The notes beneath the pieces are model-generated. The model was given only the letters and a program-made list of their open reading frames with translations, made no database searches and was not told where the DNA came from. Positions 1 to 32,000 of a DNA stretch of 32,000 nt are shown one piece after another. Numbering within the stretch: the first letter of the stretch is position 1; the number at the start of each line of letters is the position of its first letter. The stretch comes from Ignicoccus islandicus DSM 13165 (lineage in GTDB: Archaea > Thermoproteota > Thermoprotei_A > Sulfolobales > Ignicoccaceae), in NCBI RefSeq assembly GCF_001481685.1, contig NZ_CP006867.1:660001-692000 (forward strand), in the 5' to 3' direction. Made by a program: the position numbers and the translations under genes.

Positions 1-1
1 T

Positions 2-148
2 ATATTATTGGCATACCAGTTGAATGCGGTGCTTGTGAGTAACGATGAAGGACTATGCGAATTAGCTAGGAGACTGGGCGTCAGTTGCATTGACCCAATA
101 ACGTTTTTCGACACCATAGAGGAATATTTGAGGCTCGCAAAGAGCTGA
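2..148 (+). CDS. C-terminal fragment of a PIN-domain-like protein (5' end outside window)
   Basis: Frame is open from the window edge to TGA at 146-148. Translation ILLAYQLNAVLVSNDEGLCELARRLGVSCIDPITFFDTIEEYLRLAKS resembles the C-terminal xVxSxD...GV.xI part of PIN/VapC/Fcf1-type nucleases. Not in the ORF track because it has no start. Confidence 0.35.
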   Translation: MLLAYQLNAVLVSNDEGLCELARRLGVSCIDPITFFDTIEEYLRLAKS

Positions 149-198
149 GGAAAAGAATTTGTAAAGAAGAACGTGTATTTAATTTAGGAGAAGTTCTC

Positions 199-1248
199 AT
201 GACCGTTAAAGTCGCAATAAATGGATTTGGAACTATAGGTAAGAGGGTCGCTGAGGCCGTTCTTAAGCAAGACGATATGGAATTAGTTGGCGTCACTAAA
301 ACTCGACCGGATTACTTGGCCAAAGCAGCTTCTCTCAGGGGTTTATTATACGTACCTGAGGAAAAACTCCAAGACTTCGAGAAAAGTGGAATAGAAGTGG
401 CCGGAACGCTCGACGAACTTTTACGGAAAGTCGATGTTGTCGTGGACGCTACCCCGGGCGGCATAGGTAAGGAGTACAAGAAAGTTTACGAGAAGTACGG
501 CGTTAAGGCGATATTTCAAGGAGGCGAGAAACACGAAGTTGCTGGCTTCAGTTTCTCGACTCTATGTAACTATGAGGAAGCTCACGGTAAGCAGTACGCT
601 AGAGTAGTCTCATGCAACACAACGGGATTACTGAGAGTTCTCTGTACATTACACAAGGAAATAGGCATTGAGAAAGTAAGGGCCACAATCGTAAGGAGAG
701 GCGCAGATCCCCATGAAACAAAAAGAGGGCCCATCAACGCAATTGTTCCGAATCCGGTAACTCTACCTAGCCATCACGGCATCGATGTTCGAACAGTACT
801 TGACATAGACATTGCAACAACAGCAGTGGTAGTTCCAACTACTATCATGCACCTACACGTACTAAATATAGTTCTAAAAGAGAACGTAAGTAAAGAGAAG
901 ATATTAGAGGCTCTCGAGGCAGCACCTAGGATCCTAGTAATACCGAGCGAGTTTAGCGGCATTAAAGATACGGCCAAAATAATTGAAATGGCACGCGACA
1001 TGGGCAGGAAGAGATACGATCTCAACGAACTCGCCGTATTTGAGGAAAGTATTTCCGTGAACGGAAAGGAACTCTTCTTAATGCAAGCCGTTCATCAAGA
1101 AAGCATTGTTGTACCAGAAAACATTGACGCGATCCGTGCGCTCGCCACTAACGTATCGAAAGAAGAGAGCATAAGGAAAACAGATAGTACCCTCGGTCTA
1201 GTTAAGACGTTCGATGACGTATTAAAGGTAATATCGCGATTCGAATAA
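199..1248 (+). CDS. gap: Glyceraldehyde-3-phosphate dehydrogenase, archaeal phosphorylating type
   Basis: 349 aa. N-terminal Rossmann motif VAINGFGTIGKRVAEAV and catalytic-Cys motif VVSCNTTGL, with length and layout typical of archaeal GAPDH. ATG start follows AGGAG and a TATTTAAT box. Confidence 0.95.
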   Translation: MTVKVAINGFGTIGKRVAEAVLKQDDMELVGVTKTRPDYLAKAASLRGLLYVPEEKLQDFEKSGIEVAGTLDELLRKVDVVVDATPGGIGKEYKKVYEKYGVKAIFQGGEKHEVAGFSFSTLCNYEEAHGKQYARVVSCNTTGLLRVLCTLHKEIGIEKVRATIVRRGADPHETKRGPINAIVPNPVTLPSHHGIDVRTVLDIDIATTAVVVPTTIMHLHVLNIVLKENVSKEKILEALEAAPRILVIPSEFSGIKDTAKIIEMARDMGRKRYDLNELAVFEESISVNGKELFLMQAVHQESIVVPENIDAIRALATNVSKEESIRKTDSTLGLVKTFDDVLKVISRFE

Positions 1249-1355
1249 CATTACATCTTTTCATTACATTTTTCCATTTGTCTAATTATTAGAAAGGTGT
1301 GTTAATGAGTGCTAAGACTTATTTTTTCAATTAGGTATTCCTAACGGGGCTTCGA

Positions 1356-3428
1356 ATGACGTGTAGTTTAAAAATTCCAATAGCGGGACAGCCCAACGTA
1401 GGAAAATCGACTTTTATTAATGCAGTCCTTGGAGAGTATGTTACAGAGATAGCCAATTGGCCGGGAGCAACCGTTGAGGTAAAGGTAATTGAAGCAAAAG
1501 TAGGCAATCGTGAGGTGTGCTTAATAGACCTACCCGGTGCATATTCTCTTAGTGGTGGTAGTGAAGAAGAGCGTGTGACAGCGAAATTCTTACTTGAAGA
1601 AGATTTCGACAACGTGATTCTACTAGGTGACGCAACGGCTCCACACAGAACCTTCTATCTTATAGTCCAAGTACTCGAGTTATTGGGAATAGGTGTAATA
1701 GCCCTAAATAAGTACGATAGAGCACTAAAAGCTGGTATTCACATCAATAGTGAGGCCTTAAGTAAGAGGTTAGGCAAACCAGTCTTTCTGATATCAGCTG
1801 TAACGAGAGAAGGCGTTCACGAGGTAATCGAAAAGGCTCTCGAAAAGCAATCGCCGAAGTATTTAGACATAGATTACGGAGACTTGGAATACTATGTCGT
1901 ACAAATCTCAAAGATGATCTCGAGACTAAACCTAAAAGGCAATCCGAGGTGGTATGCAGCCGAGTTCTTATTAGGCAATCAATTAGTAGACGAAATTATC
2001 AAGAACAAGGACGCTGAAATCTATGAGAAAGCTAAAGAAATGAGGGAAATGGCTGCAAAGGAACTCGGTGACCTCTATAAGATCGTTATCGATAGCAGAA
2101 TTAATTTCATCGAGAAATTGTTTGAAGGTCTTATTCATAGAGAAAAGGTAGCTGACAAGGAGAGTAGTACGATAGCGATGCTATTGGATAACGTGTTCAT
2201 GCACCCAATAGGAGGTTTCATAGCATCGATTCTAATACTATTTGGCATCTTTACAATAGCGTTCACAATTAATACCGGTTATCCATTAAATGTTATATTC
2301 GAGAACTTAGGCCAAGAATCAATCGCAGAAGCCTTAGAAAACTACAGCCTCTCCGGCATACTATCTTCGATATTTGATTCTATGACAGAGATAGCGAACT
2401 CGTCGTTACCACAGCCAATAGGATCTCTCATAGGTGATGGCGTAATTGCTGGAGTTGGTGCCGTACTTACCTTCTTCCCACTGATCTTCACAGTCTACCT
2501 ACTGCTCGCCTTACTGGAAGATTCCGGTCTCGCTACTAGGATAGCGGTTGCTATGGATACAATCTTCAGAGCCGTTGGTTTAAACGGAAAGGCAGTATTC
2601 CCATCTATAGTTAGTTTAGGTTGTAACGTACCGGGCGTTATGGCAACTAGAGTGCTTAGAGAGAGGGAATCCAGGATAGCAATGGCTCTAAGCTTGCCGT
2701 TCCTGCCCTGTCAAGCCAGGTTGGTCGTTCTATTAGCACTCGCTTCAGTACTACCGGCGCCACTCAACTCCGCCTCGCTTGTCCTTACGTACATACTGTC
2801 AATTGCAACGTTCCTATTGGTAACATTTGTCATGATGAGAATAGTGTTCAAGAAATCAGAGGAACCGTTGCTGCTTGAGTTACCGCCCTATCACGTCCCG
2901 AAGCTGAGAGTCGTTACGTGGATGGCTTGGGACAACGCAAAACACTTCCTAAGGAAGGCCGGAACAGTTATACTTTTCTTCTCAATAGTCTTATGGTTCC
3001 TGTTACACGTAAGTCCATCGGGTGCCTATGTTGAAGAAGAGACGGAAAGTATTGCGGCGTATCTAGGGAAACTATTTGAAGTAGTTCCAATGGTCGTGCT
3101 AGAGACAAGTAAGGAAACTTCATGGATCTTGTCGTTTGCTATGATAGTAGGCTCAATAGCGAAAGAGGTAATACTTGAAACGTTAGCAATACTCACCGGC
3201 ACTTCGTCCGTCGATCAAATGGTAGTTAAACTTCATTTGAATCAAGCTCAAGTGTTAGGTCTGATGGTTGCAGTGGCTCTAAGTATACCGTGTGTAGCAA
3301 CGATAGCAGTAATTTACTCAGAGACTGGAAGCTGGAAATGGACGTTGGCTTCGATACTTCTTTCCACGATAGTTTCCGCAATAGAGGCATCTATAGTATA
3401 CAGAATCTTCTCTGTAATACTCGGGTGA
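1356..3428 (+). CDS. feoB: Ferrous iron transport protein B (FeoB)
   Basis: 690 aa. N-terminal GTPase domain (IAGQPNVGKSTFINAVLG, DLPGAYSL, NKYD) followed by a long polytopic membrane domain with gate-like motifs. No FeoA-like ORF is adjacent. Confidence 0.92.
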   Translation: MTCSLKIPIAGQPNVGKSTFINAVLGEYVTEIANWPGATVEVKVIEAKVGNREVCLIDLPGAYSLSGGSEEERVTAKFLLEEDFDNVILLGDATAPHRTFYLIVQVLELLGIGVIALNKYDRALKAGIHINSEALSKRLGKPVFLISAVTREGVHEVIEKALEKQSPKYLDIDYGDLEYYVVQISKMISRLNLKGNPRWYAAEFLLGNQLVDEIIKNKDAEIYEKAKEMREMAAKELGDLYKIVIDSRINFIEKLFEGLIHREKVADKESSTIAMLLDNVFMHPIGGFIASILILFGIFTIAFTINTGYPLNVIFENLGQESIAEALENYSLSGILSSIFDSMTEIANSSLPQPIGSLIGDGVIAGVGAVLTFFPLIFTVYLLLALLEDSGLATRIAVAMDTIFRAVGLNGKAVFPSIVSLGCNVPGVMATRVLRERESRIAMALSLPFLPCQARLVVLLALASVLPAPLNSASLVLTYILSIATFLLVTFVMMRIVFKKSEEPLLLELPPYHVPKLRVVTWMAWDNAKHFLRKAGTVILFFSIVLWFLLHVSPSGAYVEEETESIAAYLGKLFEVVPMVVLETSKETSWILSFAMIVGSIAKEVILETLAILTGTSSVDQMVVKLHLNQAQVLGLMVAVALSIPCVATIAVIYSETGSWKWTLASILLSTIVSAIEASIVYRIFSVILG

Positions 3429-3499
3429 TTTCTAAGTACATCTATGTACCCACTTTGAACTACTTTTTACATCTATTAGAAGAAGGGTGGACCTAGAGT

Positions 3500-3697
3500 A
3501 TGAACGTCTCGACATCTAGGGATAACGATTTCGATTACCACTTCCTTACTTACATGCTTACTAAGATAGATCAATGGAAGAGAGACGTTATGGAGGTATG
3601 TAATGTTTTCGAAATAGGCGAGGAGGAAAAGAGAAAGGCCTTAAGCGATCTCGATAGGCTAGAAGAGGAAATACTTGATATACTTATTTTTCACTAA
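3500..3697 (+). CDS. Hypothetical small protein (65 aa)
   Basis: ATG preceded by an AGGGTGG SD-like element. Acidic helical C-terminus, no recognisable motif. Same direction as the downstream rpp21. Confidence 0.35.
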   Translation: MNVSTSRDNDFDYHFLTYMLTKIDQWKRDVMEVCNVFEIGEEEKRKALSDLDRLEEEILDILIFH

Positions 3698-3721
3698 ACC
3701 TACCCCTTGGAAGCGAGAGGA

Positions 3722-4066
3722 ATGAAGAAAGACTCAAGGAAGTTACAACGCCAGGTGGCTAGGGAAGCATTTTTCGAACTTATTGAAATTTCCAGAAAAG
3801 AGGTAAGGAGTGGAAACTGGGAAAGGGCCTCTCAGTTAGGTGAACTGGCTTTCAAAGTGGCTCGGAAGGGAAAAGTAAGAGTACCTATTGAGACTAAGAG
3901 AGCCTTCTGTAGGAGGTGCCACATACCTCTCATTCCAGGTATTACAGCACGCATTAGATTGAGACGCAAAGGGAGGTTAACGATCGTCCTCTCATGTTTA
4001 AATTGTGGATACGTACGTAGATATCCGGTAACGGAAGTTGAGAGTAAGGGATCTCCATCAGAGTAA
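3722..4066 (+). CDS. rnp4: RNase P protein component 4 (Rpp21/Rnp4)
   Basis: Helical N-terminus plus a C-terminal zinc ribbon, FCRRCHIPLIPG...RLRRKGRLTIVLSCLNCGYVRRYP, typical of Rpp21. The ORF track starts at TTG 3707; I prefer ATG 3722, which follows GAGAGGA. Confidence 0.8.
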   Translation: MKKDSRKLQRQVAREAFFELIEISRKEVRSGNWERASQLGELAFKVARKGKVRVPIETKRAFCRRCHIPLIPGITARIRLRRKGRLTIVLSCLNCGYVRRYPVTEVESKGSPSE

Positions 4067-4319
4067 GCCTACTGTTTATATAGGAAAAAATGGAGTAACT
4101 GAAAGCGTTATTGCTGAAATAAAGAGACAGCTTAACGACAAAGGATACGTAAAAGTTAAGGTTCAGAAAAACATTATTAGATATCAAGGAGTTGACAGGA
4201 AAGACGTTGCTTACCAAGTTGCTGAAATGGTAGGGGCTAAACTTTTAGAGATACGAGGGAGAACGTTCATTTTACTGAAAGATAATGAGGGAAGATATAG
4301 TGGTAGAAGTTTGTCATAA
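4038..4319 (+). CDS. YhbY/CRM-domain RNA-binding protein
   Basis: 93 aa. KPTVYIGKNGVTESVIAEIKRQLNDKGYVKVKV...LEIRGRTFILLK matches the YhbY (CRS1/CRM) fold signature. TTG start overlaps the end of rnp4 by 29 nt. Confidence 0.72.
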   Translation: MRVRDLHQSKPTVYIGKNGVTESVIAEIKRQLNDKGYVKVKVQKNIIRYQGVDRKDVAYQVAEMVGAKLLEIRGRTFILLKDNEGRYSGRSLS

Positions 4320-4533
4320 GGGATGTAAGGACGTTTGTGAAAGTGGGGACTGCGAAATTAAAATTAACTTAGGCAGTAACGTTAGTATGAGAGAGATGGC
4401 TTCACTAATAATAGAGATACTGGGTGCCGAGGAAATAAGAGTTGTTAATAGACCGCGCGGTAGGTTACTAAATGCTCTAATTGAAGTAGCAGATTGGTTT
4501 GGGATCAAAATTACCTGGGAGAAAGATCTCTAA
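4285..4533 (+). CDS. Hypothetical small Cys-rich protein (82 aa)
   Basis: ATG ORF with an N-terminal CHKGCKDVCESGDC (CX3CX3CX4C) cluster. Overlaps the yhbY-like gene by 35 nt and the convergent trm1 3' end by 23 nt. No family recognised. Confidence 0.33.
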   Translation: MREDIVVEVCHKGCKDVCESGDCEIKINLGSNVSMREMASLIIEILGAEEIRVVNRPRGRLLNALIEVADWFGIKITWEKDL

Positions 4534-5695
4534 CGATGTTCATTACGACGTCGAGCGGTGCGTTCGTCTTTACGTTCCTATAATCATAGTGTGTAATTAC
4601 TGCACGATATCCTAGCTCTTTAAGTCTTTCAACGACCAGCTTAGGTTTGGGCATATGTGTTTTTAGGGAACTGCAGATGCTTTCTATACTATATGAATAG
4701 GGCACCCCGATGGAATCCTCTTCAAGGATTCTTAATAAGAACTTCTTTATTTCCTCGTTTTTAACTATCTCCAGTTTATCCTTAAAGAATTTCTCGTCAG
4801 TAAGGTTACCTAACCAAATTGGTCCTATGAGCTTCCTTGGGTTGCTTACCGCGTCCTCTGGTAAGGGGTAACCTTTTATGGGGATTACTTCTAAACCATT
4901 AATGTAGAGATATCCTAGGTTCTTTAACGTCTCATCTACCCTTCCAGCCCCCCTCTCTGCTTTAAAGGTAACTCGTACGTAATAATCCTTGAAAAAGGAG
5001 AACAAAGGCCTTAAAGCTACTTCCCTGATCGCGGCTAATCTTATAGCTGCGGAAATCAACGTCCTTATCGCAACTTCTTTCGAAAAAGGTGTTCTTACGA
5101 TCTTTACTGAATACCTCCTAAGGGCCGTATTAGGACGAGCTCCGCTTAAGGCGGCGGTATCGGTTGCTGTTAAGGCAATTAAACCATTTCTCTTGACGCT
5201 CCTCACGGCACCGTCTAGAAATGGTATAGGGGAACCGAATGGGTCTATGTCAACGATATCGTAATAAGTTTCCCTAATTTTCTTCGAATGAAGGACAACA
5301 TGGGCGTCTTCTTGTATAGCTCTGATCTTTTTGTCAACGCTATTAAGCTTTGCATTTACGTTAAGTAAACGAATAGCTAAGGGATTTAAGTCAGCTGCTA
5401 GAACGAAGTCGGCATTCGCTTCCTTAGCGTATCTAACGCTTCTTACGCCACTTCCAGCTAGGGGTTCTAGGACCGTCAGAGAGTTATTAGAAGCTCTATA
5501 TATTCTGGCGATTTCGATTGCAGTATCTCTATTGAATTTCGCTTTGGGATTATAGAAGACGGGGGCATGTGCCGGTTCGTAAATACCATCGCTCCTCACG
5601 TAAAAACTCATGGATGGTACGACTACTTTTACTTCCCCTTCGTCAATTAAATCTACGGGAAATCCCAATTCCTTCTCTATCTGAGTTAAGTCCAA
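4511..5695 (-). CDS. trm1: tRNA (guanine(26)-N2)-dimethyltransferase Trm1
   Basis: 394 aa. FYNPKAKFNRDTAI, LEPLAGSGVRSVRYA and DIDPFGSPIPFLD motifs are characteristic of Trm1. TTG start. Confidence 0.92.
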   Translation of the reverse strand: MDLTQIEKELGFPVDLIDEGEVKVVVPSMSFYVRSDGIYEPAHAPVFYNPKAKFNRDTAIEIARIYRASNNSLTVLEPLAGSGVRSVRYAKEANADFVLAADLNPLAIRLLNVNAKLNSVDKKIRAIQEDAHVVLHSKKIRETYYDIVDIDPFGSPIPFLDGAVRSVKRNGLIALTATDTAALSGARPNTALRRYSVKIVRTPFSKEVAIRTLISAAIRLAAIREVALRPLFSFFKDYYVRVTFKAERGAGRVDETLKNLGYLYINGLEVIPIKGYPLPEDAVSNPRKLIGPIWLGNLTDEKFFKDKLEIVKNEEIKKFLLRILEEDSIGVPYSYSIESICSSLKTHMPKPKLVVERLKELGYRAVITHYDYRNVKTNAPLDVVMNIVRDLSPR

Positions 5696-5740
5696 TTCTT
5701 ACAACCTGGAGGATACATCGGAGAAATGTTAAAGGGTGTG

Positions 5741-5798
5741 TGGTAGCCGGGCGGGGATTCGAACCCCGGTCACGGGGGTTCCCCCCACCTTCCCGGCT
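5741..5798 (-). other. 58-nt tRNA-like element: acceptor stem, short hairpin, T arm and ACCA. Truncated tRNA, split-tRNA 3' half or pseudogene.
   Basis: RNA sense is AGCCGGG AAGGT GGGGG GAA CCCCC GTGAC CGGGG TTCGAAT CCCCG CCCGGCT A CCA. It has a perfect 7-bp acceptor pairing, a canonical T arm, a 5-nt variable loop and encoded CCA. Only 23 nt sit where the D arm and anticodon arm should be. Confidence 0.4.
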
Positions 5799-5832
5799 CG
5801 CGACCCCCTCCCCTTAGGAGCCCTCCGCCTAG

Positions 5833-5939
5833 TGGCGGGCCCGCGGGGATTTGAACCCCGGACCACCGGCTTTCTTCCCGACGAAACCCCGCATGACGGA
5901 TAGGAGGCCGGCGCTCTGTCCTAGCTGAGCTACGGGCCC
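5833..5939 (-). tRNA. tRNA-Arg(CCT) with 29-nt intron at 37/38, CCA encoded
   Basis: RNA sense is GGGCCCG TA GCTC AGCTAGGACA GAGC G CCGGC CTCCTA [intron] A GCCGG TGGTC CGGGG TTCAAAT CCCCG CGGGCCC G CCA. All four stems are Watson-Crick. Confidence 0.9.
5872..5900 (-). other. tRNA-Arg intron (canonical 37/38 position)
   Basis: Intron is TCCGTCATGCGGGGTTTCGTCGGGAAGAA. Its 3' GAAG pairs with loop nt 32-35 (3 of 4 pairs), and CCG near its 5' end pairs with an internal CGG, giving a relaxed bulge-helix-bulge. Confidence 0.8.
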
Positions 5940-5963
5940 TCGTGAAATCCACTCCAAATCCAA

Positions 5964-5972
5964 TCTAAAAAG
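5964..5972 (-). promoter_or_regulatory. Putative TATA box for the tRNA-Arg transcription unit
   Basis: Minus-strand CTTTTTAGA lies about 25-33 nt upstream of the tRNA 5' end and overlaps the stop codon of the upstream UPF0179-like gene. Confidence 0.4.
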
Positions 5973-6453
5973 TTTTCTTTCTTCTTTCGCTCTTTAATCT
6001 CGTGTTAACCCTCTGGGGAATCCCTATTACTTTATAAAGGGTGTAGCCCTTGGGACACTCGACTTTCTCTATTACTTCATTAATTCTTACTTTAACCCTC
6101 CTACCTAGTTTGTGCTTACGTCCCGTGCACTCCTCCCATAGAGGACACTTCTTGTTATCGCAATAGATGGGCGTATATTCTACTATGCTACCCTCAAGGG
6201 CTAACTTCGCTGGTACAATTAAAGGCACGCCCAGCTCTTCTACTTCAGCTACTACTACTTTCCCGTGTATCTTACATGGGTGTTCTATGACACCTAATTT
6301 AGCCTTTACCTCGTAGAGCCACCCTCTTTTTAATACGGAACATTTTTCCTTAAGCCAACAAGATTCACACGAGGGTAAGATTCCGGTAGCTATGAATCTA
6401 TCGCCTTCCTTAAAGTGGGTCGGTATTGGTACAACCAGCTTCTTACCAGCCAT
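5965..6453 (-). CDS. UPF0179-family Cys-rich protein
   Basis: 162 aa. The pattern FKEGDRFIATG..C..C..K..C...G..Y.V......H.C..HG.VVVAEVE... then C..KKC.L...C......G..V...I...V.C..G..L..V matches my recollection of archaeal UPF0179 proteins. ATG start. Confidence 0.55.
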   Translation of the reverse strand: MAGKKLVVPIPTHFKEGDRFIATGILPSCESCWLKEKCSVLKRGWLYEVKAKLGVIEHPCKIHGKVVVAEVEELGVPLIVPAKLALEGSIVEYTPIYCDNKKCPLWEECTGRKHKLGRRVKVRINEVIEKVECPKGYTLYKVIGIPQRVNTRLKSERRKKTF

Positions 6454-6487
6454 TCGTAATCACCTTAATTTATTGTCAGCCTATAAT

Positions 6488-7351
6488 ATGAAATCTAATA
6501 GGGTTGAAGTATTAATGACGCGATATGTACTAATCAAGTTACCAGAGGAGCTATATGAAGAGTTAGAGAAACGAGCAAGAGAGGAGGGATATACTCTCGT
6601 TAGCGACTTCGTTAGAGATATAATAAACAGGGAATTGGGTAAGACGCCCTTCAACCCGAGGAAGCTTGAGCAGAGGATAGAGAGAATAGAGAATGGCGAT
6701 TTACCTCCTAGGCTTCAAGACGCTATATGGAGGCTCATAGAGGAGGCCCTCTCTGCTAAGTTAGCTTCTCAACTACCTCTAGATGAGGTCTCTTCGGTAG
6801 AATCACTCGAGAAACTGAACAAGAAGATTGAACGAGAGATACAGAAGCTACTGATTCCTTGGACTGAGAAAATAGACGATCTAGCTAAGAGAATAGCACA
6901 GCTTACAGAGGAGCTCGAAGAGATAAAAGAGAAAGTCAATACTGAGAAGACTAAAGAGGAGGAAGAGGTAAGCGAAAGAAAACAGAGACGGATGGATGAG
7001 CATAAGGAGAGACGGAGATTTACTGCGTTAGATAGACTCAAAGCCCAAGGAATAATTTTCGAGAGCGACTTAAGAACGATAAAGTTCAAAGATTCCTTCT
7101 TTGAGAAATTGAGGAAAGGGGGTGCCAAGATACTAACTACGAGTCGCTATGGTAGAATAGCTGTTCATCCGGATGTGTGGGAGAAATTCTTGGAGGTACT
7201 TAATGAGAGCACGAGTGGCGACGACGCTGAAGTGTTAGAGAAGTTAGACTCGGAAGCCCTTAAGATGTTATTCAGCGCTTTACGGGAAGACGGTCTGCTA
7301 ATATTCGATAGAAGTCTGGGAAGGTGGGTATTGGAGGAAAGTGTTGAATGA
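6488..7351 (+). CDS. Ribbon-helix-helix (CopG-like) protein with long Glu/Lys coiled coil and an unknown C-terminal domain
   Basis: YVLIKLPEELYEELEKRAREEGYTLVSDFVRDIINREL is a classic RHH beta-alpha-alpha. The middle (residues about 100-200) is EK-rich heptad-like sequence. ORF-track start 6392 would overlap the divergent gene, so I prefer ATG 6488, about 22 nt downstream of AATTTATTG (leaderless-like). Confidence 0.6.
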   Translation: MKSNRVEVLMTRYVLIKLPEELYEELEKRAREEGYTLVSDFVRDIINRELGKTPFNPRKLEQRIERIENGDLPPRLQDAIWRLIEEALSAKLASQLPLDEVSSVESLEKLNKKIEREIQKLLIPWTEKIDDLAKRIAQLTEELEEIKEKVNTEKTKEEEEVSERKQRRMDEHKERRRFTALDRLKAQGIIFESDLRTIKFKDSFFEKLRKGGAKILTTSRYGRIAVHPDVWEKFLEVLNESTSGDDAEVLEKLDSEALKMLFSALREDGLLIFDRSLGRWVLEESVE

Positions 7352-7379
7352 CTTCCCTCAAGTTTCATAAATAGTCTAT

Positions 7380-8078
7380 ATGCCTATCCGTCCGGTTCTA
7401 GGGGAATTGGCGAGTTGCATACGGACGGTTAATATTACTAAGAGTTACGTAATTAATGGCAAGAAAGTAAAGGTCTTAAAAGAAACGAACCTAGAGGTCG
7501 AATGCGGGCAACTGGTTTCAATTGTTGGACCTTCAGGAGCAGGGAAATCTACTCTACTAAATATTCTCTCTACGATAGATTCACCTAGTAAGGGGCGCGT
7601 AGAGCACCTAGGTGTGACCGTTTATCCCAGAGGCGAGGATTGGAGAGCTAAGTGGAGAAGAGATCACGTAGGCGTAGTTCTCCAATTCATTTTCTTGGTT
7701 CCTACCCTAACGGCTTACGAAAACGTCCTCCTAGCCCTCGAACTATCTAAAAAGTTCAAAGATAGAGTTAGGAGAGCTTTAAAAATTCTCGAAACAGTCG
7801 GCCTCATCGACAAAGCTGATAGATATCCAAGTGAGTTGTCTGGGGGAGAACAACAACGGGTGGCCTTGGCAAGGGCGATAGCCAACGATCCGGAAATCAT
7901 AATTGCTGACGAACCACTTTCGAATTTAGATAGGCAGAATAGAATAATGCTTTCCAAGCTCCTCCGAAAATTGGCTGACGAAGGTAAAGCGGTAGTTGTA
8001 ACGACGCACGAAGACGAGCTAGTTCGCGTATCTGACATCGTATGCGAAATGAAGAGAGGTGAACTAAATTGTCCCTAA
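7380..8078 (+). CDS. ABC transporter ATP-binding protein (MacB/LolD-like)
   Basis: Walker A GPSGAGKSTLLN, Q-loop, signature LSGGEQQRVALARA, Walker B IIIADEPLSNLD and an H-loop TTHE. Confidence 0.9.
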   Translation: MPIRPVLGELASCIRTVNITKSYVINGKKVKVLKETNLEVECGQLVSIVGPSGAGKSTLLNILSTIDSPSKGRVEHLGVTVYPRGEDWRAKWRRDHVGVVLQFIFLVPTLTAYENVLLALELSKKFKDRVRRALKILETVGLIDKADRYPSELSGGEQQRVALARAIANDPEIIIADEPLSNLDRQNRIMLSKLLRKLADEGKAVVVTTHEDELVRVSDIVCEMKRGELNCP

Positions 8079-10396
8079 TAACTAAGTCAGCCCTAAGGTC
8101 GTCTGTCAAGAGTAAACTCGAGTTCTTATCTATAGTCTTCATGATAGCGGTTTCTATATCGTTGTACGTAGCTTCTCAGATGACGTATGAAAGCGTAGTA
8201 GATCTATTTAGGAACTACGTTCGTACTACTTATGGAGATATACTTGTAGTCGGATACGTCCCCTCTATTGTTGATGAAATAGTAAAGGAATCGAAATTCG
8301 TAAGGGACTTCACGGGTTTCGTAGTAGTTCCAGCGTACGCTACCGATTCACAAGGTATCGAAAGACCCGTTCTCTTAGGCTATACTGAGGCAGCCTACAG
8401 GAACGACACCCTCCTGGGAGGTTTCAAGGCGATTAAGCTTAAGGAAGGCCAAGCCCTCCTTCTAAGAGAAGGGTCTGATGGTCTAAGTATAGGGATGAAA
8501 TTAACGGCATATCCCACAATATCTATTAATGAAGAATCTATATTTAATTTAACAATAGTAGGCTACGTTGAGGGTGGGCTACCTCTTCCAGCCGGACCAG
8601 TTCTATTCCTTTCAAAAAGCGATGGCAAGAAGTTATTGGAAGTTGTTGGTGGATACACTGTATACTCTGTGGTCCGTAAAGACGGTATTTCGGATAATGA
8701 AGTGCTTACGGAACTCATTGAAATAATTAAAAACGCTGGCGGATACGTAGGTTTCGTTTTCGATACTAATAAGGATTTGAAGTTCTATCCAGGTCAAGGA
8801 GTCTTAAATGAGACAGTTATAGGGTTGAAATTCATATCTTTAACCTCATGGATTGTCGTAACCATAGTACTCGTAATATTTTCAATAATGTATATTGAGA
8901 AAAACGTAAAGGAGGTAGCTACTTTACGTTCAATAGGGGGTGCTGCAACCGAACTAAGTAAGTACATTATAGCCTTATGGGGATCCCGTTTACTTAGCGG
9001 TCTCATTTTGGGCATCTTAATTAGTTACCTTTTAACCAAGGTAATAATTGCGAGTGCCCTTTCGCATCCGCGACTTCAACCATTTCAAGATTTCGTTAAG
9101 GTGAGGCTTCCTCCAATGACCATTGTTGAAACGATTATCTTAAGCCTTACGACCCTACTCTTAATATGGATATCTTCACTAGTTGCAGTATATAAAATGA
9201 GATTAATCGACGCCCTTACTTTCTACGGAATAAAGCTAAGAATAAAGGGAGAGAGTAGACTACCTTTCTTTATGATAGTAGGGCTCTCAGAAATTAGAAC
9301 GTTACCATGGAGGAACATTGCTGCAATTATATTATTGTCGTTAGGTATAGCATTAATCTCGCTTCCCTTTACATTATCATCAAGCCTACTTTCGTTCAAC
9401 GAAAGTAAATCGTTCGATGTAAAGGTTATAATGATGATAATTCCAAAGATAAGTCCCTCTTTAAGTTACTTTCTCTCCAACGCTGATTGGAGTAAGGCGA
9501 ACGAGGTTAGCATATGGGTTGAATCGCTTTATGGATCAGTTAACATCAAGGCGCAATTAATTGAAGGTAATAAAAAGGTGCCTATTTACGCGACGTCGTG
9601 TCTACTTCCGTTTAAAGGTAAATGCATAGATTTCATTAGTATAGTAAAGGGTCGAATGTTAAAGTATCCAAACGAAACGATAGTCAGCACACTTTTCTCA
9701 TATAGATATAATGTACGAGTAGGCGACGAAATAGCAGTAAGTCTAACAACGAAGGGCACGAAGGAGAGGGTCATTTCGCTTAAGGTAGTTGGAATTTACA
9801 ATAGCAAGGAATTTCCTCCGACAATAATTTTACATCCAGCGTTGCTCCCACCAATCGATTCGTTCAGTGTGTTTACTATTTTGATAAAAACGAAATACCC
9901 TGAAGAGTTGTCTAACTATATTAGGAGTTTCTTGGTTTCAAATGCGTATGCAGCTGTATCCATGACATGGGATGAATACGAAAGGGAAATGATGAGGGAC
10001 TTGACGTTCGTTGCAGACTCAATTAAAACGACTGTCCTAAGTTCTTATATAATAACAACCCTAGCTGTCGCGACTTTCGCTATTAGCGATTTGAGTGTTA
10101 GGAGGAAAATATGGATGTTATTAAAGTCGCTCGGAATGACCTCGGTTGATTTGAGTCTGGCCTTCTTGTTCAGGTGGGCGGTCATTGGAGCGCTCAGCAT
10201 ACCTATTTCGTATATCTTGCTAACGAAATGGACCACAGATGGTGTGGAAATGCTATCTCAAGTATATTTCATTGATAAGATGAAAATCGATTGTTCGTTT
10301 ATCATTGTAGGCATGTTAGCCCCGTTAGCTATATTCGTCGTGTCTTTAGCATACTTTAAGAAATATAGATCGGTAGAAGAGCTAAGAAACGCTTAA
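8069..10396 (+). CDS. ABC transporter permease, double FtsX/MacB-type (775 aa)
   Basis: TTG start overlaps the ATPase stop by 10 nt. Two repeats of N-terminal TM, large extracytoplasmic domain and a 3-TM FtsX-like bundle, at about aa 260-370 and 650-770. Confidence 0.82.
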   Translation: MSLITKSALRSSVKSKLEFLSIVFMIAVSISLYVASQMTYESVVDLFRNYVRTTYGDILVVGYVPSIVDEIVKESKFVRDFTGFVVVPAYATDSQGIERPVLLGYTEAAYRNDTLLGGFKAIKLKEGQALLLREGSDGLSIGMKLTAYPTISINEESIFNLTIVGYVEGGLPLPAGPVLFLSKSDGKKLLEVVGGYTVYSVVRKDGISDNEVLTELIEIIKNAGGYVGFVFDTNKDLKFYPGQGVLNETVIGLKFISLTSWIVVTIVLVIFSIMYIEKNVKEVATLRSIGGAATELSKYIIALWGSRLLSGLILGILISYLLTKVIIASALSHPRLQPFQDFVKVRLPPMTIVETIILSLTTLLLIWISSLVAVYKMRLIDALTFYGIKLRIKGESRLPFFMIVGLSEIRTLPWRNIAAIILLSLGIALISLPFTLSSSLLSFNESKSFDVKVIMMIIPKISPSLSYFLSNADWSKANEVSIWVESLYGSVNIKAQLIEGNKKVPIYATSCLLPFKGKCIDFISIVKGRMLKYPNETIVSTLFSYRYNVRVGDEIAVSLTTKGTKERVISLKVVGIYNSKEFPPTIILHPALLPPIDSFSVFTILIKTKYPEELSNYIRSFLVSNAYAAVSMTWDEYEREMMRDLTFVADSIKTTVLSSYIITTLAVATFAISDLSVRRKIWMLLKSLGMTSVDLSLAFLFRWAVIGALSIPISYILLTKWTTDGVEMLSQVYFIDKMKIDCSFIIVGMLAPLAIFVVSLAYFKKYRSVEELRNA

Positions 10397-10401
10397 TGTA
10401 A

Positions 10402-10605
10402 TTAACTCTTAATCTCCGTTGCAATGAGTTCGAGGTTTCCATCTTTCTTCTTTATCAAAACCATTGCATCATCTATTCTGTATCCGCAATTCTTACACTT
10501 GTATGAATACATTACCTTTATTGAGTCTCTTGAAATAGTCGATTCAATGTTTAACGTCATTGGGATTTTACATCTCGGGCAAAGCAAGACGTTAATTGAA
10601 TTCAT
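10402..10605 (-). CDS. Small zinc-ribbon protein (67 aa)
   Basis: CPRC...(33 aa)...CKNC four-Cys ribbon. ATG 10605 is preferred because TTG 10650 would overlap the aIF2-beta 3' end. Lies directly downstream of aIF2-beta on the same strand. Confidence 0.45.
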   Translation of the reverse strand: MNSINVLLCPRCKIPMTLNIESTISRDSIKVMYSYKCKNCGYRIDDAMVLIKKKDGNLELIATEIKS

Positions 10606-10621
10606 GGCTCGATCACCGAAG

Positions 10622-11032
10622 TTATAGAGGCGGTACGGGGGTTTCAGCACCGCAAACGTGACACTTTAATATCCAAACCCTTCTGTCCAGTCTTATTAAT
10701 TCTGTATCGGGGCCCTTACAAGTTGGGCAGATTACGTACTGATCAACGAACTTCTGGAGGAGCTTAGATAGTATCCTAGACGAGAACCTTCCGGTTAATA
10801 TCAGCTCGCCTTTCTCTCCGATATGGACTGGGATAGCTAATTCCTTTGCGAACCATTTACTAACAATTTTAGGGTCTCTATGTATAACATCACATATTTG
10901 GCTGAAGTTCTGGATTATGGTTTTATCACCTATAATTAGGACCTTCGGTTCGGGAACTTGGAACCTTCCCTTGTACTCAGCCTTACCGGGTAATTGGCTA
11001 TAAGCGCGTTCTAAGAGCTTCTCGTAACCCAT
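10622..11032 (-). CDS. eif2b: Translation initiation factor aIF2 beta subunit
   Basis: 136 aa. YEKLLERAY..LP, FQVPEP...GDKTII.NF..I and C-terminal zinc ribbon CPTCKGPDT...LKCHVCGA are typical of the eIF2-beta/eIF5 family. Confidence 0.92.
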   Translation of the reverse strand: MGYEKLLERAYSQLPGKAEYKGRFQVPEPKVLIIGDKTIIQNFSQICDVIHRDPKIVSKWFAKELAIPVHIGEKGELILTGRFSSRILSKLLQKFVDQYVICPTCKGPDTELIRLDRRVWILKCHVCGAETPVPPL

Positions 11033-11111
11033 TTCTCTAATCGTTATATCTCATCACCCATATTGAAGGAGTATCGTGAAACGTATATTAAGTAATAGCT
11101 ATAAGCGTTGC

Positions 11112-11984
11112 TCATTCCCTCCAATTCTCGAGCAGTTTTCTGGCCTCTTCGGGAGGTATCCTCTGCTGCTTCGTATCTTCTATTAATGGAATACCCTTGC
11201 CTCTTACAGTTTTAGCAAGTATTACTACAGGTCGCTTCAATTTCTTAGCACTCTCTTTAGCTTCCTGAATTGATTCAATTATTAGATTAGGATCGTGACC
11301 GTCGTCGAGTACTATCACATGCCATCCGAACGACCTCCACTTACCTTGGAGATCACCTTTTCTTTTAACTTCTTCAGTAGCACCATCTAGTTGGAATCTG
11401 TTCCAATCTACTATGGCGATTAAGTTGTCTAAGTTTTGTGAGGCTGCGGTAGAAGCTGCCTCCCAAACCTCGCCTTCGTCCAGTTCGCCGTCTCCTAGAA
11501 TCACGTAAACCCACCTATCCGAGTTCAACATTTTCAGCCCCTTCGCTACGCCTACTGCGAAGCTGAAGCCTTGCGCTAAGCTACCTGTGGGCGCATCGAC
11601 ACACGCTAAGGTATCGTCCGGATGACCTTGGAGGGGACTAGCTATGTCCCTAATTGTACTAATCCAATTCTCCGGAATGATCCCAAACGCAGCTAATACA
11701 GCGTAAAACGCTGGTACAGCGTGACCCTTACTCAAGATCAACCAATTGTGTTTAGTAGGTTCCTCGTCGCATTTCCTATCTCTCATTTCTAGGTACCATA
11801 TAGAACCAAGTATATCTAACACTGAAAGACTCGAACCTGCGTGAACAGTTTTTTCGATGCTCGCCATTTCTAGAACATACTTTCTCGCTCGTTTTAGTAT
11901 TGCTTCGAGCTTTTCCATGTTTATACTTTCTTGTTTCGCGCCCTTAGTTTCAAGTTCCGTTTTCTGAATCCTTGAGCGCAACAT
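11112..11984 (-). CDS. Transketolase, N-terminal (TPP-binding) subunit
   Basis: GSSLSVLDIL, SKGHAVPAFYAVLA, QGHPD and GDGELDEGEVWEAA motifs. 290 aa, matching the split archaeal transketolase N-half. No C-terminal half is adjacent. Confidence 0.88.
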   Translation of the reverse strand: MLRSRIQKTELETKGAKQESINMEKLEAILKRARKYVLEMASIEKTVHAGSSLSVLDILGSIWYLEMRDRKCDEEPTKHNWLILSKGHAVPAFYAVLAAFGIIPENWISTIRDIASPLQGHPDDTLACVDAPTGSLAQGFSFAVGVAKGLKMLNSDRWVYVILGDGELDEGEVWEAASTAASQNLDNLIAIVDWNRFQLDGATEEVKRKGDLQGKWRSFGWHVIVLDDGHDPNLIIESIQEAKESAKKLKRPVVILAKTVRGKGIPLIEDTKQQRIPPEEARKLLENWRE

Positions 11985-12143
11985 TTGAACCCTGTGGGAT
12001 GACAGTGGGCCAGATTAAATACGTTGATATTTTACATACGATTTAGGAGATTACAGTTGATCCTCTATCTCTACTATTTCCCTAGATCCCTAGAATTTAA
12101 AATCTTTGAGAAATAATACTTTGGGAGGATAGGATTTAGTATT

Positions 12144-12150
12144 AAAAAAA
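12144..12150 (-). terminator. Oligo-T terminator candidate
   Basis: A T7 run on the minus strand (CGCTTTTTTTAAT) lies about 30 nt downstream of the stop of the 79-aa membrane protein gene. Archaeal termination typically uses oligo-T. Confidence 0.4.
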
Positions 12151-12178
12151 GCGTTCTTTTTCGAAAGTTCTAAGCGAT

Positions 12179-12418
12179 TTAAGCCTTTATGCTGACTTCG
12201 GTTAGAGTTGGCTGGCTGGGATCGATCGAAGCACTGGCGCTTAGGCTGGGGAAGTTAGCGTTTGCTAAGGGACCTAGGTCGACGCCTAGACCCTTAACTA
12301 CGTTTAGTAGGGTACCGACGAAGCCTAGTAGTAGTACTACAGCAGCGACTATTAGGAAGACAGTACCTAGGATGTCTGCTAGAGCACCTACCTTCAACAA
12401 GTTCTTCCTCATCACCAC
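12179..12418 (-). CDS. Small secreted or membrane protein (79 aa) with one N-terminal TM segment
   Basis: MVMRKNLLKVGALADILGTVFLIVAAVVLLLGFVGTLL followed by a polar Ser/Pro-rich tail. A TTTATTA box lies about 40 nt upstream and an oligo-T downstream. The antisense ORF 12189-12437 looks like a shadow. Confidence 0.45.
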   Translation of the reverse strand: MVMRKNLLKVGALADILGTVFLIVAAVVLLLGFVGTLLNVVKGLGVDLGPLANANFPSLSASASIDPSQPTLTEVSIKA

Positions 12419-12542
12419 TTCACCTCTCTCACTTTAACCTAGTTATTGTTAGACTAATAAAGTTTCCTATGAAGTAATACATTCCGCACTCCTTTAACTA
12501 ACGTACATAACAGATCGCACGTAGTATAGGTGGACAGGTAAG

Positions 12543-13682
12543 TTGGTAGTTAAAATAGAAGTGTTTGGAGAAGGACTTAATCAACTTATTAATGGTAACT
12601 TGATCATCTTCAAGAGATGGATTCGGAGTAGGAAGCCAGTTAAGATAGGGGACATGGTCGAATTAATAGATGAAGAAGAGAACCCAGTGGCATGTGGTAT
12701 CTGGGACAAAATAGGTGCCCGAATATTGAACTTCAATGAATGTCCAAACAGCCTAGATGATCTCATATTTGAGAAATTTGAATTTTCCAAGAAATCTCGG
12801 GAGCGAATGGGGTACGAAAACGTATATAGATTAATACACGGGGATGGAGACCTATTCCCTGGTTTGATCGTGGACGTTTACGGACCGTTAGCCGTTATTC
12901 AATCTTCTAGTATGGCCATAGATACCATAATCCCGATAATTGTTAAAGAGTTAGTGAAAGTTACTGGAGTAGATACAGTAGCGGAAAAAAGCGTTCAGAG
13001 GGTTAGATCTAAGTCCAATCTTCCACCCCGAGAGAAGATTCACTTAGGTAGTAGAAAGGAAGTTATAGTAGAAGTAGATATAGAGGGAATAAAGTATTAC
13101 GTTAGCCTAAAGTCTAGGAAGACGGGCTTGTATTTAGATCAACGTGAAAATAGGGTATATACTAGGCGGTTCGCACGAGGAAGCAGCTTCCTCGATCTTT
13201 TCTCTTATACTGGAGGATTTGGCTTAAACGCTCTTCATGAGGGAGCGAGGCACGTAACGTTCGTTGATAAGGACACCGAAGCCTTGTCTGCCCTCAAGAA
13301 GAACCTCAAGTTGAATAACATCGATGATTCGCGCGTAAGGATAGTTAAGGAGGACGCTTTCAAGTTTCTCAGAAGGAGCGTCAAACGCGATCTGAACTAT
13401 GAGGTAACTTCAGTCGATCCACCCGCGTTAATGGACGATTACAAAGATGGGTTGCAGAGATACAAAGAGGTTTACGTACTTTCGTCCCAACTCTCGAAAG
13501 ACATTTCAGTACTTTCATCATGTTCACGAAGCATGAAACTACCTCTTTTCATTTCAACGGTCTATGACAGCGTTAGGGAACCATATAGTCTTCTAGAAGT
13601 AAGGGGTTCGGCCCCCGATCACCCAATAAGAAGGGGATTGGAAGATTACCTTAAGGTGGCCTACGTATCGTACGAGGGGTAA
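12543..13682 (+). CDS. Class I SAM-dependent RNA methyltransferase, COG1092 (RlmI-like) with PUA-like N-terminus
   Basis: GLYLDQRENR, LDLFSYTGGFGLNAL, VTFVDKD and VDPP motifs. 379 aa. TTG start. Confidence 0.82.
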   Translation: MVVKIEVFGEGLNQLINGNLIIFKRWIRSRKPVKIGDMVELIDEEENPVACGIWDKIGARILNFNECPNSLDDLIFEKFEFSKKSRERMGYENVYRLIHGDGDLFPGLIVDVYGPLAVIQSSSMAIDTIIPIIVKELVKVTGVDTVAEKSVQRVRSKSNLPPREKIHLGSRKEVIVEVDIEGIKYYVSLKSRKTGLYLDQRENRVYTRRFARGSSFLDLFSYTGGFGLNALHEGARHVTFVDKDTEALSALKKNLKLNNIDDSRVRIVKEDAFKFLRRSVKRDLNYEVTSVDPPALMDDYKDGLQRYKEVYVLSSQLSKDISVLSSCSRSMKLPLFISTVYDSVREPYSLLEVRGSAPDHPIRRGLEDYLKVAYVSYEG

Positions 13683-13702
13683 GGCGCGTGGGTTCGAGCT
13701 CA

Positions 13703-14311
13703 TCAATCGCGTCTTAAAACCTTCTTCATCCCCTTCGACTCTACTAAACTCAAGACGTAATTAGTTGAAAGCGACCATAGGGTCAACGAGTCCTCTTCGC
13801 CCAACTCTAACGTCTTGAGTAATGAAATTACTTGATGTGGGACGCATATTTCGAGCGCTCTTGAGGGCGAGCACGTGAACGACGTTGCTATTTCTTTATT
13901 TATTAATAGACTCGCAAACCTTCTCAGCCTTCCCAAGGCTTTATAGTCTGTTATTAGTTCGTTTATTCTCAATTCTATGGCCTTTCCAGACTGAATTAAG
14001 AGTTCTACCTGGGAGCTATCTAAGTATCTTAGGTTGCTCGCTCCGAAGCTGACTATATCTACGATCCTACTTTTTGCAAATAATCTAGCTTCGCTTAGAT
14101 TGCGTGGCGAGGCTACTATTATCTCGCTCTTGCTTTTTTTAACCTTAGAAGACCTCGGATATACTTTTTCGAAATCGTAGTTCGAGCACCCTTCACATAA
14201 CAGTAAGTAGTAATGATGTAGCAGTAGCTCAATTACGTCGTTACTTTTAACATTAGACTCCATGAGCGCAGCTTTCATAATCAACGCCTCGGCGAGGTGT
14301 CTATCTCTCAT
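13703..14311 (-). CDS. rnp3: RNase P protein component 3 (Rpp30/Rnp3), probable
   Basis: 202 aa. The layout IVDIVSFG...YLDSSQVELLIQSGKAIELRINELI...RLRRFASLLINKEIATSFTCSPSRALEICVPHQVISLLKTLELGEEDSL resembles the Rpp30 PHP/TIM-barrel pattern (VD.L.H / .lEIn / l...vv.SSdA....lR.P.dv..L....G.). Called from memory only. Confidence 0.55.
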   Translation of the reverse strand: MRDRHLAEALIMKAALMESNVKSNDVIELLLHHYYLLLCEGCSNYDFEKVYPRSSKVKKSKSEIIVASPRNLSEARLFAKSRIVDIVSFGASNLRYLDSSQVELLIQSGKAIELRINELITDYKALGRLRRFASLLINKEIATSFTCSPSRALEICVPHQVISLLKTLELGEEDSLTLWSLSTNYVLSLVESKGMKKVLRRD

Positions 14312-14403
14312 TCAAGTCGATTCCGTCACCACTCCTCATAGGCATCCTTCGCTCTTTCCTACGTGCTATATTATTATATGTCTGATTTAACGAAAGACTA
14401 TAT

Positions 14404-14476
14404 GGGATGGGACCGGCCGGAGGCCGCCGCATCGACGGGCGATGAAAGCCGGAAGCCGAGGGGTCGACCCATTCCC
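14404..14476. ncRNA. Candidate structured small RNA (GC-rich four-way junction), class unknown
   Basis: A 73-nt GC-rich island sits in a 242-nt AT-rich divergent intergenic region. The closing helix GGGATGGG/CCCATTCCC plus ACC/GGT encloses three hairpins: GGCC-GGA-GGCC, CATCG-ACGGG-CGATG and CGG-AAG-CCG. TATA-like boxes lie about 25-30 nt away on both sides. Confidence 0.3.
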
Positions 14477-14553
14477 TCCATTAACTTCCATAAGGTATAT
14501 ACAGCATAAACTAGTTTAAGCCCTCTTTACAACCTTCATTACGGTGCCTCCGT

Positions 14554-15486
14554 ATGGCGCGAATACCTTACAAAGTAGCTGTAATTGGAACTGGAAGGGT
14601 TGGAGCAACGTTCGCTTATACAATGGCAGTAGTACCCGGAATAGCTAGAATGACCTTAGTCGACGTAGTCCCGGGCTTAGCGAAGGGCGTAATGGAGGAC
14701 ATTAAACACGCTGCTGCGGTCTTCAGGAGAAGCATCACAGTTGAAGCCTTCGAAGACGTTAGTAAAGTAGAGAACGCTGATGCCATAGTGATAACGGCAG
14801 GTAAGCCTAGGAAGGCAGATATGAGTAGAAGGGACCTAGCAAACGTGAATGCCCAAATAATAAGGGATATAGGAGATAAACTCCGCGATAGAAATCCAGG
14901 CGCGCTTTACGTTGTTGTAACTAACCCGGTAGACGTTATGACTATGGTATTAGACGACGTCATAGGAAGTAAAGGCACGGTCATTGGTACCGGTACGAGT
15001 TTAGACACTTTCAGGTTCAGGGCAGCTGTTAGTGAACTCCTCAACGTGCCTATTGTCGCTGTCGATGGTTACGTCGTTGGCGAACACGGTGAGGAGGCGT
15101 TCGTAGCGTGGAGTACCGTTACAATAAAAGGTATACACATAGATCAATACATCAAGGAAAGGAACATTAATATAAGCAGAGAACAAATAGAGAAGTACGT
15201 GAAAGACGTAGCTGCTAGCATAATTGCCTCTCAAGGAGCCACCATATGGGGCCCTGCAGCAACTTTCCAAGAAATAGTTGTATCGCACTTAGCCAACGAA
15301 TCGAAGATAATCCCCATATCGTTACCACAAAACATAGAGGGTGTTGGAAGGGTTGCAGTTTCGGTACCCACAATAATTAGTGGAAGACTCAAACCTCTGG
15401 TTCAACTCCTCAATGAAGAGGAGCAAGAGAGGTTAAAAAGAGCAGCCAAGGCTATAAGGAACGTTTACGAAAGTATCTTAACCTAA
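14554..15486 (+). CDS. mdh: Malate dehydrogenase (LDH-like, archaeal)
   Basis: KVAVIGTGRVGATFAY Rossmann motif, ITAGKPRK, VVTNPVD and catalytic GEHGE. 310 aa. Confidence 0.9.
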   Translation: MARIPYKVAVIGTGRVGATFAYTMAVVPGIARMTLVDVVPGLAKGVMEDIKHAAAVFRRSITVEAFEDVSKVENADAIVITAGKPRKADMSRRDLANVNAQIIRDIGDKLRDRNPGALYVVVTNPVDVMTMVLDDVIGSKGTVIGTGTSLDTFRFRAAVSELLNVPIVAVDGYVVGEHGEEAFVAWSTVTIKGIHIDQYIKERNINISREQIEKYVKDVAASIIASQGATIWGPAATFQEIVVSHLANESKIIPISLPQNIEGVGRVAVSVPTIISGRLKPLVQLLNEEEQERLKRAAKAIRNVYESILT

Positions 15487-16578
15487 ACTTCTTATTGAAC
15501 CAATTAACGCTTGGGCGACCAAGAAGACTGTTAAGGCTTGTACAACCAATGTAACTTTTTCGAACTTCTTGAATTCTTGCCCAACATCAGTAAGAACCCT
15601 GCCTCCATCGGATATGAATAAAGGTAAAGCGTTTATGACAGCTAAACCCAGGTTTATTCCATTTAGCCACACTAACGAACTTACGACCGCTTGCAACATC
15701 TCTAAGGGTAGAGACGAAAGCGGCCACGCAGGAACGAACGGTAGCACTATAATACCTAATTTGCCCTTTTCGGGCTTAGCTATAATTTCAATTACTTTAT
15801 TGCCCCTAAGTATCTTTATCTTAAGCACTTCATTATTGGAGATAAGTTCCTTTAACTTGTAAAGGGATTTCACTTCGATGTCATTGATTGAAAGTATAAC
15901 GTCACCTTTCATTATACCGCAATTCCAAGCCGGCGAGCCTTCTACTACGTCGATAACGAATATACCGGGCTTTAGTAGATTCCATATTATCAGATAGGTT
16001 AGGAGGGCCAAGAACATGTTGGCAGCGGGTCCGGCGGCGTAAATTCTAATTCTCTTCAGTAAGGGAGCTCTCAATAGCTCGTTTTCATCGGGTTCGACGA
16101 AAGCAATTGGGAATACGAATGCCCATCCGATTCCTGCGCTTTTCACGCTCACGCCTTGCTTAATGGAGCTCCAGTAGTGCATGTATTCGTGGATAACTAT
16201 GCTTAATCCAATAATCCAAAGTATCGAAAGAAGTCTCGAGAACGATATTGTTATACCGGGTAGTAATGGAACTAGTGTCACGCTTTTCTGAGTTTTTGGA
16301 AGTAGGTTAGAGATTAATAGATAGTATCCCATGAACATCGCAATTAGGAAGAATACTAAGGAAGCGTTTAGAACTACTTTCGTATAGATATTGTCCGTTG
16401 CATTGGCATTACCCCTTATCTCTAGCCTTAGAGCAATAATTCCCGGCATGGGTGAAAAGACTCTCTTACCATTTCTTATAGCGGGTATAAAGTAAGCCAG
16501 TATACTGGCGATAAGTACCGAAAGCATTGCGAATCCAGACGCTTCCATCTCATCTAGCCCGCACCTTGACCGAGCCAA
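15478..16578 (-). CDS. Site-2 protease family (M50) zinc metalloprotease with PDZ domain
   Basis: HEYMHYW (HExxH), PDZ segment VVEGSPAWNCGIMKGDVILSIND and NALPLFISDGGRV (NxxPxxxxDG), with multiple TM segments. 3' end overlaps mdh by 9 nt. The true start may be ATG 16548 instead of TTG 16578. Confidence 0.87.
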   Translation of the reverse strand: MARSRCGLDEMEASGFAMLSVLIASILAYFIPAIRNGKRVFSPMPGIIALRLEIRGNANATDNIYTKVVLNASLVFFLIAMFMGYYLLISNLLPKTQKSVTLVPLLPGITISFSRLLSILWIIGLSIVIHEYMHYWSSIKQGVSVKSAGIGWAFVFPIAFVEPDENELLRAPLLKRIRIYAAGPAANMFLALLTYLIIWNLLKPGIFVIDVVEGSPAWNCGIMKGDVILSINDIEVKSLYKLKELISNNEVLKIKILRGNKVIEIIAKPEKGKLGIIVLPFVPAWPLSSLPLEMLQAVVSSLVWLNGINLGLAVINALPLFISDGGRVLTDVGQEFKKFEKVTLVVQALTVFLVAQALIGSIRSLG

Positions 16579-16624
16579 TCATTCTTAAAAACTGGCCATG
16601 AGCGTAAGGTCTGGGACTTGAGCA

Positions 16625-16936
16625 ATGCCGGCCATTGAGGTAGGTAGGATCTGCGTTAAGATAGCTGGAAGGGAAGCTGGAAAGAAGTGCGTAATAGTGG
16701 ATATCATAGATGATAAATTCGTGTTGATAACTGGACCAAAGAGCCTAAGCGGCGTTAAGAGGAGAAGAGTTAACATTAAGCACATCGAACCTCTTGATAA
16801 GAAGATTGAAATAGAGAAGGGTGCCAGTGACGAAGAAGTCTTAAAGGCCATAGAGAGCGCCGGTCTACAAGACTTCATGAAAGAGAAAGTAGTACCTAAG
16901 ATACCAACACCACCAAAGGTTGCTGCCTACCTATGA
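16625..16936 (+). CDS. rpl14e: 50S ribosomal protein L14e
   Basis: [38 protein letters not shown]...[13 protein letters not shown] is the KOW-type L14e signature. Confidence 0.9.
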
Positions 16937-17994
16937 AGCCCCATCCCATAGACAGATTTATTGGTCTACAGAAATATTTCACTTCCGTTACGCCGCCGTG
17001 CGAAATTAGAATCGAGCGTCCATATGATTTTCATGTAATAGAAAATCCTTATTTAGAGCAAGGTAATGAAAACTTGTATATAATGGAAAAATGTTGTATA
17101 GATACAATTCATGCAGTAAGGGAACTTGAAAAAGCGACTGGAACTACTTGGAAGTATTCGGGATTGAAAGACGCGCATGCAGTCACGGTTCAGTTAGTAA
17201 GTTCATGGTCATCAATCAAGAATGAAATGACTCTGTCTAAGGGAAAGAAATGCGTAAGGGTTAAGAAGGTAGGAGTCGGGAAGTTAGTCAAAGGAAAGAC
17301 CAAGGGAAACGTGTTCGTAATAAGGCTTCGCCCGGAATGTAACGTTAAGGAATACATTGATGGAGTTTTATCAGAACTCTACTGCGTTCCTGGAATATAT
17401 GGATACCAAAGATTTGGGACTAAGAGACCCATAACGCACGTAATAGGTAAGCTTATACTAAAAGACTCATTCGATGAAGCTCTTGACGTCCTCCTAGGTG
17501 AACCAACGCCTTGGGAAAGTCCAGTCGCGAGGGAAATTAGAAAAAGATACTATTCTGAAGGCCCAAAAGCCTATTTAGACGCACCTAAATATATGGATAT
17601 AGAAAGGAAAGTTTCACTCATGCTCCTTAATGGATATTCTCCCAAATACGCATTAAAGAGACTTCGCATATTCGATCTATTCTTAAACGCATTTCAAGCA
17701 TACATATATAACTTAGCTCTGACAAGCGAAAACGAAATAAACAGATTCAATGTGACTCCGGGCTATAATACTTGGGGGCTTTATCGGGAATACTTTGAAC
17801 TAAATGAAGTAGATAGGAAAAGTCTCAAGCGATATAGGATAAGAGGGGTTCACAGATTACCTTGTTACAACGCTCAAATTCGATTACATAAACTGGATGG
17901 GGACGTAGTTCTAGTTTTTAAGCTGCCGAGGGGCTATTACGCTACAAGTGTATTGAGAGAAATTGTGAAAGGCGATCCAAAAAACTTTTCTTAA
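16933..17994 (+). CDS. truD: tRNA pseudouridine synthase TruD/Pus7 family
   Basis: [11 protein letters not shown] (catalytic Asp motif GxKDxxAxTxQ) and GYQRFG. 353 aa. ATGA start/stop overlap with rpl14e. Confidence 0.85.
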
Positions 17995-18962
17995 GATTCC
18001 ACCACCGGACCTATTACGGTTTTTCCTACGAGCTTGTTGATGAATTCTACTTGTTCGTCTATTATTTCTTGAAGCCTCCTAATTTGATCCTCTGTCATGT
18101 GTCTGAATCTACCTTGAATCTTTACGAACTCTCTAACCGGTTTCCTCTTTAACACCGGTTGGGTGACCTTATATTGGCCGTGATCATATTCGTATAGGAT
18201 CCAATAGCCCGTTTGGACGGCCAGCCTCGCTACCTCTATAGTTAGCGAGGGATCGAACCTCCACCCGGTGGGGCAGGGGCTATAGGCGTGCAGGAAACTC
18301 GGTCCATCTTCATTGAGCGCTTTAACCATTTTATTATACATATCAACCGGATACGCAGGATTTATTGTTGCGGCGTACGGTACGTGATGAGCTACTGCTA
18401 TCTGAATCATGTCTTTTCTAACTCTCCATTCTCCCTTCCACCTCTTACCTACGGGCGTCGTAGTAGTCCAAGCACCGAATGGCGTTGAACCAGACCTCTG
18501 AATTCCAGTGTTCATGTACGCCTCGTTATCAAGGAGAACGTATACTACTTTGTGACCCCTTTCGAGCATACCCGAAAGGCTCTGGAAGCCTATGTCTACA
18601 GTACCTCCGTCTCCGGCGAATACGACTACATTGATCCTCTCGTCTTTCGGTAGGACTCCTTTCTTCTGAAGTACTTTTACTGCGGCTTCAACACCGGAAG
18701 CGACCGCTCCACCGTTCTCGAAAGCTACGTGAATCCATGGAACTCTCCAGCTAGTATATGGGAATACCGATGTTACGACCTCTAGACACCCCGTAGGGTT
18801 TACTACTATCGTATTAGGACCGGCCGCCTTCAGTAAGTGCCTAACTATTACGAAGTGACCACATCCTTGACAGGCTGAGTGACCAGGTGCTATTAGCTCT
18901 CCTCTAGGTATTTGCATGTGAGTTCTTATTGGTTCCATGGGTTTTACTTCCTTAAGAGCCAT
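17991..18962 (-). CDS. porB: 2-oxoacid (pyruvate/ketoisovalerate):ferredoxin oxidoreductase beta subunit
   Basis: GHSACQGCG and TPP-binding FAGDGGTVDIG...NEAYMNTG. Last gene of the gamma-delta-alpha-beta operon. Substrate cannot be determined from sequence alone. Confidence 0.92.
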   Translation of the reverse strand: MALKEVKPMEPIRTHMQIPRGELIAPGHSACQGCGHFVIVRHLLKAAGPNTIVVNPTGCLEVVTSVFPYTSWRVPWIHVAFENGGAVASGVEAAVKVLQKKGVLPKDERINVVVFAGDGGTVDIGFQSLSGMLERGHKVVYVLLDNEAYMNTGIQRSGSTPFGAWTTTTPVGKRWKGEWRVRKDMIQIAVAHHVPYAATINPAYPVDMYNKMVKALNEDGPSFLHAYSPCPTGWRFDPSLTIEVARLAVQTGYWILYEYDHGQYKVTQPVLKRKPVREFVKIQGRFRHMTEDQIRRLQEIIDEQVEFINKLVGKTVIGPVVES

Positions 18963-19012
18963 ACATCACCACCTCCAACATCATAGACTTATTCAATAAG
19001 ATAATTGAAAAA

Positions 19013-20203
19013 TTACTCCCTTAGACCTATTGGAATGGTCTTGTCTGGTACTTGTTTGCCCTCGCTAAACTCCTTTAACTGCTTGGCGACTGCTACTAGG
19101 TCTTCTACTCTCACATCTCTCTGACCTATTCCGATAGTGTAACTAGCTAACTTGGGAGCACATGAAGGATCGCTTGCATACATACTCATAACGTCCAGAG
19201 ATACTGGTCCCTGTCTAGGTGCCCCCAAGGAGAAGGCTCTGTCCAGAACCCCAACCACGCTCACGTTCTCTAGCGCCTTCCTTAAGTGAGGAGTTGGGAA
19301 GGGCCTCCAGAGCCTTAGCCTTATCAATCCGACTTTGATGCCTTCCTTTCTGGCTTCATCTACAGCAACTCTTGCCGTTCCAGCGTGAGCACCGTAGGCG
19401 AGCATCGCTACTTCGGCGTCATCCATTCTGTACGTCTCAATTACACCGTACTTATGGCCGAACATCTCACCGAACTTCTCGTCGGCTTCTTCCGCAACCT
19501 TTAGAGCGTTCTCCATTGCTACTTGTTGCTGGTATTTGAACTCGTAATAGTAATCTGGATCTCCTACTACACCCATACTCACCGGGTTCTTCGGGTTTAG
19601 CGTTTTCCAAGTTATCTTCTTTGGAATGTACTTCAACACGTCTTCTTTATCGTATACATCTACCGGTTCAGTGACGTGGCTCATAACGAATCCATCGTAG
19701 TCGACGATGGCTGGCAAGTGAACTCTGGGATCCTCAGCTACTTTGAACGCTTGAATGACCGTATCATATGCTTCTTGAGCTGAGCTAACGAAGTATATGA
19801 TTAAGCCAGCATCCCTTAATACCGCTATATCGTGCATATCTCCCCAGATGCTCAGGGGAGCGCTTAAGGCCCTTGAAGCCACGCCTAGAACTATTGGTAG
19901 CCTGAGTCCTGAGGCTATGTATAAGACCTCGGCCATATAAACCAATCCTTGGCTGGCCGTAACCGTAAACGCTCGGGCACCTACAGCAGAGGCACCGACT
20001 AGCGCGGAAGCAGCGGAATGTTCTGACTCAACGTGTATGTACTCGGCATCCATTTCTCCGTTCGCGACGAATTCTGCTAGCTTCTCTGCAGCGGGCGTGG
20101 ATGGAGTTATTGGATACGCCGCTACTACGTCTACATCAGAGTCTTTGGCAGCATGTGCAACTGCGTAGTTCGTTGTTAGAGCTTTCCTAGTTTTCCTAAC
20201 CAT
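19013..20203 (-). CDS. porA: 2-oxoacid:ferredoxin oxidoreductase alpha subunit
   Basis: ALTTNYAVAHAA...AAYPITPST...ESEHSA motifs. I prefer ATG 20203, 5 nt after the porD stop, over ATG 20230, which overlaps porD by 22 nt. Confidence 0.92.
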   Translation of the reverse strand: MVRKTRKALTTNYAVAHAAKDSDVDVVAAYPITPSTPAAEKLAEFVANGEMDAEYIHVESEHSAASALVGASAVGARAFTVTASQGLVYMAEVLYIASGLRLPIVLGVASRALSAPLSIWGDMHDIAVLRDAGLIIYFVSSAQEAYDTVIQAFKVAEDPRVHLPAIVDYDGFVMSHVTEPVDVYDKEDVLKYIPKKITWKTLNPKNPVSMGVVGDPDYYYEFKYQQQVAMENALKVAEEADEKFGEMFGHKYGVIETYRMDDAEVAMLAYGAHAGTARVAVDEARKEGIKVGLIRLRLWRPFPTPHLRKALENVSVVGVLDRAFSLGAPRQGPVSLDVMSMYASDPSCAPKLASYTIGIGQRDVRVEDLVAVAKQLKEFSEGKQVPDKTIPIGLRE

Positions 20204-20208
20204 ATCTA

Positions 20209-20514
20209 TCACCTCTCTTCGGGTACCCATTCTATAGCATTAACTGGGCATTCCCTCCAACAAATACCACAACCTTTACAATGTTCATAATCTACATCGT
20301 ATCTTTTTCCTAGCTTAGCATTAGGGTCGTCAATTTCAAGTATTGCATCATCTGGACAGTATATCCAGCAAAGTCTACACCTAGTGCACTTTTCATCTAC
20401 TATAACTGGTTTGAAGACTCTCCACTCGCCAGTTGAAATTACCTCAGAGTTTCCTGGATCGGAGATTATTGCTCCTTCGGGTAATTCCTTCCAACCAGGT
20501 AACTTTGAGCTCAT
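20209..20514 (-). CDS. porD: 2-oxoacid:ferredoxin oxidoreductase delta subunit (2x[4Fe-4S] ferredoxin-like)
   Basis: CTRCRLCWIYCP and CKGCGICWRECP cluster motifs. ATGA overlap with the gamma subunit. Confidence 0.9.
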   Translation of the reverse strand: MSSKLPGWKELPEGAIISDPGNSEVISTGEWRVFKPVIVDEKCTRCRLCWIYCPDDAILEIDDPNAKLGKRYDVDYEHCKGCGICWRECPVNAIEWVPEER

Positions 20515-21065
20515 GGGACTATCACCTCTTCATATGCTCTTTTAACAGCTTCTATGTTGGCCTCTACTGTTCTTGGGGGGACTTTAGACTTTACAGCTTC
20601 TAGTACTGAATCTAAAGAAACTAAACCAGTTACTTTTACGAAAGCGCCTAAGATGGCTGTATTGACTATCGGCCTCTTTAGAGTTTCTAGGGCTATCTTC
20701 GTTGCGTCTACAGTTGCGACTTTAGCATCTTCTCTATTTAGTATCTTTTTGACCTCTTCAGGAGATTTTTCCGTGTTAACTATTACCGTTCCCCCTTCCT
20801 TCAAGCCTTGCGCTAGTCGTGGTTCTAATAGAGTAGGATCTAATACGACCATAATATCTGGTGTATATATTTTAGATCTAACGTAGATAGGAGAATCGCT
20901 AATTCGAGTATATGCTTCTACCGGTGCTCCTCTCCTTTCGACGCCGAAGGAAGGAAACGCTTGAGCGTACTTCCCCTCGCTTATAGCGGCTATAGCTACG
21001 ATCTCCGAAGCCGTAACGGCTCCTTGACCACCTCGACCGTGCCATCTAACCTCGACTAGAGACAA
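20511..21065 (-). CDS. porC: 2-oxoacid:ferredoxin oxidoreductase gamma subunit
   Basis: RWHGRGGQGAVTASEI...FPSFGVERRGAPV is the typical gamma-subunit N-terminus. TTG start. Confidence 0.9.
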   Translation of the reverse strand: MSLVEVRWHGRGGQGAVTASEIVAIAAISEGKYAQAFPSFGVERRGAPVEAYTRISDSPIYVRSKIYTPDIMVVLDPTLLEPRLAQGLKEGGTVIVNTEKSPEEVKKILNREDAKVATVDATKIALETLKRPIVNTAILGAFVKVTGLVSLDSVLEAVKSKVPPRTVEANIEAVKRAYEEVIVP

Positions 21066-21098
21066 CGCACGGAACCCGTAGAACTGGGAATAAGGGGG

Positions 21099-21114
21099 TT
21101 TATACGTGTATAAA
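21099..21114 (-). promoter_or_regulatory. Palindromic double TATA element upstream of the oxidoreductase operon
   Basis: TTTATAC-GT-GTATAAA is a perfect 7-bp inverted repeat, each arm TATA-like. It lies 34-49 nt upstream of the gamma-subunit start and just downstream of the giant ORF stop. Confidence 0.4.
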
Positions 21115-21130
21115 CTTACTTAGGTTATAC

Positions 21131-24100
21131 TTACTTCAAGGAATACGTTAGCAATTGCAATATGTTTCTTATTAGGTCGTTCAAGTAAGGTATTGTTTGT
21201 AGAATTGTAGTTGTAAGGACCTTCGTTACTGTTGTTGTGTAATTAAGTATCCTCTCTATATTAGTCTTTATTGTTACTGTAAATGTCAGTTGTTTGGTTA
21301 TTGTGGTTGTTATCTCCTTTGAGACGGTAGTTGTAGTAATTGAAGTTGTAGTAACAATATTCTCTATAGTCTTAACTAACGTCACTTCTGATAGAGACGT
21401 AATAGTGCTTAGAGAAGTGACGAATGCTAAGAAGGCCTTTGTAAGCGTTGAGGTAACTGTTACGTGAATCCCAGTTAGCAATAACTGAGTTGTTGTAAGC
21501 ACTTGCGTAATTGGAATTAATAATGACGTTAACATAGTTGTTATAGAGTTTATTACAATTGGCTTTACTTTCGTTACTAGTTCAGTTGTTATCAAAGTTA
21601 TAGTAGACTTAATCATCAAGGGAATTGACGCTATTACTGTAGTATAGACTATTGATGGAGAAACTGTAATACCTAGGACCTTAGTAATTGTTGTTGTAAC
21701 TGGTATTTCGGCTAATTTAGATAGCATAGTGGTAATCGTGAGCGTTATTGCATTTGTTAACGTAACCGTTAAAGTACTATTTCTTATTAGTAATCTATAT
21801 ACTGTCGTAGTTTGTTCAAGGTTTCTTGGGATTATAATAGTCTTTGTAATCGTTAGGGTACGTCCGTATCCATCAATTAACATGGTAATCGTAGTTGTTT
21901 TCAAACTCATTAGTGGTAATATGAGCGTCCTAGTGGTGGTTATTGGCATCACTCTAGTTGTGACTACGTTTTTAACCCTCTCAATCTCTATTGGTATCGT
22001 TATCTTCTTAGTGAATCTCTTCTCTAGAGGTATTAGTATGGACTTCGTGGTAGTATATACCTCTTGAATGAAGTTAGTTACTGTGTTTGTTTTGGTTAGT
22101 GGTAATATCTTTGTATAAGGTAACGTCCTGGTATATTCGTAAGTTAACGGTACAAAGACTTTGACGGTCTCGGTAGTTACTACTGGGACAGGTTCGTAAA
22201 GCGTTGTCGTCGAAGTCACAGGCATGAAGGTAGTAAGGTGAAGCGTTACTACCTTTTGAATTGGGACAAGTTTACTGATAGTTGTGGTATATGTATTGAT
22301 TAGAGTTTGGGTTATCTCGTGTATGATAGTAAGCGTTTGAGTTACCGTCGTTACTAAGCTTGTACTCAAAGTGATACGTAGAGGTATCAGTAAACTCTTG
22401 GTTAGAATTTGCGTCAATGTTGAGGTTATAGTGCTTACCAGACTTACTAAAGATACTTGAGATACGAAATACGGAACAGTTAACGTCTTTTCCACGGGTT
22501 TTATAACAGTACTTAGCTCCTTCTGGGTAATTAGGATAGGCGTTACTATTGTTTTAGTCAAATAGTTCGTTAATACTTTTAATGATGTAATAGTTGTCGT
22601 GGTTATATATGTTTCGATACTCGTTAAGTACTTTACATAGGTAGCAGTCGTAGTAATCGTTTTAGTTACTTCCATAACGTTAGTAAGGGTTGTAGTCAAG
22701 GTCTTGAAAACGTTTACTATGACTTCTTGGAGGCGCGTATTAGTTAATGTCTCAGTAATCCTCAAAGTAGTTACAAATAGCTTAGGTACAATGCTTGTAG
22801 TAACTCTTTCAATCGTTGTAGTAATAACTGATATTATGGGATAGGGTTTTGGAACTTCCTTAGTTAAGGTCAAGGTGACTAGTTGAGTTACCGTTTTGAG
22901 TTGGGTGAACGTTCTCTCTACTATTCTAGTTAAGGTTGTGGTAGTGCTTTCGATGATAGTGGATGTGAAAGTTATTGCCGTAGTAATCCAGCTATTTGAA
23001 TAGATGGTAATAGTCTTTGTTGTAGTTGCCTTTAAGGTAGTTAGTATAGTAGTAGGTATATATTCTGTGAATGTTTTAACGATAGGTTCTACTAAGGTCT
23101 TAGTAGAAGTTGCTACGATAGAGTATACCTTGGTGTATGTGATTGGTATAGATGCGAAGACGGTTTTCGTTACTTCGAGGGTACTTGTTATTGTTGTAGT
23201 GATTTCACGAGTAAAGAAAGCAGAGCTTACGTAATAAATCACCTTCGTGTAAGTACTTGTCAGTTCGATTGGTTGTAAATGCGTTAGCGTTAAGGTGGTA
23301 GTTATTGTCTCGTATCTTGTAATTGTAGTAATTAAGCTTATCAGTTCGGAAATAGTCATTAGCGAGGTTGTTATAGGTTTGCTGAGAGTTTGAGTTATAA
23401 CTTGCGTAATTATTGTTGTAAGGGTCCTATACGATGTAACTGTAGTGGTTGTGGTTACGGAAGACAACAAGTACTTTAAGAGAGTTATTGTAGTAGATAT
23501 AACGTTTTCAATGACCTTAGTGAGAGTTTTCGTTACCTCTGACGTTACAGTGTATACTATGGTGGAGATAGATGGGACTGCCACCAGTCTAGTTGTAGTA
23601 TAGGTAGATGTGACTGTAACCTCGTAGCTTCCTTCACCTATGGCAAAGGTAACGTAGGATCTGCCTATTTTCATTACCTTAGTAGTTATCACATTACTAA
23701 TTTTGTTTACTACTGGAACCTCTACTTGGGTAGTAATAGTTGTAGTGAAGTTTCGGTACTCAATTTCGATAGTGGTTTCGACAGGTATTTCAGTAATCGG
23801 ACTTTCTAAAGGAGATAGTGGTGAGGCGGCTAAACCTACCGTATAGGGTATCTTTAGGATCGCTGGAATAAGAGTGGTAGTATATATAGTGCTTGTATAC
23901 TTGACTATCTTGAACGTCGTTACTGTATAAGTCCTTTCCAGTTCAACTGGCCTTAGTTCTGTTATTGTCTTGAAGTTTGTAACAGTCGTGAGAACGTAGT
24001 TAGGAGGAAGCGTATCAAGTTTAATTAGCTTCAAATTTGCTATTGCAAACATTACGTTATATGGTGGGGATGTAATTAACATGTTCAATCCTACGTAGCT

Positions 24101-24829
24101 TTCCGGAGCATATTCTAAGCTTAGTGAATCAACTAACCATCCGAAGCCTTCCGGAGTAAGAACAGACGACCTAGATATTATCGAAACCTTCCTGACGGCT
24201 TCATGGAAGTCCCTCCCAACAACAGAATAAGCGATGATAATCCTTTTTGCCCAATTTTTCAATTCTAGGTCATCGCGACCCATAACCCTTAAGTGGAAGT
24301 AAGCCTCAGCGACCCAATCGTTGTTAATACCAATTAGAGATCTGGCCTTCATTGCTACCTCTTCAACAATCCCATCAATTAGAACTGAGTATGTTTCATT
24401 AAAGCCCCTACATTTTAGGTTAGATAGCCCTTCTAATGCAATGAGTTTGGCTAAAGGATCTGATGTGTTTAGTATCTTATTAGTAACATCCGAAATGAAG
24501 TTTAGCAAACTCTCGTTACACTCGGAATTGAGGATGGAAAGTGAGGCGATACCGTATGCAGCATCGAGGTAATCTGAATGCTTGATGGCTTCTGTAGTCA
24601 ACTCTATTAATCGCTCTCTCAATTCAGGTATGTCGAGGTTATTCGTCGCATTCATCAAGAGTATTGTCTTAAGGGAAATGTACGTCTTCGGCAGGTCCGT
24701 GAAATCTAACGGTACCAGGTTCCCATTCACTAGGTTAATTGTGACGGCAGTGTAATTGAAGCTGTTAATCGGATTAGAGACTGCTATTGTTATGAGCACT
24801 AGTGAAACTATTAGCGTGCTAAGCCTCAT
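21131..24829 (-). CDS. Giant secreted Thr/Ile/Val-rich protein (1232 aa), family unknown; probable cell-surface glycoprotein
   Basis: Uninterrupted 3.7-kb ORF with an ATG start and a CTATATAATT box about 35 nt upstream. Signal-like N-terminus MRLSTLIVSLVLITIAVS, then a ~330-aa normal-composition domain with many N-x-S/T sequons, then ~900 aa of degenerate T/I/V/L/S/K/E sequence with TTT to TTTTT runs. Confidence 0.85.
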   Translation of the reverse strand: MRLSTLIVSLVLITIAVSNPINSFNYTAVTINLVNGNLVPLDFTDLPKTYISLKTILLMNATNNLDIPELRERLIELTTEAIKHSDYLDAAYGIASLSILNSECNESLLNFISDVTNKILNTSDPLAKLIALEGLSNLKCRGFNETYSVLIDGIVEEVAMKARSLIGINNDWVAEAYFHLRVMGRDDLELKNWAKRIIIAYSVVGRDFHEAVRKVSIISRSSVLTPEGFGWLVDSLSLEYAPESYVGLNMLITSPPYNVMFAIANLKLIKLDTLPPNYVLTTVTNFKTITELRPVELERTYTVTTFKIVKYTSTIYTTTLIPAILKIPYTVGLAASPLSPLESPITEIPVETTIEIEYRNFTTTITTQVEVPVVNKISNVITTKVMKIGRSYVTFAIGEGSYEVTVTSTYTTTRLVAVPSISTIVYTVTSEVTKTLTKVIENVISTTITLLKYLLSSVTTTTTVTSYRTLTTIITQVITQTLSKPITTSLMTISELISLITTITRYETITTTLTLTHLQPIELTSTYTKVIYYVSSAFFTREITTTITSTLEVTKTVFASIPITYTKVYSIVATSTKTLVEPIVKTFTEYIPTTILTTLKATTTKTITIYSNSWITTAITFTSTIIESTTTTLTRIVERTFTQLKTVTQLVTLTLTKEVPKPYPIISVITTTIERVTTSIVPKLFVTTLRITETLTNTRLQEVIVNVFKTLTTTLTNVMEVTKTITTTATYVKYLTSIETYITTTTITSLKVLTNYLTKTIVTPILITQKELSTVIKPVEKTLTVPYFVSQVSLVSLVSTITSTLTQILTKSLLIPLRITLSTSLVTTVTQTLTIIHEITQTLINTYTTTISKLVPIQKVVTLHLTTFMPVTSTTTLYEPVPVVTTETVKVFVPLTYEYTRTLPYTKILPLTKTNTVTNFIQEVYTTTKSILIPLEKRFTKKITIPIEIERVKNVVTTRVMPITTTRTLILPLMSLKTTTITMLIDGYGRTLTITKTIIIPRNLEQTTTVYRLLIRNSTLTVTLTNAITLTITTMLSKLAEIPVTTTITKVLGITVSPSIVYTTVIASIPLMIKSTITLITTELVTKVKPIVINSITTMLTSLLIPITQVLTTTQLLLTGIHVTVTSTLTKAFLAFVTSLSTITSLSEVTLVKTIENIVTTTSITTTTVSKEITTTITKQLTFTVTIKTNIERILNYTTTVTKVLTTTILQTIPYLNDLIRNILQLLTYSLK

Positions 24830-25104
24830 AATTCAATTTCCCGAAGTATTCCCGAGTACAGAATTATATAGGATTCACCCTTGTTTCGACCTCATCGATT
24901 AAACCGAGATTAAGACGAATCGTCTCGTCTAAGTCATTTGGAATTCAATCGCAAGGTGTATGACTCAATGTTCCCGCTTCGCGGATTTATTCTTAGCCTT
25001 TAGAATAATAAGGTATAACTTCAAGGGACACAATATGCTCAATATAAAGATGATTATAAATTGCGAGTATGACTTGAGAGAGTACATAGGTATAGTAATA
25101 GGAG

Positions 25105-25183
25105 TGGTGCGGCGGCCGGGATTTGAACCCGGGATCACCGGCTTGGAAGGCCGGCATCCTAGTCCAGGCTAGACGACCGCCGC
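25105..25183 (-). tRNA. tRNA-Gly(TCC), CCA encoded
   Basis: RNA sense is GCGGCGG TC GTCT AGCCTGGACTA GGAT G CCGGC CTTCCAA GCCGG TGATC CCGGG TTCAAAT CCCGG CCGCCGC A CCA. Confidence 0.92.
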
Positions 25184-25194
25184 ACGAGGGATGT

Positions 25195-25271
<77 letters not shown>

Positions 25272-25292
25272 ATATTGGGGTCACCCAACAGC

Positions 25293-25300
25293 CTTTATAA
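25293..25300 (-). promoter_or_regulatory. Putative TATA box for the tRNA-Ala/tRNA-Gly unit
   Basis: Minus-strand TTATAAAG lies 22-29 nt upstream of the tRNA-Ala 5' end. The two tRNAs are only 11 nt apart, so are probably co-transcribed. Confidence 0.45.
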
Positions 25301-25358
25301 GTTTTTATCTTACTAACTCTTTACTAAACCTAGCTTAAGGTCTGAATTAGGGAGAAAC

Positions 25359-25883
25359 ATGAAGGCAGTGATATTGATTGGTCCGTTAGTGGACGAATAC
25401 GAAGTCGTTGTACCCTACGCGTTGTTCAAGGCCCATGGATTCGAAGTCGATGTAGCGTCTTTCGAAAGCGGAAAACCAGTCACAGGAAAGAGAGGATTCG
25501 AACTAGAGCTAGTTCCTAACAAGTCGTTCTCTGAGCTCGATCCAAGCGAATATGATACTGTGATTATTGCTGGGGGCTATGCTCCAGACAAAGTTAGAAG
25601 AGATGAGAACGTGAAAAAGTTTGTAAAGGAAATGTTCAATCAAGGGAAATTAATTTTGAGTATTTGTCATGGAGGATGGGTTCTAATCAGCGCGGGGATA
25701 GCCAAAGGTAAGAGGATAACTGGGAGTCAAGGTATATGGGACGACTTGAGGAACGCTGGAGCAATAGTTGAAGATGCCCCTCTAGTTATTGATGGAAACG
25801 TCGTTAGCGTAAAGACGTGGAGGGAATTTGATCATCTAATAAAGAACTTCGATAAAGTCTTAGAGATATTGAAAAATAACTAA
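25359..25883 (+). CDS. pfpI: PfpI/DJ-1 family intracellular protease or deglycase
   Basis: 174 aa. IIAGGYAP and the nucleophile elbow SICHGGWVLISAGI, with size and layout of PfpI. Confidence 0.88.
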   Translation: MKAVILIGPLVDEYEVVVPYALFKAHGFEVDVASFESGKPVTGKRGFELELVPNKSFSELDPSEYDTVIIAGGYAPDKVRRDENVKKFVKEMFNQGKLILSICHGGWVLISAGIAKGKRITGSQGIWDDLRNAGAIVEDAPLVIDGNVVSVKTWREFDHLIKNFDKVLEILKNN

Positions 25884-25916
25884 CAAATAACTAACTTTCA
25901 GTAGTAATAGTTGATA

Positions 25917-25981
25917 GAGATGAGGACGCTCGGAAGGGGCGATTGATGAGCACGAACCCGGAACTGATCCTCGGTGTCTGA
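25917..25981 (+). ncRNA. Candidate box C/D-like sRNA or structured 5' leader (non-canonical spacing)
   Basis: A GC-rich island after an AT-rich spacer contains GAGATGA (25917-23), TTGATGA (25943-49) and CTGA at 25964-67 and 25978-81. Box spacing is 14-15 nt rather than 12, and no clean C'/D' pair is present. Confidence 0.25.
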
Positions 25982-25984
25982 GTC

Positions 25985-26257
25985 ATGTTCTCAAAAACAG
26001 AATTAGAGGCATTGATAGCTTCGACTGAGAAAGCGTTTAGAGAACTTCGAGAGAGAATAGGTAATTACAAATATGAAAAAGGAAAGATAGGTAAATCTGA
26101 AGTTAGACTAATATATAAAGTTTTGAACGCAGAGGGCGAATACTTAATTTTCATTAAATATAGAGAGGGTAAAGTGTGGGTAGAAGGGCCGAGACACATT
26201 GCAATTCCTTTGAAAAACAGAATTAACTCGCTTCTTGGGAGGCTTCTAGAACAATAA
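25985..26257 (+). CDS. Hypothetical protein (90 aa)
   Basis: ATG ORF with balanced, globular-looking composition (helix then beta strands). No motif recognised. Confidence 0.45.
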   Translation: MFSKTELEALIASTEKAFRELRERIGNYKYEKGKIGKSEVRLIYKVLNAEGEYLIFIKYREGKVWVEGPRHIAIPLKNRINSLLGRLLEQ

Positions 26258-26579
26258 TCATAGAAGCTATGAAAGCTATATCGAAAGCGACATTTATTAG
26301 GAACTTATATAGGAAATCTATTGCTAGCAGAACTATGCCTAGTGTTAAGTACGCTTTAACCGGTCCAGCCTCCTTTATCAAGTAAGAGCCTAGGGCTCCC
26401 ATGAGTGTATAATACACCGTCTTGGAAAACAATGAAGCAACGAATCCCCTAAAACCCAATTCACCGCCGTAAGCAATAAGGAAGAAGGTCCCAACCGAAA
26501 GAGCCAATGGTAACGATACTAAAAATGAAATAATGAACCTCTCAAAGCCGCTAACGGGTATAGCTCTTGGATGAGCCAA
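26223..26579 (-). CDS. Hypothetical integral membrane protein (118 aa, about 4 TM)
   Basis: Four hydrophobic segments. TTG start abuts the divergent aglH start. Converges with the 90-aa ORF, overlapping by 35 nt. Confidence 0.42.
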   Translation of the reverse strand: MAHPRAIPVSGFERFIISFLVSLPLALSVGTFFLIAYGGELGFRGFVASLFSKTVYYTLMGALGSYLIKEAGPVKAYLTLGIVLLAIDFLYKFLINVAFDIAFIASMIIVLEASQEAS

Positions 26580-27589
26580 TGCTTTTAGCCTCTATGATAG
26601 CGGCGATAACGGGGTTTATCACTACCTACTACGTAACTATGAAATGGATTAGGCTAGCTAAAAGGGTCGGGTTAGTTGGTAAAGACATGAACAAACCTAA
26701 TGAAGTAATGGTACCGGAGGCCGGTGGTGTTGGGTTCGTTATGGGTTCAGCTCTCGCTATCTCTTTAATGATAGGAATAGAGGTTTTCGTCTTAGGGGTC
26801 AGGAATTACACAGTCTACTTGTTGGCCTCTCTCTCAGTACTACTGATGGCAGCTTTCGTGGGCTTCATTGATGACATACTTGGCTGGAAGAAAGGCCTTT
26901 CGCATAAGGCTAAGGTACTATCGACTATCCCTATAGCTATACCTCTAATGGCCGTCAAGGCTGGCACGTCCGTAATGAACATACCTTTCATAGGTCCTAT
27001 AGACTTCGGCATATTTTATTCACTCGTGATAGTTCCAATAGGAGTCGTTGGCGCTTCCAATGCTTTCAACATATTGGCAGGTCTTAATGGCTTAGAAGCA
27101 TCCATGGCTATAATAATATTCTCTACACTAGCTATAGTTGCTTTTCATCATGGGGCCATGCTAGCGTGCGCTCTCTCAATAATACTAACCGCTTCTGCAA
27201 TAGCCTTTCTCCTATGGAATAAGTATCCCGCTAAGGTGTTTCCTGGAGACGTTTTCACTTATTCCGTTGGTGCGATGGTAGCTACAATAGCTATACTAGG
27301 GAATCTTGAAGGCGCAGCCTTAATTCTGTACGCACCCTACTTCTTAGAGTTCGCTTTATACGTTCGAGGCAAGTTAAATGGAATAGAGAAAGAATGCTGG
27401 GGCAAGCCCGTTAACGGATGTTTAGAACCGCTTTACGATAAAATATACAGTGTTACTCATCTGTTAATGGTAGTCTTAAAGAAGATAAAAGGTTGTGCAA
27501 CCGAAAAGGACGTCGTCATACTATTAGATGTTATAGAAATAGCGATAGCCCTCGTAGTCATATACATATATGTAATCGCTTGGCATTAG
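26579..27589 (+). CDS. aglH: UDP-GlcNAc:dolichyl-phosphate GlcNAc-1-phosphate transferase (AglH, GT4/MraY-WecA superfamily)
   Basis: VPEAGGVGFV, GFIDDILG, NAFNILAGLNGLEA and VFPGDVFTYSVG motifs, about 10 TM. I prefer ATG 26579 over TTG 26567. Confidence 0.87.
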   Translation: MLLASMIAAITGFITTYYVTMKWIRLAKRVGLVGKDMNKPNEVMVPEAGGVGFVMGSALAISLMIGIEVFVLGVRNYTVYLLASLSVLLMAAFVGFIDDILGWKKGLSHKAKVLSTIPIAIPLMAVKAGTSVMNIPFIGPIDFGIFYSLVIVPIGVVGASNAFNILAGLNGLEASMAIIIFSTLAIVAFHHGAMLACALSIILTASAIAFLLWNKYPAKVFPGDVFTYSVGAMVATIAILGNLEGAALILYAPYFLEFALYVRGKLNGIEKECWGKPVNGCLEPLYDKIYSVTHLLMVVLKKIKGCATEKDVVILLDVIEIAIALVVIYIYVIAWH

Positions 27590-27712
27590 AGCGCGAACAT
27601 CCGATGAAGACCGATGGGCGGACTGAAGAACTCATGTGGATACATTGTAGCGCCGAGGAGCCCTTCATCACTTATATATTTCTATTAAGATAAAGCATAT
27701 AGGTTGGAGATC

Positions 27713-28540
27713 ATGATAATTCGTAGAGTGAAAACTGGAGTTCCTGGAATGGACGAAATACTTTACGGAGGAATTCCCGAAAGGAACGTAGTTCTCTTAA
27801 GCGGAGGTCCTGGTACTGGGAAGAGCATATTCTCTCAACAATTCTTGTGGTATGGCCTTCAGCAAGGCGAACCAGGCATCTACGTGGCTCTAGAGGAACA
27901 CCCTGTTCAAATAAAGAGAAATATGATTCAATTCGGATGGGATGTTAGGCCCTATGAAAAGAAGGGCATGTTCGCCATCGTTGATGCCTTTACCGGAGGC
28001 ATTGGCGAGACCGCAAAGAGGGAGAAGTACGTAGTTAGAGATCCAACCGATGTGGGCTTGCTTGTAGATGTAATAAAGGAGGCCATAAGGGATACTGGTG
28101 CGAAGCGAGCTGCAATAGACTCCGTTTCAACCTTGTACCTAACTAAACCTGTAATAGCTAGGAGCGTCGTCATGCAACTCAAGAGGGTGCTCAGCGGTTT
28201 AGGCCTCACTAGCATTCTCGTAAGCCAAGTATCTGCCCAAGAGAGGGGATTCGGCGGGCCCGGTGTTGAGCACGCGGCTGACGGTATAATAAGACTTGAT
28301 CTGGATGAGTACGACGGAGAACTTTACAGGTCGCTAATTGTATGGAAAATGAGGGGAACGAAACACTCCATGAGACGTCACCCCTTCGATATAACCGATC
28401 ACGGTTTGATAGTGTATTACAACAAAGTTCTAAGGGTAAGAGGTGGTAGAGCTTTCATCGAACAACTTCCTGAGAAAGTAGTGGAAGAGATGGAGAAGGC
28501 TGCACAGAAGGTTGAAGACGTCTATGAAGAAGCCGAATAA
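27713..28540 (+). CDS. KaiC-like (RecA-superfamily) single-domain ATPase
   Basis: [41 protein letters not shown] (Walker A), AAIDSVS (Walker B-like) and [14 protein letters not shown] follows GGTTGGAG SD and a TTATATATTT box. Confidence 0.85.
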
Positions 28541-28575
28541 ACCTCCTTTCGACACATGTCAATCGGCTGAGGAAA

Positions 28576-28770
28576 TTGAAGTGCTTGAATTACAATAAGT
28601 TCCTAGTTTCTCTAGTAATTGCTGGTTTGATCTCAACCGTAATAGGCTATGGCCTCCTTGGTTACTACTTCGCCCTCAATGTATTCATATCGTCTTTATC
28701 TTTCGCTCTAGCTCTAATAGTTTCAACCTTCGTTGTTGAGGTGATATGTAATTGGAGCGGATATTGTTAA
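28576..28770 (+). CDS. Hypothetical small membrane protein (64 aa, 2 TM)
   Basis: TTG start follows CTGAGGA. Two hydrophobic helices. 3' end overlaps the subtilase start by 19 nt. Confidence 0.35.
   Translation: MKCLNYNKFLVSLVIAGLISTVIGYGLLGYYFALNVFISSLSFALALIVSTFVVEVICNWSGYC
28738..28744 (+). promoter_or_regulatory. Shine-Dalgarno element for the subtilase gene
   Basis: GAGGTGA lies 7 nt upstream of TTG 28752 and matches the archaeal anti-SD complement (GGTGA core). Confidence 0.5.
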
Positions 28771-30140
28771 CGTTCTTCTTAATCCTCTTGCTATCGTTCT
28801 CAGCTTCTGCTGAGGTAATTCAATTGAAGGACATTGGTTGGATTTACGGTCCTAACGGCCTCACTGCCATTAGGGGTGGTGGGAATCCCATTCGCGAATT
28901 GCTACTCGATAATTACGTTGCCAGTCACGTTGCGCAATCGTCCTCTGGTTCTTGTAAATACGGTTGGTGGAGCGAGGTACTAGGCGTTAGTTACGCTAGG
29001 GACCACGGTCTCGATGGTACTGGAGTCAAGGTATTGGTAATAGACAGTGGCGTTGATGATAACGTTTTGCAAGAAGCATTAGGGAGGAAGATTGATTATC
29101 ACTTCAATGCAGCTTATGAAGTATACAAGGACTTATGTTTAGGCAATTTGACTATTAATGGCATTGAATATTGCTATATAGATAAGTACAAGTTGGACTC
29201 TTGGCGAACGGAATACGTGGCAATTCCTCTCTCCCCAGTTGACGAGATAGGTCATGGTACGGCTGTGGCGGCAACGGTCCTTTCAGTTGCACCGAACGTA
29301 ACCCTTTACTCGGCAAAGGTTAACATAGACCTAATTGATATTGACGATCGAGGAAATGTATACATCATTCAAAGCCTCCTTGATCCACTTGCCATTCACT
29401 GGGCCCTTGCGAAAGCAGTCTACGGCCCTGATGGAGTACCGAATACAAATGACGATGTTGACGTGGTTAACATGAGTCTGGGTGGCGTAATTTATCCATT
29501 GCCTTCATATCTTTCCGTAATAAACCTCGGAGACGAGCTGTTAGCTTGGTATATATTCAAACAACCAATTAGCGAAAATAGTAACAGAGTATTATTTGTA
29601 GCATCAGCTGGGAATTCGGGCGATAGGGTCGTTTCAATACCGGCAATAGTCGAAGAGGTAGTAGGTGTTTCTGCATTAGAGTATTACAACGGCGAATGGA
29701 AATTGGCTTCCTTTAGTACTACGGGATTAGGCGTAGACTTCGCGTCACTTGGTTCCGGTCTGTACTTACCTGTACCTAAGGATTCCCTCATTGCTAGGTT
29801 GATTACAGACGGATGTGGTACTGAAGGTAACTACACTAAGTGGGTTAGACTAGACGGCACGTCGTTTTCGTCACCCCTCGTCGCTGGAATAGCTGCCTTA
29901 TGGAAGCAATACACTAATGCAGAAGGAAACGAACTTTTCAAGATATTAGCGAACCATGCAATGGACGTTCTATCTAGTGGAAAGGATCTAGAAAGCGGTT
30001 ACGGCGTACCAATTGCTCCGTTCTACGAACCTCCCAACAGTAGTCAAGTTAGCTCGAGCGTGCCCTCAACTCCTCTAGCAGTATTCCTTTACCCCTTACT
30101 TAGATCTATTAGGAACTATATGATAAGGAAAATCAGGTAG
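28752..30140 (+). CDS. Secreted subtilisin-like serine protease (peptidase S8)
   Basis: Signal peptide MERILLTFFLILLLSFSASA. Catalytic motifs in D-H-S order: VLVIDSGVD, GHGTAVAATV, oxyanion SAGNSG and GTSFSSPLVAGIAAL. Ser-rich linker, then a short hydrophobic and basic C-terminus. Confidence 0.9.
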   Translation: MERILLTFFLILLLSFSASAEVIQLKDIGWIYGPNGLTAIRGGGNPIRELLLDNYVASHVAQSSSGSCKYGWWSEVLGVSYARDHGLDGTGVKVLVIDSGVDDNVLQEALGRKIDYHFNAAYEVYKDLCLGNLTINGIEYCYIDKYKLDSWRTEYVAIPLSPVDEIGHGTAVAATVLSVAPNVTLYSAKVNIDLIDIDDRGNVYIIQSLLDPLAIHWALAKAVYGPDGVPNTNDDVDVVNMSLGGVIYPLPSYLSVINLGDELLAWYIFKQPISENSNRVLFVASAGNSGDRVVSIPAIVEEVVGVSALEYYNGEWKLASFSTTGLGVDFASLGSGLYLPVPKDSLIARLITDGCGTEGNYTKWVRLDGTSFSSPLVAGIAALWKQYTNAEGNELFKILANHAMDVLSSGKDLESGYGVPIAPFYEPPNSSQVSSSVPSTPLAVFLYPLLRSIRNYMIRKIR

Positions 30141-30192
30141 CGTTTTAACTAATACGTCCTTCCGCTCCTTGACTGATAGAGGCGAGAAGCAA

Positions 30193-31116
30193 GTGAACGA
30201 CCTCGAGCTATACTTGAAGGCCGGTGAGGCCGTTTCCAAGGCTCTTGAACGAGGTTTCGAGTTAGTAAAACCCAACGCGAGCGTTCTGGAGATATGCGAA
30301 GAAGTGGAAGACGTTATTAGGAAACTGTCAGATGGTCCAGCCTTCCCATGTAACCTGAGCGTTTCCTATGAAGCGGCGCACTATTCACCTATACCAGACG
30401 ACAACAAGAAACTGCCCGAGAAAGGTATAGTAAAACTTGACTTAGGCGCACATGTACAAGGCAGGATAGCGGATGCAGCTATAAGCATTGTTCTAGACGA
30501 AAGCGTTAAGAAGCACGTGAAACTGTCTAACGCCGTTAAAATGGCATTACATAGAGCTATCGAGAAAGTCAAACCGAACGTACCGGTCGCTCTAATCGGT
30601 TCTACCATTAACTATACGCTTAAGAAGGAGGGTTTCAAGCCTATCAGGAACTTAGGTGGACACAGTCTGGGTTTGTACTTAGTTCACTCGGGCGTAAGCA
30701 TTCCCAACGTACCGGAGAGACTACCATTTAGATTAGAGAAAGGAGGTGCTTATGCAATAGAACCGTTCGGTACGGATGGTGCGGGATACGTTGTAGAGGG
30801 AGAAGAAGTAACGATATTCTCGCTAAATCCTCGACCCCCGAAACACTCCTTACTAAAGGTAAGCGATGAGGAGAAACATTTAATGGTTGAAATAGAAAAT
30901 AGGTTCAAGACGTTACCATTCTCTCCGCGATGGCTGCTAGACGTTTACCCCTATGATAGACTGATCGAAATATTAGCGTCATTGACCAAGAAGGGAATTC
31001 TGATAGATTACCCCGTGTTACTAGAGGCGAAGAGAGGAGAAGTAGCTCAATGGGAACACACTATACTTATAACTGATAAGGAAGCGATCGTCACCACGAA
31101 GACTTCTTTGCATTGA
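30193..31116 (+). CDS. map: Methionine aminopeptidase, type 2 (archaeal)
   Basis: AGEAV...AFPCNLSV...AAHYSP...KLDLGAHVQGRIADAA...GHSLG...IEPF...EHTILIT is the metal-ligand pattern of MetAP2. I prefer GTG 30193 (after GAGG; gives an N-terminus aligned with known archaeal MAPs) over TTG 30169. Confidence 0.9.
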   Translation: MNDLELYLKAGEAVSKALERGFELVKPNASVLEICEEVEDVIRKLSDGPAFPCNLSVSYEAAHYSPIPDDNKKLPEKGIVKLDLGAHVQGRIADAAISIVLDESVKKHVKLSNAVKMALHRAIEKVKPNVPVALIGSTINYTLKKEGFKPIRNLGGHSLGLYLVHSGVSIPNVPERLPFRLEKGGAYAIEPFGTDGAGYVVEGEEVTIFSLNPRPPKHSLLKVSDEEKHLMVEIENRFKTLPFSPRWLLDVYPYDRLIEILASLTKKGILIDYPVLLEAKRGEVAQWEHTILITDKEAIVTTKTSLH

Positions 31117-31131
31117 TCTTACGGTGAGAGG

Positions 31132-32000
31132 TTGTTCGGAGAATGGTTCTTGTTAAGGCCTGATGCAATAAGTGTGTGGAAGGATCCTGAAGTAAATAGA
31201 AGACTGAAATGGTATAAATCAGTAATGCTTAACAAGAGGCAAGCGAAGTTCCTAATAGCTAGGTCGATCCCGAGCGGTTATACCTTCAAAGAATTAACGA
31301 AACTAACAGAGGAAGAACTCTGGAGACTACACTCATCCTTAAAGAAGGAATTCTCGTATAAGTGGGAAGAGGCTAGGAAGGGCGAATGGTTCAAAACAGT
31401 AGAAGGTAACTTCCTAGACTTGAAGGCCGTTCTTGTACGGAAACTGGTATCGCCGAAATGTCGCTTGTGCGAAAGGCGTTGCAACGTTGATCGATCAAAG
31501 AGAATAGGTGCTTGTTTCGTTGACGATAAAGTTTACGTGCATTCGGCGTTTCTTCATTTAGGCGAGGAAGCGCCGTTGGTACCGTCAGGCACCATTTTCT
31601 ACGGGGGTTGTCCGTTTAAGTGCGTCTTTTGTCAGAATTGGGACGTGAGTCAAGCTAACGCTAGGAACGGACAGATTACGTACGCGAAAGAACTTGCTAG
31701 AATACAAGAAGGTCTTAGATTAGAGGGAGCTAGGAACGTGAATCACGTAGGTGGAGATCCTATTCCATCAGCTCACGAAATAGTTTCTTCAATGAGATTT
31801 TTGAACGTAAACGTTCCACAACTATGGAACAGCAACATGTATATGACTTCCGAATTGATGGATATAATAGAGGATCTGATAGACATATGGCTCCCCGACT
31901 TCAAATACTGGAACGATAATTGCGCATTGAGACTCTCAGGTGTGAAGAATTATAGAGAAGTGGTCACTAGAAACATCGAAAGAGCCTCAAAGAGCGGAGA
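31132..32000 (+). CDS. Radical SAM protein, PflX-like (COG1313), 3' end outside window
   Basis: The frame is open from 31117 to the window end, so it is absent from the ORF track. Translation contains CRLCERRC..., GACF and the radical-SAM cluster GGCPFKCVFCQNWD, followed by NHVGGDP. Start is uncertain: TTG 31132, GTG 31174 or ATG 31225. Confidence 0.8.
   Translation, partial: MFGEWFLLRPDAISVWKDPEVNRRLKWYKSVMLNKRQAKFLIARSIPSGYTFKELTKLTEEELWRLHSSLKKEFSYKWEEARKGEWFKTVEGNFLDLKAVLVRKLVSPKCRLCERRCNVDRSKRIGACFVDDKVYVHSAFLHLGEEAPLVPSGTIFYGGCPFKCVFCQNWDVSQANARNGQITYAKELARIQEGLRLEGARNVNHVGGDPIPSAHEIVSSMRFLNVNVPQLWNSNMYMTSELMDIIEDLIDIWLPDFKYWNDNCALRLSGVKNYREVVTRNIERASKSG

Follow-up and report, generated by a model that had tools for sequence, protein, structure and literature searches.

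A 58-nt element behind tRNA-Arg(CCU) in Ignicoccus islandicus DSM 13165 is probably, at a rough probability of 0.6, the 3' half of a split (trans-spliced) tRNA-Gln(CUG), co-transcribed with tRNA-Arg(CCU) and joined to a putative 5' half encoded elsewhere. Split tRNA genes, which are rare, stand at the centre of the debate about tRNA gene fragmentation. The element lies on the minus strand at positions 5798 to 5741 of the window, by which we mean the whole stretch of 32,000 nt that was analysed, and reads AGCCGGGAAGGTGGGGGGAACCCCCGTGACCGGGGTTCGAATCCCCGCCCGGCTACCA, in the segments AGCCGGG, AAGGTGG, GGGG, AA, CCCCCG, TGAC, CGGGG, TTCGAAT, CCCCG, CCCGGCT, A and CCA. An earlier note on this DNA had described a 58-nt minus-strand element of this sequence 34 nt after tRNA-Arg(CCU), and our re-reading of the strand agrees; the GC-rich 34-nt spacer with CTCCTAA that it also described was found at 5832 to 5799. 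Its statement that no full cloverleaf can be folded is likewise in line with our results, as the 58-nt element is called neither by ARAGORN nor by the Rfam tRNA model RF00005, the latter even at E <= 10.

The genes on either side of the element are encoded on the same strand. Upstream, tRNA-Arg(CCU), which has an intron and an encoded CCA (5835 to 5833), extends from 5939 to 5833 (Rfam RF00005, 56.5 bits at 5836–5939), and a T-rich TATA-like box, TTTTTAGA, lies at 5971 to 5964, approximately 25–32 nt ahead of it. Downstream, trm1 (tRNA m2,2G26 methyltransferase; Pfam TRM, 317 bits) occupies 5695 to 4511 and starts 45 nt beyond the CCA of the element. A gene for the RNase P protein subunit Rpr2/Rpp21 (3707 to 4066, plus strand) is convergent with trm1 and lies approximately 450 nt from its end; with an RNase P subunit, Trm1 and the tRNA genes, the locus thus groups three functions in tRNA maturation.

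The last 38 nt of the element (5778 to 5741) correspond to positions 38–73 and CCA of crenarchaeal tRNA-Gln. A scan for the T arm and acceptor strand, taking one genome per species, matched at least 120 loci, and all those listed belong to Desulfurococcales, Acidilobaceae, Pyrodictiaceae, Sulfolobales, Ignisphaera and Ignicoccus. Among the matches listed, CCCCCGTGA together with CCGGGGTTCGAATCCCCGCCCGGCTA is present in 105 of 120 classified copies (counting the window and its relatives), and the pattern forms the 3' end of an intact tRNA-Gln gene in 93 of 120. These intact genes, which ARAGORN names tRNA-Gln(ctg) or tRNA-Gln(ttg), have the consensus AGCCGGG TC GTCT AGCGGCCAAG GAUG CGGGG CU-YUG-G C CCCCG UGAC CGGGG UUCGAAU CCCCG CCCGGCU A. 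Exon 2 of the element (5778 to 5744) comprises C38, the anticodon-stem 3' strand CCCCG, the variable loop UGAC, the T arm CGGGG-UUCGAAU-CCCCG, the acceptor 3' strand CCCGGCU and discriminator A, and is identical to exon 2 of intact tRNA-Gln(CUG/UUG) genes at Desulfurococcales, Acidilobaceae and Sulfolobales loci; it is followed by a genomically encoded CCA (5743 to 5741), which is read directly and is present in four of four orthologues. Judged by this identity, the exon-2 match is far beyond chance and the 58-nt element can be taken to carry a tRNA-Gln 3' half.

Homology also shifts by one base the register proposed in the earlier note, which had read CCCCC as the anticodon strand and allowed a 5-nt variable loop: C5778 is position 38, CCCCG is 39–43 and the variable loop UGAC has 4 nt. 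The initiator identity towards which that note leaned does not hold either. Here A1:U72 with discriminator A is the signature of tRNA-Gln, and the leaning is explained by archaeal tRNA-Gln having A1:U72; with the 3' half assigned to tRNA-Gln by homology and by the ARAGORN calls on intact genes, initiator tRNA is ruled out.

The element breaks off at the canonical intron site 37/38, immediately before C38. The intact tRNA-Gln genes among the matches listed include 38 that are intronless and 55 with an intron of 13–175 nt exactly at 37/38. The six nucleotides before C38 in the element are GGGGAA (5784 to 5779), and the same six positions in the cis-spliced genes among the matches listed are GGAGAA (18 genes), GAAGAA (7), GGGGAA (4) and similar sequences. 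The first four of these intron-end bases pair with nucleotides 32–35, and the last two form, with C38, the 3-nt bulge of the bulge-helix-bulge. Among the matches listed, the 4-mer is GGAG or GGGG in all 27 CUG genes compared to 6 of 28 UUG genes, most UUG genes having GAAG or GAGG, and the GGGG of the element is complementary (G.U pairs included) to CUCU at positions 32–35 of the tRNA-Gln(CUG) 5' exon. By this comparison GGGGAA is a genuine intron-type 3' end as found in CUG genes and, since it stands right before C38, the element is a tRNA-Gln exon 2 with a CUG-type intron 3' end in front of it. Elsewhere, the tRNA-Gln genes at L010, L011, L027, L080 and L085 appear to have an extra non-canonical intron in the anticodon-stem region (e.g. 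GGGGC-AGGTAGC...CTACC-CCCGAGTTTGG), besides or in place of the 37/38 intron.

The order tRNA-Arg(CCU), spacer, Gln half, trm1 is found at four loci, namely the window, Ignicoccus pacificus DSM 13166 (L053), a metagenome-assembled genome (MAG; L002) and a hydrothermal-vent contig (L248), and UPF0179 precedes this unit in three of the four (the window, L053 and L248). The UPF0179 and Trm1 proteins of I. pacificus are 72% and 55% identical, respectively, to those of the window, and the window Trm1 is 50–59% identical to its nearest relatives. Exon 2 and CCA are identical at 38 of 38 positions across all four orthologous loci, compared to an identity of only 59–74% in the spacer and leader, and in the orthologues C38 is preceded by GGGGAA or GGAGAA. 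The flanks thus drift while every base of exon 2, including those of the unpaired variable loop and T loop, stays that of a working tRNA-Gln; the purifying selection on exon 2 to which this pattern points is the strongest argument that we have, and a decaying pseudogene would be hard to reconcile with it. Two more distant relatives (L254 and L255) have UPF0179 and tRNA-Arg(CCU) without the Gln piece, and trm1 occurs without the element at six Trm1-anchored loci (L004, L005, L250, L251, L252 and L253). We regard trm1 as a conserved neighbour, any functional link of which to the Gln piece is putative.

An independent assembly of the same organism (L001, Logan contig ERR9765777_4157), in which UPF0179 is 100% identical, stops approximately 120 nt past the UPF0179 stop codon, inside tRNA-Arg and just short of the Gln piece, which is consistent with an assembly break at a repeated tRNA sequence. 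An ancestral tandem of tRNA-Arg and tRNA-Gln, considered on the basis of L055, L087 and L091, was rejected since the upstream gene at those loci is tRNA-Lys(UUU) and tRNA-Gln has its own promoter.

The spacer (5832 to 5799) and the leader AGCCGGG-AAGGTGG (5798 to 5785) are 72% G+C, and there is no TATA-like box in the 34 nt between the CCA of tRNA-Arg and the leader, from which we infer transcription from the tRNA-Arg promoter. Boxes also stand upstream of tRNA-Arg in L053 (aatttataaa), L002 (aattttataaa) and L248 (aaaagttaaaaaa), and the T-rich box at 5971 to 5964 is likely to be the promoter of the whole tRNA-Arg/Gln-half unit. Within the spacer, GGGCTCC (5823 to 5817) recurs at each of the six loci compared (the window, L053, L002, L248, L254 and L255), 9–14 nt past the tRNA-Arg(CCU) CCA, and is able to pair, with one U bulged, with GGGCCC of the tRNA-Arg 3' acceptor strand. 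The nucleotides that follow its CTCC vary (CTCCTA in the window, CTCCAG in I. pacificus, CTCCTG in L248 and CTCCAC in L254), only GGGCTCC being conserved. A link between CTCCTA and the anticodon loop of tRNA-Arg(CCT) had been drawn in the earlier note; the match is real as sequence, but CTCCTA is not conserved, and the conserved GGGCTCC is a tRNA-Arg trailer motif that occurs also where the Gln piece is absent. Its presence in L254 and L255 without the Gln piece similarly weakens the idea that GGGCUCC of the spacer mimics the anticodon stem-loop in cis (pairing GGAG..CCC).

The leader starts with AGCCGGG, a copy of the tRNA-Gln 5' acceptor strand, and continues into AAGGTGG-GGGG-AA, which is similar to intron 3' halves, for example that of CCCACCCATGGTGGGGAGAA in L021; GGTGG resembles the 3' arm of the intron inner helix. 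The acceptor-like strand pairs with the acceptor 3' strand in four of four orthologues, over 6–7 bp, with changes from A:U to G.U and from C:G to U.G and with a 1-nt bulge in two. All four orthologues can adopt a cis fold composed of a 7-bp acceptor, a U/CGGGG-CCCCG hairpin and the T arm; 97% of cells form pairs, none of the three substitutions within the pairing strands breaks a pair, and the 4-nt linker varies at every column. As evidence from sequence, the kept acceptor pairing is suggestive only, because the partner strand is invariant and true covariation is thus impossible. The fold has a z-score of -2.1 and the minimum-free-energy structure is a different, competing G/C hairpin, so by prediction the fold of the element is not by itself exceptional.

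Stand-alone tRNA-Gln halves are common in uncultured Desulfurococcales. Approximately 16 of 120 loci among the matches listed contain the 3' half only, which follows a TATA-like, AT-rich box and a leader of about 20 nt that is GC-rich (L009, L015, L017, L026, L031, L033, L037, L038, L058, L059, L098, L107, L109, L113, L122 and L126); these belong to uncultured Desulfurococcales, Ignisphaera and Sulfolobales MAGs. At five of them (L015, L017, L098, L107 and L109) a 5' half is found 0.7–2 kb upstream on the same strand, and its trailer is largely complementary to the leader of the 3' half, exactly so in L015, where reverse-complementing the leader GAGGGTAGGGATCCGCTA gives the trailer TAGCGGATCCCTACCCTC. 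Two Ignisphaera MAGs each contain one intact and one split tRNA-Gln gene. The five split genes are like the element in their identical exon 2, in the 37/38 junction and in having GGAG or GAAG plus 2 nt before C38. They are unlike it in having a 5' half at that distance upstream, a leader unrelated to the acceptor stem and an AT-rich promoter box of their own, which is present in every other stand-alone 3' half and absent from the element.

A further difference is that three of the split loci (L015, L107 and L109) contain a LAGLIDADG homing-endonuclease ORF (Pfam LAGLIDADG_3 / Hom_end) on the opposite strand, in the 0.66–0.74-kb gap between the halves (approximately 4661–5401 of the oriented locus in L015); the ORF is frameshifted in L107. 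This suggests a concrete splitting mechanism, with homing-endonuclease invasion of the 37/38 intron as one route to split tRNA-Gln genes. We found no mention of LAGLIDADG in the split-tRNA literature searched.

The element has much of what is expected of a split 3' half, that is, a contiguous 3' part running to CCA, a break at 37/38 and a GC-rich leader with a bulge-helix-bulge half-site, and lacks an own promoter upstream of the leader. The earlier note had listed four possible origins or roles for the element, and of these the 3' half of a split tRNA is best supported, by the break at 37/38, the intron-like upstream end and the split tRNA-Gln genes in relatives.

Neither strand of the 32-kb window contains a tRNA-Gln 5' exon, a CGGGGCUYUGG stem-loop or a complement of the leader, and the same features were absent from L001, L002, L053 and L248 (approximately 6–8 kb each for the last three). 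Their absence from the window rules out a tRNA-Gln spliced in cis within it. A permuted tRNA gene was rejected as well, since the 5.7 kb downstream, like the rest of the window on both strands, contains no 5' exon. In other MAGs tRNA-Gln often lies beside TFB, SUI1 or agmatinase; the 21-kb agmatinase-TFB locus of I. pacificus (L247), chosen by synteny, contains no tRNA-Gln piece. A metagenome scan with a loose pattern for 5' halves with a CCCGG-containing trailer returned at least 120 loci, and all those listed were chance matches.

We propose that a two-gene precursor is transcribed from the tRNA-Arg(CCU) promoter, and that the 20-nt leader of the Gln half would present the usual intron 3' end, GGGG-AA, directly before C38. 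A separate 5' half, consisting of positions 1–37 and a trailer N-CCACC..., would anneal to the leader and exon 2 to form the bulge-helix-bulge; the crenarchaeal splicing endonuclease would then cut before C38 and RtcB ligase would join the exons, giving a normal tRNA-Gln. The predicted sequence of this 5' half is AGCCGGGTCGTCTAGCGGYCMAGGATGCGGGGCTCTGG, followed by the trailer N-CCACC and perhaps continuing TTCCCGGCT, the trailer being complementary to the leader ...AGCCGGGAAGGTGG; for the relatives we predict the trailers N-CCGCC(TGCCCGGCT) (I. pacificus), N-CCATCGCCCGGGCT (L002) and N-CCGCTCGCC (L248). In size, with 58 nt in the precursor and 35 nt in the mature part, the Gln half equals other published 3' halves that are split at 37/38 (PMC3218864, Table 1).

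Since the leader still holds AGCCGGG, the piece probably arose by internal deletion, in which an intron-containing tRNA-Gln gene would have lost positions 8–37 and the 5' part of its intron. The two halves of the split tRNA might even each keep a copy of the acceptor stem; if so, duplication combined with reciprocal internal deletion would be documented as a route to split tRNAs. The retained AGCCGGG may close the free half into an acceptor/T-arm mini-tRNA, and, so folded, the half could be more stable at high temperature and could be released by RNase P from the tRNA-Arg precursor. Protein subunits of RNase P are present, Rpr2/Rpp21 being encoded in the window and Rpp30 on a contig of the same organism.

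Four considerations count against a split tRNA: there is no 5' half in the window or the orthologue loci, the published Desulfurococcales surveys list no split tRNA-Gln, the element has no own promoter, unlike other split 3' halves, and conservation extends to those bases of the leader with which the invariant acceptor strand is able to pair, which a freely co-varying leader/trailer duplex does not predict and which fits a self-contained fold equally well. The last of these bears on the possibility of a free-standing functional mini-tRNA, that is, a 58-nt acceptor/T-arm RNA with CCA that is cut from the tRNA-Arg precursor by RNase P and 3'-end enzymes and is never spliced, an archaeal counterpart of mascRNA. 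Possible roles for such an RNA include a tRNA-Gln mimic, decoy or regulator for enzymes reading the A1:U72/T-arm face, and a processing or punctuation signal or regulator of trm1, which follows the element directly in four lineages. Its fold is possible in all four orthologues with pairing kept and the linker variable; a functional minihelix was among the options of the earlier note. mascRNA/MEN-beta (RF01684) is like the element in its size of approximately 55–60 nt, its acceptor stem and T arm, its reduced D and anticodon regions and its position at the end of a longer transcript, and RF01684 is the sole Rfam match of the element; however, at 26.6 bits (E 0.004) the match is weak and falls below the gathering score of 42.5, so the family threshold is missed and the likeness is in fold only. 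mascRNA is mammalian, whereas the element is a literal tRNA-Gln exon and not a diverged mimic. Were the element a mere structural signal, compensated T-stem changes and unrestricted variable-loop changes should be tolerated, but there are none and the sequence stays tRNA-Gln. With a modest z-score, a different hairpin as the minimum-free-energy structure and relatives that express trm1 without the element, we consider an unspliced mini-tRNA improbable.

Much the same history of deletion could have left a non-functional relic, if an intron-containing tRNA-Gln behind tRNA-Arg lost positions 8–37 and what remained is harmlessly transcribed, its identity kept by gene conversion from intact tRNA-Gln genes. 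AGCCGGG joined straight to an intron-like 3' end does look like the product of a deletion, and that part of the earlier note's internally deleted pseudogene agrees with the origin we suggest for the split half. No 5' half is present in any locus examined (the 32-kb window and the orthologue loci), partial tRNA fragments are known in Desulfurococcales (PMC3218864), and the outgroups L254 and L255, in which tRNA-Arg(CCU) lacks the piece, indicate that it is dispensable at this site. However, a dead pseudogene is contradicted by 38 nt that are perfect, with their splice-site context unchanged, in four diverged lineages whose Trm1 is only approximately 55% identical, while the adjacent spacer and leader have changed at 26–41% of positions; a 38-nt conversion tract without flanking homology, in four small genomes that never deleted the piece, is a strained explanation, and a relic of this kind is in our view unlikely. 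Integration of a virus or plasmid could also leave a duplicated 3' part of a tRNA as an attachment-site remnant, as tRNA genes are targets of crenarchaeal integrative elements, which leave 3' fragments behind (PMC3293823, PMC3218864); examples of fragments made by mobile-element integration are tRNA-Thr-F of Caldiarchaeum (PMC3293823) and partial tRNAs in A. pernix (PMC3218864), and like the element these are partial tRNAs away from any intact copy. Such fragments are population-level or species-specific and lie beside recombinase genes, whereas the element is conserved across genera and keeps its synteny in four lineages, and the tRNA fragment in it begins at the intron site, behind an intron-type end. 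There is no integrase or mobile-element gene among trm1, tRNA-Arg, UPF0179 and the window ORFs scanned (Rpp21, FeoB and a GAPDH-type dehydrogenase), and a 26-nt pattern of the 3' sequence had no matches in 2.9 million viral contigs. The attachment-site option of the earlier note is thus hardly credible, and a viral origin was rejected on the viral-contig scans, which gave one chance match and zero matches.

In the searchable literature, neither a 37/38 split tRNA-Gln nor the present 58-nt element is described. Published surveys of split tRNAs in Desulfurococcales reportedly included I. hospitalis, although the text of PMC3218864 does not name it. No split tRNA-Gln is reported in the published Desulfurococcales surveys, and published lists of split tRNAs comprise tRNA-Asp, tRNA-Lys and the N. 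equitans and Caldivirga sets (PMC3218864, PMC4033280). The split tRNA-Gln(UUG) of N. equitans is joined at 32/33, not 37/38; split tRNAs joined at 37/38 are tRNA-Glu, tRNA-His and tRNA-iMet of Nanoarchaeum equitans and tRNA-Asp(GUC) from Aeropyrum pernix and Thermosphaera aggregans (PMC3218864). The element is like these published 37/38 cases in its 35-nt 3' exon starting at position 38, its GC-rich leader of approximately 20 nt ending in a bulge-helix-bulge half-site, its precursor of approximately 58 nt and its hyperthermophilic crenarchaeal host with a splicing endonuclease (PMC3218864). It is unlike them in its isoacceptor, tRNA-Gln(CUG), in having no own promoter, in its position 34 nt behind tRNA-Arg(CCU), in a leader that repeats the 5' acceptor strand and in that its 5' half was not found in the window or the orthologue loci.

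If the 5' half exists, the Ignicoccus lineage would have a split tRNA-Gln(CUG) that is absent from the published lists searched, with a promoter-less 3' half riding on the transcript of a neighbouring tRNA and with its origin still visible in the fusion of the 5' acceptor strand to an intron 3' end. As tRNA finders miss the Gln piece, tRNA-Gln(CUG) may mistakenly be counted as missing from Ignicoccus-type genomes. Elsewhere in the window, the minus strand from 24829 to 21131 contains a 1232-aa ORF without a Pfam match, in a stretch that has a low G+C content of 0.36–0.38 compared to approximately 0.43 and a strong GC skew.

What the first reader, a model, noticed from the sequence alone, without database searches (positions are those of the whole stretch)
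21131..24829. 1232-aa secreted protein with a ~900-aa Thr/Ile/Val-rich region of unrecognised family
Seen in sequence: the 3.7-kb ORF has a signal-like N-terminus (MRLSTLIVSLVLITIAVS). A ~330-aa domain of ordinary composition follows, holding the only two Cys and several N-x-S/T sequons (NYT, NAT, NES, NTS, NET). The next ~900 aa are built almost only from T, I, V, L, S, K and E, with recurrent TTT to TTTTT runs (SSVTTTTTVTSY, ETYITTTTITSL, TTSITTTTVSKEITTTITK, VSLVSLVS). By eye this part has no Cys, one Trp and almost no Gly or Asp, and Thr looks like a quarter or more of residues. The DNA is not an exact tandem repeat, so a collapsed or expanded assembly repeat is unlikely. There is no C-terminal TM anchor. 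I recognise no family. Inference: an extracellular, heavily glycosylated, beta-rich fibre, sheath or S-layer-associated protein. It sits directly upstream of the POR operon on the same strand, and AglH and a secreted subtilase lie within 5 kb.
Basis: partly seen in the sequence, partly recalled or inferred. Interest (0 to 1): 0.75.

Follow-up and report, generated by a model that had tools for sequence, protein, structure and literature searches.

The report
Threonine-alternating secreted protein of Ignicoccus
This is a real, fast-evolving secreted protein found so far only in the double-membraned archaeon Ignicoccus and its relatives; its 900-residue tail carries threonine at every second position on top of an alpha-helical hydrophobic rhythm, an unusual design that makes it a candidate building block of this organism's odd cell envelope.

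Summary
The ORF is real but lies on the minus strand (24829 to 21131; 1232 aa). The organism is Ignicoccus islandicus. The stated composition holds: residues 291-1232 are 27.6% Thr and 33% Ile/Leu/Val.

No Pfam, NCBIfam, PHROGs or PDB match was found. Ten contigs of the Ignicoccus lineage carry an intact 1150-1301-aa orthologue directly upstream of POR-gamma. The I. hospitalis orthologue, Igni_1255 (arCOG07838, "hypothetical"), was detected by mass spectrometry. For the closest pair, dN/dS is 0.09 but dN is about 6-50 times that of the flanking genes.

Thr sits on one residue parity for 100-850 residues at a stretch in every orthologue. Pro shares that parity, and indels are almost all even in length.

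On the other parity, hydrophobic residues follow a 3.64-residue rhythm (z = 25). This rhythm is coherent over 40 residues within Pro-free stretches and is lost across prolines.

The tail therefore reads as Pro-delimited amphipathic alpha-helices with an Ile/Leu/Val face, a Ser/Thr-rich face and net positive charge. It does not read as a beta fibre.

Ignicoccus has no S-layer. Function is inferred: an envelope scaffold that coats membrane or forms filaments. The reason for the Thr alternation is unexplained.

The parts
21131..24829 (-). Complete ORF of 1232 aa plus stop: the Thr-alternating secreted protein, orthologue of I. hospitalis Igni_1255 (arCOG07838).
   Evidence: The identical protein is called on a Logan contig.
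24864..24870 (-). TATA-box-like TATATAA, 35-41 nt upstream of the ATG. A CGGG Shine-Dalgarno-like element lies at 24840-24843.
   Evidence: Read from sequence. L088 has CCTATATAG at the same distance. CGGG/GGGT precedes the start codon in all orthologues. Promoter function is inferred.
24776..24829 (-). Sec-type signal peptide, residues 1-18 (MRLSTLIVSLVLITIAVS).
   Evidence: It has a basic n-region and a 15-residue hydrophobic core (Kyte-Doolittle 2.04). Every orthologue has an equivalent N-terminus. Igni_1255 is SignalP/PredSi positive. The cleavage site is inferred.
23990..24775 (-). Conserved head domain, residues 19-280. Composition is ordinary and it is predicted to be all-alpha helical hairpins. 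Invariant residues are P40, L70, A90, Y92, C104, C140, E175, Y177, W193, G228 and G230.
   Evidence: Alignments A1 and A2. I. islandicus against L088 gives E = 2e-75. In the AF2 single-sequence model, helices H53 to H235 have pLDDT 70-81 only for residues 70-120. The fold was not identified.
24410..24520 (-). Span between the two invariant cysteines, C104 (24518-24520) and C140 (24410-24412). They are a probable disulfide pair.
   Evidence: Both are invariant in 7 of 7 aligned orthologues. They are the only Cys in the I. islandicus protein. The disulfide is inferred.
21161..23989 (-). Thr-alternating tail, residues 281-1223, a cryptic (x-Thr)n region. Phase blocks are 281-318, 395-491, 487-989, 983-1063 and 1064-1223. 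Long Pro-free amphipathic segments include 420-484, 593-659, 683-763 and 1107-1213.
   Evidence: Parity counts and phase blocks. Autocorrelation and spectra. Pro-delimited 3.64-3.8-residue rhythm. Helical-wheel sector composition.
21863..23371 (-). Longest single-phase block, residues 487-989. Thr fills 46% of one parity and 11% of the other.
   Evidence: 116 against 28 Thr, p = 6e-14.
21182..21196 (-). C-terminal T-I-P-Y-L, residues 1212-1216. It is the counterpart of the (I/V)P(I/V)xx(Y/F/L)(G/S)-COOH ending found in 8 of 10 orthologues. In I. islandicus 16 further residues follow (21134-21181).
   Evidence: Its role is unknown.
21098..21115 (-). Palindrome GTTTATACACGTATAAAC, containing TTTATA/TATAAA, between the ORF stop and the POR-gamma start. 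It is probably the POR operon's own promoter or operator, so the two genes are probably separate transcription units.
   Evidence: The motif TTTATACATGTATAAACCCCC is conserved in L084, L086, L088, L092 and L093, with variants in L082 and L089.
17991..21065 (-). Context: the POR operon (gamma, delta, alpha, beta) immediately downstream. This adjacency is kept in all 10 orthologous loci.
   Evidence: Pfam hits. Synteny.

Best explanation
This is a genuine protein-coding gene of Ignicoccus islandicus and the orthologue of I. hospitalis Igni_1255. It encodes a Sec-exported structural protein of the cell envelope that has so far been found only in the Ignicoccus lineage. The protein has a conserved, roughly 260-aa all-alpha 'head' with a probable disulfide. 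This is followed by a roughly 940-aa tail built on two superimposed rules. First, every second residue is Thr, or less often Ser or Pro. Second, the intervening residues are Ile/Leu/Val or Lys/Ser/Glu according to a 3.64-residue rhythm that restarts at each proline. Read together, the tail is a chain of about 25-35 proline-delimited amphipathic alpha-helices, many 40-100 residues long. Each has a wide Ile/Leu/Val face, a Ser/Thr-dominated face that is poor in charged residues, and net positive charge. Inferred mechanism: after export into the intermembrane compartment, the hydrophobic faces are buried in one of two ways. Either the helices lie along a membrane surface as a coat or scaffold (the way 11/3 helices of apolipoproteins and perilipin-4 lie on lipid), or they bundle with each other into thin filaments or tethers. 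The head would dock to a partner. What is shown: the gene is real, under purifying selection, conserved in position and fast-evolving; its orthologue is expressed; both periodicities are real. What is inferred: the helical conformation, the location, and the coat or filament role. Why Thr must alternate is not explained by this model. The long-range phase coherence is best explained by 6-nt slippage bias acting together with local selection.
For: The organism and context were identified from exact look-ups of the flanking proteins. Intact orthologues of 1150-1301 aa lie directly upstream of POR-gamma in L082/83, L084/85, L086/87, L088, L089, L090, L092, L093 and L094, even though the upstream neighbours differ. 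Their N-domains are homologous, for example I. islandicus against L088 at E = 2e-75, and the two Cys are invariant. For the closest pair, L092/L093, the flanking genes are 96-100% identical with dN 0-0.018. The target is 82% identical with dN 0.104, dS 1.1 and dN/dS 0.09. Igni_1255 was detected with 61 and 52 adjusted spectral counts and is SignalP positive with no TM domain. Thr parity is seen in all orthologues. Pooled over the 7 orthologues analysed, the T-parity positions are T 50% and P 6.1%; the other parity is ILV 47%, K+R 11.5% and P 0.6%. T-parity positions are more conserved than the others (89.5 against 71.4%; 66.7 against 35.6%), and indels are of even length. Only this family shows the pattern among 1879 ORF segments in 1.35 Mb. 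Hydrophobic autocorrelation is -0.19 at lag 2 and positive at lags 4, 8, 14, 18, 22, 26, 30, 36 and 40. The averaged spectrum peaks at 3.64 residues, z = 25 against parity-preserving shuffles; charged residues peak at 3.70, z = 9; there is no long 'rung' period. Within Pro-free spans the autocorrelation fits cos(2*pi*lag/3.64) with r = 0.78; across prolines r = 0.16. In 77 Pro-free segments of at least 36 aa the median best period is 3.64. Alpha-type hydrophobic moment exceeds the 95th percentile of shuffles in 20-32% of windows. In the strongest windows the non-polar sector is 78% ILV, and the polar sector is 46% T, 14% S and 11% K. K+R exceeds D+E in the tail of every orthologue. All four Thr codons are used as in neighbouring genes, so the pattern is held at the protein level.
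Against: Half of the tail residues are beta-branched (Thr, Ile, Val), and Ala, Glu, Gln and Arg are scarce. On ordinary propensities this composition favours beta structure, not helix. A strict period of 2 for Thr is the classical signature of beta strands and has no obvious purpose in a helix. Two-residue indels would flip the face of a continuous helix, so they must fall in linkers, which was not shown. AlphaFold2 gave no usable model (pLDDT 35 for the tail and 41 for the head). No localisation, lipid-binding or filament data exist for any family member. Igni_1255 abundance is modest (RSpC 14-18), which is low for a major coat, although the sequence and possible glycosylation would depress detection. 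The sector composition is partly circular, because the windows were chosen by hydrophobic moment.
Confidence: 0.45

Rival explanations
1. The tail is an extended beta-rich fibre or sheet in which all Thr side chains form one face, possibly densely O-glycosylated, and the other face packs against a partner or a membrane.
For: Thr has a period of exactly 2 with no decay over more than 40 residues. Pro falls on the Thr parity. Around prolines, hydrophobic residues correlate at i and i+2, as in IPV, LPL and VPV (+0.15 at lag 2 across Pro). Some windows peak at period 2.0, for example residues 862-945 and 988-1029. Indels are of even length. The composition is 50% beta-branched.
Against: On the non-Thr face, hydrophobic residues anticorrelate at i+2 (-0.23 in Pro-free spans) and follow a 3.64-residue rhythm out to lag 40. 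A beta strand or a solenoid does not predict this. No rung or repeat period was found. Beta-type moment is not enriched beyond the parity effect: 1-9% of windows against 5% expected. Gly, Asn and Asp, which turns usually need, are nearly absent. Ignicoccus has no S-layer or sheath (PMC5468417).
Confidence: 0.2
2. This is a tetrabrachion-like model. The Pro-free segments of several chains assemble into a parallel, non-heptad (11/3 or 15/4) coiled coil. This would form a stalk or filament 100 nm or more long, with the head domain at one end.
For: The hydrophobic period is 3.64 overall and 3.65-3.82 in the long I. islandicus segments. The non-polar face is wide, about 180 degrees. Pro-free stretches reach 80-212 residues. 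From general knowledge, Staphylothermus, which makes tetrabrachion, is a relative within the Desulfurococcales. Filaments 3-6 nm wide and of unknown identity fill the Ignicoccus intermembrane space (PMC5468417).
Against: There are about 35-40 prolines in the tail, and the hydrophobic phase is lost across them. This argues against one continuous coiled coil. There is no match to Pfam (which includes the tetrabrachion family) or to any PDB chain. There is no C-terminal membrane anchor. The polar face is Thr-rich and poor in charged residues, unlike known coiled coils.
Confidence: 0.15
3. The tail is an intrinsically disordered, mucin-like, glycosylated spacer with no defined fold. Its periodicities are a relic of an ancestral dipeptide-repeat expansion.
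For: The composition is low-complexity. AF2 gives pLDDT 35. Divergence is very fast. Even-length indels are consistent with 6-nt slippage.
Against: GRAVY is +0.45 with 33% Ile/Leu/Val, which is far too hydrophobic for a soluble disordered chain. Thr-parity positions are selectively conserved and dN/dS in the tail is 0.11. The 3.64-residue rhythm is maintained in orthologues whose sequences no longer align. Thr codons are fully mixed, so the pattern is not a recent repeat.
Confidence: 0.08
4. The ORF is spurious or decaying: a compositional artefact that is not translated.
For: The GenBank protein accessions of the two flanking genes are consecutive (ALU11717, ALU11718), so the original record apparently has no CDS here. 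The protein and all its orthologues are missing from the large protein collections.
Against: There are 1232 codons without a stop in DNA of 37% G+C. Ten intact orthologues exist. dN/dS is 0.09. There is strong 3-nt periodicity and native codon usage. Promoter and Shine-Dalgarno-like elements are conserved. Peptides of Igni_1255 were detected.
Confidence: 0.02

Closest known systems
Igni_1255 / Iho_1255 of Ignicoccus hospitalis (arCOG07838, 'hypothetical protein / uncharacterized conserved protein')
   Same: It is the positional orthologue, sitting between the beta-lactamase-fold gene Igni_1254 and the POR operon Igni_1256-1259. It is 1278 aa long with a signal peptide. It has the same head domain, the same Thr-alternating tail and 25% Thr.
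   Different: Direct BLASTP to the I. islandicus protein gives only E = 3e-6 (34% identity over 139 aa). It carries two extra Cys and the C-terminal ...SIPVLIYG ending. Nothing beyond proteomic detection has been published in the searchable library.
Perilipin-4 giant amphipathic helix, and the apolipoprotein and alpha-synuclein 11-mer ('3-11') helices
   Same: The amphipathic region is about 900-1000 aa long. The hydrophobic period is close to 11/3. Thr and Val are strongly enriched, with Thr also present in the non-polar face. Charge is net positive. Prolines act as punctuation, as in apoA-I (the apoA-I point is from general knowledge). Plin4 properties are taken from PMC5889406.
   Different: There are no detectable 11- or 33-mer sequence repeats. 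The tail is much more hydrophobic (33% ILV, GRAVY +0.45) and almost free of Gly. Thr alternates strictly, which Plin4 does not show. The protein is exported rather than cytosolic, and archaeal. There is no sequence homology. Lipid binding was not tested.
Tetrabrachion stalk (Staphylothermus marinus S-layer; right-handed 11-residue coiled coil)
   Same: It comes from a hyperthermophilic relative in the Desulfurococcales. It is a secreted protein of more than 1200 aa with a long fibrous region showing a non-heptad hydrophobic rhythm of about 3.67 residues, rich in Ile and Leu. The properties of tetrabrachion are from general knowledge.
   Different: There is no sequence match and no C-terminal membrane anchor. 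The tail has many prolines that break the rhythm. The polar face is Thr-rich rather than charged. The host has no S-layer.
ALPS-type amphipathic helices (membrane-curvature sensors)
   Same: The polar face is dominated by Ser and Thr with few charged residues. ALPS properties are from general knowledge.
   Different: ALPS motifs are 20-40 aa long, cytosolic, eukaryotic and unfolded until bound. Here the region is about 940 aa, exported, and far more hydrophobic.
TxT-faced beta-solenoids (insect antifreeze proteins, bacterial ice-nucleation proteins) and Thr/Ile/Val-rich amyloid-forming regions of fungal adhesins
   Same: They have Thr at alternate positions on a beta face, or a T/I/V-rich composition in an extracellular stalk. 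This is from general knowledge.
   Different: Those families have a fixed coil length or discrete repeats, and Gly, Cys or Asn at the turns. No rung period exists here, and the hydrophobic rhythm is helical.

Membership tests
Igni_1255 / arCOG07838 orthologous group | Homologous N-terminal head domain with the invariant Cys pair | tested here: met
   Alignments A1 and A2. C104 and C140 plus 9 further residues are invariant. BLASTP links are I. islandicus to L088 at 2e-75, L088 to I. hospitalis at 1e-39, and I. islandicus to I. hospitalis at 3e-6.
Igni_1255 / arCOG07838 orthologous group | Same genomic position, directly upstream of POR-gamma on the same strand | tested here: met
   The identification of Igni_1255 rests on Iho_1254 (233 aa, beta-lactamase fold), Iho_1255 (1278 aa) and Iho1256-1259 (POR).
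Igni_1255 / arCOG07838 orthologous group | Formal assignment by the arCOG profile | not testable with these tools
   No arCOG library is available. The arCOG number is taken from Table S1 of PMC3149612.
Tetrabrachion (Pfam tetrabrachion family; S-layer stalk) | Sequence match to the family model or to the solved RHCC fragment | tested here: not met
   There are 0 Pfam families at E <= 1 and 0 for all 7 orthologues scanned. There are no PDB chains at E <= 1.
Tetrabrachion (Pfam tetrabrachion family; S-layer stalk) | Continuous undecad (11/3) hydrophobic pattern over hundreds of residues | tested here: inconclusive
   The period of 3.64 is present, but its coherence is lost across the roughly 35-40 prolines.
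Tetrabrachion (Pfam tetrabrachion family; S-layer stalk) | C-terminal transmembrane anchor, and an S-layer in the host | tested here: not met
   There is no C-terminal hydrophobic segment. Ignicoccus is described with an outer membrane instead of an S-layer (bioRxiv 10.64898/2026.09.08.750209).
Perilipin / exchangeable-apolipoprotein 11-mer repeat proteins | Tandem 11-, 22- or 33-residue sequence repeats | tested here: not met
   TRF gives 0 rows. Self-BLAST gives a best score of 27 bits against 21 in shuffles. There is no spectral peak at 11, 22 or 33.
Perilipin / exchangeable-apolipoprotein 11-mer repeat proteins | Amphipathic helix with about 11/3 periodicity | tested here: met
   The peak is at 3.64 residues with z = 25. 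The Pro-free autocorrelation fits with r = 0.78. This is a sequence pattern only.
Perilipin / exchangeable-apolipoprotein 11-mer repeat proteins | Match to Pfam perilipin or apolipoprotein models, and lipid-induced folding | tested here: not met
   No Pfam hit. Lipid-induced folding cannot be tested with these tools.
Archaeal S-layer glycoproteins | Match to an S-layer domain family, and a host with an S-layer | tested here: not met
   No Pfam or NCBIfam hit. The host lacks an S-layer according to the literature.
TxT beta-solenoid proteins (antifreeze and ice-nucleation type) | Fixed coil length giving a strong repeat period of 12-16 residues | tested here: not met
   No long-period peak appears for hydrophobic, charged or Pro residues. 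There are no tandem repeats.

The most novel reading that the evidence does not exclude
The Thr-alternating protein would be the subunit, or a main component, of the unidentified 3-6 nm filament/tether matrix that spans the Ignicoccus intermembrane compartment. Alternatively it would be a protein coat that supports the S-layer-less outer membrane. Either would make it the first structural protein tied to the only known double-membrane cell plan in cultivated archaea. It would also represent a previously undescribed fold class: helices, or a helix/strand chameleon, with Thr at every second residue. Its very high divergence between strains would then reflect an arms race with Nanoarchaeota or viruses at the cell surface.
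Probability: 0.15. Interest if true: 0.85.

Novelty: new variant of a known kind. Interest (0 to 1): 0.7.

Why it matters
Ignicoccus is the model for archaeal double membranes, for a dynamic endomembrane system, and for the Nanoarchaeum symbiosis. Yet the proteins that build or hold its envelope are almost unknown. The identified outer-membrane components mentioned in the papers read are the pore protein Ihomp1 and a few enzymes.

This gene offers a specific candidate. It is lineage-restricted, exported and expressed, and it is large enough to span 100 nm. Antibodies against the conserved head of Igni_1255 would test the idea directly.

The sequence design is also of interest on its own account. 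About 900 residues carry Thr on every second position, with an alpha-helical hydrophobic rhythm written into the remaining positions. This design is kept by selection in orthologues that have otherwise diverged beyond alignment. It poses a clear protein-design question at 90 degrees C.

The family also exposes a blind spot in public resources. It is apparently unannotated in the original I. islandicus record. It is also absent from the large clustered protein collections, so ordinary homology searches return nothing.

Tried and rejected
- Whole-protein and N-domain word-index searches of 5.8 billion clusters returned nothing. The exhaustive HMMER search of 1.84 billion representatives returned one 140-aa fragment at E = 1.8e-9.
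- These negatives are largely a library gap. Exact look-ups show that neither this protein nor any of the 7 orthologues looked up is in the collection.
- Both metagenome-contig scans found no relatives.
- AlphaFold2 single-sequence models of the head (pLDDT 41) and the tail (pLDDT 35) were unusable. Foldseek on the poor head model gave only generic helical-repeat hits with E > 0.1.
- PDB profile searches with A2 and A1 gave nothing better than E = 0.16. PHROGs gave 0 hits.
- Rejected ideas:
  - an assembly-collapsed repeat;
  - internal domain repeats;
  - transmembrane helices in the tail;
  - a pi-helix alias at 4.44 residues, which was weaker than the 3.64 peak;
  - a recent microsatellite origin, because all four Thr codons are used;
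  - co-transcription with POR as the reason for the adjacency, because POR has its own conserved palindromic TATA region;
  - a functional link to the subtilase or the AglH-like gene, because neither is syntenic elsewhere.

Full report
**1. The observation**

The window holds a 1232-codon ATG ORF at 21131-24829. It is on the minus strand, read from 24829 down to 21131. The composition claims are correct.
- Residues 291-1232 are 27.6% Thr, 12.4% Ile, 11.1% Leu and 10.0% Val.
- Residues 331-1232 contain no Cys, one Trp, 8 Gly and 2 Asp.
- There are 25 runs of three or more Thr.
- The only two Cys and five N-x-S/T sequons lie in the first 150 residues.

There is no DNA tandem repeat and only marginal internal protein similarity (best 27 bits against 21 in shuffles). 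Apart from the signal peptide, no segment clearly reaches transmembrane hydrophobicity, although the tail as a whole is very hydrophobic (GRAVY +0.45). POR gamma, delta, alpha and beta lie downstream on the same strand. A DJ-1/PfpI gene, a GT4 (AglH-like) gene, a KaiC-like ATPase and an S8 subtilase lie on the other side. Two tRNA genes sit directly upstream.

**2. Organism and reality of the gene**

Exact look-ups of the flanking proteins identify Ignicoccus islandicus DSM 13165. Their GenBank accessions, ALU11717 and ALU11718, are consecutive. The 3.7-kb ORF is therefore apparently not annotated as a CDS in the original record. The same protein is called on Logan assemblies.

Searches against Pfam, NCBIfam, PHROGs and PDB sequences found nothing, for this protein and for its orthologues. 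The large protein collections also gave essentially nothing. Exact look-ups show that this protein and the 7 orthologues looked up are simply not in those collections. Those negatives therefore say little about how widely the family is distributed.

I reached relatives through the conserved neighbour instead. POR-gamma homologues of 70-83% identity were traced to their contigs. Every one carries an intact, Pfam-less ORF of 1150-1301 aa directly upstream on the same strand:
- I. hospitalis: L082 and L083
- L084 and L085
- L086 and L087
- L088, L089, L090, L092, L093 and L094

The upstream neighbours come in three different arrangements, but the adjacency to POR is kept. The next lineage out (POR-gamma 65% identical; L091) has no such ORF at this locus.

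The orthologues share several features:
- a Sec-type signal peptide;
- an alignable head domain of about 260 aa, with 11 invariant residues including both Cys;
- 23-27% Thr.

In the I. hospitalis numbering the gene is Igni_1255. It lies between the 233-aa beta-lactamase-fold gene Iho_1254 and POR, Iho1256-1259. Table S1 of Giannone et al. 2011 (PMC3149612) lists Iho_1255 as follows:
- hypothetical protein, arCOG07838, 1278 aa;
- SignalP and PredSi positive, with no TM domain;
- 61 and 52 adjusted spectral counts.

No paper in the searchable library discusses it.

**3. Evolution**

For the closest pair, L092 and L093 from one vent metagenome, the flanking genes are 96-100% identical at the protein level (dN 0-0.018, dS 0.26-0.62). 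The target is only 82% identical (dN 0.104, dS 1.1). Its dN/dS is 0.09 overall, 0.05 in the head and 0.11 in the tail. The gene is therefore under purifying selection, yet it accumulates changes about 6-50 times faster than its neighbours. Its synonymous divergence is raised as well. This pattern is typical of exposed surface proteins with allelic exchange. Between species the tails become unalignable, while POR-gamma stays about 80-90% identical. Codon usage, including the use of all four Thr codons, matches neighbouring genes. A TATA-like box and a CGGG Shine-Dalgarno-like element precede the start codon.

**4. The hidden architecture**

In every orthologue Thr occupies one residue parity for long stretches.
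- Phase blocks run from 24 to 847 residues, with 1-8 phase switches per protein in the 7 orthologues segmented.
- In I. islandicus residues 487-989, Thr fills 46% of one parity and 11% of the other (116 against 28; p = 6e-14). The windowed statistic has z = 10.4 against shuffles.
- The Thr autocorrelation is about +0.15 at every even lag and about -0.15 at every odd lag, out to lag 40, with no decay.
- Pooled over the 7 orthologues analysed, the Thr parity is 50% T, 6.1% P, 4.6% S and 21% ILV. The other parity is 47% ILV, 12.6% T, 8.9% S, 8.7% K and 0.6% P.
- Thr-parity positions are more conserved than the others (89.5 against 71.4% in the closest pair; 66.7 against 35.6% in L090/L094).
- Indels in the tail are almost always of even length (2, 2, 2; 6, 2, 2, 2, 30, 8 ...).
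- Among 1879 ORF segments in 1.35 Mb of fetched loci from many phyla, only this family shows the pattern.

A second rhythm is written into the non-Thr positions.
- Hydrophobic residues anticorrelate at i+2 (-0.19). They correlate at lags 4, 8, 14, 18, 22, 26, 30, 36 and 40, the even numbers nearest to multiples of about 3.65.
- The spectrum averaged over 120-aa windows of all 10 orthologues peaks at 3.64 residues (power 3.29 against 1.04; z = 25 against parity-preserving shuffles).
- Charged residues peak at 3.70 (z = 9).
- There is no longer 'rung' period.
- The alias at 4.44 residues is much weaker, so the rhythm is truly about 3.64.
- In Pro-free spans the autocorrelation fits cos(2*pi*lag/3.64) with r = 0.78 and is still +0.12 at lag 36.
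- For residue pairs that straddle a proline the fit collapses (r = 0.16), and hydrophobic residues instead flank the proline (h-P-h).
- Pro-free segments reach 80-212 residues. In the 77 segments of at least 36 aa the median best period is 3.64.
- Alpha-type hydrophobic moment exceeds the 95th percentile of shuffles in 20-32% of windows. Beta-type moment is not enriched.
- In the 96 strongest windows the non-polar half is 65-78% Ile/Leu/Val plus 10-25% Thr.
- The polar half in those windows is 42-46% Thr, 11-14% Ser and 7-11% Lys, with few acidic residues.
- Every tail is net basic.

**5. Interpretation**

The simplest reading is a chain of proline-delimited amphipathic alpha-helices. Each has a wide aliphatic face and a Ser/Thr-dominated face that is poor in charged residues, and they follow an all-alpha head. 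After Sec export in Ignicoccus, such a protein enters the intermembrane compartment. That compartment holds an unidentified, branched matrix of 3-6 nm filaments or tethers linking the membranes (PMC5468417). The outer membrane there has no S-layer. I therefore propose an envelope scaffold that buries its aliphatic faces on a membrane surface or in self-association.

This part is inference, and there are real objections.
- The composition is 50% beta-branched.
- A period of 2 is the classical beta signature.
- AlphaFold2 without an alignment gave nothing usable, and I could not submit the orthologue alignment.
- The helix model does not explain why Thr must alternate.

The global phase coherence is most economically explained by a 6-nt slippage bias in ACN-NTN DNA acting together with local selection on Thr. 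In support, phase switches occur at different places in different lineages and are evidently tolerated.

**6. Comparison with known systems**

- *Family membership.* The gene belongs to the uncharacterised Igni_1255/arCOG07838 group.
- *Closest functional analogues.* In design these are the 11/3 amphipathic helices of perilipin-4, apolipoproteins and alpha-synuclein. Plin4 has about 1000 aa, is enriched in Thr and Val, has Thr in the non-polar face, and carries net positive charge (PMC5889406). The present protein has no 11- or 33-mer repeats, is far more hydrophobic, is exported, and has no sequence relationship to them.
- *Tetrabrachion.* It shares a non-heptad rhythm and the phylogenetic neighbourhood. 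It is excluded as a family by the lack of a sequence match, the lack of an anchor, the lack of an S-layer in the host, and the many prolines.
- *TxT beta-solenoids.* These are excluded by the absence of any rung period.

**7. Verdict**

The gene itself is already catalogued as a hypothetical protein and has been detected by proteomics. Its architecture and its possible role are, as far as I could find, undescribed. I rate it a new variant of a known kind (a fibrous or amphipathic envelope protein), with a modest chance of being something more fundamental for Ignicoccus cell architecture.

Noticed in passing
window 21098-21115 (-): A perfect palindrome, GTTTATACACGTATAAAC, containing TTTATA/TATAAA, lies between the stop of the Thr-rich ORF and the POR-gamma start. 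The motif TTTATACATGTATAAACCCCC is conserved in five other Ignicoccus-lineage loci, with variants in two more. It is probably the POR promoter with an operator site.
   Followed up: partly
window 25105-25183 and 25195-25271 (-): tRNA-Gly(TCC) and tRNA-Ala(GGC) lie directly upstream of the ORF, on the same strand. This arrangement is specific to I. islandicus; other genomes have a beta-lactamase-fold or HxlR gene there.
   Followed up: partly
window 21131-24829; loci L082-L094: The GenBank accessions of the flanking proteins are consecutive (ALU11717/ALU11718), so the ORF appears unannotated in the original record. The window protein and the 7 orthologues looked up are absent from the 15-billion-sequence protein collection by exact look-up. 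Homology searches there are therefore blind to this family.
   Followed up: partly
L082, L084, L086, L092, L093 (protein residues ~263-267 and ~709-754); L089 (271 and 559): The hospitalis-type orthologues have two extra cysteines. One is at the head/tail border (YCNK). The other is inside the tail, in a short non-periodic linker. In L082, L084 and L086 it coincides with the main Thr phase switch (L092 and L093 were not phase-segmented). A disulfide between them would fold the first 450-aa block back on itself.
   Followed up: no
C-termini of L082, L084, L086, L089, L090, L092, L093, L094; window 21182-21196: Eight of ten orthologues end in (I/V)P(I/V)xx(Y/F/L)(G/S)-COOH. I. islandicus has TIPYL followed by 16 extra residues, and L088 has VVPIVV plus 10. 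The role is unknown; it could be a sorting or assembly signal.
   Followed up: partly
L092 vs L093, ORFs 4289-7936 and 4298-7936: Synonymous divergence of the Thr-rich gene (dS 1.1) is 2-4 times that of the flanking genes (0.26-0.62) in two co-occurring vent strains. This suggests allele replacement by recombination at this locus.
   Followed up: no
L083 11075-12111 vs L082 11075-12112: TruD is called as two ORFs (58 + 280 aa) in one I. hospitalis Logan assembly and as one 345-aa ORF in the other. This is probably an assembly or sequencing frameshift.
   Followed up: no
window 28752-30140 (+): The S8 subtilase has a signal peptide and a hydrophobic, basic C-terminal end (…AVFLYPLLRSIRNYMIRKIR), so it is probably membrane-anchored. 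It is not linked to the Thr-rich gene in the other genomes.
   Followed up: partly
window 26223-26579 (-): A 118-aa ORF with no Pfam match has several hydrophobic stretches and overlaps the start of the GT4/AglH-like gene on the opposite strand. It was not examined further.
   Followed up: no
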